From positions 14,838 to 78,837 of the forward strand of contig CAZWVF010000003.1 of assembly GCA_964637695.1 (NCBI GenBank): DNA of 64,000 nt. The letters are read 5' to 3'. Below the pieces are notes generated by a model. That model was not told where the DNA came from and did not search any database. It was given only the letters and a program-made list of their open reading frames with translations. Below, one piece after another: positions 1-64,000 of the stretch. This stretch comes from an uncultured Gemmatimonadota bacterium (GTDB lineage: Bacteria; Blakebacterota; Blakebacteria; Blakebacterales; Blakebacteraceae). Every line of letters starts with the position of its first letter. Position 1 is the stretch's first letter. The translations under genes were made by a program, and so were the position numbers.

Positions 1-710
1 GCCAGCTTCTCCAGAGATGTGTCAGACCTGGGGCCCTCATCCCGATCCACGATGACGGGATCGCCCTTTCGCTGAGGTATCACCACCGGCACGATCTCGT
101 CATTGAATCGGCCGGTGTTCCAGGCGGTTATCGCTCTCCGGTGGCTTTCGAGAGCGAACCGGTCCTGATCCTCCCTCTCGATACCATACGATTCAGCCAC
201 ATTCTCCGCGGTTGCTCCCATACTTACGGGTGGATGCTGTGCGGCAAGCTTGGGATTGGTAAAGTGCCATCCTATGGTGGAATCACAGATCTCCTGGTTT
301 CGATCGAACGCAGTTTCGGCTTTGGAGATAACGAGGGGCGAGCGGCTCATACTTTCAACGCCGCCGGCAATGAAGACGTCTCCCATTCCTGTTTTGACGG
401 CCATCGCCGCCTGGTTGATGGCCTCCAGGCCCGATCCACAAAGACGATTCAGGGTGCATCCTGCGATCTCCACAGGGAAGCCTGCCAGAAGCGCTGCCAT
501 CCTGGCCACGTTGCGATTATCCTCACCGGCCTGGTTCGATGCGCCGAACAGGACGTCCTCCAGCAGCCCGGGATCGATCCCGCTCCGATCGGCCGCCTCC
601 CGCATGACCAGGGCTGCCATGTCATCCGGGCGGATATCTTTCAGAGCACCGCCATATCTGCCGACAGGAGTTCTTACTGCTTCGACGATAACCGCCTCGC
701 GAGATTCCAT
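1..710 (-). CDS. acetyl-CoA acetyltransferase / 3-ketoacyl-CoA thiolase. Only the N-terminal ~236 aa are present because the gene runs off the window edge.
   Basis: Reverse-complement translation from ATG (complement of 708-710) gives MESREAVIVEAVRTPVGRYGGALKD...NRLCGSGLEAINQAAMAVKTGMGDVFIAGGVESMS, typical of a thiolase N-terminus with the active-site Cys region. GAGGG RBS 9 nt upstream. Missing from the ORF track because no stop lies inside the window. The plus-strand ORFs 141..830 and 250..714 are its antisense shadows. Confidence 0.8.
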   Translation of the reverse strand, partial: MESREAVIVEAVRTPVGRYGGALKDIRPDDMAALVMREAADRSGIDPGLLEDVLFGASNQAGEDNRNVARMAALLAGFPVEIAGCTLNRLCGSGLEAINQAAMAVKTGMGDVFIAGGVESMSRSPLVISKAETAFDRNQEICDSTIGWHFTNPKLAAQHPPVSMGATAENVAESYGIEREDQDRFALESHRRAITAWNTGRFNDEIVPVVIPQRKGDPVIVDRDEGPRSDTSLEKL

Positions 711-861
711 ATGATCATAACCCTCATATCGGGTGTGCGACTCCGATTACTGCTTAACGGGGATGCTACATGTTGCAGACCATTTCGGCAATCTGTCCTG
801 CGCTCTTTCCATCTGATTCGGACAGGTTGACGCTCCGGCCGCAACCGCACTACGATATTCT

Positions 862-876
862 TTCGAACGTTCGTTC
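862..876. promoter_or_regulatory. candidate operator TTCGAACGTTCGTTC (contains the 10-bp perfect palindrome CGAACGTTCG) in the thiolase/tetR divergent promoter
   Basis: Perfect palindrome 864-873, 29 bp upstream of the tetR ATG. An identical 15-mer recurs at 22010-22024. Confidence 0.5.
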
Positions 877-897
877 TGCAGCGTTCCGATCGAATCG

Positions 898-1575
898 ATG
901 AACCGGTTAACCCCGACTGCAGTGACAGATACGAAGATGGCCGATAACGAGACAGAAGCCAATTCCATATCAGGAGAACGATCAGCCGCCAAACTGGAGA
1001 AACTGCTGACTGTTGCGGCCGAACTGATGGCCGTGCAGGGTTACGACCAGACCTCTGTGCGCGACGTAGCGCGGGAAACGGGCTTCAGCCTGGCCGGGAT
1101 GTACTACTACTTCCAGAGCAAAGAGGATCTGCTGTACCAGATCCAGTACCGCACCTTTGACTCTCTGCTTCAGGAGCAGGAGGGCATCTCCAGGGGTGAG
1201 GGGAGTGCCGAGGAGAGGCTTCGTCTCTTCGTTCAGAATCATCTCTCATTCTACACCACGCATTTCAACGAGATGAAAGTCTGCACTTTCGAACTTCATT
1301 CCTTGAAGGATGAGCGATACACAACCATCGAGTCGCTCCGCCGGAAGAACTTCAAGATCGCCATGGAAATCGTAAGAGAGATCGTCGAGGGATCCGGCCG
1401 GCCGGATGACGGAGGAGAGGTTGTCCGTCATTACACGCTTTTCATTTTCGGAATGCTCAATTGGATTTTCATGTGGTTCGATCCGGAGCGCGATGCGCCT
1501 CTCGAAAAACTGAGTGACGAACTGGTACAACTGGCGCTGCACGGACTGCGGGACGGCAGTTCACGTGGTGCCTGA
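898..1575 (+). CDS. TetR/AcrR family transcriptional regulator
   Basis: N-terminal HTH signature LLTVAAELMAVQGYDQTSVRDVARETGFSLAGMYYYFQSKEDLL. Divergent from the thiolase gene. A palindromic operator candidate lies 29 bp upstream. Alternative start at M14 (position 937). Confidence 0.85.
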   Translation: MNRLTPTAVTDTKMADNETEANSISGERSAAKLEKLLTVAAELMAVQGYDQTSVRDVARETGFSLAGMYYYFQSKEDLLYQIQYRTFDSLLQEQEGISRGEGSAEERLRLFVQNHLSFYTTHFNEMKVCTFELHSLKDERYTTIESLRRKNFKIAMEIVREIVEGSGRPDDGGEVVRHYTLFIFGMLNWIFMWFDPERDAPLEKLSDELVQLALHGLRDGSSRGA

Positions 1576-1617
1576 CAGCCTGCCGACAGAGGACAGGACA
1601 GAAAAGGAAATCGGGAA

Positions 1618-2580
1618 ATGACACTCTTTCCTTCCAGACCAGCAAGTGAGTTCGATTTTCAGGAGATCCTGTACGAAAAGAAGGACCTCGTAGCCCGAAT
1701 AACGATAAACCGGCCGAAGGCTTACAATGCCTATACGACCCATACCCTCCAGGAACTGATCACGGCATTTACCGATGCTGCGAACGACGACGGAGTGGGG
1801 GTCATAATTTTCACAGGTGCGGGTGACAGGGCCTTTTGCACCGGGGGGGACGTCAAGGAGTACGCCTCGGTTTACACGCAGCGTCCGAGGGACTACTGGA
1901 AGTATATGGGTCTCTTCTCCGGTTATATCGAAAGCATCCTGAAAACCGGTAAGGTGACGATAGCGCGCCTGAACGGCATGGCGGTCGGAGGCGGGAATGA
2001 ATCGCAGCTTGCCTGTGATCTGGCCGTGATGGCCGATGACACTTATATCGCTCAGGTGGGAACGAGTGTGGGCAGTGTGGCCTGCGGTGGTGCCACCCAG
2101 TGGCTCTCCATAGTCGTCGGTGACCGTCGCGCCCGTGAGATCCTCTTTCTGAATCACAAGATACCAGCCGGGCAGGCGCTCGAATGGGGCCTGGTCAACC
2201 GGGTGGTCCCCAGAGACCGGTTGGATGAGGCGGTGGATGAGATGGCCCAGGAGCTGCTGGACAAATTCCCCGAATGCACACGCTACACAAAGGCGCAGCT
2301 CAATTACTGGAAAGAGTCAGTCTGGTACTCGACTGTCGGCCATGCACGTGACTGGCTCAGCACTCACTTCACATCAATGGAACCGTACGAGGGAATGACC
2401 GCCTTCGTGGAGAAGCGCCAGGCCCGTTATCGCGAACTTCGGGAGAAAGCAGCTTCAGGCGGCAGCAGTGAATTCCTGTGGGGACCCTACTCCCATACGT
2501 GCCAGGTATGCGGAGCCGCTGGTATTCCGGCAGAATTTGAATACTGCGGAGTGTGCGGGGCCAAACTGGAGAAAGAATAA
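1618..2580 (+). CDS. MenB/BadI-like crotonase-superfamily enzyme with a C-terminal CxxC-x11-CxxC zinc ribbon. Candidate 2-ketocyclohexanecarboxyl-CoA hydrolase (BadI) or dihydroxynaphthoyl-CoA synthase-type hydrolase.
   Basis: ILYEKKDLVARITINRPKAYNAYT...IFTGAGDRAFCTGGDVKEY...RLNGMAVGGGNESQLACDL closely follows the MenB/BadI pattern (MenB: ILYEK..GIAKITINRP..NAFRP...ILTGAGDKAFCSGGDQ). GGAAA RBS-like stretch before ATG 1618. C-terminal CQVCGAAGIPAEFEYCGVCGAKLEKE. Confidence 0.8.
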   Translation: MTLFPSRPASEFDFQEILYEKKDLVARITINRPKAYNAYTTHTLQELITAFTDAANDDGVGVIIFTGAGDRAFCTGGDVKEYASVYTQRPRDYWKYMGLFSGYIESILKTGKVTIARLNGMAVGGGNESQLACDLAVMADDTYIAQVGTSVGSVACGGATQWLSIVVGDRRAREILFLNHKIPAGQALEWGLVNRVVPRDRLDEAVDEMAQELLDKFPECTRYTKAQLNYWKESVWYSTVGHARDWLSTHFTSMEPYEGMTAFVEKRQARYRELREKAASGGSSEFLWGPYSHTCQVCGAAGIPAEFEYCGVCGAKLEKE

Positions 2581-2591
2581 AGGAGAGATCG

Positions 2592-3341
2592 ATGGAGCTG
2601 GGACTCGACGGCAGGGTTGCCCTTGTAACCGGAGGCGCAAGGGGGATAGGCGCAGCCATTTCACTGGAGCTGGCCCGCCAGGGATGCAGCATTGCGATTG
2701 TCGATATCAGCCCTGCAGATGCGATGAAAGACCTGATTGCCATGATCGATGAGCAGGGAGGCAGAACCCTGGTTCTGCAGTCGGACGTGTCGAAATTCGC
2801 TGAAGCCGAAAAATGTATTGAGTCGGTTCGGACAGATCTGGGAACTCTCGATATCGTGGTCTGCAATGCAGGCGTCAACAGGGATGGCGTTATCTGGAAG
2901 ATGACGGAGGAATTGTGGGATGAGGTTCTGGATATCAACCTGAAGGGCTGCTTCAATTTCTGCAGAGCTGCAGCCAGGGTTTTCCGCGAGCAGGGTCACG
3001 GCAAAATCGTGAATATCGCCTCGATCAACGGCCTGAGGGGCAAATTCGGGCAGAGCAACTATGCTGCTTCGAAGGGGGGCATAATCGCGCTGACCAAATC
3101 TGTCGCCGTTGAACTCGGTCGCTTCGACGTCAATGTCAATGCCGTGGCTCCAGGTATGGTCATGACCGATATGGCCGTTGACATGCCGCAGGAGTTTCTC
3201 GATCAGGCCATCGAAGAGACGGTTCTGGGTCGAATTGCCGAACCCGGGGAGATCGCACACCTGGTGGCATTTCTCTGTTCCGATTACGCCCGCCACATAA
3301 CAGGCGAAGTGATCAAGATAGACGGCGGACAGTATATCTGA
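2592..3341 (+). CDS. short-chain dehydrogenase/reductase (FabG/BadH-like 3-oxoacyl / 2-hydroxyacyl-CoA dehydrogenase)
   Basis: LDGRVALVTGGARGIGAAISLELARQGCSIAIVD Rossmann motif, NAG motif (VCNAGV) and catalytic YAASK. AAGGAGAG RBS at 2581-2588 before ATG 2592. The track ORF begins upstream at 2553, which is probably spurious. Confidence 0.85.
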   Translation: MELGLDGRVALVTGGARGIGAAISLELARQGCSIAIVDISPADAMKDLIAMIDEQGGRTLVLQSDVSKFAEAEKCIESVRTDLGTLDIVVCNAGVNRDGVIWKMTEELWDEVLDINLKGCFNFCRAAARVFREQGHGKIVNIASINGLRGKFGQSNYAASKGGIIALTKSVAVELGRFDVNVNAVAPGMVMTDMAVDMPQEFLDQAIEETVLGRIAEPGEIAHLVAFLCSDYARHITGEVIKIDGGQYI

Positions 3342-3377
3342 CGATATAGAGACCGCAAGAGGAGGAGAGATCGTGGA

Positions 3378-4151
3378 ATGAGTGAAAACAGTGAACTGAC
3401 CAGGTATGAGGTCCGCGAGGATGTAGCGTATATTACCCTCGACTCCCCTCCTTTGAATATCATGACCATTGCGATGATGGATGAGATCAGTGAACTGCTG
3501 GAGAAAGCCGAATCTGACCCATCGGTTAAGGCGGTAGCCTTCACTGCCGAAGGAAAGGCCTTCAGCGGCGGCGCAGACATCGGAGAGCACCGTCCCGAGC
3601 AGGTCGAAGGGATGATCGGTTCGTTCGGACGACTCTTTAATAAGCTGGGTACTCTGGAACTTCCGGTTGTCATGGCTGTGAACGGGGCAGCGCTGGGTGG
3701 TGGATTCGAACTGGTGATGATGGCGGATATCCTGCTGGCAACCCCTGAAGCCACATTTGGACAGCCCGAGATTCGACTCGGATTCTTCGCTCCCGCAGCA
3801 ATAGTCCGTCTGCCCGACCTGGTCGGGACTGCGCGGGCTATTGAGATCACCTGTTCGGGGAAAACGTATGCCGCTGCCGAAATGCGTGAGATGGGTGTGG
3901 TTACACAGATCGTTTCAGAGGAAAACCTGGAGGACACTCTGGAAACCGTACTGAAGGACTTTCGAAGGTCGAGTCCCCTGGTGATGAGAATGAATGTACG
4001 TACCTTGAAAAGTCTGAAAGGGATTGGATTTGTTGAAGCGCTGGCGGAAGCGGAAAAAGTATTCCTCGAGAAACTGATGGCGACTGAGGAGCCTATTGAA
4101 GGGATAGCCTCCTTTTATGAGAAGAGACGTCCGGAGTGGAAGAACAGGTGA
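3378..4151 (+). CDS. enoyl-CoA hydratase/isomerase (crotonase family; BadK/Dch-like)
   Basis: YITLDSPPLNIMTIAMMDEISELL...AVAFTAEGKAFSGGADI...AVNGAALGGGFELVMMAD are crotonase-fold motifs. GAGGAGAG RBS before ATG. Confidence 0.85.
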   Translation: MSENSELTRYEVREDVAYITLDSPPLNIMTIAMMDEISELLEKAESDPSVKAVAFTAEGKAFSGGADIGEHRPEQVEGMIGSFGRLFNKLGTLELPVVMAVNGAALGGGFELVMMADILLATPEATFGQPEIRLGFFAPAAIVRLPDLVGTARAIEITCSGKTYAAAEMREMGVVTQIVSEENLEDTLETVLKDFRRSSPLVMRMNVRTLKSLKGIGFVEALAEAEKVFLEKLMATEEPIEGIASFYEKRRPEWKNR

Positions 4152-4193
4152 TCATGTGATGGAACTTATTGCAGGGGATCCGGGAGTGATGCG

Positions 4194-6443
4194 ATGCACA
4201 CGGTTGTAATAGGCGCCGGGGCTCTGGGAGGCCTGATAGGTGCTCAACTCCACATGGCTGAGAAGAAAGTCACGATGGTCGAGATCAATCAGGCCAGAGC
4301 ACGCCTGATCAACGAGACGGGTATTTACGTCTCAGAGGGGCAGAAGGGGGAACGGTGCGTTCCGGTTACGGTAGCTACTTCCTGCGAAGGCCTCGAACCT
4401 GCCGATCTGATATTCGTGGCTGTGAAGAGCTATCAGACCGATAAAGCAACTCGCAGCGTGCTGCCCCTGATGGGTCCCGACAGCATGGTTCTTTCAATGC
4501 AGAACGGCATTGGGAACACAGATGTGATGGCAGACATCATCGGACCCGAACGCGTGCTCTGCGGAATCACGTATCACAGTATCCAGCATACGGGGCCTAA
4601 CAGACTTCGCTTCAGACCGGGTATAAAGCCGATCCAGATTGCACCGTTTGACGGGAAAATCACACCAGGGATAGAGTCGATCGGTGAACTCTTCACAAGT
4701 GCAGGCCTGGCAACAGAGATTCTTGAGAATATCGATAACGTCATATGGCAGAAACTCCTGCATAACGCCGTCGTTAATCCCGTCTCCGCTCTTTCAGGTC
4801 TGACGTGCAGGGAACTGCTCGATGACGAAGACCTTCAGGACTTCATGCGCGACATGTGCATGGAAATCATCGAGGTTATGAAGGCAAAGGGGATCCCGAT
4901 TATCGACGACGAGGATCCATACAGGCCGGTAACGAATTCACAGAGAGCTCTGGGCAAGAACCGTCCTTCGATGTGGCAGGACCTCGCCCGTGGATTTCGG
5001 ACGGAAGTCGATGCACTCAACGGTGCAATCGTCGTTGAGGCTGAGCGCCTCGGCCTGCCGGCGCCACTCAACCGGACCATCGTCCGTCTGATCCATTCAA
5101 GTGAACGTCAGGGATTCATGCGCCGGGAAGAGATCGCAGAGACACTGAAAAGCGCTGCCGGAGTCATGCCCATACCTGTCTCTCGTCCTACAGTACCGGA
5201 GAAACAGGAAGACATCCCGTCCGGCAGGATCCCCCTGCAGACCGCGCCGGCATTGAAGGAACTGATACGTGAATATTATCAGGAGATCCAGAAGGGCAGT
5301 GAAAATCCCGACCAGCTGTTGGCGTGGGCATCCGGAATGGCTCCTGTTGAGATCATCCGGGCGATGGGGATACTGCCCTACTTCCCGGAAAATCATGCAG
5401 CACTTATCGGATCGAGCCGGCAATCGGGCAAATACATCGCCAGAGCTCTGGCAGAGGGATTTTCGCAATTCGCAAGTACTGCGATGACCTGTGACATAGG
5501 AGCCGTGCTGGTCGGCGACAGTCCTCTGGTGAGTGTTTACGATATCAAGGGTCCTCCCAGAGCCGATGTCATGGTATTCAGCACCAACTTCGGACAGAGG
5601 CTCATCAGGTGGTTCGACTTCTACGGCAGCCACTTCGGTGTTCCCGTTCTGGGGCTTCATCCTCCGGTCGCCCTGAGTGACGTGGGCAAGATCGAAGTCG
5701 ACGCTGCAGCCGGACAGATGATGCGTCTGACTGCAGAGCTGGAAGAGATTGCCGGCAGGAAGCTCGATCCTGACCGTCTTGCAGAAGTCGTAGACCTGTC
5801 GGCACAGTCATCCCGGTTGTGGAGCGAGATACTCGATCTGGCCCGCAACGTGCCGTCTCCGTTCACGACTTTCGATCTCTTCGTGCATATGGCCCCGATG
5901 GTGATGATGAGAGGGACTCAGGAGGCGATAGAGTACTACACGATCCTGAAGGCTGAAATTGAAGAACGGGTCTCCAGCATGCAGGCCGCGGTTCCCGGAG
6001 AGAGATACCGATTTTACTGGGAGGGTCCGCCGGTGTGGGGTGCCCTGCGCACTCTGGCCAAAATGTTCTTCGACAACCGGATTGCCCTGATCGTTTCAAC
6101 ATACTGCAACATGTGGGCGCTCGAGGGACTCGATCCTGGCAACCCGTTCGAGAGCATGGCCCGTACCTATACGGGGATCTTTCCGAACCGCTCCGATGAT
6201 TTCAAGGCAACTTACCTGGTATCGCAGTTTGAGGAACACGGTATAGACTGCGTCGTATATCATGACGGTCGCACCGCTTCGGAGCATAGTAACGTCCGCT
6301 ACGGGCTCGAATTGAAGTTGAGAAGGAAGACCGGCCTGCCTTCCATAGTGATAGAGGCCGATTCGCATGACCTCCGTCTCTTCTCTGCACCTGAAGTCGA
6401 GCGTCAGCTGACCGATTTTCTGGAACAACAGGAGGAACTTTGA
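4194..6443 (+). CDS. fusion protein. N-terminal 2-dehydropantoate 2-reductase (KPR/ApbA)-like NAD(P)-binding domain (~310 aa), then a C-terminal benzoyl-CoA reductase / 2-hydroxyacyl-CoA dehydratase-family catalytic subunit (~430 aa).
   Basis: N-terminus MHTVVIGAGALGGLIGAQL (Rossmann) ... DALNGAIVVEAERLGLPAPLNRTIVRLI (KPR C-terminal helix region). From ~aa 335: LKELIREYYQEIQK...MAPVEIIRAMGILPYFPENHAALIGSSRQ..., which is paralogous to the ORF at 8217..9479 and has the HgdB/BcrB-family look. Continuous ORF with no stop or frameshift. An internal GGAG-2nt-ATG at ~aa 320 has poor RBS spacing. Confidence 0.7.
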   Translation: MHTVVIGAGALGGLIGAQLHMAEKKVTMVEINQARARLINETGIYVSEGQKGERCVPVTVATSCEGLEPADLIFVAVKSYQTDKATRSVLPLMGPDSMVLSMQNGIGNTDVMADIIGPERVLCGITYHSIQHTGPNRLRFRPGIKPIQIAPFDGKITPGIESIGELFTSAGLATEILENIDNVIWQKLLHNAVVNPVSALSGLTCRELLDDEDLQDFMRDMCMEIIEVMKAKGIPIIDDEDPYRPVTNSQRALGKNRPSMWQDLARGFRTEVDALNGAIVVEAERLGLPAPLNRTIVRLIHSSERQGFMRREEIAETLKSAAGVMPIPVSRPTVPEKQEDIPSGRIPLQTAPALKELIREYYQEIQKGSENPDQLLAWASGMAPVEIIRAMGILPYFPENHAALIGSSRQSGKYIARALAEGFSQFASTAMTCDIGAVLVGDSPLVSVYDIKGPPRADVMVFSTNFGQRLIRWFDFYGSHFGVPVLGLHPPVALSDVGKIEVDAAAGQMMRLTAELEEIAGRKLDPDRLAEVVDLSAQSSRLWSEILDLARNVPSPFTTFDLFVHMAPMVMMRGTQEAIEYYTILKAEIEERVSSMQAAVPGERYRFYWEGPPVWGALRTLAKMFFDNRIALIVSTYCNMWALEGLDPGNPFESMARTYTGIFPNRSDDFKATYLVSQFEEHGIDCVVYHDGRTASEHSNVRYGLELKLRRKTGLPSIVIEADSHDLRLFSAPEVERQLTDFLEQQEEL

Positions 6444-6497
6444 ATCGTTCTATTGATAAGACAGGAAACGGGCAGGTTCCGACAAACGGGTGTTGCC

Positions 6498-7283
6498 ATG
6501 TCTGAAGAGAAGAGGATTGTAGCAGCGATTGACGTGGGTACGGAATGTATCAAGGCGGTCGTCATGGATGAAACTACCGCCATCCTGGGTCGTTCCATTA
6601 TTCCTGCCAGCGGTTATTTCCGGCATCGTGTCAAGGAAGCTCTCGACGGCGCACTCGATGACGCCCGATTGGAGCATTCTGATATCGATTCAATTTCGTC
6701 AACCGGTTTCGGCGCCAGCTGTGTCGAGGAGGCGGCAGCTCAACTGGGCGAGACTGCATGTCACGCACGGGGTGCGTTCTTCCACCATAAAGGTGCCATG
6801 TCTGTCATAGACATCGGCGGCCGCGATCCAAAGGTCCTTTACGTCAGCGAAGAGGGTCAGGTCCTCGAGGCCCACATGGTGAGACGGTGTGCGGTCGGTA
6901 TAGGCACCTTTCTCATGTTCACCGCCCGCCACCTCGACGTTCATCCGACACGCCTTCAGGAGCTGGCGGCCGAGGCCGGAGAACCGGCGGACATCGGAAG
7001 TTACTGTTCGGTATTCGCAGGATCGGAGGTCCTCGAACAGCTCCGGGAAGGTACCAGTCGTGAGAATATCGCCTCGGGAGCAATGCGCTCGGTGGCCGAG
7101 AGGATCTTCGAGATCGGCGGCCTGCAGGAACCGGTACGCGTTACAGGCGGAGTCGCTGAATATTTTCCAGGGGTGCTCAAATCTCTCTCTGAAATGACAG
7201 GGATCGAGATCGAGGCTGTTCCGGAACCGATCATGGCGGGAGCAATCGGAGCTGCCCTGAAGAGTCTGAACAGCAGTTCTTGA
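6498..7283 (+). CDS. BcrAD/HgdC-family ATPase subunit (CoA-substrate-specific enzyme activase fold) with both [4Fe-4S]-bridging Cys motifs
   Basis: MSEEKRIVAAIDVGTECIKAVVMDE (ASKHA phosphate-1 motif), VRRCAVGIGTFLM and IGSYCSVFAGSEVL (conserved Cys pair), IMAGAIGAAL at the C-terminus. The track ORF starts 45 nt earlier (6453). ATG 6498 is the chosen start. Confidence 0.8.
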   Translation: MSEEKRIVAAIDVGTECIKAVVMDETTAILGRSIIPASGYFRHRVKEALDGALDDARLEHSDIDSISSTGFGASCVEEAAAQLGETACHARGAFFHHKGAMSVIDIGGRDPKVLYVSEEGQVLEAHMVRRCAVGIGTFLMFTARHLDVHPTRLQELAAEAGEPADIGSYCSVFAGSEVLEQLREGTSRENIASGAMRSVAERIFEIGGLQEPVRVTGGVAEYFPGVLKSLSEMTGIEIEAVPEPIMAGAIGAALKSLNSSS

Positions 7284-7293
7284 ATTTCCATCG

Positions 7294-8094
7294 TTATATA
7301 TCCATGATGATGTCTGCTTGTCCGGTACTCTCTTTCGCAAACAGTGCTGCTCCAAAAGCTCCGCTGAGTTGTGGTTCAGGCGGTATCAGCACCTCTCCAC
7401 GTATATACTTCTTCATCACTTCGAGCATGATGTCATTGTAGGCCACGACCCCTCCCGTCATCACAACAGGTCCCTCCAGGGTATCCATTTCGATCACCCT
7501 TCTGGCGACAGACTCATATGCACTCTTTACCATGTCTTCCAGATTCTCACCCTCTCTTATCCTCGTGAGTATCTCTGAGGAAGCGAAAACGGTGCAGAAA
7601 CTGCTCAAAGCCACATCGTTTTCAGACTTCCGGGCCAGTTCGTTCATCTGGTCCATCTCGATCTGCAGTTTGCCGGCGATCTCTTCCAGAAATGTGCCTG
7701 TCCCCGCTGCACACTTGCGGTTCATCTTGAAACCGGTTCGTTTCCCTTCGCCGTCCAGCTTTATCACTTTGGTATCCTGGCCTCCGATATCTATTACGGT
7801 AATCTGTCGAGGGAAGTGATGAAATGCTCCTTTTGAGTGGCAGGCGATCTCTGTTTTCACATTATCGGCAAGCGTGACATTCTTCCGGCCGAAACCTGTA
7901 GCAGTGATGTGCTGAATCGATTCCCGCTCAGTGGAGCTTGAAAAGAGCAGAGCCTCAAATGTCGAATGGATGGACGATTGCAGATCGGCACCGGAACGCC
8001 CGATGGAGTGTCCGATTATCTCAGCTTTCTCATCTATCAGAACAGCTTTGATGTAAGATGTGCCGACGTCTATGCCTGCAGAGAGTCCAGCCAC
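7294..8094 (-). CDS. second BcrAD/HgdC-family ATPase subunit. It is convergent with the previous gene and stops 10 bp apart from it.
   Basis: MAGLSAGIDVGTSYIKAVLIDE, KMNRKCAAGTGTFLE, LSSFCTVFASSEIL, LSGAFGAALFA are canonical activase/BcrD motifs, including the Cys pair. Confidence 0.8.
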   Translation of the reverse strand: MAGLSAGIDVGTSYIKAVLIDEKAEIIGHSIGRSGADLQSSIHSTFEALLFSSSTERESIQHITATGFGRKNVTLADNVKTEIACHSKGAFHHFPRQITVIDIGGQDTKVIKLDGEGKRTGFKMNRKCAAGTGTFLEEIAGKLQIEMDQMNELARKSENDVALSSFCTVFASSEILTRIREGENLEDMVKSAYESVARRVIEMDTLEGPVVMTGGVVAYNDIMLEVMKKYIRGEVLIPPEPQLSGAFGAALFAKESTGQADIIMDI

Positions 8095-8216
8095 GGTTAT
8101 CTCCGATCTGCTGTCTCGGTTTCGACTTTACAGCAGCAGGTTTAGGATACCACCTCCGCTCCCCTTTCTGTTACTGTCTAATTATCATCCCTCTGTTTTT
8201 CAGTGTGGTCACTCGT

Positions 8217-9479
8217 ATGGAGCAGATCGATATGGCAGAAGAGAAGAAACAGCTCAGAAAGAAAATTGAAGCGACGACTGAGATGGCCCGGATAATGGGC
8301 GAATACTTTTATGAACTGGATAAGGCAGCGAAGTCACCCGAAAAGAAAGTGGCATGGTGCACCAGTGTCGGTCCCGCGGAGCTGCTGCGTGCAATGGGAT
8401 TCTACGTTCACTTTCCCGAGAACCACGGCGCCATACTGGGAAGCAGCCGGATGGCCTCCGACCTGATCCCCTATGCAAACGCTATCGGTTACTCGCCCGA
8501 TATCTGTTCATACCTGACCTCCGATGTCGGGGCATATCTGCAGGGAGTCACTCCTCTCTCCAGGGTATATGAGGGAATTGAAAGCATACCTGAACCAGAT
8601 GTCCTGGTGTTCAATACCAACCAGTGCAGGGCCGTTCAGGACTGGCTTGCCTGGTTTGGCAGGGAGTTCGACGCTCCGGTTCTGGGAATACATACACACA
8701 GAGGGATATCGGATGTTACCAACCTCCACATAAATTCGATAACCGCACAACTGGAGGCACTGGTCAATCCACTGGAGGAAATCATGGGAAGTCCTCTGGA
8801 TCCCGCCGAGCTGGAAAGGGTGGTGGGACTCTCCCGTGAATGTTCTGAATTATGGAAAAAGGTTCTGGATACGGCAGCAGCAAGGCCGTCTCCATTCACT
8901 TTCTTTGACGGTACCATTCACATGGGTCCGGCGGTCGTTCTGCGTGGAACCCAGCCGGCAATAGACTACTACAAACTGTTGCTGGCCGAACTTGAATCGA
9001 GAATATCCAGTGGTGAAGGGGCGGTAGAGGGAGAAGAGTTCAGACTTTACTGGGAGGGGATGCCGATATGGGGCAGGCTGCGCGCTCACTCCGAACTCTT
9101 TGCCTCCAACCGTGCGTGCGTGCTTGCCTCCACATACTGCAACAGCTGGATCTTCACCCGGTTCGATGGAGCTGATCCCTTCAAAAGCATGGCAAGGGCG
9201 TATACTGAACTATTCATCGTCCGTTCCGACGAGATAAAGGAGCAGTATATAAAGGAGATGTTCGACACCTTCCAGATCGATGGCATCATCTACCACGATG
9301 CCAGGACCTGTCTCGACAACACCAACAGCCGGTTCGGCATGCCTCAGAGACTGGAGGAGGAAACGGGTATACCGAGCCTGACCATAAATGGTGACCTGAA
9401 CGACCTCCGGTGTCTCAGTGATGAACAGACCAATACCAGTATCGAAGCGTTCATAGAGCAGCTCGAGGAGATGCGATAG
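8217..9479 (+). CDS. benzoyl-CoA reductase / 2-hydroxyacyl-CoA dehydratase-family catalytic subunit (paralogue of the C-terminal domain of 4194..6443)
   Basis: MEQIDMAEEKKQLRKKIEATTEMARIMGEYFYELDKAAKSPEKKVAWCTSVGPAELLRAMGFYVHFPENHGAILGSSRM. It shares the FPENH block and overall collinearity with the fused subunit. The track ORF extends to 8058 with a low-complexity Cys/Leu-rich N-terminus that overlaps the divergent gene and is judged spurious. Start at ATG 8217 or 8232. Confidence 0.75.
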   Translation: MEQIDMAEEKKQLRKKIEATTEMARIMGEYFYELDKAAKSPEKKVAWCTSVGPAELLRAMGFYVHFPENHGAILGSSRMASDLIPYANAIGYSPDICSYLTSDVGAYLQGVTPLSRVYEGIESIPEPDVLVFNTNQCRAVQDWLAWFGREFDAPVLGIHTHRGISDVTNLHINSITAQLEALVNPLEEIMGSPLDPAELERVVGLSRECSELWKKVLDTAAARPSPFTFFDGTIHMGPAVVLRGTQPAIDYYKLLLAELESRISSGEGAVEGEEFRLYWEGMPIWGRLRAHSELFASNRACVLASTYCNSWIFTRFDGADPFKSMARAYTELFIVRSDEIKEQYIKEMFDTFQIDGIIYHDARTCLDNTNSRFGMPQRLEEETGIPSLTINGDLNDLRCLSDEQTNTSIEAFIEQLEEMR

Positions 9480-9480
9480 C

Positions 9481-11559
9481 ATGCTCGATGCACTCTTCTT
9501 TCCGAAATCGGTTGCCGTAATCGGCGCATCGACAAAAGATCTGTCAATAGGCAACAGGATCATCAGGAACCTGCACGACTTCGGTTACAAAGGCTCCATT
9601 TATGCCATCAATCCCAGGGGAGAAGAGGTCAGAGGGCTGGAACCATTCGCGTCCATACTCGATGTTCCAGACGATGTTGAGCTGGTGCACATCGTTATCC
9701 CCTCGAAATATGTCCCCCAGGCTGTTGATGACTGCGGGAAGAAGGGTGTCAGGGTAGCGATCATCAACACTGCCGGTTTCAAAGAGGTGGGAGGGGAAGG
9801 TGTTGAGCTGGAGGATCAGGTTGTCGCCAAAGCCGGTGAGTACGGTATCAGGATTTTCGGACCGAACTGCCAGGGGATTATCAACACCGATCCCGATATA
9901 AGGGCTTACTGCAACTTCACATTCACACGACCTTCAGAAGGTTCCATCTCCATCGTTGCCCAGAGTGGTGGTGTAGGGGAGGTGCTGAACCAGCGATTCT
10001 CAGAGCTGGATGTTGGAGTCAGGATGTACGCCTCCAACGGCAATGCCTGCGACATTTCCATCCCCGAAGTAATCCGCTACTGGGGATCGGATGAGAAGAC
10101 CAGAGTGATCGTGGTTTACATAGAGAGTCTTGCCGATCCGCTCGAGTTCATGGAGGCAGCCAGGGAGGTAGCTGCCGGCAAGCCTGTCCTCGGCATGAAA
10201 GCCGGCCGGACGGCAGAAGGTGCCAGGGCTGTCTCCTCCCACACCGGAGGTCTGGCTCAGCAGGAGATCGCGATAGAACTGATATTCAATAAGACCGGTA
10301 TCGTGACCTTCCGGGACCAGGAGGAACTGTGTCAGGCGGCGGTGGCCTTTGCTTCTCAACCTGTTCCCGGTGGTAACAGGGTAGGGCTGATTACCAATAC
10401 CGGTGGACCGGCCATTATCGCGACAGACGAGCTGGTAGATGCCGGCCTGGTTATCCCTCCACTCTCTGATAAGGCCGAAAACATTCTTAAGGAAAAGCTG
10501 CATGCTGCTGCCTCCATTTCCAATCCGATAGACGTACTGGCAACTGCAGGAGCGGAACACTTCAAAGCGGCCGCTGATGTATTGATGGATGAAGAGGAGA
10601 TAGACAGCATATACATTAATTTCGTCACGCCTTTCTTCGTCGATAACGAAAGTGTCGCGCGGGTACTGGTAGAGGTTAACCAGGCCGGTTTCAAGCCCGT
10701 TGTCTGCAATCTCATGACCGACAGGGTTGAGTGGGCCGATACGCTCAGGATCCTGAAAGAGGGAGGGATCCCCTGTTACAGTTTCGCCGAAACTGCCGCA
10801 AAGGCTCTGGCTGCCATGACACGTTATGGCGGGCTGCGCTCCAGGAATGTGGGCGAATCCCCTGCCTTTGATGATATAGATCGTGTGCAGGCGGAGAAAG
10901 TCATTGAAAACGCCACGACCGGTGGAACAGGAATGTTGACTACCACGCAGGTACACAGACTGCTGGAGGCATACGGGATACCTGCCGCGGCCTGGAAGGT
11001 GGCAACATCCGCATCGGAAGCTGTCGCCGCAGCAGGGGAAATAGGTTTTCCGGTAGTTGTGAAAGTCGATTCCACGTCGATTGTTCACAAATCCGACGAA
11101 GGTGGTGTAGCAGTTGATCTGAGCGATGCAGAATCGGTTGAATCTGTTGTGAACGGGATGAACGAGAGATTTGGAGCCGACGATCTCAGGTTCCTGGTTC
11201 AGAAATATGTGCCGGGTGGGAGGGAAGTGATAATAGGGGCGACGGCTGAAGAAGGTCTGGGACACCTTATCATGATCGGACTGGGTGGCATCCTTGTTGA
11301 AGTTCTCAAGGATGTGTCGTTCGCGATAACCCCTGTGACGGAGTATGAAGCCCGGGAGCTGATGAGTTCACTTAAATCATATCCTGTACTGGAAGGGATT
11401 CGGGGTGAGGAGGGGGTCAACAGGGATGCACTGATCGGAATCGTGCTGAGGATCTCACAGATGGTTACCGATCATCCCTCCATTCGGGAGATTGACCTGA
11501 ATCCCGTTATCGCCTGTGAGAAGTATGTGTCTGTTGTCGATGCCAGGATCGTAATCTGA
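9481..11559 (+). CDS. acyl-CoA synthetase (NDP/ADP-forming), fused alpha+beta domains (Acd type)
   Basis: N-terminal CoA-binding VAVIGAS...IYAINP, succinyl-CoA-synthetase-like flavodoxin domain, then C-terminal ATP-grasp domain (GFPVVVKVDSTSIVHKSDEGGVAVDL). The start overlaps the stop of the upstream gene (TAGcATG), so translational coupling is likely. Confidence 0.85.
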   Translation: MLDALFFPKSVAVIGASTKDLSIGNRIIRNLHDFGYKGSIYAINPRGEEVRGLEPFASILDVPDDVELVHIVIPSKYVPQAVDDCGKKGVRVAIINTAGFKEVGGEGVELEDQVVAKAGEYGIRIFGPNCQGIINTDPDIRAYCNFTFTRPSEGSISIVAQSGGVGEVLNQRFSELDVGVRMYASNGNACDISIPEVIRYWGSDEKTRVIVVYIESLADPLEFMEAAREVAAGKPVLGMKAGRTAEGARAVSSHTGGLAQQEIAIELIFNKTGIVTFRDQEELCQAAVAFASQPVPGGNRVGLITNTGGPAIIATDELVDAGLVIPPLSDKAENILKEKLHAAASISNPIDVLATAGAEHFKAAADVLMDEEEIDSIYINFVTPFFVDNESVARVLVEVNQAGFKPVVCNLMTDRVEWADTLRILKEGGIPCYSFAETAAKALAAMTRYGGLRSRNVGESPAFDDIDRVQAEKVIENATTGGTGMLTTTQVHRLLEAYGIPAAAWKVATSASEAVAAAGEIGFPVVVKVDSTSIVHKSDEGGVAVDLSDAESVESVVNGMNERFGADDLRFLVQKYVPGGREVIIGATAEEGLGHLIMIGLGGILVEVLKDVSFAITPVTEYEARELMSSLKSYPVLEGIRGEEGVNRDALIGIVLRISQMVTDHPSIREIDLNPVIACEKYVSVVDARIVI

Positions 11560-11600
11560 AGTGTCCTGAGTCAGGGCACAAGGAGGGAGGGCAATACCAG

Positions 11601-13154
11601 GTGGCTGAATGGCTGAACCTTGGAGAGATATTAAGGGTAAATGCGGGCAAGTTCCGGGGGAAGATATGCCTGAAGGATGCAGAGCGAAGCCTTACTTTCG
11701 AAGAGGTCAACTCCAGGGTCAACCGTCTGGCTCAGGGGTTCCTGGATATCGGGCTGAAAAAGGGAGATCGTGTGGCGGTCTTCCTCGATAACTCGGTCGA
11801 GATCTGTGAAGTCTATTTTGCAGCAGCCAAAACCGGTGTCGTGGTTGCACCGATCAATTTCCGTCTCGATCCGAAGACAGTCTGTTATATTACCGACAAT
11901 TCCGATGCCAGGGCGCTGGTTGTGCACGATGAGTGGACGCCGATGTTCGATGAGATGAAGGGTGATCTGCCGCGTGTCGAACATTTCCTCAGCGTTGGTG
12001 AAGAGAGTTCCGGATGGACTGATTATGAAAGTTTTCTGAGCAGTTACCCCGATAAGGAACCACATGCAGCGGTCCTGCCCTCCGATCCATGGTTGCAGCC
12101 GTACACCTCAGGTACTACAGGGGTACCGAAGGGTATTGTCAGGTCCCACGAATCGTATATCGCCTTCTATCTGATCAACGCCGGTGATTTCGGTTTCACG
12201 AGCCGGGACATCTGCCTGAACGTCATGCCCCTCTGTCATGTGAACTCCACCTTCTTCACATTCACATTCACATATATAGGAGGCGCGGCGTATATCCACC
12301 CGGCCAGATCTTTCCAGCCACTGGAGATACTCGAAGTTATCGAGAGAGAGAAGATCACCTTCATATCCCTGATCCCGACCCACTATAACATCATCCTGAA
12401 CGCTCCAAGGGAGGAGGCCGAGAAGTACGACGTTTCCTCGATACGAAAACTTCTCTGTTCCTCAGCCCCTGTATTCGCCGAATGTAAAAAAGCCGTGATG
12501 GAGTTCTTCCCGGACGCCGAGCTCTATGAGGCATATGGTTCAACAGAGGCCGGCATAGTGACCACCCTCATGCCGTGGGATCAGATGAGTCATCTTGGAT
12601 CAATCGGAAAGGAATCGGCCGGTACAGACACAATCAAACTGCTCGACGAGGATGGCAATGAGGTCCCCGTGGGAGAGGTCGGGGAGATCTACTCCCGCAG
12701 CCCGATGATGTTCACCGAGTACTACAAGATGCCTGAGATGACCAGGATCTCATTCAGGGGTGATTATTTCTCAGCGGGTGATATGGGCAGAAAAGATACC
12801 GATGGTTACTACAGCATCGTCGACCGGAAGGACAACATGATCATCACCGGCGGTGAGCATGTTTACCCATCGGAAGTGGAGAGTGTCATATGCTCCCACC
12901 CGGGAGTTTTCAGTGCGGCGGTGATCGGACTGCCCCACGAGAAATGGGGTGAGGCAGTTACTGCCATCGTGGTTCCCAGGGATGATCATTCTCTGGAAGA
13001 GGAAGAGATTATCACTCATTGTGCCGGTGAACTGGCGTTATTCAAAAAGCCGAAGGCGGTAATATTCATTTCACAGGATGAGATGCCCACAACGGGCAGC
13101 GGCAAGATACTGCACCGGGTACTTCGAGAACGCTTCAGTGGCGGGCAGACCTGA
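11601..13154 (+). CDS. AMP-forming acyl-CoA ligase (aromatic/alicyclic acid-CoA ligase, BadA/AliA-like)
   Basis: AMP-binding signature YTSGTTGVPKGIV, YGSTEAG, GEIYSRSPMMFTEYYK, the hinge D...ITGGEHVYPSEVE, and the C-terminal GKILHRVL lysine motif. Confidence 0.85.
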   Translation: MAEWLNLGEILRVNAGKFRGKICLKDAERSLTFEEVNSRVNRLAQGFLDIGLKKGDRVAVFLDNSVEICEVYFAAAKTGVVVAPINFRLDPKTVCYITDNSDARALVVHDEWTPMFDEMKGDLPRVEHFLSVGEESSGWTDYESFLSSYPDKEPHAAVLPSDPWLQPYTSGTTGVPKGIVRSHESYIAFYLINAGDFGFTSRDICLNVMPLCHVNSTFFTFTFTYIGGAAYIHPARSFQPLEILEVIEREKITFISLIPTHYNIILNAPREEAEKYDVSSIRKLLCSSAPVFAECKKAVMEFFPDAELYEAYGSTEAGIVTTLMPWDQMSHLGSIGKESAGTDTIKLLDEDGNEVPVGEVGEIYSRSPMMFTEYYKMPEMTRISFRGDYFSAGDMGRKDTDGYYSIVDRKDNMIITGGEHVYPSEVESVICSHPGVFSAAVIGLPHEKWGEAVTAIVVPRDDHSLEEEEIITHCAGELALFKKPKAVIFISQDEMPTTGSGKILHRVLRERFSGGQT

Positions 13155-13185
13155 CAATCACTGATAACATAACGGGGAAAACATC

Positions 13186-14253
13186 ATGGAAGATGCGATG
13201 ACCATCAGAGGATGGATGATGACAGGTGCCGGTCAGCCTTTCGAAGAAGGCTCGATTCCGGTCGAATCGATACAGCCGGGTGAAGCTCTCATCGAAGTTG
13301 CCGGATGCGGTGTCTGTCATACAGATATCTCCTTCCTGCATTTTGGTGTCAAGACGCGCGCCGGGCTTCCCCTGGTCCTGGGGCATGAAATCAGCGGTAC
13401 GGTTGTGGAGGTCGGCGATGGGGTGGACGCTTCACTGGCCGGCAAACCGGTCCTTGTGCCGGCTGTCCTGCCATGCGGTGAATGCGAATTATGCAGGTCG
13501 GGTGACCTCAGAATCTGTCGTGCACAGATAATGCCCGGCAATGACCGGCATGGGGGCTTCGCATCTCATGTTGTTGTGCCGGCTCGTTATCTATGTCCGG
13601 TCGATGATACGGTACTGGCAGATCACAAACTGTGGGAGCTGGCAATCGTATCAGATGCCGTAACCACACCGTTTCAGGCTGTCAGACTTTCCAACCTCAA
13701 GGAGGACGATCTGGCGGTGGTTATCGGAACAGGTGGGATCGGGATCCATGCTGTGCAGATAGCAGCGGCGGTGGGAGCGAAAGTAGTGGCTCTCGATATT
13801 GATGATGTCAAACTGGATGTGGCTTCCAGGCATGGTGCCGATGCCGTTATCAATGTATCCGGTCTGGATATCAAAGAGATCAGGGGAAACCTCAAAGAAG
13901 AAGTATCACGCATCGGTGCACCGAAATTGAAATGGAGGATATTCGAGACATCCGGAGTGGGAGCGGGGCAGGAGCTGGCCTACTCCCTGCTCAATTTCGG
14001 AGCTCATCTGGCAGTTGTCGGTTTCACGATGGACAAGCTGGAGTTGAGGTTGAGCAATCTGATGGCATTCGATGCAACCGCCATGGGGAACTGGGGCAGC
14101 GATCCGACGCTCTATGCCGAAGTGCTCGACTGGATAGCCGACGGTAGAATCCAGGTTAAGCCATTTATTGAAAAACATCCTCTAAGTTCGATTAACGAGG
14201 TGTTTGATTCGGTGCATGCAGGAGAACTTCAGGGCAGGGCAGTTCTCGTTTAA
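13186..14253 (+). CDS. Zn-dependent alcohol dehydrogenase (MDR family; possibly a 6-hydroxycyclohexene-carbonyl-CoA dehydrogenase Had-like or secondary alcohol dehydrogenase)
   Basis: GCGVCHTDISF and GHEISGTVVEVG are catalytic Zn ligand motifs. The structural-Zn Cys cluster is CGECELCRSGDLRIC. Rossmann motif VIGTGGIGIHAVQIAAAVGAKV. Confidence 0.85.
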   Translation: MEDAMTIRGWMMTGAGQPFEEGSIPVESIQPGEALIEVAGCGVCHTDISFLHFGVKTRAGLPLVLGHEISGTVVEVGDGVDASLAGKPVLVPAVLPCGECELCRSGDLRICRAQIMPGNDRHGGFASHVVVPARYLCPVDDTVLADHKLWELAIVSDAVTTPFQAVRLSNLKEDDLAVVIGTGGIGIHAVQIAAAVGAKVVALDIDDVKLDVASRHGADAVINVSGLDIKEIRGNLKEEVSRIGAPKLKWRIFETSGVGAGQELAYSLLNFGAHLAVVGFTMDKLELRLSNLMAFDATAMGNWGSDPTLYAEVLDWIADGRIQVKPFIEKHPLSSINEVFDSVHAGELQGRAVLV

Positions 14254-14269
14254 TCAGAGGAGTTGTAGA

Positions 14270-14845
14270 ATGTCACTCACCGAATCGACAATGCTGCCAA
14301 TCGGCACTGTCGCTCCTGATTTCATTCTCCCTGACACCGACGGATCGAAGGTATCGCTGGAAGATCTGTCCGGCAATGTCGGGCTGGCAGTGATCTTCAT
14401 GTGCAACCACTGCCCCTACGTGAAACACATACAGTTCAAGCTGGCAGATCTGGCCTGGGAGTATCAGGAACCGGGGATTCAGTTCGTCGGAATCAACTCG
14501 AACGATATCGAGGCGTATCCCGAAGACAGTCCCGAGCTCATGAGAGATGATAAAGCACGGGTCGGCTATCCCTTCCCATATCTGTTCGATGAGACCCAGG
14601 ATATTGCCAAAGCCTACCGGGCAGCCTGCACACCCGACATCTACCTGTTCGACGGTGACAATAAACTTGTATACCGTGGCCAGTTCGACAGCAGCCGCCC
14701 GAATTCGGGTGACCCGACCGGCGAGGATCTCCAGGCAGCGATGGACGCTCTTCTGGACAACCTGCCGGTGCCGGAAGATCAGGTCCCGAGCATCGGATGC
14801 AACATCAAGTGGAAGCCGGGAAACAGTCCTGACTACTTCGAGTAG
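14270..14845 (+). CDS. thioredoxin-fold thiol-disulfide oxidoreductase (AhpC/TSA / thioredoxin-like family)
   Basis: AGAGGA RBS at 14256-14261 then ATG 14270. MSLTESTMLPIGTVAPDFILPDTDGSKVSLEDLSGNVGLAVIFMCNHCPYV contains the CxxC motif. The track ORF starts at 14204 and overlaps the ADH 3' end. Confidence 0.7.
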   Translation: MSLTESTMLPIGTVAPDFILPDTDGSKVSLEDLSGNVGLAVIFMCNHCPYVKHIQFKLADLAWEYQEPGIQFVGINSNDIEAYPEDSPELMRDDKARVGYPFPYLFDETQDIAKAYRAACTPDIYLFDGDNKLVYRGQFDSSRPNSGDPTGEDLQAAMDALLDNLPVPEDQVPSIGCNIKWKPGNSPDYFE

Positions 14846-14956
14846 TACTCGCTCAATGGGTACCGATCACAATAGATCTTCTTTCTGGTGCCCGCTCACC
14901 GTGCAACTATGGTCGATCCTGTAGAAGCGCTGAACTACGAGTAGGCTCGGGACACT

Positions 14957-17452
14957 CTAAAAGAGGTCGTCCAGTTCGTCCGCCGAGCCTTCCGGCATCT
15001 CTCCCTGCTCCTGAAGAGTCCTCTGCAGCAGTTCGCTCTCCAGTTTCGTAAACATCGGATCGAGCTGATAAATGAAGTAGGGGATACCCTCATCCTGGTT
15101 CAATCTGGCTGTAAGGGCCTCCACCAGGTCGGGAGCGCCGACAACGGCCACAACCTTTCCAGACGCATCCAATAGCTGGTATGCACCTGGTTCAGCCGGA
15201 ACTTCAGCAACCTGCCCGGCAGTGAAATCAAACCATTCACGCGGAGGCAGGGCAGCAGGCTCGATCTCCAGGCGGGTGTCGCAGCGCAGACAGCGGCCAC
15301 CTTCGGCTTCCGACCCGCTGCAGGTCAGACCCGGTTCCACGGTATTGAATGATCTGCGTTCTTCCAGGGCCGGCCGGGGCATCTCCTGCCGCTGCAACGC
15401 CGCGAATCCTTCTGCACACCCCGGATATGACGGAATTGAATCACGTTCAATCAATTGAAGCGAGATATCTCCGGAACCTCCCAGGAAGGAATCAACAGCT
15501 TCAGCAGTGCGTCTGGCGGAGGCAACAGCCTCTATAACCGATAGAGGGCCGGTGGCGAAATCGCCTGCAGCGAATACTTCCGGTCGATCAGTCGTGCCTT
15601 TCCCGGCATCGATCTTCAGAGGAGAGGCGTTGAAATCCCAGTCTGTCTCCTGACCGATAGCCAGGATCACACTGTCGGCGCGAAAGGAGCATTTTTCACT
15701 GTCGTCATATGTAGGAGAAAATCTCCCCTCCTGGTTAAAAACTGAGATACATCGTCTGAACTCGATACCCTTCACTGCTCCATCATCGCTGTGGATAGAA
15801 GTGGGTCCCCACCTGTGGTGGATGTTCACACCCTCTTCGAGGGCCTCCCTGATCTCCGTTTCGTATGCAGGTATCTCATCTTCAGATTCGAGGCAGAGCA
15901 GGTCGATCTTTTCGGCACCAAGTCTCCAGGCCGACCGTGCCACATCGATGGCAACGTTGCCGCCGCCTACGATCACACAACTGCCGTGCAGATCAGGAGC
16001 TGTTCCGATGTTGATCTCACGCAGGAATTCCAGTCCCCGGTAAACCCCGTCCAGATCGCTTCCAGGCAGGGGAATCGTTTTGCTCCGGCCGGCACCAATG
16101 GCGAGAAGCAGGGCGTTATACCCGTCGCCGAGCAGCTCCTCCACGGTCCCATCACTTCCCAGCTCGAAACCGGTGACTACTTCAATGCCAAGATCGGTGA
16201 TTTCGGTCAGTTCACGGTCCAGCCCCCCGCGTGGCAGTCGAAAGGCAGGGATGGCGGTCCGGAGCATGCCCCCGATACCCTCTTCTTTGTCCAGCAGTGT
16301 CACTCGATGTCCGGCAGCGATCAGGAAATAAGATGCCGTCAGCCCGGCCGGGCCGGCACCGATGACGGCAACTTTCTTCCCGGAGGGGGCGGGAGTCGGG
16401 AAGGCACTCTTCCACCTGCCGTCGTCCTCTTCGGCGGCTGTCCTCTTTATCGCCCTGATTGAAATCGGTTCGTTGATTTCACCGCGGCGGCAAACCTGCT
16501 CACAGGGGTGATAGCAGATGTGTCCGAGAGTGAAAGGCATTGGTGCACGTTCCCGAACGACAGCGGCAGCGTCGGCAAAGCGGCCTTCGGCTGCAAGGCC
16601 CACGTAGAGAGGCACGTCGGTTCCGGCAGGGCAGCCGGCCCGGCAGGCGACCAGTGCATCGTGTCGATCTCCTGCAGGAAGATCCCGGTCGCGCAGCGCA
16701 CCTGTTGGACAGACTTCCACGCAGGCTGTGCAGAAATGGCAGTCCGACTCGGCCAGTGAAGGAGCTTTCGCGCCGATCCAGACCCTGCCCTCACTGACCG
16801 TGAAGCCAATGGCGTCCACTCCGCGCAGATCCCTGCATGCTCTCACGCAGCGAGTGCAGCCGATGCACAGATTGTAATCACGCGTTAAGAGCGGATCACT
16901 GGTTGCCTGCGGTCTGTTTTCGGGATGGAAACGACCCAGATTGGCGGGCAGACCGACATATTCCGCAACCCTTTCAAGTTCGCAGTTGCCCAGCAGAGAG
17001 CAGCATCGTTCATCGACCGGGACATCTGTTGAACAGGGTTCCCTGCTGCAGCCGACCTTCTGTGCACACGTCAGGCATGCGTGAGGATGATGGTGGAAAA
17101 TCCCGGCCAGTTTCTCCCGGCGGAGTTCTTTCAGATCTTCTCTTTCGACCTGAACCTGCATGCCCTCTTCGACCCGGGTCATACAGGCTCGAACCGGTTC
17201 TGCCAATTCTTCCACGGCAACCATGCAGAGGCCGCAGCCTTCATCGGGTCTTTCAGCAGACCGGTCGGAGGTGATCTTCTCACTGCCCTGGAATACTTCG
17301 GGCCATTCTTCGAGACCGTCCCAGGGTGGCAGGCCGGGATGAGCGCAGAAGGCAGGTATGTAGAGACCGGCCCCCCTTGAAGCTTTCAGAATAGTGGTAC
17401 CGGATGGAACCTCGACGGCACTGCCATTAATAGTAAGCCTGACGCTGCTCAT
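14957..17452 (-). CDS. multidomain iron-sulfur flavoprotein. It has an N-terminal 2Fe-2S ferredoxin-like domain, NuoG/HndD-type 4Fe-4S modules and a GltD-like (glutamate synthase small-chain) FAD/NAD(P)H domain. It is probably an NAD(P)H:ferredoxin oxidoreductase serving the adjacent reductase.
   Basis: MSSVRLTINGSAVEVPSGTTILKA...CGLCMV (2Fe-2S), CIGCTRCVRACRDL and CHFCTACVEVCPTGAL (4Fe-4S), CRAGCPAG...HICYHPCEQVCRRGE, then VAVIGAGPAGLTASYFLIAAGHRVTLLDKEEGIGGMLRTAIP (GltD dinucleotide fold), and an acidic C-terminal ~150 aa of unknown function. All plus-strand ORFs between 15.2 and 17.4 kb are antisense shadows. Confidence 0.8.
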   Translation of the reverse strand: MSSVRLTINGSAVEVPSGTTILKASRGAGLYIPAFCAHPGLPPWDGLEEWPEVFQGSEKITSDRSAERPDEGCGLCMVAVEELAEPVRACMTRVEEGMQVQVEREDLKELRREKLAGIFHHHPHACLTCAQKVGCSREPCSTDVPVDERCCSLLGNCELERVAEYVGLPANLGRFHPENRPQATSDPLLTRDYNLCIGCTRCVRACRDLRGVDAIGFTVSEGRVWIGAKAPSLAESDCHFCTACVEVCPTGALRDRDLPAGDRHDALVACRAGCPAGTDVPLYVGLAAEGRFADAAAVVRERAPMPFTLGHICYHPCEQVCRRGEINEPISIRAIKRTAAEEDDGRWKSAFPTPAPSGKKVAVIGAGPAGLTASYFLIAAGHRVTLLDKEEGIGGMLRTAIPAFRLPRGGLDRELTEITDLGIEVVTGFELGSDGTVEELLGDGYNALLLAIGAGRSKTIPLPGSDLDGVYRGLEFLREINIGTAPDLHGSCVIVGGGNVAIDVARSAWRLGAEKIDLLCLESEDEIPAYETEIREALEEGVNIHHRWGPTSIHSDDGAVKGIEFRRCISVFNQEGRFSPTYDDSEKCSFRADSVILAIGQETDWDFNASPLKIDAGKGTTDRPEVFAAGDFATGPLSVIEAVASARRTAEAVDSFLGGSGDISLQLIERDSIPSYPGCAEGFAALQRQEMPRPALEERRSFNTVEPGLTCSGSEAEGGRCLRCDTRLEIEPAALPPREWFDFTAGQVAEVPAEPGAYQLLDASGKVVAVVGAPDLVEALTARLNQDEGIPYFIYQLDPMFTKLESELLQRTLQEQGEMPEGSADELDDLF

Positions 17453-17510
17453 TATATGACCTTATATGATCTTCATGGGGCTGGAACTAGCCACATGGGA
17501 TCCTTGAAGA

Positions 17511-17786
17511 TTACCAGGAGTGCTCGATTGCACCAGGTTCACAGGCCGCCGTGCAGGGCAGGGGAGGCTGCGAGCCGACCGGTTTGCATTCGGCGCACGA
17601 GTACTTGATCTTTTTCCTGTGTTCATCCGTGACGGCTGCCACGACATCGTCGTAATCGTCGGTAATCATTTCCAGTACCCCCGCCGGGCACGCAGCAACG
17701 CAATCATTACAGGATGTGCACAGGTTGCTGTCGATCGTGATGAAGAATTCTCCGGAGCCGTCCTTGTAACCATAGTTTGCTCTCAT
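17511..17786 (-). CDS. 2[4Fe-4S] ferredoxin, Alvin/Thauera Fdx type (probable electron donor to benzoyl-CoA reductase)
   Basis: CTSCNDCVAACP and CAECKPVGSQPPLPCTAACEP. The second cluster has the extended Cx2Cx8Cx3C spacing seen in the Allochromatium/Thauera benzoyl-CoA-reductase ferredoxin. The start overlaps the stop of the upstream ATPase gene (ATGA). Confidence 0.8.
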   Translation of the reverse strand: MRANYGYKDGSGEFFITIDSNLCTSCNDCVAACPAGVLEMITDDYDDVVAAVTDEHRKKIKYSCAECKPVGSQPPLPCTAACEPGAIEHSW

Positions 17787-18658
17787 GACCTTACTTTTCC
17801 TTCTTTCTCGGCCAGAGCCCTGGCAAAGAGAGCACCTCCCAGAGCACCGGCGATCTGGGTGTCATGTTTCGGCTCGAGTGCCTCCACACCCATTTGTTTT
17901 GTCAGTCGCCTGACGACTCCGGCGTTCTTGGCGATGCCTCCGGTTATCGCGAAATCTTCCTCCACACCTATCCGTTCGAGAAGGGCGAAGACACGATCGG
18001 CCATGGCGGAACAGTACGCAGCCAGTACATCGTTCTTGGGCCATCCCTGACGCAGCAGACCGGTTGCCTCCGATTTGGCGAATATTACACATGTACTGCT
18101 TACAGGCTCCGGTTCCTCATCTATATCGAAGCTCAGATCCCCTATCTCCTCGATCGAGATCTCGAGCAGGTCGGCGAACACTTCCATGCCGCGTCCCGTT
18201 CCGGCGGCACATTTGTCGTTCATCAGGAACTCCTGGACCTTCCCCTTCTCGTCGATCCGGATCGCCTTGCAGTCCTGGCCGCCCATATCCAGAATCGTCC
18301 TCACGGCAGGGCCGTACATGTAGTTCGCACCTCGTCCGTGACAGGCGATCTCTGTAATTGCCCGGTCAGCAAAAGGTACGTTCACGCGCCCGTAGCCGGT
18401 ACCCACTACGTAATTGAGGTCATCCAGGGTCATTCCGGTGTCTTCAAAGGCCCAGTTCATGGCATTCTGTGCACTCTCGGGGCTGTCTGAACCGGTCCGC
18501 ATGTTGCTGTAGGCGAAGAGTTCTCCATCGGTCATTATCACCGCCTGCGAACTGACCGATCCGACGTCGACTCCGGCCGATATCACACCGGCCTGTTGCC
18601 AGTCTCTGTCAGGATCTCTCCAGTTGTATTCTTTCCAGCGCCAGTACTCGGTCGTCAT
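17783..18658 (-). CDS. class I benzoyl-CoA reductase ATPase subunit (BcrA/BzdQ/BadF-like, 291 aa)
   Basis: AGVDVGSVSSQAVIM, NDKCAAGTGRGME, TCVIFAKSEATGL, IAGALGGALFA are activase-fold motifs with the Cys pair. Its start overlaps the upstream gene's stop by 4 nt. Confidence 0.8.
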   Translation of the reverse strand: MTTEYWRWKEYNWRDPDRDWQQAGVISAGVDVGSVSSQAVIMTDGELFAYSNMRTGSDSPESAQNAMNWAFEDTGMTLDDLNYVVGTGYGRVNVPFADRAITEIACHGRGANYMYGPAVRTILDMGGQDCKAIRIDEKGKVQEFLMNDKCAAGTGRGMEVFADLLEISIEEIGDLSFDIDEEPEPVSSTCVIFAKSEATGLLRQGWPKNDVLAAYCSAMADRVFALLERIGVEEDFAITGGIAKNAGVVRRLTKQMGVEALEPKHDTQIAGALGGALFARALAEKEGKVRS

Positions 18659-19455
18659 GACTGCTCACCCCTTTCGCTGTCTGCTGCGGCCCTTTCGGCT
18701 GCCACCAGGGCGGCACCTATGGCTGCTGTGTACTCCGGATCGGGTGGTATCAGCAGTTCTGTCTCCAGGTCGCGGCCGAGTGAATCTATGAAGCCGACGT
18801 TGTAGGCCAGACCACCAACCAGAGCCACTGCCGGTTCTATTCCGACCCGCCGGACCATTGAGCTTATCCGGCTGGCTATGGCATCGTGGACAGCGCGGGC
18901 GATGTCTTCCTTCGGGGTCTTTGCATGAACCAGGCTCACCACTTCCGACTCGGCGAACACAGCACACTGGGCATTCATCGGGATCTCTCGATCCGACCTC
19001 AGAGAGAGAGCTCCGAACTCTTCCAGCGGAACTTCCAGGGCGCGGGCCATCGACTCGGTGAAGGAGCCGGCTCCGGCCGCGCATTTTTCGTTTACGACGA
19101 AGTCGAGTACCTTGCCCCCCTCATCGCATCTGACACCGCGACCCTCTTCGGCACCCACGTCAATAACGGTCCGCACGTTGTCGAAGAAGAAGTGTGCTCC
19201 CCTGGCTGCCGCCCCGACCTCCGTAATGTCGTCACGGGCCATGGGGACATCTTTCCGGCCTGCTCCAGTAGAAGTGATGTTCGGGATTTCGCTGTAATCG
19301 AGGTCGGCTGTCTGTGATGCCTGTTTCAATGCCTCCTGAAGTGCACCCTCCGTGTCGAGCCCTGCCGTAACCAGCGACTTGCTGATAATCTCTCCGTCGC
19401 GGAGGAATACCACCTTGACATTCTTGGCACCCATGTCCACACCAATTGAAATCAT
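18655..19455 (-). CDS. class I benzoyl-CoA reductase ATPase subunit (BcrD/BzdP/BadG-like, 266 aa)
   Basis: MISIGVDMGAKNVKVVFL, NEKCAAGAGSFTE, QCAVFAESEVVSL, TAAIGAALVAA. AAGGGAG RBS 9 nt before ATG. Confidence 0.8.
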   Translation of the reverse strand: MISIGVDMGAKNVKVVFLRDGEIISKSLVTAGLDTEGALQEALKQASQTADLDYSEIPNITSTGAGRKDVPMARDDITEVGAAARGAHFFFDNVRTVIDVGAEEGRGVRCDEGGKVLDFVVNEKCAAGAGSFTESMARALEVPLEEFGALSLRSDREIPMNAQCAVFAESEVVSLVHAKTPKEDIARAVHDAIASRISSMVRRVGIEPAVALVGGLAYNVGFIDSLGRDLETELLIPPDPEYTAAIGAALVAAERAAADSERGEQS

Positions 19456-19479
19456 GAATGTAAACTCCCTTGTTCTTTA

Positions 19480-20790
19480 TCAGGCCATGGCCCGGCTCAG
19501 ATCGAGCGTCTCCATGAATGCATCGATCCGGGTCATGGTTCTGGCTTCATCGAATTCCCGCTCATCACCCATGTTTCCCTCGAATGTCATGACAGGGTAT
19601 CCTGCTTCCTGCAGGGCCAGCCTGTTCTCGGCTATTCCCACCGAAAGGCCTTCGCAGCCGCGGTTGTAATGCAGCATTACACCTTCGAGCTGCCACTCCC
19701 TGGCGATACGGATCATCATCTCGTTCTTGTAGCGGGGAGAATAGAAGTGCTGCCACTCCGGTTTGCTCAGGTTCCAGTCGGCCAGAACGCGCAGGGCCTG
19801 CTCGCGCGTTTCCAGCTTGATCCCCAGTTGTTCGGGAGTGGTCCGCGGGCCCCAGCTGCCGTCGGGTTTGACCTCCCAGATACCTATCAGGCCGAAAGTG
19901 TATAGTGAACCCACAGAAACCACTCCGAATTCCTCCAGATAGCGGAAAATCTTGAGGAAGCCCCAGGGAGGCTGTGTATCGGAGATCAGGCGGCACCTCT
20001 CGTTGGCTACCGCTGCAATTCCATTATCTACCCGATCCTGTACCTCGTCGCGGAGTTCCTCGTAGAAGTCAGCCACCGATCCGGCGTGCTTCTCAAGCGT
20101 GCCCAGCACGTAGAGAGAGTACATGGTCTTTTCATCCAGAGGAGCTGGTATCGCCTTGTTGAGGGTGCAGATCTCGGCCCAGAGGGAGGTACTGCGGCAC
20201 TCATTATTTACCGCCTCGATGAGCAGGTCGTCGTTATACTCACGACCCGTTACTTTTTCCATCCACTCGATACCATCCATCATCTGGCCCACCACGTAAT
20301 CGAGCCCATTGTCGTCCAGCTCTTCGTATGGACCGCATCCAACATCGATGCAGAAGCTGGGGATATCGGGCTCCATGTCGGTGACCACCTGGTACCATTT
20401 TGCATGGCTGCAGCAGATGTGATCCTGCCAGATGAAATCGGGTTTGGGGAATTTGCCTCCGAATGCATACTCGTCGAGCAGGATCGAACCCCAGTAGTTT
20501 CGCATGTAGGAACAGAGGTCACGGGCATAACCCGCCTTTTCAACCGCTTCCAGACATCGTGTGGAAAACTCCCTGTTAAATGCGATAGAGGCTCCGTAGG
20601 GCTCCGATGTTATCGACCTGACATCAGTTCCCAAACCGGCAGGGATGGCGTCGAATGACCATGCACCTCCAGCCCAGCGGATGGCTCCTTTTCCGTGGGC
20701 ATCTGCATAGTCGGTGTAGTATTCCTGCCTCAGTTCCTTTGCTTTATTCCAGCATTCCAGGGGCCTGGTGGGGTACTTTGCATCGGCCAT
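19480..20790 (-). CDS. class I benzoyl-CoA reductase catalytic subunit (BcrB/BzdO/BadE-like, 436 aa)
   Basis: 436 aa, HgdA/BcrB-family. AAGGAG RBS 6 nt before the ATG at 20790. Size and gene order match the BzdO/BcrB position. Confidence 0.8.
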
Positions 20791-20832
20791 CTCATGCTCC
20801 TTTAACCCGATCTTTAAGAGAATCCGGGTGAA

Positions 20833-21960
20833 TTAGAAAAGGTCCTCGTCGCTCAGCATCTCCAGGAACGCCTCCACACGGACCCTGAACTGTCCGAGCG
20901 GCACCGTGACATCGAATTCCAGGAAGAGTGTTTTTATTCCGGCCTCATGGAAGGCTTTCTGAAGTGCGGGGATATCCAGCTCATGCGGATCGCAGAACTT
21001 CTGCTGTATCAGGATTGCCCCGCTTGCATCGTAGTCCTTTGCAAGCTCAAGCACATGCGGAATACGGGTACGTACCGGCCAGTCTTTCGAGGGACAGGCG
21101 GGACGCTCAACGTAACGGCGGGCTATCGACTCGAGCGGATCTCCGCCGTTCGATTCTGCTTCATTCCAGAAATACCGCGTCCCGGTGCAGTGATCGTCGA
21201 TAACAACTGTCGCTCCTACCGACTCAACCATCTCGACGAAATCGGTATCGTCATCTTCGCTGCCGACCAGCATAAGACGTACTCCGGTGGAACGGCCGGT
21301 CGAGTGATCCTTCAACCGGGGGAGAACCCTCTCCATCTCCCGGTTGTGGTCCTCTTTCGCAGTGGTCTGGCTGGAAACGGTCAGGTACATGGCCTCCAAC
21401 CCGGTCAGTGGAGGATTCTCCTGTTGACGCAGGTCGTAGATTTCTTTCTGATGCCGGCGATTCCGGTTCATCAGTTTGATTCCGCCATTCAGCTTTTCAT
21501 CTGAAATCGGTTCACCCGACCACTCCTCCAGGGAACTCTTGAATTTCTCCAGTTCGCCCCTCAGGAATGGTACGGCTCGCTGGCTCTGCACATGATTGGG
21601 CATCGGCAGGTAGTAGCTGAAATCGATCGGAATGTGCATCTCCCAGCTAGAGAATGCCTGCCTGATGTGCAGGCACGACTGGGCTATCATGATGCCATCC
21701 AGGTAATCGAACCGGCCCTTCAATCCCTGTGCAAGGCAATCGCGGCAGAAGGGGCAGAACATGCCGAAGATATGGGGCTCGGTTAAGTCCTGAGGTTCAT
21801 GACTTCCCAGAATCCGCACCGGGAGGATATCGGCGGCACAGAGGATCTCTTCCGGAACGTATGTACAGAAGTATCCCATCACTTTTCCGCCTGTTTCCTC
21901 TTTCCAGTTCTGTGCGTAGGAATGGCGGTTTTCGGCCCATTTCTGGAACTGCTGCATCAT
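20833..21960 (-). CDS. class I benzoyl-CoA reductase catalytic subunit (BcrC/BzdN/BadD-like, ~375 aa)
   Basis: MMQQFQKWAENRHSYAQNWKEETGGKVMGYFCTYVPEEILCAADILPV is an HgdB/BcrC-family N-terminus. GGAGG RBS 8 nt before the ATG at 21960. The track start at 21978 uses a TTG with no RBS. Confidence 0.75.
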   Translation of the reverse strand: MMQQFQKWAENRHSYAQNWKEETGGKVMGYFCTYVPEEILCAADILPVRILGSHEPQDLTEPHIFGMFCPFCRDCLAQGLKGRFDYLDGIMIAQSCLHIRQAFSSWEMHIPIDFSYYLPMPNHVQSQRAVPFLRGELEKFKSSLEEWSGEPISDEKLNGGIKLMNRNRRHQKEIYDLRQQENPPLTGLEAMYLTVSSQTTAKEDHNREMERVLPRLKDHSTGRSTGVRLMLVGSEDDDTDFVEMVESVGATVVIDDHCTGTRYFWNEAESNGGDPLESIARRYVERPACPSKDWPVRTRIPHVLELAKDYDASGAILIQQKFCDPHELDIPALQKAFHEAGIKTLFLEFDVTVPLGQFRVRVEAFLEMLSDEDLF

Positions 21961-22007
21961 ATTTACTTCCTCCCGCAATTCGTGTGCAGCGCTTGCTACA
22001 ATATACT

Positions 22008-22027
22008 CGTTCGAACGTTCGTTCGAA
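22008..22027. promoter_or_regulatory. candidate operator CGTTCGAACGTTCGTTCGAA (overlapping palindromes CGTTCGAACG and CGAACGTTCG) in the promoter of the minus-strand benzoyl-CoA reductase operon
   Basis: It shares the 15-mer TTCGAACGTTCGTTC with the site at 862-876. It lies ~50 bp upstream of the ATG at 21960 (minus strand). Confidence 0.5.
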
Positions 22028-22405
22028 TATTAATTCTAGGCGTGTGGTAAGACAGAGTCAAGGCGGTTTGGCCATAATTCTACACTTCAGACACTGAACA
22101 TCGGTACCTATCCCTCGTTAAAATTCCACCCTGCTTGATAATGGAAATCCATGAATCTCCATGATCGCTCACAATCTAAAAGTCGCAGATTGGTGGCGGG
22201 GGTCCGCTACGTTTTATACCGTCAAAACGCTACTGAAACCTCTAGCAAGTACTCCTCATTTGCCACAAACGCTTATTCTATGCAGTCGAATGGAATATTG
22301 GCGAGGGACAGGGTAAATAGGAGCTTGAAACAGAAGATGTAGAATACGTGTAACTTGTTATGATTCAAAGAGGACGGAATTTTTCGGGGGGACAGATTGT
22401 GCACA

Positions 22406-22440
22406 TTGACATATTGTCCATTATTCTGTACGTTATACTA
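22406..22440 (+). promoter_or_regulatory. possible sigma70-type promoter for hipBA (TTGACA-N17-TACGTT, or TATACT further downstream) in an AT-rich gap
   Basis: TTGACA at 22406-22411, a 17-nt spacer, TACGTT at 22429-22434 and TATACT at 22435-22440. hipB starts at 22468/22480. Confidence 0.3.
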
Positions 22441-22467
22441 TGTAGCGGTTAATAAAATGAACAATAA

Positions 22468-22836
22468 ATGAGAATAATTATGAAACGTTCAGCCTCAGCG
22501 ATACCGATCCCGATCAGGCGAGCCTTGCGCAAGTTTGGTCAGGATATCCGTGACGCAAGATTGCGACGACGAATTCCGGTAGTCGTCATGGCCGAAAGGG
22601 CGTCAATCAGCCGCACTACGCTGAACAAGCTGGAAAAAGGCGAACCGGGCGTCTCGATTGGCAGCTATGCCACCGTGCTTTTCGTATTGGGTATGGCCGA
22701 AAGGCTCAGCGATCTGGCGGATGTGAAGAGCGATATAGTGGGGCTTGAACTGGAAGAGGAGCGTTTGCCCAAGCGTATCCGGAAATCAGGCCGGCGGAAA
22801 TCGGTTCAGCCTGACCTGAAAATAAAAAAAGTGTAA
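22468..22836 (+). CDS. hipB: XRE-family HTH regulator, HipB-like antitoxin
   Basis: SISRTTLNKLEKGEPGVSIGSYATVLFVLGM is a Cro/C1-type HTH. It lies immediately upstream of hipA. Start at 22468 or at the M at 22480. Confidence 0.7.
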   Translation: MRIIMKRSASAIPIPIRRALRKFGQDIRDARLRRRIPVVVMAERASISRTTLNKLEKGEPGVSIGSYATVLFVLGMAERLSDLADVKSDIVGLELEEERLPKRIRKSGRRKSVQPDLKIKKV

Positions 22837-22841
22837 AAGCA

Positions 22842-24074
22842 ATGGATACCGAAGTTCTTGTCTATGTTGATGTTGACGGCGCTTCGTACCTCACGGGACG
22901 GCTATGGGCACGAGTACGTAAGAACCGTCAAAGCGCCACATTTGAGTATGAACAAACATGGCTTGAGTATAAAGACCACTTCTCCCTGGAGCCGGCTTTA
23001 AAACTGGGTTCCGGTCCCTATCACACGGCAGGGGATAAACCTTTGTTTGGCGCAATCGGCGATTCCGCGCCCGATCGCTGGGGCAGGATGCTCATGCGCC
23101 GGGCCAAACGTCGGAGCGCAGAACGTGCAGGCGAGACGCCACGCACTTTGATGGAAATTGACTATCTGCTGATGGTCGATGACGAAGTGCGGCAGGGCGC
23201 ATTGCGATTTGCGACCACGGAGGGTGGACCATTTCTTTCCGCACGTGATGCTGCCCCCATTCCACCATTGATTGACCTGCCAAAGCTGTTATCGGCTGCC
23301 GACCATGTGGTCAGCGATTCTGACAGTGATGAAGATTTGCACCTGTTGCTTGCGCCTGGCTCATCATTGGGTGGTGCCCGTCCCAAGGCTTCTGTCCGGG
23401 ACAGGGACGGGGCGTTGGCGATTGTCAAGTTTCCGCACCGAGGTGATGAAATCGACACTGTGAGATGGGAGGCAGTCGCGTTGACGCTTGCTGCAAATGC
23501 AGGTCTTTCGGTGCCGAAATGGCGATTGGAGAATGTTGTCGATAAGCCGGTCCTTCTCTTGCGACGCTTCGATCGCATGGACGGCATGCGCATCCCCTTT
23601 CTGTCAGCCATGAGTATGCTTGGTGCCACAGATAACGAGGCTCGCAGCTATCTCGAATTCGTGGATGCCCTGCGTCAGCACGGGGCAGCTCCGAAAGAAG
23701 ACATGCACGCCCTGTGGCGGCGTATCGTCTTCAGCATCCTGATTTCCAATACGGACGACCACCTGCGCAATCACGGCTTTCTTTATGAAGGCCCCGATGG
23801 ATGGCGGTTGGCTCCGGCATATGACCTTAATCCTGTGCCTGTGGACATCAAACCACGCATCCTGACGACAGCGATCAATCTTGATGACGGTACAGCATCG
23901 GTTGATCTGGCGATGAGTGTTGCCGAGTATTTTGAACTCACGACTGATAAAGCGCGCAGCATAGTATCTGAGGTCGAAAGTGCAGTGGCCCAATGGCGAG
24001 AGACTGCAACAGGCTTGGGCTTTCGTGCCGGCGAAATCGACCGCATGGCATCAGCCTTCGAGTATCAATCATAA
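22842..24074 (+). CDS. hipA: HipA-family serine/threonine kinase toxin
   Basis: The HipA N-terminal coupling domain and the C-terminal kinase motifs LAPGSSLGGARPKASV and ISNTDDHLRNHGFLY...LAPAYDLNP are present. Gene order is hipB-hipA. Confidence 0.85.
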   Translation: MDTEVLVYVDVDGASYLTGRLWARVRKNRQSATFEYEQTWLEYKDHFSLEPALKLGSGPYHTAGDKPLFGAIGDSAPDRWGRMLMRRAKRRSAERAGETPRTLMEIDYLLMVDDEVRQGALRFATTEGGPFLSARDAAPIPPLIDLPKLLSAADHVVSDSDSDEDLHLLLAPGSSLGGARPKASVRDRDGALAIVKFPHRGDEIDTVRWEAVALTLAANAGLSVPKWRLENVVDKPVLLLRRFDRMDGMRIPFLSAMSMLGATDNEARSYLEFVDALRQHGAAPKEDMHALWRRIVFSILISNTDDHLRNHGFLYEGPDGWRLAPAYDLNPVPVDIKPRILTTAINLDDGTASVDLAMSVAEYFELTTDKARSIVSEVESAVAQWRETATGLGFRAGEIDRMASAFEYQS

Positions 24075-24128
24075 TATGGATTACTACGGATTTATTATTC
24101 AGGGCACCATCCAACAAGGCCGGTTGAA

Positions 24129-25136
24129 ATGATCCGTTTTGGTGTTGTCGGCTTCGGGCTTCATGCCCAAAAGAGATTGATGCCTGGCTTTCTGCAGTCT
24201 GAGAAGTGCACAGTGTCTGCACTATCCCGCCGCAATCCCGAGAAAGCGATACAGTCAGCTGAAGAATACGGTATCCCTCGCGCATTCAGTTCGACAGAGG
24301 AGCTGTGCAGTTCAGAAGAGGTGGATGCCGTATTCGTAACTTCTCCTGATGCACTCCACTATTTCGATGTGCTCTGTGCAATTGAGCATGGCAAGCCAGT
24401 GCTTTGCGAAAAGCCTATGGCCATGAACGGCAGAGAAGCAGCCGAAATGGTGACTGCTGCAGAAGCTGCCGGAGTGCTTCTGGGTGTGGCTCATGTGTTC
24501 CGTTTTGAGCAGAGCACCCGACGGTTCAGGGAGCGGATCGCCGCCGGAGATATAGGCAGACCTGTTCTGGCCAGGGCTGAATTCTGTTACTCCGTAGCCG
24601 GGCACGGACGCAAGTGGATTAATGATCCCGAGCTGGCTTGCGGTGGGCCGATCGCCGATGTGGGAGTTCACTGCCTCGACGCACTGCGGTTCGTGCTTCA
24701 GGATGAAGTGGTATCCGTTCAGACAGAGGCGGTCACAGATGAAGCTTCCAGGCCATTCGAATCGGCGGCAGTCATTTCACTGGCCTTCGGGAGCGGAGCG
24801 ATCGGTGCTGTATCTGTATCCACGAGGTCAGATTACCGTACCGTTCTGGAAGTGATCGGTGAAGAGGGCACCCTGACCGCCTGTGACGGGCTGAATGTTG
24901 AACGACCTCTGGTAATCGAGTTCAGCAGAGGAACCGGTTCGGGGGATGCGGAATATGAAGAAATGACCAATCTGGATGCATACTCAAAACAGGTGGATGC
25001 CTTTGCAGCAGCTATAGAGTCGGAAACGGTATTTGAAGTTCCCGGAAGGGAGGGCCTGATCAACCAGCTCATTCTGGATGCAGCTTATTCGAGCTGGAAA
25101 TCGGGACAGAGAGAAAGCATAGAAATCCCCGATTAA
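24129..25136 (+). CDS. Gfo/Idh/MocA-family NAD(P)-dependent oxidoreductase
   Basis: MIRFGVVGFGLHAQKRLMPGF...VDAVFVTSPDALHYFDVLCAIEHGKPVLCEKPMA is the N-terminal Rossmann domain plus the EKP motif. Confidence 0.8.
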   Translation: MIRFGVVGFGLHAQKRLMPGFLQSEKCTVSALSRRNPEKAIQSAEEYGIPRAFSSTEELCSSEEVDAVFVTSPDALHYFDVLCAIEHGKPVLCEKPMAMNGREAAEMVTAAEAAGVLLGVAHVFRFEQSTRRFRERIAAGDIGRPVLARAEFCYSVAGHGRKWINDPELACGGPIADVGVHCLDALRFVLQDEVVSVQTEAVTDEASRPFESAAVISLAFGSGAIGAVSVSTRSDYRTVLEVIGEEGTLTACDGLNVERPLVIEFSRGTGSGDAEYEEMTNLDAYSKQVDAFAAAIESETVFEVPGREGLINQLILDAAYSSWKSGQRESIEIPD

Positions 25137-25351
25137 ACTCTTCTGATGATCGGAATCCCGCCCAGCGCATGCGGAGCCGGGGCAAAGCCCACTGCAGGAA
25201 ATCTACACAATCGATATCATTCATACGACAGCTTCACAGATCGTTCACCGAAACCTCTTTACTGGACTTGAAGAGCAATACAATAAACAATAGCAGGATA
25301 GTGTGGATCGATGGAGGCGATATTTGAATCTGAAGCTGGAGGGAGCAGCAG

Positions 25352-26947
25352 ATGAGCTTCAAATGGACCATGAGCCGAAGAGAAGCGATGAGTCTGGTGG
25401 CACGTGCCGGAGCAGGGGCTGCAATAGCTGGAACCCTGCCCACAATATCGGGATGTGCACAGTTGGGTGGCGGCAGGCGTCCGAACATTCTGTTCATCTT
25501 CTCCGATGATCACGCCACGCATGCGATCAGCGCCTGCGGCTCCAGGATCAATACCACTCCCAGTATCGATCGGATCGCAGAAGAGGGAGCGGTCTTCGAC
25601 AACAGCTTCTGTACCAACTCGATCTGTGCCCCCAGCCGGGCGGTGATTCTGACGGGCAAGTACAGTCATCTGAATGGAAAGCTCGACAACAGAGGCACAT
25701 TCGATATGTCGCAGCAGACATTCAGCAAGCTGATGCAGCAGGCCGGGTACCAGACCGCCATGATCGGGAAATGGCACCTGCGGGCCGAACCGGAGGGCTT
25801 CGATTACTGGAATGTACTCCCCGGGCAGGGTGCATACTACAATCCCGATTTCCTGACACCGGAAGGGAGAACGCGGCATACCGGCTATGTGACCGATATC
25901 ATCACCGATTTCACACTCGACTGGCTGCAGAATGGCAGGGACTCCGAAAAGCCCTTTATGGCCATGTGCCAGCACAAGGCCCCGCACAGGCAATGGATGC
26001 CCGGACCCGACCACCTCACGATGTACGAAGGAGTCAAGATCCCGGAACCGGAGACTCTCTTCGACGACTACTCCAACAGGGCCACTCCGGCTGCAAATCA
26101 GGAGATGACGATAGCCGGTCATTTCCGTCTCCTGCAGGATCTGAAGATCTCGGCGGCACCGGGGGAGCTTTCCGGTGATCAGAATCCATGGGGAACCCTG
26201 CTCAACAGGCTGAATGATGAGCAGAGAGAACGCTGGATAGCAGCGTATCAACCCAGGAACGAATGGTTTCATAGCGCGGGACTGGAGGGCCGGGCGCTGG
26301 TGAGCTACTACTATCAGCGGTACATGAAGGATTACCTCCGCTGTATCGCCTCAGTGGACGATAACGTCGGCAGACTCCTCGACTATCTGGATGAGTCGGG
26401 ACTGGCCGGAAATACGATGGTGATCTACTGCTCAGACCAGGGCTTCTTCCTGGGCGATCACGGCTGGTTCGACAAGCGATGGATGTACGAAGAATCCCTG
26501 CGGATGCCCTTTATCGTGCGCTGGCCGGGTCAGATCAGACCTGGCGGCAGGATCCCTCATATGATCCAGAATGTCGATTATGCACCGACATTTCTGGATG
26601 CGGCCGGGATAGCCGTTCCGGAGGACATGCAGGGTGAGTCTCTGGTACCCCTGATGAGGGGGCGCAGGTCCATACCCTGGCGAAACAGCATCTACTATCA
26701 CTATTACGAGTTCCCCGCGGTCCATATGGTGGCAAAGCATTACGGCGTACGCACGGAACGCTACAAGCTTATCTACTACTATGAAACCGATGAGTGGGAA
26801 CTTTTCGATCTTGAGGAAGACCCGCAGGAACTCAACAGCGTCTACGGCGATTCTGATCGCAGTGCCATTACAGCCGAATTGAAAGCCGAGCTGAAACGCC
26901 TCCGTCTCTACTACAATGACACAACCGGCAGCGACTTCGATATGTAA
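25352..26947 (+). CDS. Tat-exported Cys-type sulfatase (arylsulfatase family)
   Basis: Twin-arginine signal [21 protein letters not shown]. Sulfatase signature [14 protein letters not shown]...[13 protein letters not shown] (C-x-P-x-R formylglycine motif). GGAGGG RBS 8 nt before ATG 25352. The minus-strand ORF 25259..26272 is an antisense shadow. Confidence 0.85.
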
Positions 26948-27002
26948 GCCTGGAGACCAGCCCTCACTCGATTTCAGATGATTCTGTTGAGAGGAGCAGA
27001 GA

Positions 27003-29276
27003 TTATCTCTTCCTGTGTTTCCTCTTCCCAGGGTGATATGAATAGAGAAGCTGCTCTTCTATCTCCGCTTCTGTAAATGCCACCCTTTTCATCTGGTTGC
27101 TGGCGAACATCGCTGCCTGGTCGCTGTGGTGCGGTGAATCCTCCCGTGTCGTCTGACCGTATGCCAGGATCGAATAAGCCCGGGGAATTTTGCCGAATTC
27201 CACCGCCAGCACCCACCCGTCACCGCTGTTTGCTGCCAGCTTGCCATCTGTATCTCTGCGGAAACTGAGGACCCTGAAGCATCCCATATTGCCGGGACCA
27301 CCTCCGACAGGTACGTCCACATCACCAATCCTGACTCTGTGCACATCACCCCACGAAACATCCCAGGCGCCCCAGCGCTCTTTCGTTTCTTCTACAGCCT
27401 CCATGAAGGCCCCGACTGCCAGGTCGGTTCTGGCCAGCCCTGCAGGAGTGTTGATCGGATCTTCGGGGTCCCACATCTGAACAAAGATATCCGCATCGGA
27501 TAACGTTCGTGCGTCAGGTCCTTCTCTGCTCCGCTTCTCCTCCAGGATCAACCTCGTGAGCCTGCTGTACCACCTCTCGAAGAGCACACTGCCCCTGCTT
27601 TCTGCAGAAACGGTATTGTCCCAGTCGGCTACCAGCTCGATGGCACCGCTGATCTCCGGGTCGGGATCCGATTGCCGTACCATCCGCACAAGATCATCCT
27701 TGAGGCGGTCGGCCATGAGCATCCGCATGCTGTGCTTCAACTCGATCACGTCTTCCAGGCTCAGACGCTTCTCGGGATGGATCAACTGCAGGCTGTGCTG
27801 GCTCCTCAGTCTCAACACGGGTTCCCGAATGCTCGGGGGATAGGAATTGGCATCGAGGATCTGGTTCAGGTTGGTATAGAAAGGAGGGTCGTTGCTGTTC
27901 TGCAGGTAGCCTCCGGCCGGATTCAGCAATTGGGGCAGATCTTCGTATGGGAGGAGCGAAGTCCAGATATCTGATGATCTGCTCGCCGGAACCGCCTCCT
28001 CCTCCTTCGCATCATGAGGCAGAACGGGCAGTTTCGCATTCCAGACATAGTAGATATTTCCTTCTCTGTCGGCATAGGTGTAGTTGGAGGATGAGATGGC
28101 TCTCATCTTCATTGCGTCCTGCCATTGATCAAGATCGGTTGCACGCATCATCCTCAGGAACTGCTCACCCCTGCGATACTCACCATCGTTTGCCGACCGC
28201 ATGACATAGATTTTCGAACCGGTCCGGTAGATCACCGGGCCGATCGTGGTGTTCCACGACTCCCTGGTCTCGCTCTCCCCGATACCATCCCCCGACAGGT
28301 ATTCAACCGTGATCTCCTCCCGTCTCAGTTGTATCGAACTTCCGTCGAACAGGTAGTTGTCGGGATTTTCAGGATCGAGATCGAGTTCGTAGATTTCATC
28401 CAGATCGGGGTAGTTGTTCGTTGTGGACCACCCGAGGTATTCATTGAATCCGCCGATAATGGAGAAGAATCCGCCGATCCGGATGTCTCCGTAGAAGTTA
28501 AGGATACCGGGTACGGTCAGGTGGATCTCGTAGTAGCCCGAAGTCCATGAAAGGTGTGGATTTCGTAAAAGAATTGCGCTGCCTGAAGTGGTTCTGGATG
28601 GCGCCAGTGCCCAGGCATTGGAACCGTCGCTGCTGCTTGCTGGATAAGTCATGGGCCCGCTGTCGATACTATTCTCTGTGATTGCATCTGAACCGTCACT
28701 TCCGGCATCCAGGGTCTGAATGAAGCGGCGGGCAAGGCTCATGTTCGGCCCCCCGACCGTCAGGGCGGCTACATCGTGACCATTGAAATCGGGTTCCGGC
28801 CAGTCGGGGAATTCTTTTCTGTTTATTACCATATAATAGTTCACACCGGCCGCAAATCCTTCGAGGATGTCCCTGACATCCTGGCTGAGAAGATGGTACG
28901 TTTCGACCGCCCTCATGTATGCCGGCTTGCGCCTGAAGTCCTGCTCCAGATTGTTGCGGTCAGCGAACATTCTGGCGGTTTCACCGCGTGCGCCGGCCAG
29001 ACCTGAAGCTACCCGCACTCCATAATCTTCGAGCTGGCACCAGGCTGTTCCGAATGCAAGTGCACGCAGATTCTCTCCCTTTACGTGCGGTACTCCGTAG
29101 TGCGTCCGTCTTATCTCCACCTGTGCCGCAAGCTCCATGTACTCAGGTTGTACTTCCCATCTTTTCTGATATCCGAACAGGGAACAGCCTGACAGAAGAG
29201 AAGTGACTAACAGTAAAAACAGAAGAATACGGTGAAAGTTTCCGAGCCGATGCCCGACAGCGGTGAGATGATTCAT
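27003..29276 (-). CDS. penicillin amidase / acyl-homoserine-lactone acylase family (Ntn hydrolase, S45) lipoprotein
   Basis: Lipoprotein signal with lipobox LLSGC. SDGSNAWALAP contains the SNAWA motif around the beta-subunit N-terminal catalytic Ser. 757 aa. Confidence 0.85.
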   Translation of the reverse strand: MNHLTAVGHRLGNFHRILLFLLLVTSLLSGCSLFGYQKRWEVQPEYMELAAQVEIRRTHYGVPHVKGENLRALAFGTAWCQLEDYGVRVASGLAGARGETARMFADRNNLEQDFRRKPAYMRAVETYHLLSQDVRDILEGFAAGVNYYMVINRKEFPDWPEPDFNGHDVAALTVGGPNMSLARRFIQTLDAGSDGSDAITENSIDSGPMTYPASSSDGSNAWALAPSRTTSGSAILLRNPHLSWTSGYYEIHLTVPGILNFYGDIRIGGFFSIIGGFNEYLGWSTTNNYPDLDEIYELDLDPENPDNYLFDGSSIQLRREEITVEYLSGDGIGESETRESWNTTIGPVIYRTGSKIYVMRSANDGEYRRGEQFLRMMRATDLDQWQDAMKMRAISSSNYTYADREGNIYYVWNAKLPVLPHDAKEEEAVPASRSSDIWTSLLPYEDLPQLLNPAGGYLQNSNDPPFYTNLNQILDANSYPPSIREPVLRLRSQHSLQLIHPEKRLSLEDVIELKHSMRMLMADRLKDDLVRMVRQSDPDPEISGAIELVADWDNTVSAESRGSVLFERWYSRLTRLILEEKRSREGPDARTLSDADIFVQMWDPEDPINTPAGLARTDLAVGAFMEAVEETKERWGAWDVSWGDVHRVRIGDVDVPVGGGPGNMGCFRVLSFRRDTDGKLAANSGDGWVLAVEFGKIPRAYSILAYGQTTREDSPHHSDQAAMFASNQMKRVAFTEAEIEEQLLYSYHPGKRKHRKR

Positions 29277-29377
29277 GGAGAAAGAAGCCTTTCACAGCGG
29301 GTGGGTAACCTGCTTCAATACCATTTGTAATCTATTTGATGCGTAATTGCCAGCAGGAGGGTTGCGACACCGCCGCT

Positions 29378-31660
29378 CTATTGATTGTCCAGGACTTCTC
29401 TAACCTTCTGCCCCAGTTGTCTGGATGTAAAAGGTTTGGGAAGGAAGTTCCCTTTTTCAGAAATACCGTTTATCTGTTTTATAATATCTCCGGTGTATCC
29501 GCTCATGTATAGAACAGGTGTTTCCGGCATGGCCTCGTTGATTTGATTGGCGAGTTCTTTCCCGTTCATGCCGGGCATTACTACGTCTGTCAAAACAAGG
29601 TCAATTCCACTTTTACCAGACTCAACGAACTTGAGTGCTTCCTCCGGGTGACTGAAGCTCTCGACTGAATAACCAAGACCTGTCAGCACATCAACTGCCA
29701 GCTGGAGAACATCTTTTTCATCTTCGATCAGGAGTATCCTTTCATGACCTGAAGGTACGGCGTTACTTTTGACATCACCGACGGAAGGTTCAACATCTCC
29801 AGATGCCACAGGCAGATAGACTTTGAAAGTAGTACCCAATCCCTCTTCGCTATAAACATGGATCGAACCATTATGCTGGTTGACGATCCCATACACAGTT
29901 GCCAGACCCAGGCCGGTTCCCTCTGATTTTGTCGTAAAGAAGGGTTCGAAGATCTTCGCCTTTGTCTCGGCATCCATACCACACCCGGTATCCGAAACGC
30001 TGAGCATTACATATGAACCCTCTTCAAGATCAGGCCGTAAATGCGTGTAATCACTTTCGAGAAGTACCTGATCCATTGAGATTGCCAGAACACCGCCGTT
30101 TGGCATGGCATCCCTTGCGTTCACAACCAGGTTCATCAAAACCTGTTCTATCTGTCCGGGATCCGCGATTACAGGTCCGATATTCTCCTCGAGCTTGAGA
30201 GAGAACTCAATGTCCTCTCCAATCACCCTGCAAAGCATTTTTTCGATCTGGGACAGTATTTCATTCAGATTCACCAGTTGCCGCTCGGTGATCTCCTTTC
30301 TGCTGAAAGCGAGCAACTGACGAGTCAGAGTGGCTGCACTCGAGGAGGCTCTTGCGACTGTCTCCAGCTTCTCTCTCACAGGGTGATCATCCTCGATGGT
30401 CATAAGAGTCAGATCGAGGTTTCCCTTGATCACCGTCAGCAGATTATTGAAATCGTGTGCCACACCCCCAGCCAATCTGCCAATCGCCTCCATTTTCTGG
30501 GATTGGCGAAACTGCTCTTCCATGATTATCTGGTCGGTGATGTCGTGCACTGTTCCCACAGACCGGATTGTCCTGCCCGATGCATCCCTGATTTCCTCAC
30601 TCATCTCACGGACGTATCGCACTTCGCCATCCGGCCTTACGATCCGGTGCACAACATCATACGGAGTGTTGTTTTCAACAGAGTCGGTATATGCCTTATC
30701 AACAAATTCCCTGTCATCAGGATGGATGGTATCCAGGAAAGCCTCGTAGGTAGCCCCGAATTCCTGAGGCTGCAGGCCAAATATCCTGTAGATTTCATCG
30801 GACCATGTAAGGACGTTTCTTTCCAGGTTCAGCTCCCAGCTTCCCAGATGGGTTAAGCGCTGTGCTTCAGCAAGACTTCTCTGGCTGAGGCTCAGTTCAA
30901 CCTCGGTTTCCTTTCTTTCACGGATTCGACGGACCAGACGGGTCGTTGCACAGGTCAATCCAATAAGGCCAAGTGCCCAGAACAGCAGATGACCTATCCA
31001 GAAAGATTGAATATTCCGGCCTGCTATGGTACGGTACGGCGCCATCGGCACTGAGACGCTTATACCGCCTCTGGCATCGCCGATTGCATAGCCCTGTTGA
31101 GCATGGCACTTCAGGCAGCTCTCTTCAACGATCATGACATTCATGAATCGAAGGTATTCTTCACCGTTGAGTGAATTGATTTCACTGAATTCGGTTTCGC
31201 CTCCTTCAAACAGATTAAGTGCCCGGCGCTCCCACGGATCGGGATCGTTACCGGGACGAATTGGATTGAGACTGGTAATGTGACCCTTTATACCATATTG
31301 CCCTTCACTCAGTTCATGGACCTGCCGCGTCATATAGGCTGGATTGAGAAGTGTCAGCTTTTTCCCCGAAGGAGATGTAATGTCACGCTCCTCGATGTCT
31401 GCAAGGAAAGGATTCGGAGGGTATAGATCAGAAACCGGCACGTACACTCCGCCATAGCTGGAAGCCCACGTCCGATAGGCGAGATCTTTGTTGTATGCAC
31501 CCCTGGCTTCAGAAAGTGCCAGGTCATGGATGCTCTTATTTACCTGCCTGATATTCCACGCAAGAGAAATGCTGATCAGAATAGTCCAGAAGACAGCAAC
31601 AGCTGCAAAAATTGCCTTGAGATGGGAGTATCGGGTACCGTCTGTAGACATAGCCAACAT
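29378..31660 (-). CDS. hybrid sensor histidine kinase. It has two TM segments flanking a periplasmic sensor domain, then PAS, HisKA, HATPase_c and a C-terminal receiver domain.
   Basis: H-box AHDFNNLLTVIKGN, the N/G1/G2 boxes (LMNLVVNARDAM, DTGCGMD, GTGLGLATV), and the receiver RILLIEDEKDVL...VLTDVVMPGMNGKEL...LYMSGY. Confidence 0.85.
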   Translation of the reverse strand: MLAMSTDGTRYSHLKAIFAAVAVFWTILISISLAWNIRQVNKSIHDLALSEARGAYNKDLAYRTWASSYGGVYVPVSDLYPPNPFLADIEERDITSPSGKKLTLLNPAYMTRQVHELSEGQYGIKGHITSLNPIRPGNDPDPWERRALNLFEGGETEFSEINSLNGEEYLRFMNVMIVEESCLKCHAQQGYAIGDARGGISVSVPMAPYRTIAGRNIQSFWIGHLLFWALGLIGLTCATTRLVRRIRERKETEVELSLSQRSLAEAQRLTHLGSWELNLERNVLTWSDEIYRIFGLQPQEFGATYEAFLDTIHPDDREFVDKAYTDSVENNTPYDVVHRIVRPDGEVRYVREMSEEIRDASGRTIRSVGTVHDITDQIIMEEQFRQSQKMEAIGRLAGGVAHDFNNLLTVIKGNLDLTLMTIEDDHPVREKLETVARASSSAATLTRQLLAFSRKEITERQLVNLNEILSQIEKMLCRVIGEDIEFSLKLEENIGPVIADPGQIEQVLMNLVVNARDAMPNGGVLAISMDQVLLESDYTHLRPDLEEGSYVMLSVSDTGCGMDAETKAKIFEPFFTTKSEGTGLGLATVYGIVNQHNGSIHVYSEEGLGTTFKVYLPVASGDVEPSVGDVKSNAVPSGHERILLIEDEKDVLQLAVDVLTGLGYSVESFSHPEEALKFVESGKSGIDLVLTDVVMPGMNGKELANQINEAMPETPVLYMSGYTGDIIKQINGISEKGNFLPKPFTSRQLGQKVREVLDNQ

Positions 31661-31767
31661 TTTCTGCTCCCGGATATATAATTCCAGGGAAATATTTGAG
31701 GTCGTCGCTCAGAAGCCCAATTCCTAGATCGTAGAGGCCATTATAGCCGAGGAGTGCAGTTGGAATA

Positions 31768-31809
31768 TGTAGGACATTTTCTGAAACTTATGTAAGTATT
31801 TGTCCTACA
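31768..31809. promoter_or_regulatory. 9-bp perfect inverted repeat TGTAGGACA-N24-TGTCCTACA between the nhaC stop and the sensor-kinase start (minus-strand transcription)
   Basis: Seen directly in the sequence. There is no T-run after it on the coding strand, so it is a protein-binding palindrome or an RNA hairpin rather than a classic intrinsic terminator. Confidence 0.3.
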
Positions 31810-31815
31810 TGGAAT

Positions 31816-33216
31816 TCAGCTGCCGGGGATTGTTTCATCTTCACGTATTTTCGGAGCGATCCCGATACCTGTGGCTGCGCAGATCAGTGCGAATAGAAAG
31901 CCGGTGTAATTCATGACCGCCCATGGAAGGTACTGGATGGTTGGTACACCAAGAGTGGCTGCCATGAACACACCGGCGGCGCTCCACGGGATCAGTGGAA
32001 CCACCACAGTTCCCGAATCCTCCGTTGTTCTGGACAGGTTCTTGGCGGCCAGATTCCGGCTCCTGAAGGCTGAGGAGAAGAGCTCCCCCGGAACAATAAT
32101 TGACAGGTAGCTCGAGCCGGTAACCAGGGCAGTGGTGATGCCGGTTGCCACTGTCGAAGCCACCAGGCCGAAGGTGGTTTTTATTCTGGTCATCAGAGCT
32201 TCCAGAATGCGGTCGAGCAGGCCGCAGTGGCTCATGATTCCCGCGAATCCAAATGCGCAGAACACGATCAGGGTAACATCCATCATCGCCATCATTCCGC
32301 CCCGGGCCAGAAGGCTGTCCAGCTCGGCAACGCCGGTGGAGGGCTGATAGCCCAGAACGGTCGATTCGAGTACAACCCTGAATGAAGCTCCCTGAAAGAG
32401 TACGGCGATGATCGCGGCAACGAGGCTGGCCAGGAGGATCCCGGGCAGGGTGGGGCGTTTCCTGATGGCGAACCAGAGGATGATCGCCAGTGGTGTCAGC
32501 AGAACCAGGTTGAACCTGAAAGAGCTGCGGAGACCTTCCTGGAGGGTTCCTACGTCCACAACAGCATCCGCCGAAATACCGAGACCTGCGATCAGATAGA
32601 CGATCAGGCCGAGCGTCCAGGCAGGTGCCGTGGTCCAGAGCATCCATCTGATATGGTCGAAGAGGTTCGCCCTGGCTATAATCGGAGCCAGGTTGGTTGT
32701 GTCGCTGAAGGGGCTCAGTTTGTCTCCGAAGTAGGCACCGGAGACCACCGCGCCGGCCGCAGCTCCCATGGGAACTCCCAGGCCCTGGGCTACTCCGATC
32801 AGGGCGACACCCACCGTTCCCACTGTTCCCCAGCTCGTACCTGTCGAAATGGAGATAATGGAACAGAGTATGCATGCTGTCACCAGGTAGAGACGGGGAG
32901 AGATCAGCTTGAGGCCGTATGAGACCAGCATTGGGATAGTACCGGCTGCAATCCAGGTGGATATGAGTGCGCCAACGGTGATCAGGATCATCACGGCGGG
33001 CATGGCCTTGCTGAGGGATGAGACGATCCCCTCTTCCATGTCGCGCCAGGTATATCCCAGGCGCAGAGATACGAATCCGGCTGCAGCCGCTGCTCCCAGC
33101 AGAACTACCTCTATGCGGTATCCAAGCCAGGCGTAACCGACACTCAGCAGGATCGCCATGATAACCAGAGGTGTCAGCGCCTCCACCAGTGTCGGTTTGC
33201 GAGTTTCACTCTTCAT
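31816..33216 (-). CDS. NhaC-family Na+/H+ antiporter
   Basis: Polytopic membrane protein. GTSWGTVGTVGVALIGV and SGAYFGDKLSPFSDTTNLA are NhaC family signatures. A paralogue lies at 57546..58949. The minus-strand ORF 31841..32875 is an alternate-frame artefact. Confidence 0.8.
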   Translation of the reverse strand: MKSETRKPTLVEALTPLVIMAILLSVGYAWLGYRIEVVLLGAAAAAGFVSLRLGYTWRDMEEGIVSSLSKAMPAVMILITVGALISTWIAAGTIPMLVSYGLKLISPRLYLVTACILCSIISISTGTSWGTVGTVGVALIGVAQGLGVPMGAAAGAVVSGAYFGDKLSPFSDTTNLAPIIARANLFDHIRWMLWTTAPAWTLGLIVYLIAGLGISADAVVDVGTLQEGLRSSFRFNLVLLTPLAIILWFAIRKRPTLPGILLASLVAAIIAVLFQGASFRVVLESTVLGYQPSTGVAELDSLLARGGMMAMMDVTLIVFCAFGFAGIMSHCGLLDRILEALMTRIKTTFGLVASTVATGITTALVTGSSYLSIIVPGELFSSAFRSRNLAAKNLSRTTEDSGTVVVPLIPWSAAGVFMAATLGVPTIQYLPWAVMNYTGFLFALICAATGIGIAPKIREDETIPGS

Positions 33217-33374
33217 GGCCGGCCATGATATTTTATTCCGGACTTGTGCTCAAGCTCTCTTCTCGGTCTTGCTGGCTATCTTCCGGATGATTTTGTTAAT
33301 TTTATTGTTCCTTATTTCTGGATGTCAGTCAGCTGAATCTGCTTTCGGTTCTCAAGAAATGAAAGGGGCAGTAC

Positions 33375-33914
33375 ATGCCTTTCGACCGGCGTGATACGAA
33401 AAGACGTGACAGGGAACGGCGCCTCGCGGATCGAAGGGCCCTCGATAGACGACAGGGGCCCGAAATCGCCGCCGCGGGTGAACCGAAAACCGTGGAAGAC
33501 ATAAACCAGCTACGCAGCCATATAGAGTATGAGATGTGGATGATCAAGGAGACAGCCGACTATCTGATCGAGCATGGCCAGCGGGTTGGTGAATCGGATA
33601 TGAATGCTTACCTGGAGTCGTTCCTCCTGCATACGGTTACCATGGTCAATTTCTATTTCCCTCCCGGCAGAGACCGGATACACGATTTCGTGGCACACGA
33701 TTTTATACCAAACTGGTCCGATCACGTGGATTTCTCAGATCAACTCAGAAGGATCAGAGAGAGTGCCGACCGCGGTCTGGGACGTCTCTCCTACAGATCT
33801 CTGGAACTGCCCACAAAGAAACAGATAGCTGCCATTAATGCCGAACTCGATTCACTCCGCTCCAGGTTCGAGCTGCTTCTGAAGACCCAGGAAGAACCTT
33901 CAGAGGAAAAGTAA
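33375..33914 (+). CDS. hypothetical protein with an Arg-rich N-terminus
   Basis: AAGGGG RBS before ATG. N-terminal MPFDRRDTKRRDRERRLADRRALDRRQ followed by a ~150-aa probable helical domain. No motif recognised. Confidence 0.4.
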   Translation: MPFDRRDTKRRDRERRLADRRALDRRQGPEIAAAGEPKTVEDINQLRSHIEYEMWMIKETADYLIEHGQRVGESDMNAYLESFLLHTVTMVNFYFPPGRDRIHDFVAHDFIPNWSDHVDFSDQLRRIRESADRGLGRLSYRSLELPTKKQIAAINAELDSLRSRFELLLKTQEEPSEEK

Positions 33915-33929
33915 GCTGGTCGGAAGCTC

Positions 33930-35168
33930 TTAAAACCAGACCGTAATACGCGTAACCAGTGACGCCAGACCGGGCGGGAATGCACCCTCCTCATCGCCAA
34001 ATGTAAACCCGCCGTAAACAACCATGTCCGCGTTCTGAGCGATCGAGATGTCGAGTCGTGGATTCAGCACCAGCGAACCATCCGGTGTACCGAAGAAATA
34101 GAAACTTCCCGTTGACAGGTCGGTCAATGAGTTTCTCACCCCCACCAGGTACCACCACGGCCCGACCGGTTCGCCATACATGATGTACGCCAGCCAGTCG
34201 TGAACGGGGTAGGGGGTATTACTTTCGGCTCGGCCGTTGTACAGAGCTTCGGCAATCAGGTATATGCCGCTGTTCAGCGTGTAGTCGGTGCCGAATGCCA
34301 TCCTGCTGAAATTGTCCTCCACTTCCATCCAGTTGTAGTTGCCTTCGAACCAGAGCCCCAGACCCAGAAACTCACCGGAGAATTCCAGTCCGGCTGCCCG
34401 GCGTCGCTGCGTATATGGAAACCAGAAATCGGGATTGAGAGCCGTGGAGTCGGTCACTGAATGAGCTGTCAACGCCACGTCGTATCCAATTGCCTTCAGG
34501 TGTGTTCCCAATCGCAGGGCGTATCCGGTGTCGGCGAAGTTATCGCCCGGGGCGGCGATCAGGGCGAGCTGTCCTCCGAAACCCCACCTGTAATCCAGCC
34601 GGAGTGCCGTCACTCCCTCCTTTTCATAGGTCGGATCGAACTGGTTCTTCCTGTGGAAGAGATCGGTGGGATTGAAACTGTAGGCCGGTCCCCACGACAG
34701 CTGCTGCTTTCCGGCCCGCAGGCGGATGCTGCCCAGCTGCCAGCTCAGATAGGCGTTGTCGAGATAGAAGCGTTCACCGGGCAGATAGAAAACAGCGGGC
34801 ACGCCTGCCTGATCCAGTGCTTCCGAGACCGAGGGAGGCAGGTACGGGCTGATATCTCTTCGGACAGCAGAGTGGTACACGATGAAGTTCAGATTCCCAT
34901 TGAAACTGAGCCCCTCTCCATTACCACTGCTGAAATCGAGTCTCAGCTTGGAGGCGTCCATAAGGAGTTCTTTCATCTCCTTCTGGTAGTCCACCTGGAG
35001 AGTGTGTTCATAATAACCTGCGATGCCCAGTTCCTGGCCGTAAGCTGGTCTAAATGATGTCAGCAGGCCTGCCGGGAGGAAGAACACGTATGTCATGACC
35101 ACAGCCATTACCGCCCGGGTACTGCAGGAGTTCTGAAGTCTGTCCCGGAGGTTGCCAGAGAGTCTCAT
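33930..35168 (-). CDS. putative outer-membrane beta-barrel protein (porin-like), transcribed after the MMPL exporter gene
   Basis: N-terminal signal-like region (...AVMAVVMTYVFFLPAGLLTSFRPAYGQE), alternating amphipathic beta-strand pattern and a C-terminal aromatic residue (ITVWF). An alternative start at the ATG complement of 35106-35108 is possible. Confidence 0.5.
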   Translation of the reverse strand: MRLSGNLRDRLQNSCSTRAVMAVVMTYVFFLPAGLLTSFRPAYGQELGIAGYYEHTLQVDYQKEMKELLMDASKLRLDFSSGNGEGLSFNGNLNFIVYHSAVRRDISPYLPPSVSEALDQAGVPAVFYLPGERFYLDNAYLSWQLGSIRLRAGKQQLSWGPAYSFNPTDLFHRKNQFDPTYEKEGVTALRLDYRWGFGGQLALIAAPGDNFADTGYALRLGTHLKAIGYDVALTAHSVTDSTALNPDFWFPYTQRRRAAGLEFSGEFLGLGLWFEGNYNWMEVEDNFSRMAFGTDYTLNSGIYLIAEALYNGRAESNTPYPVHDWLAYIMYGEPVGPWWYLVGVRNSLTDLSTGSFYFFGTPDGSLVLNPRLDISIAQNADMVVYGGFTFGDEEGAFPPGLASLVTRITVWF

Positions 35169-35182
35169 CGTGCCGCTCCTTT

Positions 35183-38100
35183 CTAACGTCCGGGAGGAAT
35201 GGGGCGGGCAAGGGCCGCCATCGTGAACATCGAGGGATCGGGCTCCTGTGCAAAGGTGATCTCTGTCATCTCCATCAGTGTGCGTGAGTTCTTCACGTGG
35301 CTGACCATCTCGAACCTCATCGCAACAGTTCTGCCCTCGATTTCCTGAAAATCGCTTATATAAAGCGTCTTCAGGTGTTCACCTTCGTTGTAGTACTCGA
35401 TCTGCCTGGTAAGTGCATCTTCCACTCCCGCCCATAAAATGATGTAGTCGTACGATGGTCCATCGGGTGTGGGTGTGCATTTCAGCTTAACGCATTCCAC
35501 TCCCTCCAGTCGTTCGTAGCCCATGATCTCAGCAGTGTAATCTTCAGAGAAGTCTCCCGACGCCATATCCTCGTAAGAGAAATCTGAACCCTGAGCGCTC
35601 TGGCGGCGGGTGTGTCCGGCGAAATGACGTGTGAGATCGCGCCTCTTCATGTAGTACCAGATATCATCGCCGCCATTCAGCTGCAGGATCTTGTCTCCGG
35701 CCACACGCGCCGGTTCGACATAGGCCATCAGGCCCACGTCGCCTCCCTGGGCCGACCACGACCGGATCGTGAATGTGCGCTCGGCACCGGTAGAAGTTGT
35801 TATGGTCTGGCGTATTACACTATAGGAGTGATCGACTCGCTCGACATTTTCGATCCTCTCAATCCACCCGGCACCGGTCTCCTGCGCCCGAGATATCGAA
35901 GGGAGCAGGATGAGCAGGGCAAGAGAGAGCATGGCGGCAGTCGAAACCGGACTTGCCTTGAAATTACGTCCTCCGAGCAACTTCATGAGAGCCGGCAGGA
36001 ATACCACGGTTGTAATGAAGCAGGTTCCGACACCGAGCATGAGGACGATCCCGAAACTCGCCATGGCCACGTGAGGTATGAAACCGAGACTGCCGAATCC
36101 AATCATTGTCGTTAATGTAGTAAGCAGGATGGCCCGCCCGACGAATCGGAAGGAATTGTAAACCCGGTCGGAGCCCGCGGATGTATCCTCCTGGAACCGG
36201 TGAATAGCGTGAACGCCATCGTCGATTCCTATTCCGAGGATGACAGGTATCGCCATGAAGTTCATGAAGTTGTACTTCATGCCAATCAGATACATGATGC
36301 CCAGCATCATTACGGAGCCACCCAGAAGAGGCAGCAGTGACAGGAGTCCGACCGGTCCCCTGAAGGTGATCAGCAGGAGCACTACTATAACCGCAAAGGC
36401 GACGATCATGCCCTTGCGTCCATCCCGGCCCGATTCGGTCAGGTAATCGAGTGTGAGCTGAGCCGTGCCGCTGATACGGGGATCGACCTCCTCCATCTGT
36501 TCGCTGAACCTCTTCAGATTCGTCTGATGCCACAGATAATCACGGGCGGTTATATTGACCAGGAACTGTTCTGATCCGTCTCGCGGGAGCAGGCTCCTCT
36601 TAAGGACATCGGGCAGGTCATCAACACCGAACCGTTCGGTATTGCTCATCCGGATCAGGTTCTCCTTCATCCGGGCGTGCCAGCTGCTGCTGACAGCTGA
36701 GCTTATCTGCGGATCGATACCGGATTCCAGAAGTCGTACAAGCGTCGGCAGAACAGCATTATCATCAATCGTATTCGTATCGCTGTCGTAGCCGGTCAAC
36801 CGGTCAAGACTCCTTACAGCTCTGTCGAGACCACCGGTGAAGGCCAGATTGCTCATCAGGTCCAGATTATCTCCCAGCCTGCTGATCTCGGCAACCAGCT
36901 CTGCGTCGCTGGTGCCGGCCCGCCAGACGGGTGTTCTGGAACTCTCCGTCCGGGAGCGGAATGCATCCAGTCTGCCTGAATATTCTTCGAAACGGTCCTC
37001 TGTAGGCAGGAAATCGCTGATGGTCGACACCTCGCCGACCATTGACAGATTCTTGATACGTTTTTTCATTTCGCGGGCTTCTTCGATCGAATTGACGATC
37101 ACCCAGCCTCCTTCGGTCATCGACCCATATCGCTCCGGAATTTCCCGCTGGAGCCGGACGTTTTCCAGCCCTCTCGGTTCCAGGTTCAACCAGTCGAGTT
37201 CGAACTCGTTCTTCAGACCGGTCCAGAGTGAAACTCCGATCACAACCAGAAAGAAAACCAGAAACAGACCGGAATGACGCCAGCTGAGAGCTGCAATCTT
37301 TCCGATTACCGGAAAACCTTCACTCGCTCCAGGTACTGACGAGGTCTTACCTTTTCGTTCATGACGACGACTGCGCAGCACGAGAAGCGGTGGCAGAGTC
37401 AGAAATACTGCCAATAGAGTCAGGAAGAGGCCGGCTCCGATAGTGAACCCCAGCTCGCTGATACCTTTCGTCTCACCGACAATCAGGGCCAGGAATGCGG
37501 CGGCTGTGGTAAGCCCGCCGGCCAGCACTCCAACACCGGTTCCCGAGATTGTATAGATCAGAGATTCGCGGATCGAGTGACCGCGGCTCCTCTCTTCGTA
37601 ATACCGGGTGATCAGGTGAATTGCGAAGTCGATTCCAAGCCCCAGCAGTATTATCGCGAACATGGCCGTGAAGAGGTTCAGTTCTCCATATACTATCTCG
37701 AGGGTGGCAGCGGTCCATGTTATCCCGATGATAAGAGGCAGAAGAGCAACCAGCGGCAGCACCCACCCGCCGAAATTCCTGGCCAGCAGAAGATAGATGA
37801 GAACGAGAGCGACCAGCATCAGCACCGCACTGCTGGTTGTCATGGCGTCCATCTCCTCCTTCTGAAGAGGCCCGTTTCCGGTGAGTCCTATCTCGACATC
37901 CGGAAACTGCGGCCGCAGCTCAGCCAGGAGTTCCTGAACCTGGACGGTCATTTCCATCAGGGGATCGATCTCCAGGAGAGGATGGAGTGGAGTACAGAGG
38001 ATGAGCATCATCCCGCGATCGAGGCTCAGAGCCCATGGATCCCCTGCGATCATTGCATCAGCCGCCTCTTCGACGGAGGCGTAGTCTTCACCTGCAAATC

Positions 38101-38650
38101 GCGCCGCAAGGATCTCCAGCGAGCGCTCCATGCCGTGCATCGACTGAGCTATCTCCACCTCATCGTTACGCAGGTTCTCTTCACTGTCGGTATACTCCCG
38201 CTCGAAACTGTCATTGATACCACGCAGGATACCGACCAGAGAGGGATCGGAGAGCTGGTCGATTGTGCGGTCCAGGTCCTTCTCCTCAACCAGCATCAAT
38301 CCATGATCGATAAAGTAATCGAGAGGTATGGTGCCCTGGACGTTATAGAGGAGATCGAGAGCTTCCAGGCGCGGGATTATCACCTGGGCAGCCTCTACCA
38401 TCCTGTCCCTCTCACCTTCCAGCACTACCACCGTGTTCGCCTCACCAAAGCGTTCAGTTACTTCCAGGTATGATTGGACAGCCGGTGAATGCGCAGGAAG
38501 CATATCGACAACATTTGTCTTCATCTCGAGTCCCCGGGAGATGAATGCTGCGATAATGGTGATCACGATCACAGTGATCAGTATTCGCCAGGGGTGGTCG
38601 TCACTGATCCCTGCCAGCAGACCGCCGATGTTTTTCAATATCTTTCTCAT
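35183..38650 (-). CDS. MMPL/RND-superfamily exporter (two 6-TM bundles, HpnN-like) with a fused C-terminal LolA-like 'outer membrane lipoprotein-sorting' domain (~250 aa)
   Basis: 1155 aa. Two sterol-sensing-like TM blocks (GIDFAIHLITRYYEER..., GIGIDDGVHAIHRFQED...). After the last TM comes a soluble domain (SRAQETGAGWIERIENVERVDHSYSVIRQTITTSTGAERTFTIRSWSAQGG...YIILWAGVEDALTRQIEYYNE) of the LolA-like type that is usually encoded by a separate adjacent gene. Minus-strand ORFs 35964..36533 and 37473..37766 and plus-strand ORFs 35612..36115 and 37577..38473 are artefacts. Confidence 0.8.
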   Translation of the reverse strand: MRKILKNIGGLLAGISDDHPWRILITVIVITIIAAFISRGLEMKTNVVDMLPAHSPAVQSYLEVTERFGEANTVVVLEGERDRMVEAAQVIIPRLEALDLLYNVQGTIPLDYFIDHGLMLVEEKDLDRTIDQLSDPSLVGILRGINDSFEREYTDSEENLRNDEVEIAQSMHGMERSLEILAARFAGEDYASVEEAADAMIAGDPWALSLDRGMMLILCTPLHPLLEIDPLMEMTVQVQELLAELRPQFPDVEIGLTGNGPLQKEEMDAMTTSSAVLMLVALVLIYLLLARNFGGWVLPLVALLPLIIGITWTAATLEIVYGELNLFTAMFAIILLGLGIDFAIHLITRYYEERSRGHSIRESLIYTISGTGVGVLAGGLTTAAAFLALIVGETKGISELGFTIGAGLFLTLLAVFLTLPPLLVLRSRRHERKGKTSSVPGASEGFPVIGKIAALSWRHSGLFLVFFLVVIGVSLWTGLKNEFELDWLNLEPRGLENVRLQREIPERYGSMTEGGWVIVNSIEEAREMKKRIKNLSMVGEVSTISDFLPTEDRFEEYSGRLDAFRSRTESSRTPVWRAGTSDAELVAEISRLGDNLDLMSNLAFTGGLDRAVRSLDRLTGYDSDTNTIDDNAVLPTLVRLLESGIDPQISSAVSSSWHARMKENLIRMSNTERFGVDDLPDVLKRSLLPRDGSEQFLVNITARDYLWHQTNLKRFSEQMEEVDPRISGTAQLTLDYLTESGRDGRKGMIVAFAVIVVLLLITFRGPVGLLSLLPLLGGSVMMLGIMYLIGMKYNFMNFMAIPVILGIGIDDGVHAIHRFQEDTSAGSDRVYNSFRFVGRAILLTTLTTMIGFGSLGFIPHVAMASFGIVLMLGVGTCFITTVVFLPALMKLLGGRNFKASPVSTAAMLSLALLILLPSISRAQETGAGWIERIENVERVDHSYSVIRQTITTSTGAERTFTIRSWSAQGGDVGLMAYVEPARVAGDKILQLNGGDDIWYYMKRRDLTRHFAGHTRRQSAQGSDFSYEDMASGDFSEDYTAEIMGYERLEGVECVKLKCTPTPDGPSYDYIILWAGVEDALTRQIEYYNEGEHLKTLYISDFQEIEGRTVAMRFEMVSHVKNSRTLMEMTEITFAQEPDPSMFTMAALARPIPPGR

Positions 38651-39309
38651 GATCCCAGCCCTCCTTTGTCTTCCTCGTCTGCCTGCTTTTCTCTCTTTTC
38701 CAGAGCCTTCTTCAGGAAGTCGACAAAGGTCAGTGTGAAGCGTTCTCTTTCCGGTTTGTCCATCTCCTGCCAGTGTGCCCCCAGCCAGCGGTCGTGAACG
38801 CTGTCGAGGGCCATCAGCAGTTCCATCTCAAGTTCTTCGGGCAGATCTGTGCGCATTGCACCTGTCTCACGACCGTACCGGATCAGTCCCCTGACCCACT
38901 CCATTGCTTCGGTGAAAACCATACCCAGGTGCCCCGACTTGCGCATCTCTTCGGGCAGTTCCCAAACCGAGCGCCCGAAACCGAGCATCCAGGGATGGAT
39001 CTCCAGATCTACAAAGGGGTGGAGGTAAAGTTCTTCGATCTTCTCCCAGAAAGTTGCTGTGTTGAAGGCCGAGAGAGCGAATTGGGGTACGTCGATGAAC
39101 TGCAGCCAGTAGTGCCTGACTACCGTTGCGATAAGATCTTCCTTATCCTCGAAGTAGTAGTAGGCGGTTCCCTTGCTGATGCCGGCCCGCTCCAGGATCC
39201 TGTTCATGGAGGTTTTCTCATAGCCGTTGGCCGCGAATTCTTGTGCGGCAGCCTCCAGAATCAGTTTCTTCTTGTCTTTGGGCATCTTTTCGAATCGTGG
39301 CAGAGGCAT
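38647..39309 (-). CDS. TetR/AcrR-family regulator of the MMPL exporter operon
   Basis: KKKLILEAAAQEFAANGYEKTSMNRILERAGISKGTAYYYFEDKEDL is the HTH. AGGAG RBS 8 nt before the ATG at 39309. The stop overlaps the MMPL start (ATGA). The track ORF extends 90 nt upstream with no RBS. Confidence 0.8.
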   Translation of the reverse strand: MPLPRFEKMPKDKKKLILEAAAQEFAANGYEKTSMNRILERAGISKGTAYYYFEDKEDLIATVVRHYWLQFIDVPQFALSAFNTATFWEKIEELYLHPFVDLEIHPWMLGFGRSVWELPEEMRKSGHLGMVFTEAMEWVRGLIRYGRETGAMRTDLPEELEMELLMALDSVHDRWLGAHWQEMDKPERERFTLTFVDFLKKALEKREKQADEEDKGGLGS

Positions 39310-39614
39310 CTGAACGCTCCTCGTTTTTTCTTGCCTGTGCTCGTTTTTCCGTAGACCTGTCGGTGTATACGAACTGGTTATACTTAATGTTTCGACCACA
39401 TGGTTTATAATTATAATTCTGCTTCAGTCAAGATCAAAGAAGATTGCATCGGAGCTGTACAGGCAGTTCATAAATGATAATCCGTAGAATAACCGCTATC
39501 GGGAGAATATCTTGACATCGTCAACCGGTGGCATAAGATACCCATCGATCATACTTATCAAGCCGGAAGGAACATGCCATAGAAGACCTGGGCAGGAAGA
39601 TCGCTGAGAAGGGA

Positions 39615-40253
39615 TTGAGCATAGGTGCAATAATGCTCAATCCCGATAATCCCTTCCAGTGGGCATCCGGTTACCGCATGCCCGTATATAACGACAACCG
39701 GATGTTCCTCTTCTTTCCTGAAATCAGGGAGACAATCGCCACCGGCCTTTCGTATATCATTGAGACAGAAGCGATATCCTTCGATGTGGTTGCCGGCACA
39801 GCCACTGCAGGGATCCCTCACGGTACTACTCTGGCCGACATGCTGCGTCTGCCTTACATCTATATCAGGGATAAACCGAAGTCACACGGGTTGAGAAACA
39901 GGATCGAAGGGATTGACGCCGAATCAGATCTGGGTGGCAGGGAAGTGATCGTCATCGAGGACCTCATTTCAACGGGCGGAAGTTCGGCTGCTGCTGTTGA
40001 AGCCGTGCGCGAGGCGAACGGATCGTGCAACTGGTGCCTGGCTATTTTCAGCTATGGGCTCGACAGGGCAGAGGAACACTTTTCGGCTCTCCAGCCCCCC
40101 TGTCAGGTGAGGTCTCTGCTGACCTTCGATACCCTGCTCGATGTGGCTTCCTCGGGCGGATATCTCACGGATGAGCAGATCTCAATGCTGGCAGAATGGC
40201 GGGCAGATCCATTCAACTGGGGAGAGAAGCACGGCTTCCCCCGGGTAGATTAA
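39615..40253 (+). CDS. pyrE: orotate phosphoribosyltransferase (Bacillus-type PyrE)
   Basis: IGAIMLNPDNPFQWASGYRMPVYNDNR...VVAGTATAGIPHGT...VIVIEDLISTGGS is collinear with type-II OPRTases. The start is uncertain: a TTG at 39615 or the ATG at 39633. There is no in-frame ATG/GTG upstream before the stop at 39534. Confidence 0.8.
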   Translation: MSIGAIMLNPDNPFQWASGYRMPVYNDNRMFLFFPEIRETIATGLSYIIETEAISFDVVAGTATAGIPHGTTLADMLRLPYIYIRDKPKSHGLRNRIEGIDAESDLGGREVIVIEDLISTGGSSAAAVEAVREANGSCNWCLAIFSYGLDRAEEHFSALQPPCQVRSLLTFDTLLDVASSGGYLTDEQISMLAEWRADPFNWGEKHGFPRVD

Positions 40254-40267
40254 AGAGAATCCAGGCT

Positions 40268-41020
40268 ATGACAGACCTTTCAGCAAAGGAACAGAAGGCC
40301 AGGGAGATAGTCTGCCTGCCTCTCGATGGACTCCATTCAATTGATGCTGTCAGGGATCGGGTGGAAGAACTCAGTCCATTCGTGGGGTTCTTCAAGGTGG
40401 GCAAGGAGACCTTCACCCGGTTCGGACCGGATATCGTCAATATCGTGAAAGGGCATGGGGCCGGAGTATTCCTCGATCTCAAATACCACGATATCCCCAG
40501 CACCGTTAAGGGGGCTGCCCGGGCCGCCGCCGAGCTCGGTGTTTCTATGTTCAATGTTCACGCCATCGGTGGATTGACGATGATGAAGGCGGCGATGGAG
40601 GGTATCGATGAGGCGGATATAACCGGCGGTGGAAGGCCGAAGATTGTGGCCGTAACCGTACTTACAAGCATCGACCAGGAGATCCTCAATCTGGAGTGCG
40701 GGATACTGGGCAGTGTCGAGGATCTGGTTTACCGACTGTCTGAACTGACCGCTCAGGCCGGTCTGGACGGGATCGTCTGTTCCGCCGTGGACCTTCCGGT
40801 TCTGAAGGATTCCATGCCATCCGGATTCATGTTTGTAACTCCGGGTATCAAGGGGACCACAACAGCCGCCGGCGAGGATCAGAAGAGGGTGCTGACGCCG
40901 GGCGCCGCAGTACAGGCGGGTTCCACAATGCTGGTGGTCGGAAGGGCTATTACCGGTGCGGATGACAGAACAGCTGCGGCCCGCGAGGTGCTGGACGATA
41001 TCGTGAGAGTGCTGGAGTGA
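40268..41020 (+). CDS. pyrF: orotidine 5'-phosphate decarboxylase
   Basis: MTDLSAKEQKAREIVCLPLDGL...FFKVGKETFTRFGPDIV...VFLDLKYHDIPSTV...MLVVGRAIT are PyrF motifs. The track ORF begins at 40196 inside pyrE. ATG 40268 is the chosen start. Confidence 0.85.
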   Translation: MTDLSAKEQKAREIVCLPLDGLHSIDAVRDRVEELSPFVGFFKVGKETFTRFGPDIVNIVKGHGAGVFLDLKYHDIPSTVKGAARAAAELGVSMFNVHAIGGLTMMKAAMEGIDEADITGGGRPKIVAVTVLTSIDQEILNLECGILGSVEDLVYRLSELTAQAGLDGIVCSAVDLPVLKDSMPSGFMFVTPGIKGTTTAAGEDQKRVLTPGAAVQAGSTMLVVGRAITGADDRTAAAREVLDDIVRVLE

Positions 41021-41030
41021 ACGGGTCTCC

Positions 41031-42701
41031 ATGATCGAATTCCTGGGCAAGAAGGTGCGGGGCCGCTTCGGACTGCCTTCAGGTGTAATCGCGACCAACA
41101 GCGATACCGCCGGATGGATGATCCGGAATATCCCGCAGATCGGATTCTTCAACGGCAAGAGTACAACTATCGAGCCTCGCCAGGGCTATGACGAAGACAT
41201 CCTGACCCAGCCGGCACCAGATTCTTTATGGAACGCGGTCGGTTATGCCAACCCGGGTCTCGAAGCGATGGTGGAGGCTTTCAGGGAGTTGAAAGAGGCA
41301 TTCCCACCCGATGTTTTCCTGATGCCTCAGATCGGCGAAAGCAGTGCTGAAAGTTTCGAACACTGTGTGACCGAGTTCGACAGAGCAGGGGATGCAGTTG
41401 ACGGGATAGAGATCAACCTTTCCTGCCCCCATGTCGAGAAGGGGGGCATCCTGATCGGGTCTAATCCCGAAAGTGTTCACAGCATAGTGTCGGCATCCCG
41501 GCGGGCGACCGGAAAGCCTCTGATTGTGAAGTTGAATGCGGGCGTTCACAGGCTGGAGGAGGTCGCCCTGGCTGCTGTTGATGCCGGTGCGAACGCTCTA
41601 TCTGCCATCAATTCACTGGGTGGGCCGAACCCGGAGCTGAGCAACCAGTTCGGCGGTCTCTCCGGAGCGCAGGTTTTCCCTGCAACCCTGGAGACGATCC
41701 GGAAGATCAGGGGTGTTGTGGATCTGCCCTTCCTGGTGATGGGCGGGATCAGGGGCGCAGCCGACATCAGGCGTCTCGATGAGATCGACAGTTCTTTTCT
41801 CTACGCGATCGGTTCAACTCTGGGCGGTCTCGACTCCGAACAGATAAGGCAGTACTTCCACCAGCTCGAGATCGATCTTGCAGAAGGGACCGATCTGGCA
41901 TCTGAAATGACGATGTCAGAGATGATGATGGATTACCGTCCCTTTGTGATCTCGGAGACCGTCGAATACAGTCCAACACTCAGACTGATCAGGTTCCATC
42001 AGAACCTGGATGCCGAAGTCGGTCAGTTCGTCTTCCTGAAGCTGGGGAGGGGGCTCTCCAAACCATTCTCGGTTGCAAGGGATCGAGACTGTCTGGAACT
42101 GGTGGTGCGGAAGGTCGGGAAGATGACGGCCAAATCGTTCGATCTCAAACCGAATGATGTGGTTCGGATCAACGGTCCATTCGGTAAACCGTTCCAACTC
42201 CCCGCCGATCGGCTGGTCATATTCGTAGGTGCCGGAGTCGGTATAGCACCGATCCTGCATGCAGCCGAGCATCATGACGGCCCCTGCCGCTTCGTCATAG
42301 GGGCGGTGACGGCGGACGAGCTGGTCTACCTGGATGATTTCAGGGAAATGGGCGAGGTGGCATATTCGACCGATGACGGAAGCGCCGGCTTCCACGGATT
42401 GGTTACCGAACTTCTGGATGAAGTGCTCGCTTCAGAAAGACCGGAGAATCCCTGTTTCTATACATGCGGTCCCGAGACAGCCATCAGGGGGGTGGATGAG
42501 ATCGCCCGCAGGTATGCACCCCCCGAAGATATCTATCATCTGGTCGAGCGGATGACCAGCTGCGGCATCGGAATCTGCGGCAAGTGCTCCATCCCTTCGG
42601 GGGAGCGGGCGTGTGTGGACGGACCGGTCTTTACAGCAACCGAGTTCACACCCGGGGACTATATGAGGGATAAGAGTGGAGCGAAGATCCCTGCCCACTG
42701 A
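41031..42701 (+). CDS. pyrD: dihydroorotate dehydrogenase class 1B catalytic domain (PyrD) fused to the electron-transfer subunit (PyrK: FAD/NAD-binding + 2Fe-2S)
   Basis: N-terminal half: TIM-barrel DHODH motifs (IEINLSCPH, LIVKLNAG, LVMGGIRGAADI). C-terminal half: FNR-like fold (RLIRFHQNL...FLKLG..., VIFVGAGVGIAPI) and the cluster motif CGIGICGKCSIPSGERACVDGPVF. Single continuous ORF of 556 aa. Confidence 0.8.
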   Translation: MIEFLGKKVRGRFGLPSGVIATNSDTAGWMIRNIPQIGFFNGKSTTIEPRQGYDEDILTQPAPDSLWNAVGYANPGLEAMVEAFRELKEAFPPDVFLMPQIGESSAESFEHCVTEFDRAGDAVDGIEINLSCPHVEKGGILIGSNPESVHSIVSASRRATGKPLIVKLNAGVHRLEEVALAAVDAGANALSAINSLGGPNPELSNQFGGLSGAQVFPATLETIRKIRGVVDLPFLVMGGIRGAADIRRLDEIDSSFLYAIGSTLGGLDSEQIRQYFHQLEIDLAEGTDLASEMTMSEMMMDYRPFVISETVEYSPTLRLIRFHQNLDAEVGQFVFLKLGRGLSKPFSVARDRDCLELVVRKVGKMTAKSFDLKPNDVVRINGPFGKPFQLPADRLVIFVGAGVGIAPILHAAEHHDGPCRFVIGAVTADELVYLDDFREMGEVAYSTDDGSAGFHGLVTELLDEVLASERPENPCFYTCGPETAIRGVDEIARRYAPPEDIYHLVERMTSCGIGICGKCSIPSGERACVDGPVFTATEFTPGDYMRDKSGAKIPAH

Positions 42702-42720
42702 AGCCTCATATTAGTTTCTG

Positions 42721-43464
42721 TTGCCTTCCATGGCTACAGGGCTACCTTTGCGTAACTGTCAGATTCTCAATTCTCAGGAAATTTGTGTGAAACAGTCAGA
42801 TAAAAAGGTCAGTGAAAGCAGTTCCAAAGAGGAAACCGCCCATCCTCCAAATCGCCTTCTTGAAGGGGGAAAATTCGTACTGTGGGTTGTCGTCATCACA
42901 ATGGTGCTCAGAGTTTCCGTTGCAGAGGCCTACCGTGTTGAAATGTCATCGATGGAGAATACGCTTCTTCCCGGCGATACGATTCTTGGAAATAAGTTCC
43001 TGTATGGCGCCAGATTGCCCCTTATCGGCCTGCGTCTTCCGCCCATCCGAAACCCACGGCCCGGAGACATTATCGTTCTGCAACACCCCGTAGAGATCGG
43101 TCAGAGATTAATCAAAAGGGTGATAGCAGTAGAGGGGCAGGTGATCGAGATCCGCGACAAACAGCTCTATGTGGACAACCAGCCGGTCCCGCTGCCAGAC
43201 AGGGGCAAGTTCGTGGACAGCAGGGTTCTGCCCAGGGGAGTCTCGAATCGAGACAACTTCGGGCCGCTTACCGTACCTGATAAGAGTCTATTTGTGATGG
43301 GTGACAACAGGGACATTTCACTCGACAGCAGGGGGTGGGGATTTGTGGGTCGTGACAAAGTGCTCGGTCTGGCTATAATCATTCTCTACTCGTGGGACCA
43401 CGATCCAACAGAGCCTTTCTGGGAAAGGATACGCTGGAGCCGCTTTGGTCACATTCCAAATTAA
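42721..43464 (+). CDS. lepB: signal peptidase I
   Basis: TM anchor, then SMENTLLPGDTILGNKF (the catalytic Ser SM-x-P-T-L box), RVIAVEGQ, and GDNRDISLDSRGWGFV (catalytic Lys/box E region). The N-terminal extent is uncertain. Confidence 0.8.
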   Translation: MPSMATGLPLRNCQILNSQEICVKQSDKKVSESSSKEETAHPPNRLLEGGKFVLWVVVITMVLRVSVAEAYRVEMSSMENTLLPGDTILGNKFLYGARLPLIGLRLPPIRNPRPGDIIVLQHPVEIGQRLIKRVIAVEGQVIEIRDKQLYVDNQPVPLPDRGKFVDSRVLPRGVSNRDNFGPLTVPDKSLFVMGDNRDISLDSRGWGFVGRDKVLGLAIIILYSWDHDPTEPFWERIRWSRFGHIPN

Positions 43465-43506
43465 CCGCTTTGCAGCAACCGCTTTCTTCATGGGAGGAGT
43501 GATACG

Positions 43507-45624
43507 ATGTTGAAAGGAATGCTGATTCTCAGTACAGCCGTAGTAGTGCTGGGTGCCTATTCCGTGCCATCAACGGCTCCGCAGGTGCAACCGGACAATC
43601 CCCTGTTCGGCGAATTCAATACTCCATTCGAGGTGCCTCCCTTCGATCTCATCAGGGAGGAACACTTCCTCCCGGCATTCAAAGAGGGGATAGAGAGAGA
43701 GCGGGAAGAGGTCAAAGCGATTACTGCGAACAGTGAAGCCCCGACTTTCGCCAATACGATCGAAGCCCTCGAATACAGTGGGGCGTTTCTGACCCGCGTT
43801 GACAACATCTTCAGCAATCTGACATCGGCCCAGACCAATGATGAGCTGCAGGAGATCGCCCGCGAGGTGACACCACTGCTCTCAAAACACTCGGATGACA
43901 TTCTCCTCGATCCCGGATTATTCATGCGCGTCAAGAGTGTCTTTGATCAGAAAGATACCCTCAATCTGTCACCGGAGCAGGAGCGATTGCTGGACATGTA
44001 CTACAAACGGTTTGTACGCGGCGGGGCGAATCTGGGTGAGGCTGAAAAGGCCAGGATGAGAGAGATCAACGAAGAGATCTCCATGCTCACTCTCGAGTTC
44101 GGCGAACACGTTCTGGAAGAGAACAACAAATTCAAAATGGTCCTGGATAACAGGGCCGATCTGGCCGGTCTGCCCGATGCTGTCATTTCTGCTGCAGCCG
44201 AAGCCGCAGCCGACCGAGGGCATGACGGAAAGTGGGTCTTCACGATACACAAGCCGAGCCTGATACCCTTCCTGCAGTTCTCAGAACGCCGCGACCTGCG
44301 TGAGATCATGTTCAAGGCCTATATATCCAAGGGAGCTAACGGTGACGAACTGGATAACAGGTCGGTTCTCTCGCGTATTGCCGCTCTCAGAGTTGAGAGG
44401 GCCAATCTGCTCGGCTATCCGACCCACGCTGATTACGTGCTGGATGAGAACATGGCGAAGGTACCCGGCAATGTATACGACCTGCTGAATCAGCTCTGGG
44501 TACCGGCACTGGCCATGGCTCAGCGGGAAGCACGGGACATGCAGGCGATGATCGATGTTGAGGGCATGGATTTCAACCTGGAGGCATGGGACTGGTGGTA
44601 CTATGCCGAGAAGATCAAGAAGGAACGCTACGATCTGGATGACGAGCAGCTGAGGCCTTACTTCATGCTCGACAACGTACGGAACGGAGCTTTCGACCTG
44701 GCCGGCAGACTGTTCGGGATCACCTTCGAAGAGATCGTGGACATACCGAAATACCACGAAGAGGCAAGGGCTTTCGAGGTCAGGAATGCAGACGGGAGCC
44801 ACCTCGGTGTTCTCTACACCGACTACTTCCCACGGACCGGCAAGCGGAGCGGAGCGTGGATGAACTCCTTCCGTAAACAGATGAAGATTAATGGCCGCAA
44901 CGTCACCCCCGTTATCATCAACTGCGGCAATTTCTCCCGGCCGACAGGTGATAAACCCACTCTGATCAGCCTGGAGGAGGCCCTTACTCTCTTCCACGAA
45001 TTCGGTCATGCCCTTCACGGTCTGCTTTCAGACTGCACCTATCCGTCACTGTCGGGTACCGCGGTGCCGAGGGACTTCGTCGAGTTACCCTCACAGATCA
45101 TGGAGAACTGGGCGACCGAACCGGAAGTGATGAAGTCGTACGCCAGGCATTACCTGACGGGAGAACCGATCCCCGATGAACTGATCGAGAAGATCAGGAA
45201 TGCCAGCCTCTTCAACCAGGGATTCGCCACCGTCGAGTACCTGGCGGCATCCTTCCTCGACATGGACTGGCACACCCTGACAGAAGCGGTGGAACTGGAT
45301 GCTGACTCCTTCGAGAACAGATCGATGGAGAAAATCGGTCTGATTCCCGAGATCGTGGCCCGTTACAAGAGTCCCTTCTTCAACCACATCTTTTCGGGTG
45401 GTTACTCCTCCGGGTACTACAGTTATATCTGGGCGGAAGTGCTCGATGCAGATGCTTTCCAGGCGTTCAAGGAGACCAGCCTGTACGATCAGGAGGTCGC
45501 CCGTTCATACAGGGAGAACATTCTTTCGAGGGGTGGCACTGAAGATCCGATGACGCTCTACGTACGGTTCCGTGGTGCCGAGCCGAGCATCGATGCTCTC
45601 CTGGCCCGGAAGGGATTCAAGTAG
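43507..45624 (+). CDS. dcp: M3-family peptidyl-dipeptidase (Dcp) / oligopeptidase A-like zinc metallopeptidase with signal peptide
   Basis: Signal peptide MLKGMLILSTAVVVLGA. HEFGHALHG is the HExxH zinc motif, with the M3 fold signature around it. 705 aa. Confidence 0.85.
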   Translation: MLKGMLILSTAVVVLGAYSVPSTAPQVQPDNPLFGEFNTPFEVPPFDLIREEHFLPAFKEGIEREREEVKAITANSEAPTFANTIEALEYSGAFLTRVDNIFSNLTSAQTNDELQEIAREVTPLLSKHSDDILLDPGLFMRVKSVFDQKDTLNLSPEQERLLDMYYKRFVRGGANLGEAEKARMREINEEISMLTLEFGEHVLEENNKFKMVLDNRADLAGLPDAVISAAAEAAADRGHDGKWVFTIHKPSLIPFLQFSERRDLREIMFKAYISKGANGDELDNRSVLSRIAALRVERANLLGYPTHADYVLDENMAKVPGNVYDLLNQLWVPALAMAQREARDMQAMIDVEGMDFNLEAWDWWYYAEKIKKERYDLDDEQLRPYFMLDNVRNGAFDLAGRLFGITFEEIVDIPKYHEEARAFEVRNADGSHLGVLYTDYFPRTGKRSGAWMNSFRKQMKINGRNVTPVIINCGNFSRPTGDKPTLISLEEALTLFHEFGHALHGLLSDCTYPSLSGTAVPRDFVELPSQIMENWATEPEVMKSYARHYLTGEPIPDELIEKIRNASLFNQGFATVEYLAASFLDMDWHTLTEAVELDADSFENRSMEKIGLIPEIVARYKSPFFNHIFSGGYSSGYYSYIWAEVLDADAFQAFKETSLYDQEVARSYRENILSRGGTEDPMTLYVRFRGAEPSIDALLARKGFK

Positions 45625-45651
45625 GGTAGGTAAGTGTAATTACGGAAAGGA

Positions 45652-45981
45652 TCACCTGGCCTGGTATCGGTCTGCCTGATCGAAGAAGATTACTGCTCTG
45701 TACCCGGCGCCGACCACGGCACCGTGGACAGCTCCAGCTGGGATATAAAAAGAATCACCCTCTCTGTACGTATTCTCCACGCCGTCCACCGTGAGTCTGA
45801 GTTCGCCGGCAACTACCAGTTCCCACTGAGAGGCATGACTGTGTTCGGGAACTACCGTCTCATCTTCGAATCGAACGAAAGCCGTCTGGTGGTCTTCACC
45901 CTGCAGCAGATGTCCCGAAACACCTTCGAAAGGAATATCGAGCTCAGGCAGTCTTGTTATGAATTCAGGAAAGTCATCCAT
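45652..45981 (-). CDS. cupin-domain protein
   Basis: 109 aa. The two-His/Glu cupin motif region PEHSHASQWELVVAGELRLTVDG...GDSFYIPAGAVH is present. Confidence 0.7.
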   Translation of the reverse strand: MDDFPEFITRLPELDIPFEGVSGHLLQGEDHQTAFVRFEDETVVPEHSHASQWELVVAGELRLTVDGVENTYREGDSFYIPAGAVHGAVVGAGYRAVIFFDQADRYQAR

Positions 45982-46001
45982 TTCGATTTCCTTTCAACCC
46001 G

Positions 46002-46334
46002 CTACAGTTTTCCCAGAAGGGGTTCCAGGCCGGTCCACATTCTCCGGAGGGCATCGCGGGTCTCGTTCAGAGCCTCAAAACCCTCAGGTTCGACCCGGTA
46101 GTATCTGCGGGCCATTCCGCTGCGCGGTGCCGGATTAGCGCTTTTCACAGAGGAGAGGAGCCCCTTGCTTTCGAGACGGTCGAGAGTAGTATAAACAGCC
46201 CCCCTCGAAACTGCACGGCCGGTCTGGCCCTCGATTTCCCGGCGGATCGCGACTCCATAAGCCTCTGATTCGAGGCGGAGAACGGCCAGCATGACCAGCT
46301 GTTCAAATTCACCCAGTCCTGCAGTATTACCCAT
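46002..46334 (-). CDS. PadR-family transcriptional regulator
   Basis: LVMLAVLRLESEAYGVAIRREIEGQTGRAVSRGAVYTTLDRLESKGLL is a PadR winged-helix. It lies upstream of the cupin gene on the same strand. Confidence 0.8.
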   Translation of the reverse strand: MGNTAGLGEFEQLVMLAVLRLESEAYGVAIRREIEGQTGRAVSRGAVYTTLDRLESKGLLSSVKSANPAPRSGMARRYYRVEPEGFEALNETRDALRRMWTGLEPLLGKL

Positions 46335-46448
46335 GGAATCCCTCTTCAGGAAGTTTCAGGATGTCTACAATGTATACGTCCTGTATGTCAATATGTTGCG
46401 CTGCAGCCTGCTATTTAAACGAGATATCCTGAATAAGATTTGCACCTT

Positions 46449-49220
46449 TCAGGTAGTATCGGGTAGTGCACTCCAGAAACCGGGGGTGCCGCCGACTCCG
46501 GTTGCATGTGGTCCTTGAAATAATGCAGAGTTAAACAGTACTCGAAATGTGCCGAAGGGCTGGCCTCTCCACTGCGGCTTGAATCCGATTAGTACAACAT
46601 GCCCATTACCGTGTTTTACATCCAGGGCAGCTGCATACCCGTTAAGGTGCTCCTCTCCCAGTAAGAAACCCGAAAGCAGGGGGGAACCCGACTGTTGATA
46701 TTTGGCCAGGGCAGTACCTGTAAAGCCTTCTGTTGTATTGAACACCGGGCTCTGGCTGAAAAATATCTTTGCCTTCGAAGGCATGCCGGCCATCACTGGA
46801 TGAGCTGGATCGACAGTCACTTCAAGTATCGATCCGCCTGCGGAAAACGCGTCTCGAGCGAGCCCTCTGGTCACGTCTTTTACAGGAAGATTGAGTTCAT
46901 CGATCGCGAACCTGCTGCTGCCGTTCATACATACGAGCGTACCGCCAGAGCGGATGAAAGCATCCAGGGCGCGTATACCCTCCTGGCCGATTCCGCCCTC
47001 ATATTGTACCGGCACCGAACCTTTTCCGTATCCATTCATGATCGTACGCGAACCGAAATCGGCGAATATGATGACATCGTAATATTCCCGGAGATCACCA
47101 CTGCGGAGATTGGAATTCCGGATACTGCTGAAATCGAAATCGTATTGTTCGAGCAGCCATCTGGTCCAACCCTCGTCCATGCTGGGTGACCAGGGACGGT
47201 AGAGACCGATTCGCGGTTTCGTCATGACCAGACCAGAAGTTTGTGTGCGCTCAGCTCTCAGTTGCAGGGACTCGACCATCTCGTCGACCAGCTGCCGATT
47301 CAATCCAGTGATTATAAATCGACCTTCCGAACCGGGTTCCGTTTCATCAGCCTCCCCTGGTACGAACCTCACTGCCCCCCCTTCACGCCAGGCGATGTTG
47401 ACTGCACGAAATGCGTTATTCTGTGAAGCATCGACAGAGACAGCCGATCCGGAGCCCGTCAACCTGCCTGCAGGTGGCAGGATTCCAGCCGCAACGGTAT
47501 CAGTATCGAATCCAGGACCCGGCACACTGTCGAATGGAGAGACATCGATTCCCGGATCGCCTTTACCACCTCTCGCTGACATCCAGTCCAATCCTTCACC
47601 TTCAACAACTCTCATCGAATTCAGAACATCATCATTGAGGGGTTCAGATGCCTCTACTACCCGGACATCGAACTGATAGGGCAGGGTCCAGCCCGAAACA
47701 TCGTACGGTCTCTTGGGGGGGCCGCCTGAATACTCCCGCAGGTCAGGATATACCTGGACTTCCATTAGAGTTCTTGCCAGCTCGCCATACTCCTGATTCA
47801 TCGGAATCACCCAGGTGCCGGCCGGATACCTGATCCCTTCAGAAACAACTTCACTGCCCAGTTGGCAGACCCTGATGCCGTTGAATGCCAGGCGGCGCAG
47901 GAGTTCCACCGGTGCAACTGGATCGCGCTGGTCCTGGAGAATGAAATACGCATAAGGCGGCTCTTCGGAGTATTTACGGATCGCATCCCTGCCTGCCTGA
48001 TAACGGTTGTAGAGCAGGTCGAACTTATACTTGGCTGCAAAGTCAAGCACAGCCGTCGAAGCTGTCACCATATATTCGACAGCGTCCCGGAGCCTCCACC
48101 AGCCTCCCGGCCAGGGGCTCGAATACAATGACTCCGGTTGTTGCCCGCTGCTGCCGCCCGGCAGTTCGGAAGGGCTGTAAAAGCGCGGTGTTGCGTATCT
48201 GAACAGGGCAGTTTCAGTCCAGAATGCCGCTACGTTCTGCAGCATCGGCAGATAATCGATGTATCCGGGGTACCAGGCGTCGAAAGGTGCCATATGGGTT
48301 GCCCCGACCTGTCCTCTTTCCTCCAGTGCCTGCGCCATCAGCATCCCGATGGTGTTGACGGTGCGTGCCATCAGCGGATGGACCCTGTTTCCGACCGGAT
48401 CATCGAATGGGGGCAGCCAGATCCTGCTGGGGAAGGGAGCTGTCTGATGGTGAACATAGATGATCTGAGGTTCCCAATACCGCCATGTCCTGCCTATGAC
48501 CCGGGATTCGATCATATTGAGCATGTAGGAATCACGGTTGTTATCGTGACCGACGTACTTCTGATAGAGCTGCGGCATTGACGAGGTTTCGTAAGGAGTG
48601 CCCAGATTCGATTCGTACCATTCTACAACCATGGTCTGGCCATCAGGATTAAGCGTTGGCCACAGCATGAAGATCACATTCTCCAGGATGGCCTCGATCT
48701 CATCGTCATCTTTGGATGACAATAGATCGTAGGCAAGCTGGATAGTGTGCTGGTGGGATGCGACCTCGGATGCGTGAACGGCTCCGTCTATATGGACTAT
48801 CGCCCTGCCTTCCATGGCGAGCTGTCCGGCTTCCTCATCAGTCAAATCATAAGGATGGGCCAGACGAAGTGATATCTTCCGATATCGCTCGACGTCAGCG
48901 AGATTTTCAGCTGAAGAAATCAGTGCCAGATAGAATGGACGACCCTCCGAAGTCCTGCCGACATCCACCAGCTGCAGCATGTCAGTGGCAGCATCAAGCC
49001 GTTTGAAATAGGCGATCGACTCTTCATAAGTAGCCATTTCGAAATCAGCGCCAACCTGGAAGCCCAGTACCGATTCAGGTGTGGGAATGACCGAGGATTG
49101 TCCGAGAATGACCGAATTCCACGAAAAAGATGCCAGCAGGAGGATCGCAGCAGGAGGCACGGTTCTCCGAAACAGTGTTTTCTCCATTAAATACCGCCCT
49201 TTATGTGGTCTCTGACCCAT
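46449..49220 (-). CDS. large M14-family zinc carboxypeptidase (secreted)
   Basis: Signal peptide, then M14 motifs (HIDGAVHASEVASHQHTIQLAYDLL - the HxxE zinc ligands, and WPTLNPDG). ~900 aa with C-terminal extra domains. The start could be the internal MEKTLF (49187). Confidence 0.8.
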   Translation of the reverse strand: MGQRPHKGRYLMEKTLFRRTVPPAAILLLASFSWNSVILGQSSVIPTPESVLGFQVGADFEMATYEESIAYFKRLDAATDMLQLVDVGRTSEGRPFYLALISSAENLADVERYRKISLRLAHPYDLTDEEAGQLAMEGRAIVHIDGAVHASEVASHQHTIQLAYDLLSSKDDDEIEAILENVIFMLWPTLNPDGQTMVVEWYESNLGTPYETSSMPQLYQKYVGHDNNRDSYMLNMIESRVIGRTWRYWEPQIIYVHHQTAPFPSRIWLPPFDDPVGNRVHPLMARTVNTIGMLMAQALEERGQVGATHMAPFDAWYPGYIDYLPMLQNVAAFWTETALFRYATPRFYSPSELPGGSSGQQPESLYSSPWPGGWWRLRDAVEYMVTASTAVLDFAAKYKFDLLYNRYQAGRDAIRKYSEEPPYAYFILQDQRDPVAPVELLRRLAFNGIRVCQLGSEVVSEGIRYPAGTWVIPMNQEYGELARTLMEVQVYPDLREYSGGPPKRPYDVSGWTLPYQFDVRVVEASEPLNDDVLNSMRVVEGEGLDWMSARGGKGDPGIDVSPFDSVPGPGFDTDTVAAGILPPAGRLTGSGSAVSVDASQNNAFRAVNIAWREGGAVRFVPGEADETEPGSEGRFIITGLNRQLVDEMVESLQLRAERTQTSGLVMTKPRIGLYRPWSPSMDEGWTRWLLEQYDFDFSSIRNSNLRSGDLREYYDVIIFADFGSRTIMNGYGKGSVPVQYEGGIGQEGIRALDAFIRSGGTLVCMNGSSRFAIDELNLPVKDVTRGLARDAFSAGGSILEVTVDPAHPVMAGMPSKAKIFFSQSPVFNTTEGFTGTALAKYQQSGSPLLSGFLLGEEHLNGYAAALDVKHGNGHVVLIGFKPQWRGQPFGTFRVLFNSALFQGPHATGVGGTPGFWSALPDTT

Positions 49221-49551
49221 GACTGCAAAAGAATGTAATATAGTACTCTATCACAACGGGCCGGATTTACACGAGACATATATGGGAACAGATCCTTCTG
49301 TTCACGGCATTCTCAATGAATCTGATTGGGGCAGGCCGGCAGAATGCGCCTCGGTCAATTGCCCAACTGCTCCCGTTAACAGCCGCTGAAAATCGGAACA
49401 GGTTGATGACAGGACGATTCTGGCACTCCAGGTTATTTGAATCTGTTACATTACCTTATGAAGATTCTGGATCTGACAGCCGGTTCCAAGAATGAAAATC
49501 ACATTCGGTTCCTTACCCTGACAGCCAGGATACATCTTTTCAATACGATGC

Positions 49552-50205
49552 TTGAATTCTGGAAGAAAAATTTCTGACATGGATGACTCCTATTCCCGGT
49601 TCGCCCGGTACTACGATCCCATAATAGGGAAGGTCAACCGAAAGCTCAGATCCATAGGATTGAGAATCCTGCCTCCCCGACCGGGGATGCACGTTCTCGA
49701 TGTTGGATGTGGTACCGGGCTGCTGCTTGAAGAATATCAGGAAGCAGGATGCCTGGTCACCGGTCTCGACTCATCACCGGCGATGCTGGGGATTGCCGAT
49801 AGACGGTTGGGCGACACAGCTGATCTTCTACTGGGCAGTGCTGCTGAAATGCCCTATGCAGAGGACACTTTCGACCTTATTACAGCCTCCCTGATCCTGC
49901 ACGAACTGGCTCCAGAGGTACGGATCGCGGTGCTTGGCGAAATGAGTAGAGTGCTCAGGCAGGATGGACGCATTCTGATTACAGACTACCATCCCGGCCC
50001 TGTCAAACCGCTGAGAGGTTGGATGACAAAGATCGGCATCACAGTTGCGGAAACCATTGCCGGTGGTGAGCACCACAGGAACTATCGCCATTTTATGGCC
50101 AGTGGCGGTATATACCCCCTCCTGGATGAACACCGGCTTTCAATTGAGGCACAGAAGATAGTCGGAGGAGATACAATAGGATTGTATGTCCTGGCAACCT
50201 CTTAG
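49552..50205 (+). CDS. class I SAM-dependent methyltransferase (UbiE/COQ5-like)
   Basis: HVLDVGCGTGLLLEEY (motif I), LDSSPAMLGIA, AEDTFDLITASLILHEL. An alternative start is the MDDSY at 49579. Confidence 0.75.
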   Translation: MNSGRKISDMDDSYSRFARYYDPIIGKVNRKLRSIGLRILPPRPGMHVLDVGCGTGLLLEEYQEAGCLVTGLDSSPAMLGIADRRLGDTADLLLGSAAEMPYAEDTFDLITASLILHELAPEVRIAVLGEMSRVLRQDGRILITDYHPGPVKPLRGWMTKIGITVAETIAGGEHHRNYRHFMASGGIYPLLDEHRLSIEAQKIVGGDTIGLYVLATS

Positions 50206-50297
50206 GCGGATTTACTCGACCGGCATCTCAGGCATTCCCTGAAGGGCGCTGGTGGATCGCACCGATTGAAGCCTTCAAATCAGATTACCAGTCGTGC

Positions 50298-51434
50298 CTA
50301 TTCCAGCACATGAATGTTCCGGGGCTCGCAGATATCCTTGAGAGCCCTGGGCCAGACAGTTACGCTCACCTCACCCAGATGGGCGGTACGGAGCAGGTAC
50401 ATGTAGGTTCGTGACTGACCGATGCCGCCACCAATGCTCAGCGGTATCTCATCATTCAGAATCGCCTGGTGGTAGGGCAGCTGCAGGAAGTCTTCCTGTC
50501 CCGACAGCTTCAACTGGACCTTCAGCGTGTCCCTGGTGACGCGAATGCCCATTGAAGTAAGTTCGTGCCGACGCCGTGTTACCGGATTCCAGACCAGGAT
50601 GTCACCGTTGAGGCCGTGGCACACTTCACCTTTATAATCCACGGTCTCGGTTACCCAGTCGTCGTAGTCAGCGGCACGCATTTCATGCGGATAACCGTCT
50701 TTCAGCACCCAGCCGATCCCGATGATGAAAATGGCGGGCGCAACTTCCGTGATCATTTTCGTCTCGCGCTGCTTTCTGGGCAGGTCGGGGTAGCGGTCCA
50801 GAATCTCCTCGGCATGAAAGAACTGGAGTTCCTCAGGGAAGTCGGGATACATGTCGGTCCGCAGTGCCGGAAACTGCTCCTGGGCGGACTTACCGGCGCC
50901 GTAGAGGACCTTCCATATCTTCCGGACCACATCCTTGAGGAAGTCGAGGTTACGATGCTCCTCGGTAATCGCCATCTCCCAGTCCCACTGGTCAACGTAT
51001 GCGGAGTGGTCGTGGTCCAGAAAATAATCCTTCCTCACGGCCTTCATGTCGGTGCAGATACCTTCACCAACAGCGCAATCGAACTGCTTGAGCGCCATAC
51101 GCTTCCACTTTGTTGCTGCCTGTACAACCTGCGCCTGAATCGGTGATTCAAGGCCGAGACCGCAGGGGAACTCAACCGGTGTTCTCGATCCGTCACGGTC
51201 GAGATAGTCATTTACTCCGCTGTCACGATCCACGATAAGAGGAACCTGAACCATGTGCAGATTCAGTTCCCTGCACAGGTTCTCCTCAATGTAGTTCTTC
51301 ATCGTAAAGAGAGCCTGCATGCGCTCAAGCGGTGTCTGCAGGGGCTCATAATCGTCGGGTAATATCCTAGCCACTTCCGGATAGGTGCTGATTCCTGGTC
51401 CAGCTAGATCTGCTGTCTTGTCTGTGTTTGCCAT
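50298..51434 (-). CDS. asnA: aspartate--ammonia ligase (asparagine synthetase A) with a ~30-aa N-terminal extension
   Basis: Collinear with E. coli AsnA along the whole length: ...YVDQWDWEMAITEE..., ...HAEEILDRYPDLPRKQRE..., GLNGDILVWNPV, LTSMGIRV, IGGGIGQSRTYMYLL. AAGGAG RBS 8 nt before the ATG at 51434. The track ORF extends to 51689 with no RBS. Confidence 0.85.
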   Translation of the reverse strand: MANTDKTADLAGPGISTYPEVARILPDDYEPLQTPLERMQALFTMKNYIEENLCRELNLHMVQVPLIVDRDSGVNDYLDRDGSRTPVEFPCGLGLESPIQAQVVQAATKWKRMALKQFDCAVGEGICTDMKAVRKDYFLDHDHSAYVDQWDWEMAITEEHRNLDFLKDVVRKIWKVLYGAGKSAQEQFPALRTDMYPDFPEELQFFHAEEILDRYPDLPRKQRETKMITEVAPAIFIIGIGWVLKDGYPHEMRAADYDDWVTETVDYKGEVCHGLNGDILVWNPVTRRRHELTSMGIRVTRDTLKVQLKLSGQEDFLQLPYHQAILNDEIPLSIGGGIGQSRTYMYLLRTAHLGEVSVTVWPRALKDICEPRNIHVLE

Positions 51435-51723
51435 CAATGAATCTCCTTTGAACTGCTCCTGCTCTCTTTTCAGGGGCGGGATGAATTCAGTCCCGCCCGG
51501 GTAATGATGTCCCCGCGATCGGAAAGCCTGTTGCCCTCCGACATCAGGGTGAACCCGAAAGGAATCGGGCAAAAATATCACGGCCAGGGAGAGAAGATCT
51601 TCTTCCAGAGGAATGAACGCGTATACATGAACGGAAATATATCGGGGGCTGCGGTTTTGTCCATCCCCATAAGCGACCGGAGATGGCACAATAACGCAAT
51701 CGGACGAACGGCCGTAATTTCAG

Positions 51724-52194
51724 CTATTCCAATCTCAGGCATTCCAGGGGATCGAGCCGCGATGCGCGGATTGCCGGGAGAAGAGTTGAGATCCCGGCAA
51801 TCAGCAGTATCAGGGTGGTTACTGAAATCAGTGTGATCGGATCAAATGGTGATATCTCATAGAGCTGGCTTCTGATAGTTTCCACCAGCAGCAGTGCAAT
51901 CAGCAATCCCGTCGCTGTTCCGAATAACGCCAGTCTTAAACCCTGTTTCAGTATCATCTGGATCAGGCTATTGCCCGATGCACCACAGGCCATTCTGACA
52001 CCGATCTCACGGATTCTCTCACCGACCATCTGAGACATGACTCCATAGATACCGAGAGAGGCCAGGGTGACGGCAAAAACAGCAAAGAGAACAAGCAGTA
52101 ACATAGTTGTTTTCCGGTCGCCGATCGAAGCTGCAATAAGATCCTCCATCACCGCAATATTCGCGACAGGTTGATTCTGATCCATGGAAAGCAC
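51724..52194 (-). pseudogene. remnant of an FtsX/MacB-type ABC-transporter permease (only the C-terminal TM2-TM4 block)
   Basis: ...LLVLFAVFAVTLASLGIYGVMSQMVGERIREIGVRMACGAS...LPAIRASRLDPLECLRLE is the conserved FtsX C-terminal domain. The N-terminal TM1 and the periplasmic domain (normally >250 aa upstream) are absent. No ATPase or partner gene is nearby. Confidence 0.6.
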
Positions 52195-52401
52195 AGTTCC
52201 CCGTAAGGCAGAAACAAATTCAAGGGGATCCGATTCCGTGCGATGGAACCTCCTCAGATTCTTGTTTTCCCTACAATGTCTATGAAAAAAGGGAACAGGA
52301 AGTTACATATTTCCCTGCAATGTACTGGAATAATATTTCTGCGGGATCAGTCACTGAAGCTTCTGGGTTTCGACAGTTGAGTTGGAGTAGGATACCTGAT
52401 A

Positions 52402-54072
52402 ATGGACAGATCGAATACCGGCATAACGAGCGATTTGAAGGTCTACGGCGATGGCTCTCCAGGGGGCAAGGGGATCGGCCTGATAATGATAAGTGAATGT
52501 TCCATCCCGCAGATCGAGAAAATCCAGACACGGATATTGAGTACTGCCTTCTACGACCACTTCCTGGGACGGGACAGGAGATTCACCGAAAAGGAGATGA
52601 ATACTATTCGAGCGGTTGTCGAAGAGCTGGACGATGGTCCGATCAGTGTCCGTTCTTCTGCCACCGATGAGGCCGGAGGTGAAGAGAGGGAGGGGGATCA
52701 TCTCCACGCCGGTGAATATCTTTCGTTCATGCTCCCGAATAATCAATCCGATCCCGAAGTGCGATTCCAGCAGGTACTCAAGGCAATAACATACATTTAC
52801 GATGATTTCATCGACAGGCAGACTACTTCCAGTTCCGAGAAGATGGCGATCATTATCAATCCAATCCCGGGTGTCTTCGATAATACCAATGCCGGACCCT
52901 GTTTCTACCCGTGCATCTCGGGCGTTGCGAATTCTTACTTTCCATATGCTCTCAAAACGCAGGATCCGAATGATGGATTCGCACGGATCGCTTTCGGGCA
53001 CGGCTACGCCGCCATTCTGGATGATTTCCCGATAGTCTCCATGGCGACCATAAGAGATCCCATCCCGCTCGAACTGCTCCAGAGCGGAAACCGTCAGCAG
53101 TATTTCTATGCGCTGAATATGGCTCGGGATTCGGAACTCACCGGTGATGAACTGGCTACCATGCAGATTCTGCACGCCCGGTTCGCCGACCAATCGGTTA
53201 TCCATTTGCTGGGAGTGAAGGAGAACCGGATTTCCCTGGAGAACCTCATCCGGGAGGATCATTTCAATTTCAGGACCACGCTGGTTGAGATAATGGAAGC
53301 GATCAAGGCACGCATTATTCCTCACTTCCAGATCGAATTCGTCTTCAACCTGGATCATTCAGAAAAGGATCCGCAGGAGGGTGTGTTCCACATCGTCCAG
53401 CTCACTCTCCTGCCGGAACTGCAACGGGATGCAGTCCAGATTCCATTGAATGCTGCAGATTCGCTCCTATCTATCACCAACTCCCAGGGACATGGCATAA
53501 CCAGGGGAATACGGTATGCTGTCGTGGTCTCGCCCTTTATCTATTCTCAGGAAATGAATGACGAAGTTCGACAGGGGATTGCAGAGATCAACAGCCGGAT
53601 GAAGGAGATGAATGAGCGCTATGTTCTGATCGTACCGGGTCGATTGGGCAGTGCCAACCGGGACTGGGGTATCTTTGTCCAGTACAGGGAGGTTAGCCAG
53701 GCCGCCGCCATTTTCGAATACGGTGTCGATATCGCAGGGCGGGAGGAACCATTGACGGAAAGAGACACTGTCACCGGCGGAATTTACGGAACCCATTTCC
53801 TATATTTGATTCAGGGCCGTCACGATGAGGAGAAGAAACGGATGCAGACCCGGATGTACGGCACTCAGGGTACCCATTTCCTCACCAACCTGGTGGCCAA
53901 CAATACCGTATACGGGTTCATCGCACCTGCCGAAGACTACCTCGATCCATGGTTCTTCACCTCGGTCAATCCCGGTGAACCAATCTCTCAACTGGAATTT
54001 CCCGTACCGGTGACAGTATATGCGGATTCAATCCGCCAGTTCTGCAAGGTGATCCCCGATCATGCCCACTGA
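52402..54072 (+). CDS. hypothetical protein with a PPDK_N-like (PEP-utilising enzyme, nucleotide-binding ATP-grasp) N-terminal domain
   Basis: The glycine-rich loop YGDGSPGGKGIGLIM resembles the GGK(G/A)xxL ATP-binding loop of the pyruvate-phosphate dikinase / PEP synthase N-domain. No swivel phospho-His domain is recognisable. 556 aa. The minus-strand ORF 52351..53358 is an antisense shadow. Confidence 0.5.
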   Translation: MDRSNTGITSDLKVYGDGSPGGKGIGLIMISECSIPQIEKIQTRILSTAFYDHFLGRDRRFTEKEMNTIRAVVEELDDGPISVRSSATDEAGGEEREGDHLHAGEYLSFMLPNNQSDPEVRFQQVLKAITYIYDDFIDRQTTSSSEKMAIIINPIPGVFDNTNAGPCFYPCISGVANSYFPYALKTQDPNDGFARIAFGHGYAAILDDFPIVSMATIRDPIPLELLQSGNRQQYFYALNMARDSELTGDELATMQILHARFADQSVIHLLGVKENRISLENLIREDHFNFRTTLVEIMEAIKARIIPHFQIEFVFNLDHSEKDPQEGVFHIVQLTLLPELQRDAVQIPLNAADSLLSITNSQGHGITRGIRYAVVVSPFIYSQEMNDEVRQGIAEINSRMKEMNERYVLIVPGRLGSANRDWGIFVQYREVSQAAAIFEYGVDIAGREEPLTERDTVTGGIYGTHFLYLIQGRHDEEKKRMQTRMYGTQGTHFLTNLVANNTVYGFIAPAEDYLDPWFFTSVNPGEPISQLEFPVPVTVYADSIRQFCKVIPDHAH

Positions 54073-55510
54073 GGAACAGAACAGGGAAAATCCCTTCGTC
54101 CCGCGGATAATAAATCCGATCAAGATCGACCATGCAGTTGTCTTTGCCGGAGAAACACTCATCCGGGATGCAGCACCGCTGCTGGTTGAGGATATGCCCT
54201 GGATAAAGATCGATGTCTGTCACGATCCCGGTACGGCTGCCCGGTTCGTTGCCGATGGTGCGGCAGTCTTCATCTTCGACGATACAGCTCTACCGCTGGT
54301 CGATACCGATACGATCCGTAAGAACAATCGTGATGCCGTAATCGTGCTGCTCTCTGCAAATCCCTATATCCAGTGCTCTCCTCCCGGACCCGCCCTTGAG
54401 AGATACCCCTACACGGGCAGGGCCGATCTCGTGTTTGCATACGATACAACCGAATGCGTTCCCCGCACCGTCATCACACCGGCGGTCAAAGCGGCCGAGG
54501 ACCTGATTAATATCCGGACCACATCCCTTGATGTCCGTCGTTTCATCTTCCTGGTGGTTGATGATGAACCGCGCTGGCTGTCTCAATTCCTGCCTGTTCT
54601 CCACAGTATCATCGCACAGCGTGCCGATGTCATGGTCACCCGCACTTACGAGGATACCCTGCAATTCCTTTTCGCAGCGGAAGATGAGTGTGAGATAGAT
54701 CCCGAGACCATGCGCAGGAGGGGGCAGGCCAGAGATGTCATCTTTCTGATCACCGATATCTTCTTCCCCCGCGGTGATGAGCCGGAGAGCGATGCCGGAC
54801 GCGACCTGATCCGCCTGGTAAATCAGTACTACCCCCGTATACCGATAGTAATAGCCTCAAAGGCTGAGGAGGCCGAGACCTTCAGGGACAGGGCATATCT
54901 GCTTCCCAAGGGAGATCCGGGCAGCCTTCAGGAGCTGTCCAACTACATCCGGGATTTCTCGGGAATGGGTGACTTCCTGATCAGGACCGGCAAAGGTGAA
55001 GTTCTTCACCGTATCAAGAACATCCATGGTCTCTATCAATTGGTTCTTGAAGCGGGAAAAGACACTCCGGAAGGACATGAACTGCGTGCGATTATCGAAA
55101 ATTACGCAGAAAAAGACAGGTTTTCCACCTGGCTCTACATGCACAGCTACCGGGAACTCGGTGACAAGCTCAGGCCGAGGCATACCAGGGGAAGGGAATT
55201 GATCTCTTTGTTGAAAGAGGACTTTGGAAAGCAGATAGACTGGCTGAAGTCTACTCCTTTGATAATCGATGGTATCAGAATCCATTCGATTTCAGATCTG
55301 CTGCATATGCTCCGCACCGCAGATAAAGAGGTCATCCAGCCGTTTTCCGATAATGATGTCCTCTCCTCATGGCTTGATCGGCAGGGGTATTCAGAGCTGG
55401 CCGAGGAATTGCGTCCAATCCACGGAAGCGGGGAAGAACTGACCCGTACTCTAATCTCAGTGATTGAGAAGTGGCAGGCATTCTACGAGAAAGATACCAA
55501 CTTACGTTAA
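54062..55510 (+). CDS. hypothetical signalling protein with two tandem receiver (REC)-like domains and a C-terminal ~180-aa domain of unknown function
   Basis: First REC-like: AVFIFDDTALPLVD...AVIVLLSANP. Second: RFIFLVVDDEPRWLS... DVIFLITDIFFPRGDEPESDAGRDLIRLVNQYYPRIPIVIASKAEE (D-x-x-F-P and S/T-K pattern). Its start overlaps the end of the upstream PPDK_N-like gene by 11 nt, so the two are probably co-translated. Confidence 0.5.
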   Translation: MPTEEQNRENPFVPRIINPIKIDHAVVFAGETLIRDAAPLLVEDMPWIKIDVCHDPGTAARFVADGAAVFIFDDTALPLVDTDTIRKNNRDAVIVLLSANPYIQCSPPGPALERYPYTGRADLVFAYDTTECVPRTVITPAVKAAEDLINIRTTSLDVRRFIFLVVDDEPRWLSQFLPVLHSIIAQRADVMVTRTYEDTLQFLFAAEDECEIDPETMRRRGQARDVIFLITDIFFPRGDEPESDAGRDLIRLVNQYYPRIPIVIASKAEEAETFRDRAYLLPKGDPGSLQELSNYIRDFSGMGDFLIRTGKGEVLHRIKNIHGLYQLVLEAGKDTPEGHELRAIIENYAEKDRFSTWLYMHSYRELGDKLRPRHTRGRELISLLKEDFGKQIDWLKSTPLIIDGIRIHSISDLLHMLRTADKEVIQPFSDNDVLSSWLDRQGYSELAEELRPIHGSGEELTRTLISVIEKWQAFYEKDTNLR

Positions 55511-55636
55511 TTGAGACTCAGAGTAAAAGTGACTGCCTGACGCTGCGTTGCAGATTGTCATTCGCCAATATTCCATCTGACGATATCATGCCTGGCACGC
55601 TGGCCGGTTTGCACGGATGGAAGCGGCAGTCGAGGG

Positions 55637-57298
55637 ATGGAGGAGCACATGACGGAGGAAGTCGTCGAGGCGGACGTTCTGTGTGTGGGAGGAGGGATCG
55701 CAGGTCTGATGGCCGCGATCCGGGCCGGAGAGTCGGGAGCGTCGGTGGTTGTCGTCGAGAAGGGTAATGTCCGCTACAGTGGATGCGGGCGTTCGGGAAA
55801 CGACCATTTCGAGGCCTATATTCCCGAGGTCCACGGATCCGATATTGACGAATTTATCGAAGAGCTGCTGAAGACCGCCAAGGGTGAGATCCTGCTGGGC
55901 AGGAACATCTTCAGGACCCAGTTCGCCAGGACGTTGAGTATCGTGAAGCTCTGGGACCAGTGGGGCATTCCCATGAAGTACCAGGGGGGGTGGGAATTTG
56001 CCGGTCACTCCTTCCCGGGACACAAGATGACCCATATCAAATACGAGGGAAGGTTTCAGAAGGAGGTACTGGTAAAGCAGGCGAAAGACCGGGGAGCAGT
56101 CATTCTGAACCGTGTAATGGTGTTTGATCTTCTGCGACATGGTGACCGCGTCATCGGTGCTCTCGGCGTCCATACGAGAGAGGAGAAGATTCTCCTGTTC
56201 AGGGCGAAGGCCGTGATCCTGGCGACCGGCAAATGCTCCAGGCTCTACCCGAGTCTGACCCCCGGGTGGATGTTCAACGATCCCCACGGAGGAGTGCAGT
56301 CGGGAGATGGTCGGGCCATGGCATATCGGGCTGGAGTCGAGCTGCAGAACGTGGAGATGCCCCAGCGTCACATTGGACCCAAGTACTTCACAAAGTTCGG
56401 ACAGGCCTCCTGGATAGGGGTAGTGAAGGATCCTCAGGGGGAGCCTGTCGGCGACTTTGTACAGAAGCCGGACCGGAAGTACGGGGACATGATTCTGGAG
56501 GCCAACAAGCTTGTAGCCGAGGAGTATCGGGCTGAGGGGAAGGGCCCTCTCTACATGGACTGCACCGGAATTACCGAAGAGGATTATAAGTACATGATGC
56601 ACTGGATGGAGCACGAGGGGAACATATCTCTCCTGGACCACATGAGAGAGGAGGGGATCGATATCCGCAGACACCCGATTGAGTTTTCAACCTATCCCCT
56701 CCGGGCGGGGGGATTGATCGTCGCCAATGAGAAGGCGGAGACGAATCTGGAAGGATTGTACTCCACAGGCGATGAATCTTTTGGAGACATCTCTGCTGCG
56801 GCAACTTTCGGCTGGATAGCGGGTGAAAATGCGGCACTTGCTTCCCAGGAGACGCAGGCCGGTGACATCGAAGTCGAGAGGCCGAAGATCGACGAGATGG
56901 GGAGCTTCATCGAGCAGCTCAGGGTAAGATCGCAGGGACCTGACTGGATTGAGACGAACATCGCTCTGCAGCAGGTGATGAACGACTACGCCGGTATGGT
57001 CCGTAATGGAGCATTGCTGGAGCAGGGCCTGAGCCACCTGAAGAGGGTCAGGGAGAAGGCCCGTTGCGAGTTGATCGCCAGAAATCCTCATGAGCTCTGG
57101 CGATGCCTGGAGGTTATCAACCTGCTTGAGATTGGTGAACTGGTCCTGCTCATGGCGCTCGATCGCAAGGAGACAAGAGGCCTTCATCGGCGTCCCGATT
57201 TTCCTGAAATGGATCCGATGCTGGACAAGGCTCATGTTGTGCACCTGATCGATGGCACGCCCAGAATCGAGTGGCGGAGCTATCAGGGAGGAAGATAA
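55637..57298 (+). CDS. FAD-dependent oxidoreductase of the succinate dehydrogenase / fumarate reductase / AprA flavoprotein family
   Basis: ADVLCVGGGIAGLMAAIRAGESGASVVVVEKGNVRYSGCGRSGNDH is an FAD dinucleotide fold with AprA/FrdA-like continuation. 553 aa. The start may be the second ATG at 55649 (GGAGG 5 nt upstream). The minus-strand ORF 55586..56674 is an antisense shadow. Confidence 0.75.
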   Translation: MEEHMTEEVVEADVLCVGGGIAGLMAAIRAGESGASVVVVEKGNVRYSGCGRSGNDHFEAYIPEVHGSDIDEFIEELLKTAKGEILLGRNIFRTQFARTLSIVKLWDQWGIPMKYQGGWEFAGHSFPGHKMTHIKYEGRFQKEVLVKQAKDRGAVILNRVMVFDLLRHGDRVIGALGVHTREEKILLFRAKAVILATGKCSRLYPSLTPGWMFNDPHGGVQSGDGRAMAYRAGVELQNVEMPQRHIGPKYFTKFGQASWIGVVKDPQGEPVGDFVQKPDRKYGDMILEANKLVAEEYRAEGKGPLYMDCTGITEEDYKYMMHWMEHEGNISLLDHMREEGIDIRRHPIEFSTYPLRAGGLIVANEKAETNLEGLYSTGDESFGDISAAATFGWIAGENAALASQETQAGDIEVERPKIDEMGSFIEQLRVRSQGPDWIETNIALQQVMNDYAGMVRNGALLEQGLSHLKRVREKARCELIARNPHELWRCLEVINLLEIGELVLLMALDRKETRGLHRRPDFPEMDPMLDKAHVVHLIDGTPRIEWRSYQGGR

Positions 57299-57525
57299 TG
57301 CCACCGATCATTGATTCTGATCTGTGCTCACGCTGCGGTCTGTGTGTGGAGATCTGCTCGGAAGATGTCTTTTTTGGATCAGAAGAGGGTGAGCTCCCAA
57401 CGGTGACATATCCTCTGGAGTGTATCCACTTCAGCGGATGCGTCTACGAATGTCCGGATGGAGCAATTAAGCTCCGTATCCCTCTGCCGATGCTGCTGGT
57501 GTACAGACCCACCTCAACCGGCTGA
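57298..57525 (+). CDS. small 2[4Fe-4S] ferredoxin resembling the N-terminal ferredoxin domain of AprB
   Basis: MPPIIDSDLCSRCGLCVEICSEDVFF...LECIHFSGCVYECPDGAIKL. The CxxCxxCxxxCS ... CxxxGCxxxCP spacing resembles the AprB N-terminus. GGGAGGAAG RBS. The start overlaps the stop of the flavoprotein (TAATG). Confidence 0.65.
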   Translation: MPPIIDSDLCSRCGLCVEICSEDVFFGSEEGELPTVTYPLECIHFSGCVYECPDGAIKLRIPLPMLLVYRPTSTG

Positions 57526-57545
57526 TAGCGCGAATACCTGCTGAC

Positions 57546-58949
57546 ATGAGACAAACGAAGGCCCCACCGGCGGAAGAGCGATCTCCCACATTCCCTGAAG
57601 CGGTTATCACGGTGGTAGTCATCGCCGTCACGATCATCGTCTGCCTGCCTCTGCAATCGGGCCTGCAGGCCGTATTCCTGCCGTTGACCCTGGGTGTGGG
57701 CGTTGTCGGGGTGCTGAACCTCATCCTCCGCAGGTCGTGGGGGGGCTTTCAAAGAGGCGTAATCGAAGGAGTCAGCAAGGTGAGCATCGCGATGCTCATC
57801 CTGCTGCTGATCGGTGCGCTCGTGGGGGTATGGATCCAGGGGGGAGTCATCCCGACTCTCATCTACTACGGCCTGCACATACTCTCACCTTCCTTTTTTC
57901 TCCCGGGTGCGTTTCTGGTCTGTCTGATCATTTCGATGGTCATGGGTACCTCCTTCGGCACAATCGGAACGGTGGGCATTGCCCTGATAGGCGTGTCGGT
58001 GGCCCTCGGAGTGCATGTACCCGCAACCGCGGGGGCTATTCTGAGCGGTGCGTATTTCGGCGACAAGATGTCACCCCTTTCGGATACAACCAACATCGCG
58101 TCCGCCGTGGGGGAGGTCGATATATTCCGCCATATCCACTCGATGATGTACACGACGGTCCCCGCCGGGATCATCACCTTCGTCCTTTTCTATTTCGCCG
58201 GACAACGTGCCCTCTCCGCGGATCTTACCCAGCTGCAGCCGATGCTGGAGGGAATCGGGAATTACTGGAACATCTCCCTGTTCCATATCGTCCCGATCGT
58301 GTTGATGCTGGGAATGGCACTCTGGAGAGTCGGTACGCTGCTGCTTCTGTTCATCAGTTTTGTCGTGGGGGCGGTCTGGGCAGTGGTTTTCCAGAACGCC
58401 TCTCTGACGTCGGTGTTCATCGTCGCTACGTCCGGCTTTCAAAGCGAATCCGGTGTCGCGAGTGTGGACCAGGTGTTGACGCGCGGGGGGATTACCTCCA
58501 TGCAGGCGGTGATAATCCTGATTCTTCTCGCGGGAGCCCTGGGTGGCGCCATGAAGGTCACCGGGGTGCTGGATGTTCTCGTAGATGGTCTGGCGCGGTG
58601 GATCAAGAGCACGGGGTCCCTCATTGTAGCGGTGCTCGTCTCGGCATATATCGTGATTCTGTTCACGGGCAATCAGGCGCTCGCCCTCATCCTGGTAGGC
58701 CAGGTTTTCCTGCCCGTTTTCAGGGAGCGGGGTATCGACAGTACCGTGCTCACACGATCGCTGGAAGACTCTGGAACGATTGCAGCTCCGCTGGTTCCCT
58801 GGGGAGTGGCCGGGGGAGTGTGCTCCGAACTGCTTGGTGTCCCCACAATCCAGTATCTGCCCTATATGTGGTTTGCATTTCTCGTGCCTGTTTTCTCGGT
58901 AGTCTATGGCTATACCGGATTTGCCGTATGGAAGGCGACGAACGATTGA
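57546..58949 (+). CDS. NhaC-family Na+/H+ antiporter (second paralogue)
   Basis: GTSFGTIGTVGIALIGV and SGAYFGDKMSPLSDTTNIA are collinear with the product of 31816..33216. The overlapping ORF 57737..58954 is a GC-rich alternate frame. Confidence 0.8.
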   Translation: MRQTKAPPAEERSPTFPEAVITVVVIAVTIIVCLPLQSGLQAVFLPLTLGVGVVGVLNLILRRSWGGFQRGVIEGVSKVSIAMLILLLIGALVGVWIQGGVIPTLIYYGLHILSPSFFLPGAFLVCLIISMVMGTSFGTIGTVGIALIGVSVALGVHVPATAGAILSGAYFGDKMSPLSDTTNIASAVGEVDIFRHIHSMMYTTVPAGIITFVLFYFAGQRALSADLTQLQPMLEGIGNYWNISLFHIVPIVLMLGMALWRVGTLLLLFISFVVGAVWAVVFQNASLTSVFIVATSGFQSESGVASVDQVLTRGGITSMQAVIILILLAGALGGAMKVTGVLDVLVDGLARWIKSTGSLIVAVLVSAYIVILFTGNQALALILVGQVFLPVFRERGIDSTVLTRSLEDSGTIAAPLVPWGVAGGVCSELLGVPTIQYLPYMWFAFLVPVFSVVYGYTGFAVWKATND

Positions 58950-59141
58950 TATAGGAAACCATCGACCGCTATCCCCTTGAAATATTTCATCTTCTATGTG
59001 CCGCAACGAGTCACGAATACTATAACATCTCCTGATTTACTTGTGACAGTCTGTCATATCTGATATGAATATTTATTCCCCCCAAGTAGCAGCTCTCCAG
59101 TGAAATAGATCTGAACCTCCTCAGAACTATAACGCATCAGG

Positions 59142-59161
59142 ATATTCCCTTGAAGGAATAT
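59142..59161. promoter_or_regulatory. inverted repeat ATATTCC-N6-GGAATAT 20 bp upstream of the HigB-like toxin start. Candidate antitoxin operator.
   Basis: Seen directly. A second palindrome TGACAGTCTGTCA lies at 59044-59056. Confidence 0.3.
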
Positions 59162-59180
59162 TCCGGGAAGGTTATAATTT

Positions 59181-59546
59181 ATGTGGCAGGTCGAATATAC
59201 GGAAGAATTCGGAGAGTGGTGGGAATCGTTAACGGAATCTGAGCAGATCGACATCGATACTGTTGTCGGAGTGCTCGAACGCCTGGGTCATCACTTGCCG
59301 TATCCGTACAGCTCAGCGATTAAGGAATCCATGTACGGACATATGCGGGAGTTGCACATCCAGCATGTCGGGCAACCGTACCGCATCCTGTACGCATTCG
59401 ATCCGAGACGGATTGCCATCCTCCTGATTGGTGGGAGGAAAACCAGTGGCAGCAGGTGGTACAGGAAGCATCTCCCCATCGCAGATCGGCTGTACACAAC
59501 TCACCTCCGGATGCTCCAGAATTCAGGGGAGGGAAACGATGACTGA
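59181..59546 (+). CDS. RelE/ParE-superfamily toxin (HigB/Gp49-like type II TA toxin)
   Basis: MWQVEYTEEFGEWWESLTESEQIDIDTVVGVLERLGHHLPYPYSSAIKESMYGHMRELHIQHVGQPYRILYAF has the phage Gp49/HigB-like fold pattern. It is followed by an overlapping HTH gene. Confidence 0.75.
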   Translation: MWQVEYTEEFGEWWESLTESEQIDIDTVVGVLERLGHHLPYPYSSAIKESMYGHMRELHIQHVGQPYRILYAFDPRRIAILLIGGRKTSGSRWYRKHLPIADRLYTTHLRMLQNSGEGNDD

Positions 59547-59850
59547 GCCATACAGAAACCTGAGGGAAAAGATATCTCCCAGGGCCAGGGAACTGGCTGT
59601 CCGGAAGACGCAGGAGATTGTGGCTGAAATGGCTCTGCAGGAGCTGCGTCTGGCGTTGGAGTTAACCCAGGAGGAGGTAGCGCGGCTCCTGAAAACGAGT
59701 CAGGCGAATGTTTCTAAACTTGAGCGTCGGACCGATATGTATATCAGCACATTACGGGAATTCATCCAGGCAATGGGTGGACAGTTGGAAATTGTCGCCA
59801 GGTTCCCCGGGGGATACGTGAAAATCGATCAGTTTCAGGATATCGCATGA
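59539..59850 (+). CDS. HTH XRE-family antitoxin (HigA-like)
   Basis: ATG 59539 with AGGGGAGGG upstream, overlapping the toxin stop. LTQEEVARLLKTSQANVSKLERRTDMYISTLREFIQAMGGQLEI is a Cro/C1 HTH. The track ORF 59428..59850 is in the same frame but its upstream part is an extension. Confidence 0.7.
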   Translation: MTEPYRNLREKISPRARELAVRKTQEIVAEMALQELRLALELTQEEVARLLKTSQANVSKLERRTDMYISTLREFIQAMGGQLEIVARFPGGYVKIDQFQDIA

Positions 59851-59893
59851 TAGCGAAGGGGCGTTGGATGAGATTTGACGGGGGACAGGGAAC

Positions 59894-59923
59894 CTGGTGC
59901 CGGGGGCGGGACTCGAACCCGCA
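59894..59923 (-). repeat. repeat copy A: 30-nt perfect match to the reverse complement of a tRNA 3' end (GCGGG-TTCGAGT-CCCGC T-arm, CCCCGGC acceptor strand, A, CCA). No 5' half is present.
   Basis: TGGTGCCGGGGGCGGGACTCGAACCCGCAC is identical in copies A, B and C. No GCCGGGG partner strand within 100 nt, so it is a tRNA-3'-end fragment (att-like) and not a gene. Confidence 0.6.
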
Positions 59924-59985
59924 CGCCAGTGGCAGGTTTGCTGTAACGTCACTCACACCACTATACTGTATACAGGAAACGAACA

Positions 59986-60300
59986 ATGAAATACGGAGAG
60001 ACCAGCATGTCCCGTGACGAAATACTTGAGTTATTGAGGTCACACTATACTGAAATGGTCGAGCGCTACGATATTGCCTCACTTTCTATCTTTGGGTCGA
60101 TAAGCCGTGATGAGCATGATGACAGCAGTGACCTGGATGTGCTTGTATCCTTCCAGGGGGCAGCAACATTCGATGGATATATGGGACTGAAGTTCTATCT
60201 GGAGGAACTACTTGGCAGACATGTAGATCTCATCACTCCGCCAGCCTTGAAACCTCGTTTCAGACGTAGAATCGAGAATGAGCTGCTCCATGTCGCGTGA
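59986..60300 (+). CDS. nucleotidyltransferase-domain protein (MntA-type antitoxin)
   Basis: IFGSISRDEHDDSSDLDVLVS is the GS-x9-DxD minimal nucleotidyltransferase motif. It is paired with a HepT/DUF86 gene. Confidence 0.8.
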   Translation: MKYGETSMSRDEILELLRSHYTEMVERYDIASLSIFGSISRDEHDDSSDLDVLVSFQGAATFDGYMGLKFYLEELLGRHVDLITPPALKPRFRRRIENELLHVA

Positions 60301-60637
60301 TCCTTTGCTCTATCTTGAGGATATTATCGAAGCATGTGATAAGATCCTGCTCTACACAAAGGACACCAACTTCGATAAACTGAAATCAGATTCAATGTTA
60401 TTCGATGCAGTTGTGCGAAACATCGAAGTAATGGGAGAAGCTGCTAAAAACGTTTCTGATGCTCTCCGTCAGGAAGTACAGGAAGTTCCCTGGAAGGAAA
60501 TCGCTGCAATGAGGGATGTTTTGGCGCACGTATATTTCGGCGTCGATCCCGAGATTGTTTGGGATATCGTTACAACTAAGGTCGAGCCTCTAAAGAGTGC
60601 TATTGGCAGGTACCTGGAACAGCACTCTGAAGAATAA
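60290..60637 (+). CDS. HepT/DUF86 HEPN-domain toxin
   Basis: RDVLAHVY is the R-x4-6-H HEPN motif. It overlaps the MntA stop by 11 nt (alternative start 60278). Confidence 0.8.
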   Translation: MSRDPLLYLEDIIEACDKILLYTKDTNFDKLKSDSMLFDAVVRNIEVMGEAAKNVSDALRQEVQEVPWKEIAAMRDVLAHVYFGVDPEIVWDIVTTKVEPLKSAIGRYLEQHSEE

Positions 60638-60649
60638 TAAAACAATCCC

Positions 60650-60727
60650 TGGTGCCGGGGGCGGGACTCGAACCCGCACACTTCATTCACCTATTGTCAT
60701 CTATTTGGAGCACAGTTTAGGGCGCAG
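60650..60727 (-). repeat. repeat copy B: tRNA-3'-end fragment plus the conserved downstream block ATTGTCATCTATTTGG...GGGCGCAG
   Basis: Same 32-nt head as A and C. It shares ATTGTCATCTATTTGG and the GGGCGYAG tail with copies C and D. Confidence 0.6.
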
Positions 60728-60752
60728 ATAAACAGCGCGCCTGATGTGTGTC

Positions 60753-61341
60753 TTAATCCGATATCTCTCCAGAGTCTTCATTTGTCTGCCAGGGCCCGCC
60801 GGGCGGCCAAGATTGAATGGTTGTTTTCTCGTCACGGGCTGATGCAAGGACCGGCAGCAGGAAGGCAGCCAGTTCCTCGATAACAATCTTCAGATCTTTG
60901 GCCGGTTTTTCCAGTCGGTTCTTACTCAGAAATGCCTGCCACTGTTTCTGCTTTTCTGGGCTGCTGCCGAATTCCCCGCTCAGGGCGGTCGGTGTATTCT
61001 CGGGTAGAGGCGTCTGACGACGTGTGAAGGTGTTCCGAACAGCTGCGGCCAAGGGAGTATTATTGTACTGCTGTGCTCGTGATAGGATGAGAATATCGTA
61101 AAAGTCCTTCATGCGGCTGTTGGCGAAATCGCGTCCGACTGCCGAACCATATGAGCATCAGAGCAGCACCTTTGAGAGTAAACTGCTCTACATGGGAAGA
61201 GCAGGAAAGACGGTAAAGGAAGCGCTCAATGGCGAAGCGGGTAAAGAGCAGGTTTGGATCGACACCCTCATCTTGGCTGAGATTCAATAGCCGCTGTTTA
61301 ACAGAGGCGGCTATGTTTTTCAGCGGTGATCGCGCAGTCAT
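60753..61341 (-). pseudogene. AbiEii-type nucleotidyltransferase toxin gene, disrupted by a frameshift
   Basis: The N-terminal part (ORF 61060..61341: MTARSPLKNIAASVKQRLLNLSQDEGVDPNLLFTRFAIERFLYRLS...FTLKGAALM) and the C-terminal part (ORF 60753..61112) lie in different frames and overlap around 61060-61112. Confidence 0.6.
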
Positions 61342-61946
61342 TGAACCAGAGTCTCCAGGTAGGGCTGGATGACCTTCTGCACCCGACAGACGACAGCGTA
61401 CCGGTTCAGTGCAGACAGGTCCAGCCGTCGTTCTCGCCAGGCTTCTGTAAGAGCCTCCAGGACGACATCCATACCGATCTTGTTCCTGTATTTGAAACAG
61501 TCGGCAATAGTTTTATTGAGATTGAAAACAGCTATCTTCTGCTTCTCGATAGTGTGGAACTCAACTCCTGTTGAGAGAGCCGGGTCTGAATATCTCACAA
61601 CACGTAGAAGAGGATATTTAAGAGCGGGTTTTCGCATGCGGTTTGGAATTGCTAGCCATACCTCGGATGGTATCTGAGTCCCTACTCCATGATATTGAAG
61701 AGAGGAGAGAAGACAGATCACACCGCGTGAGACGGCAGCTGAGACTAGCACCAGGGCGTGATATTCAGTAACATCACTCCCCTTCCAGCGGTAATAGCCA
61801 CGACTGATCCATTCCAGGAGTCCTTCTTCCACAAGTCGAGTCAGTACCTGGGAATGGATACCATTCTCGAGTGCCTGTTTAGCCGAAATAATCCCGCTTG
61901 AACGTGCAATCTCAATGGTTCTGGTACGTTGTGTAGCATGCTTCAT
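61338..61946 (-). CDS. AbiEi-type antitoxin / transcriptional regulator
   Basis: N-terminal winged-HTH-like region (IEIARSSGIISAKQALENGIHSQVLTRLVEEGLLEWISRGYYRW) and a position directly upstream of the AbiEii remnant, overlapping it by 4 nt. Confidence 0.7.
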   Translation of the reverse strand: MKHATQRTRTIEIARSSGIISAKQALENGIHSQVLTRLVEEGLLEWISRGYYRWKGSDVTEYHALVLVSAAVSRGVICLLSSLQYHGVGTQIPSEVWLAIPNRMRKPALKYPLLRVVRYSDPALSTGVEFHTIEKQKIAVFNLNKTIADCFKYRNKIGMDVVLEALTEAWRERRLDLSALNRYAVVCRVQKVIQPYLETLVQ

Positions 61947-62057
61947 GTGTGATAATGTATATAAATATTAATAAATGTCAACACAATCACACACACTATT
62001 AACATTCTTATTGTAGTCCTCCAATACCTTCCGACATATGATATCCTCGAATATTTC

Positions 62058-62132
62058 TGGTGCCGGGGGCGGGACTCGAACCCGCACACCACCACCAATT
62101 GTCATCTATTTGGGGCACAATCTGGGGCGTAG
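62058..62132 (-). repeat. repeat copy C: tRNA-3'-end fragment plus conserved block ATTGTCATCTATTTGGGGCACAATCTGGGGCGTAG
   Basis: See copy B. It lies between abiEi and the secreted hypothetical gene. Confidence 0.6.
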
Positions 62133-62220
62133 TTTCCTGATGTAATTGCGTTTGCTTCAATAAGGTAGTCTAATCCGAGTAGAATCCAGTTACACTGATC
62201 ATTGTTGGAGGAAGTCATCG

Positions 62221-63438
62221 ATGAGATTTTTACGGATATTCATGGTAGGAGCCATATGCTGCACTGGTATTGCTCTTCTCCCTGCCTGGGCAGGTTTGAT
62301 ACCTACCTCTCAGGTACAGTTAGGGCCAGACGGAGTACAGGAGGTTGTTTCGAGAGCCCGCCGACCACTGCCACCACCCTGGCGTCTCGAGGAAGATCTC
62401 ATTGTCGGTGTGGAATATGGGGATGAAGAGTACATGATCAGGAATCCAAGGGATTTCACTGTCCTCGAGGACGGTTCGATCGTCATCTTCGACAGCAATC
62501 CCTTTCAACTCAGGGTGTATGATTCAGAAGGCAGATTCATAACGGAATTCGGACAGGCCGGCCAGGGACCGACAGATCTGCCAAGTTATGCTGTTGGAAG
62601 AGGTGTATTAAGGGACGCCGGACCGGATCGCTTCGAAATCTGGAGCGGTTGGCCAACCAGGCTACAAACCTGGAATATAATCGGCGAGATGCTATCGGTG
62701 GAGACCCTTGATGAGGACCATCCCTTCCTGCGGGGCAGGGCACCCAGGATAATCAAATTATCGGGAGAACGTGTTTATGGATTAACCCTGGCGGTCAGGA
62801 GCCCTCGCCCGGAACTGCGCCAATGGGTCACTACCCTTCTAGTTTCGGGTTGGGAAGCCACTGAAGCAGATACCGTCAGGTTTGTTGAACACTCCGAAAT
62901 GCCTTTTGAGACCGGCTGGTTCCTGGAAGGATCGGGCGTCTTCCCTTACGACGACATACTCCTCACACGAAATGGGAAATTGTATATCTCCAGTTATGAG
63001 GAGGACTGGGTGCGGGAACTGAATCCGGCTTCAGGTCAGGAATTGCTCCGCTTCAAATGGGAACATGAACCGGATTCCTTTTCGCAAATGGAGATAGATA
63101 ATCCGAACAAAGAATTCGTGGATAATGTCAGGACCGGCTTCGAATGGTTCCAGGAGAGAGTATCGATCATGCATCTGGCCGAAGGACCGGATAGTGAGAT
63201 CTGGGTCCAGCGCATCGTGTGGCCCCGTGCAGGAGCAGGCAGGACATTCAAACATGGCTATGAGGAGGGAACCTGGCCGACTGATGTGTTCAGCGCTTCC
63301 GGAGAATACCGGGGCCGAATGACCCTTCAATATGAACCTCGGACACAGAAGATGGTAGGTGACTACATCTACGCCATCGGCTCGATCGAAGGAGGCGCCG
63401 CGGCCCTGATACGATTCAGGCCCATACCAATACGGTAA
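62221..63438 (+). CDS. hypothetical secreted protein (signal peptide; repeated Gly/Trp-containing beta-strand segments suggest a beta-propeller-like fold)
   Basis: N-terminal MRFLRIFMVGAICCTGIALLPAWAG signal. 405 aa with no recognisable catalytic motif. Internal minus-strand ORFs 62310..62508 are artefacts. Confidence 0.45.
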   Translation: MRFLRIFMVGAICCTGIALLPAWAGLIPTSQVQLGPDGVQEVVSRARRPLPPPWRLEEDLIVGVEYGDEEYMIRNPRDFTVLEDGSIVIFDSNPFQLRVYDSEGRFITEFGQAGQGPTDLPSYAVGRGVLRDAGPDRFEIWSGWPTRLQTWNIIGEMLSVETLDEDHPFLRGRAPRIIKLSGERVYGLTLAVRSPRPELRQWVTTLLVSGWEATEADTVRFVEHSEMPFETGWFLEGSGVFPYDDILLTRNGKLYISSYEEDWVRELNPASGQELLRFKWEHEPDSFSQMEIDNPNKEFVDNVRTGFEWFQERVSIMHLAEGPDSEIWVQRIVWPRAGAGRTFKHGYEEGTWPTDVFSASGEYRGRMTLQYEPRTQKMVGDYIYAIGSIEGGAAALIRFRPIPIR

Positions 63439-63484
63439 AGGATAAACTGGCACGCCTTATCTCTTGTACCGTTACAGGTCAATT

Positions 63485-63548
63485 GGACTCGAACCCGCAT
63501 TCTACAATCACTTATTGTCATCTATCTGGGGTGCAATCCGGGGCGCAA
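63485..63548 (-). repeat. repeat copy D: degenerate copy (GGACTCGAACCCGCA...ATTGTCATCTATCTGGGGTGCAATCCGGGGCGCAA) lacking the acceptor/CCA part
   Basis: It shares the T-arm half and the ATTGTCATCTATYTGG block with copies B and C. It lies between the hypothetical gene and the Ser/Thr kinase gene. Confidence 0.5.
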
Positions 63549-63604
63549 ATTCCGGTCGTATTTGCTTCACTACCAGTATCCGACTCCGGTAGAATCGCGA
63601 TATT

Positions 63605-64000
63605 ATGATCGGCAAAACCATCAGCCACTATAAGATCGTCGACAAACTCGGCGAGGGCGGTATGGGCGCTGTCTTCAAAGCCGAAGATACGACCCTCCAC
63701 CGCTTGGTGGCGCTCAAGATTCTCTCCAGCCAACTGGCCGGGGACGAAGAAGCCCGGGAACGCTTCGTCCGTGAAGCACAGGCAGCTTCAGCCCTCAACC
63801 ACTCCAACATCACAACGGTCTATGAGCTGCTTGAAGATGAGGGAGAGCAGTTCATCGTCATGGAGTATGTAGAGGGCAAGACTATCCGAGATATTGTCGA
63901 GTCAGGACATGTATCTATCAGGAAAGCCCTCGATATCATCATACAGGCCGCTGAAGCACTGGATGCTGCCCACAACAAGGGCATCCTCCACCGGGATGTT
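63605..64000 (+). CDS. Hanks-type serine/threonine protein kinase, N-terminal part (runs off the window)
   Basis: YKIVDKLGEGGMGAVFKAEDTTLHRLVALKIL (Gly-loop + VAIK lysine), ...HNKGILHRDV (catalytic loop HRDxK begins at the window edge). Missing from the ORF track because no stop lies inside the window. Confidence 0.75.
   Translation, partial: MIGKTISHYKIVDKLGEGGMGAVFKAEDTTLHRLVALKILSSQLAGDEEARERFVREAQAASALNHSNITTVYELLEDEGEQFIVMEYVEGKTIRDIVESGHVSIRKALDIIIQAAEALDAAHNKGILHRDV

Follow-up and report, generated by a model that had tools for sequence, protein, structure and literature searches.

Hotspots adjacent to tRNA genes are one of the chief entry points for defence and addiction genes into bacterial genomes, and are usually read as graveyards of self-sufficient islands. 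Toxin–antitoxin (TA) modules, as addiction modules, resist loss. On Acinetobacter plasmids, pdif modules are small units, often TA pairs, that are bounded by recombination sites, lack a recombinase of their own, and are presumably mobilised by a host enzyme; the sites are 28-bp XerC/XerD dif-like sequences in alternating orientation. In the tycheposon islands of Prochlorococcus, newcomers push older elements outward, leaving partial tRNAs (Hackl et al., doi 10.1101/2020.12.28.424599). Tycheposons and the ssrA islands of Dehalococcoides (PMC3146451) normally encode their own tyrosine or serine recombinase or retain fragments of one, and measure several kb to tens of kb. CIMEs of streptococcal ICEs (PMC5704250) rely on the integrase of a related element and usually occur as single decayed derivatives adjoining an ICE.

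We analyzed a 64-kb stretch of DNA (the window) whose right-hand end contains part of a repeat-delimited gene array. This region is a known kind of integration hotspot that is unusually compact and integron-like.

Repeats and cassettes in the window

Four co-oriented repeats (copies A–D) start at 59894, 60649, 62057, and 63485, confirming the four copies reported in the initial annotation. The 64-kb window contains their core, GGACTCGAACCCGCA, at exactly four places (59909, 60664, 62072, and 63485, all on the plus strand), compared with 0.24 expected occurrences in shuffled sequences, and none of 100 shuffles reached four. As had been described, three copies share an identical reverse complement of a tRNA 3' end: the 31-nt sequence CTGGTGCCGGGGGCGGGACTCGAACCCGCAC in copies A, B, and C, which reads on the opposite strand as T stem GCGGG, T loop TTCGAGT, CCCGC, acceptor strand CCCCGGC, discriminator A, and CCA. 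The second block ascribed to copies B–D, ATTGTCATCTATYTGG, was found without mismatch at 60693, 62098, and 63514 only.

Repeat A (59894–59940, minus strand) is a displaced tRNA-Leu 3' end consisting of CCA, acceptor strand, T arm, and a variable-arm-like hairpin (GCCAGTGGC); it lacks block 2 and matched positions 1–34 of the long-form model described below by nhmmer. The other three repeats are short forms on the minus strand. In repeat B (60649–60731; nhmmer short-form model, E-value 2.8e-26), a 15-nt spacer separates the 31-nt tRNA 3' end from a single arm repeat (CTATTGTCATCTATTTGG) and a pair of G-rich repeats set 12 nt apart. Repeat C spans 62057–62138 (E-value 5.1e-24), and repeat D (63485–63556) matched short-form positions 14–83, having lost half of its T stem along with the acceptor/CCA part. 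ARAGORN detected no complete tRNA in the window or in loci L005–L010, and Rfam assigned no family to the repeat sites in the window, with nothing above chance for the short and long forms and only the T-arm fragment recognizable. This agrees with the earlier statement that none of the repeats has a matching 5' half, and an identity as functional tRNA or tRNA-like RNA genes was rejected given the absence of a cloverleaf (ARAGORN) and of a covariance-model match (Rfam).

Pfam searches upheld the proposed gene assignments (HigB/HTH, MntA/HepT, AbiEi/AbiEii, and protein kinase). The HigB-like toxin gene of the Gp49 family (59181–59546, plus strand; PF05973, E-value 3.8e-17), which is accompanied by a HigA-like HTH antitoxin gene (59539–59850, plus strand; HTH_37 and HTH_3), is positioned left of the outermost repeat that could be detected. 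It is either DNA that originally flanked the tRNA or a cassette of greater age with a decayed distal repeat; nhmmer found no repeat remnant in 58950–59180. Cassette 1 encodes an MntA nucleotidyltransferase antitoxin (59986–60300, plus strand; NTP_transf_2, E-value 2.2e-13) and a HepT (HEPN) toxin (60278–60637, plus strand; PF01934, E-value 4.2e-27), whose stop codon precedes repeat B by 11 nt. Cassette 2 is inverted and contains the gene for the antitoxin/regulator AbiEi (61338–61946, minus strand; AbiEi_4) and AbiEii toxin remnants (60753–61341, minus strand). The toxin had been described as frameshifted; its two ORFs are indeed in different frames, but they cover only positions 1–33 and 159–231 of the Pfam AbiEii profile, and a comparison with the intact 315-aa copy in L029 (92% identity by blastn) revealed an internal deletion of approximately 350 nt, corresponding to L029 positions 6480–6833. 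Cassette 3 encodes a 405-aa protein of unassigned function taken from the ORF list (62221–63438, plus strand), with a weak beta-propeller match under the curated cut-off (DUF5128, E-value 0.0017) and a hydrophobic N-terminus resembling a signal peptide as judged by eye. Cassette 4 carries a Ser/Thr protein kinase gene (63605–64000, plus strand; Pkinase, E-value 7e-24) that is cut by the window end and encodes 864 aa at full length in the identical contigs L001 and L031. Because repeat D is truncated, cassettes 3 and 4 are probably fused.

In the three window cassettes examined, promoter-like sites, identified as consensus matches, lie directly ahead of higB, abiEi, and the kinase gene. The higB site is TTGAAG-17-TATAAT, with 2 nt between its end and the ATG, and that of abiEi is located at 61981–61954. 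The kinase site, TTCACT-18-TAGAAT (63566–63595, plus strand; ATG 10 nt downstream), falls within a leader that comes after block 2 in kinase cassettes and is conserved in L004, L006, L007, and L010. The lower GC content noted for the region is real but modest (0.505–0.511 versus 0.544 in the remaining window; standard deviation of 4-kb windows, 0.015), and values for individual cassettes are heterogeneous, from 0.445 to 0.561.

The tRNA-Leu gene and the long-form repeats

Overlapping contigs that are 99.96–100% identical to the window prolong the array by three more repeats, followed by an intact tRNA. Contig L031 matched window positions 56664–64000 with 99.96% identity, and L039, which was 100% identical to L031 over 2428 nt, continues to the tRNA. 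The initial annotation had predicted a complete tRNA on the minus strand beyond 64 kb, and a tRNA-Leu(UAA) gene was found on that strand at window-equivalent positions 69919–70005, approximately 6 kb past the window end. The whole array measures 10.1 kb and comprises seven small TA and defence cassettes, with its distal 4 kb in the window. Its seven partial tRNA copies all have the same orientation as tRNA-Leu(UAA), and the start of every repeat is exactly the tRNA CCA end. Cassettes are 0.7–2.7 kb in size with one gene or one operon each, and 11–100 nt separate the last stop codon from the next repeat. The same array-to-tRNA layout was present in a Gemmatimonadota MAG contig (L004/L029). An intact target tRNA at one end and co-oriented 3'-end repeats are features of a tandem array of integrative elements.

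Related metagenome contigs contain long repeat forms of approximately 200 nt, of which the approximately 80-nt copies in the window are deletion derivatives. In the long form, the last 62 nt of the tRNA, which include the anticodon arm (UAA) together with the variable and T arms, are followed by an arm with two 18-nt direct repeats; positions 1–59 match annotated tRNA-Leu genes. In this arm, CTATTRNNATCTATTTGG occurs twice, 29 nt apart, and GGGCGCAG twice, 12 nt apart; both motifs were found inside repeats only and on that side only. In one variant, both G-rich repeats were changed jointly to GGCCCCAA. Judged by its sequence, the arm looks like an attP arm, and its direct repeats are probably protein-binding sites. 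The variable arms differ among long copies yet stay base-paired, and the T stems show compensatory variants (GCGGG/CCCGC versus GCGAG/CTCGC), a pattern that would follow if every fragment had at one time completed a functional tRNA. A single deletion-derived short form was common to at least eight different cassettes in at least three genomes. RNAalifold prediction on 10 repeat copies also showed one compensated pair.

Cassette shuffling and the origin of the array

Cassette order and content differed among the window strain, L029, L035, L007, L006, and L010, and the breakpoints coincided with repeats. Four different right-hand neighbours were found for the Fic-471 cassette and three different left-hand neighbours for the HTH-NTase/HEPN cassette, and approximately 20 distinct cassettes were represented by approximately 30 instances across loci. 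All comparison sequences were assembled from metagenomes, and such assemblies are prone to breaks at repeats; this concern is countered by the recovery of the cassette order in at least three independent assemblies. As in tandem arrays of integrative elements, the repeats delimit DNA that is variable between related genomes. The initial annotation had considered its main reading, serial integration at a tRNA 3' end, to be at risk if repeats lay off cassette boundaries elsewhere or if the locus were invariant; repeats were located at boundaries in other genomes, and cassette content varied between genomes. With the predicted tRNA found and none of the contrary outcomes encountered, this reading is supported.

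The annotation had also suggested searching for a tyrosine or serine recombinase gene nearby, and this search was negative throughout the sequences covered. Specifically, no recombinase was detected among the approximately 20 distinct cassettes (approximately 30 instances), in the 64-kb window, or in the MAG scaffold L029 from 10 kb before to 10 kb after the kinase gene, an interval that spans the whole array and the tRNA. The cassettes are att-flanked and lack recombination and transfer genes, as is characteristic of CIME-type elements. No autonomous relative with the same att site was found among seven loci retrieved by the block-2 pattern, and viral contigs, phages, and plasmids gave only chance or tRNA matches to the att site among the matches listed.

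We consider that the array probably arose by serial site-specific integration at the 3' end of tRNA-Leu(UAA), with recombinase-less cassettes served in trans. We infer the recombination reaction and the crossover position as follows. The unit would be a small cassette with an attP-like site on one side, formed by a copy of the tRNA 3' end and then the conserved arm. A circular cassette would recombine with the tRNA gene within the shared tRNA segment, the copy brought by the cassette would restore the tRNA, and the previous 3' end would be displaced outward, remaining as the observed repeat joined to the arm of the incoming cassette. Repeated rounds of this process would yield seven cassettes. 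Copies A, D, and E are missing segments on which a recombinase would depend, and the adjoining cassettes would be fixed in place because these repeats decayed further. The cassettes were probably moved in trans by an enzyme, most likely a tyrosine integrase, encoded at another place in the genome or by a helper element. A more ambitious proposal is possible but doubtful: the locus would be a working integron-like gene-capture platform on tRNA-Leu, in which an unlinked tyrosine integrase from the host or a helper element excises single-operon cassettes one by one and inserts them in trans, each cassette having a promoter and a tRNA-derived attP with arm repeats but lacking a recombinase.

Against this explanation, the repeat form (long or short) was not cleanly tied to either adjoining cassette, and block-2 subtypes appeared homogenised within each array (L007 versus L035 versus the window strain). 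Homologous recombination or gene conversion among the repeats is therefore also at work and could, with no integrase involved, be behind much of the shuffling. Extending this to the whole array, one or a few initial integrations might have been followed by RecA-dependent exchange between the 80–200-nt repeats with no dedicated enzyme; uptake of foreign array DNA is one example of a route. The 81–100% identity of the repeats over 80–200 nt and the absence of a detected recombinase gene accord with such a history, as do the mixed repeat forms and the homogenised subtypes, but it does not explain how the innermost cassette was joined to a tRNA gene without arm sequence on its other side, why the paired direct repeats of the arm change in concert, or why CCA is the exact starting point of all repeats, and we regard it as very unlikely. 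The cassettes might instead never have been mobile themselves, the array being what is left of self-sufficient, full-size genomic islands with their own integrases that inserted successively at tRNA-Leu, after deletions that spared addictive TA or otherwise selected genes. Decay is visible in the truncated repeats D and E, in the internal deletion of AbiEii, and in the mntA and kinase fragments in L029, and selective retention fits the resistance of TA modules to loss; degenerate elements and scattered partial tRNAs have been described in tycheposon islands (doi 10.1101/2020.12.28.424599). This origin is nevertheless unlikely: not one integrase gene or fragment occurs among the approximately 20 distinct cassettes, the spacing between stop codon and repeat is uniformly tight, the conserved arm is kept beside almost every cassette, and random decay would not yield one short form shared so widely.

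The initial annotation had offered an integron-like array as an alternative, and small, mostly co-oriented, TA-rich cassettes without an internal recombinase are indeed reminiscent of sedentary chromosomal integrons. As a class assignment, an integron or CALIN (a cluster of attC sites without an integrase) with an unusual attC-like site is hardly credible, however. We found neither IntI nor any tyrosine recombinase in the 64 kb or the loci. The RNAalifold consensus comprises a 5-bp T-arm hairpin, a 5-bp enclosing stem, and a 4-bp block-2 stem rather than an attC fold; it has no R''/L''–L'/R' palindrome, and no GTTRRRY was seen at the boundaries by inspection. Moreover, cassettes carry their own promoter-like sites, one is inverted, and the repeat is itself the 3' end of the tRNA gene in which the array terminates. 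What remains is a functional resemblance to integrons, namely small cassettes without a recombinase.

Implications and comparison with known systems

The units of this array are similar to integron cassettes in size and regularity and lack a recombinase, yet they have a full-looking att site and are shuffled from genome to genome. Should a single unlinked integrase serve the cassettes, this would constitute a second way to build a cassette store, independent of integrons, based on a classical double-strand att site with a tRNA gene as the platform. A working platform would provide uncultured Gemmatimonadota-like bacteria with a shuffleable store of TA and defence genes. A tRNA-Leu 3' end followed by CTATTGTCATCTATTTGG and GGGCGCAG repeats provides a signature with which to search metagenomes for such arrays and the missing enzyme, and the repeat array accounts for the assembly breaks of these genomes at the locus.

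Similar to tycheposons and ssrA islands, the array probably reflects repeated integration at one tRNA 3' end, with older units pushed outward, partial tRNA direct repeats, and strain-variable content; unlike those islands, its units are single operons of 0.7–2.7 kb that have no recombinase and keep an attP-like arm. The cassettes share with CIMEs their flanking att sites, the lack of integration and transfer genes, and a tandem arrangement at the target site, as well as, under trans-mobilisation, dependence on the integrase of another element. In contrast to CIMEs, at least seven units stand in a row with no helper in sight, they are regular and compact rather than eroded, and they belong to another lineage, with a Gemmatimonadota MAG among the relatives. 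Compared with pdif modules, the sites are chromosomal, co-oriented tRNA-Leu fragments. As in integron arrays and CALINs, small one-site, TA-rich cassettes are stockpiled with the recombinase outside the cassettes, whereas recombination would use a double-strand attP-type site of tRNA origin instead of a folded attC, a tRNA gene rather than attI serves as the platform, the cassettes bring their own promoter-like sites, and no IntI was found in the window or the loci.

A repeat-bounded cassette array ending at tRNA-Leu

The 15-mer GGACTCGAACCCGCA occurred at four sites in the 64-kb window (59909, 60664, 62072, and 63485), all on the plus strand, versus 0.24 occurrences expected from shuffles. 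Repeat copies A, B, and C shared 31 identical nt, CTGGTGCCGGGGGCGGGACTCGAACCCGCAC; read on the minus strand, this core comprised a T arm (GCGGG-TTCGAGT-CCCGC), the acceptor strand CCCCGGC, the discriminator A, and CCA. Copy D retained the T arm only in part and had lost the acceptor part. Copies B, C, and D had a second block in common, in which ATTGTCATCTATYTGG precedes two G-rich repeats; both this block and the tRNA-3′-end core were present as the initial annotation had described them. ARAGORN predicted no tRNA anywhere in the window and Rfam assigned no family at the repeat sites, and the possibility that the copies are complete, unusual tRNA genes was therefore rejected. An Rfam match to mir-504 at 61566 scored far under the family threshold and was regarded as chance.

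Overlapping contigs carried the array past the end of the window. Contig L001 was retrieved by exact-protein look-up with AbiEi, and L031 by look-up with the Na+/H+ antiporter; the latter was 99.96% identical to window 56664–64000. Contigs L038–L040 were reached via a cluster member (P0243) of an HTH-nucleotidyltransferase protein, the start of whose gene was the last feature on these contigs, and L039 was 100% identical to L031 across 2428 nt. In L039, the array terminated in a complete tRNA-Leu with anticodon UAA at 69919–70005 (window-equivalent coordinates, carried past 64000 on these contigs); a complete tRNA had been predicted beyond 64 kb on the minus strand, and the gene lies on that strand.

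The array of the window strain contained seven cassettes within 10.1 kb. An mntA-hepT cassette lay between repeats A (59894) and B (60649), a decayed abiE cassette on the minus strand between B and C (62057), and a gene for a 405-aa protein between C and D (63485). Repeat D was followed by a kinase gene (63605–66199), seen at its full length of 864 aa in L001 and L031. Past the window end, in window-equivalent coordinates, repeats E (66249) and F (66968) enclosed the gene for a 145-aa nucleotidyltransferase (NTase-145), F and G (68731) an intact abiEi/abiEii pair, and G and the tRNA-Leu an HTH-nucleotidyltransferase (HTH-NTase) gene with a 112-aa HEPN-like gene. The arm, the conserved part of the repeat away from CCA, was absent from copies A and E, the latter consisting of the core only.

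Outside the repeat-bounded array, 5′ of the tRNA-Leu gene, L040 1335–3003 (window-equivalent ~70160–71830) encoded another pair, AbiEi-like (264 aa) and AbiEii (293 aa). The same pair was found in other genomes (L041–L043) in toxin-antitoxin-dense regions without tRNA-Leu-type repeats, and AbiEi-264 was therefore rejected as a conserved anchor of the locus. L041, a Gemmatimonadota contig, carried toxin-antitoxin and defense genes in a common orientation, encoding HipA, two AbiE pairs, and a MazG-like protein, the last beside a Schlafen-like helicase gene. The 11.7 kb of L041 read held no tRNA and no tRNA-Leu-type repeats; two intergenic gaps (709–747 and 2648–2686) each contained a copy of another direct repeat, 39 nt long, the copies being 82% identical.

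Pfam agreed with the annotated gene content of the window array (higBA-like, mntA/hepT, abiE, a hypothetical protein, and a kinase), assigning Gp49/HigB with an HTH partner, MntA with HepT, AbiEi with AbiEii fragments, and, truncated at the edge of the window, a protein kinase; the 405-aa protein gave a weak beta-propeller match. Exact-protein look-ups returned no match for the 405-aa protein, HepT, P0245, or P0251. The abiEii toxin gene had been called frameshifted; it was indeed damaged, but blastn against the abiE cassette of L029, a Gemmatimonadota MAG contig, showed 92% identity with ~350 nt missing inside abiEii, so the damage is a deletion beyond a mere frameshift. The lower GC noted for the region was also evident (0.505–0.511 versus 0.544 elsewhere in the window, sd 0.015 over 4-kb windows), with individual cassettes ranging from 0.445 to 0.561.

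Packing was tight, with 11–100 nt between the stop codon of the last cassette gene and the next repeat. Kinase genes always began ~60 nt past the second block, after a conserved leader holding the promoter-like sequence TTCACT-18-TAGAAT, and the arm goes with the cassette to its right in the window orientation. Each of higB, abiEi, and the kinase gene had a promoter-like −10 hexamer ending just 2–10 nt ahead of its start codon (59150–59181, 61981–61946, and 63566–63607, respectively); this predicted spacing suggests that cassette-gene transcripts may be leaderless or near-leaderless.

Pfam searches of 47 of the 49 window ORFs of at least 100 aa identified routine metabolic functions, transporters, regulators, and one hipBA pair. 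This pair (22468–24074, plus strand), a 122-aa HTH protein followed by a 410-aa HipA-family kinase (HipA_C, E 4.9e-49), was surrounded by metabolic genes and remote from the array. Two separate clusters encoding the 2-hydroxyacyl-CoA dehydratase D-component with BcrAD/BadFG-type activase ATPases (4194–9479 and 17783–21978) also contained genes for a CoA ligase, an enoyl-CoA hydratase, and a large Fe-S flavoprotein, a combination indicative of anaerobic acyl-CoA or aromatic-compound metabolism.

Long and short forms of the repeat

In the related contigs L005, L006, L007, L009/L035, and L010, the repeat extended to ~200 nt. This long form comprised the 3′ 62 nt of tRNA-Leu (anticodon stem with loop CUUAAAA, variable arm, T arm, acceptor, and CCA), ~75 conserved nt with GCCGGTAGTACGTTTTCGAACA among them, two direct copies of CTATTRNNATCTATTTGG 29 nt apart, and two copies of GGGCGCAG 12 nt apart. 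Signature motifs of the repeat were GCCGGTAGTACGTTTTCGAACA, and CTATTGTCATCTATTTGG followed by GGGCGCAG. The arm motifs were confined to repeats, in one orientation and on the side away from CCA. Variable arms differed in sequence between copies with the hairpin kept in each, and T stems were either GCGGG/CCCGC or GCGAG/CTCGC, the resident tRNAs being of the latter type. The repeats fit a history in which each fragment would formerly have completed a functional tRNA. From its tRNA-identical core and arm-type direct repeats, we infer that the long form has the anatomy of a putative attP/attR site for a tRNA-targeting tyrosine integrase.

A variant of the long form was found at L005 2901–3103, where both G-rich GGGCGCAG repeats were replaced by GGCCCCAA at the same 12-nt spacing; such concerted change suggests that one protein may read both repeats. 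The arm repeats of this variant were altered as well. At the equivalent position, L035, otherwise near-identical to L005, had a standard-form repeat with a Fic gene after it.

One copy in L005/L035 (at 1009 and 845, respectively) corresponded to the long form minus one clean deletion, its left end ...CGCACGCCCCA being joined straight to CACCTATTGTCATC.... The short forms differed from this intermediate by few changes and shared a junction of the CGCACACCACCAACACCTATTGTC type with small variation by copy, which indicates a single origin. Across at least three genomes, they now adjoin no fewer than eight distinct cassettes. Judged by sequence, the window's copies are deletion derivatives of the long form.

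Cassette order in related loci

Comparison sequences were metagenome assemblies throughout. Matches listed in a scan with the exact second-block pattern included at least one genome contig (L004, a Gemmatimonadota MAG) and at least six metagenome contigs (L005–L010), and relatives included Gemmatimonadota MAGs. In the MAG, too, the array finished at a minus-strand tRNA-Leu(UAA). On its longer scaffold, L029, a partial long-form repeat preceded a beta-lactamase-fold gene, part of a kinase gene, and thyA, after which successive repeats introduced a PKD/PQQ protein gene, an intact abiE cassette, the HTH-NTase/HEPN cassette, and a 990-aa kinase gene, followed by the tRNA and housekeeping genes. 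Cassette genes across all loci encoded AbiE, MNT/HEPN, Fic, TIR with a PD-(D/E)XK nuclease, AbiEi with an RNase T-like exonuclease, nucleotidyltransferases, kinases, the PKD/PQQ protein, ThyA, and the beta-lactamase-fold protein.

Cassette neighbors were compared by blastn between loci together with repeat maps. The left neighbor of HTH-NTase/HEPN was abiE on the plus strand in the window strain, abiE on the minus strand in L029, and Fic-350 in L035. To the right of Fic-471 lay Fic-350 (L035), the variant repeat (L005), one kinase type (L010), or another (L007), and NTase-145 was preceded by the kinase in the window strain and by a different sequence in L035. Rather than being invariant in related genomes, the locus thus varied in cassette order and neighbors; repeats marked the cassette boundaries in related loci as in the window, and breakpoints in cassette order between loci coincided with repeat positions.

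Proposed integration at tRNA-Leu and comparison with known systems

Serial site-specific integration at the tRNA-Leu 3′ end, proposed in the initial annotation, is the best-supported account, with the tRNA at the array end. A circular cassette would recombine inside the tRNA segment common to both partners, the tRNA would be rebuilt from the cassette's copy, and the former 3′ end would be pushed outward, fused to the arm of the incoming cassette. The innermost cassette is flanked by repeat G, which bears an arm, and by the tRNA gene, whose far side bears none, so the join must fall within the tRNA segment. Although the anticodon arm is missing from the short form, this form is widespread; if recombination is still site-specific, the crossover would lie in the T-arm/acceptor part common to all forms. 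Mapping by polymorphism yielded one hybrid T arm (L007 1312–1344, GCGGG-ACTCGAA / CTCGC), which a T-loop crossover between two T-arm types or a single point mutation would each produce.

The box-II motif searched in six frames of the window and 10 loci revealed no integrase, nor did Pfam in the 47 window ORFs and the array ORFs, and the 10 kb flanking the L029 kinase gene on each side contained no recombinase; the nearby tyrosine or serine recombinase that had been considered was thus not recovered in the window, the cassettes, or this MAG region. Mobility genes were seen only beside the L007 array, with an ISL3-family transposase encoded at one end (1–1245) and a group II intron, which matched Rfam RF02003 above threshold at 54 bits, at the other (7191–7316); this indicates that the locus gathers other mobile elements too. 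Because the units are compact, retain the arm, and contain no integrase remnants, we favor non-autonomous cassettes mobilized in trans over random debris of large islands. Exchange between repeats by homologous recombination is certainly a further contributor, since second-block subtypes look homogenized within arrays and long and short forms are not strictly linked to particular neighbors.

A dispersed MITE- or REP-like element was rejected because the copies are clustered, co-oriented, and adjoin a tRNA; no further copies were found in the 59 kb upstream of the array. A weak match to the arm at 29315–29348 on the plus strand (TTTGTAATCTATTTGA, nhmmer E 0.007), between penicillin-amidase and hybrid histidine-kinase genes with no core nearby, is probably chance. 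A phage or plasmid source of the att site is disfavored: in blastn searches of phages and plasmids, long-form positions 1–59 matched annotated tRNA-Leu genes in phage records and the rest was unmatched, the 18 viral-contig matches listed for the second-block 16-mer were all regarded as chance, neither a core nor a full block being present close by, and the long-form spacer motif had no match in viral contigs. RNAalifold of the short form returned the T arm, a 5-bp stem around it, and a 4-bp stem in the second block; there was one compensated pair in all and no compensatory change in the latter two stems, which disfavors a conserved RNA or single-strand fold. The alternative of an integron-like array failed on the defining features, as there was no IntI and no attC fold, the cassettes had their own promoter-like sites, and the platform was a tRNA; in broad terms the array nevertheless functions like an integron.

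In the literature, we found no paper on such arrays in Gemmatimonadota or at tRNA-Leu. In tycheposon islands, older elements are displaced outward and partial tRNAs are left behind (doi 10.1101/2020.12.28.424599), and the same outward displacement with partial tRNAs is described for tandem ssrA islands of Dehalococcoides (PMC3146451). The array resembles both in these respects, and its att-flanked units without an integrase resemble CIMEs (reviewed in PMC5704250). The principle is established already; the unusual part is the cassette-like regularity without a recombinase.
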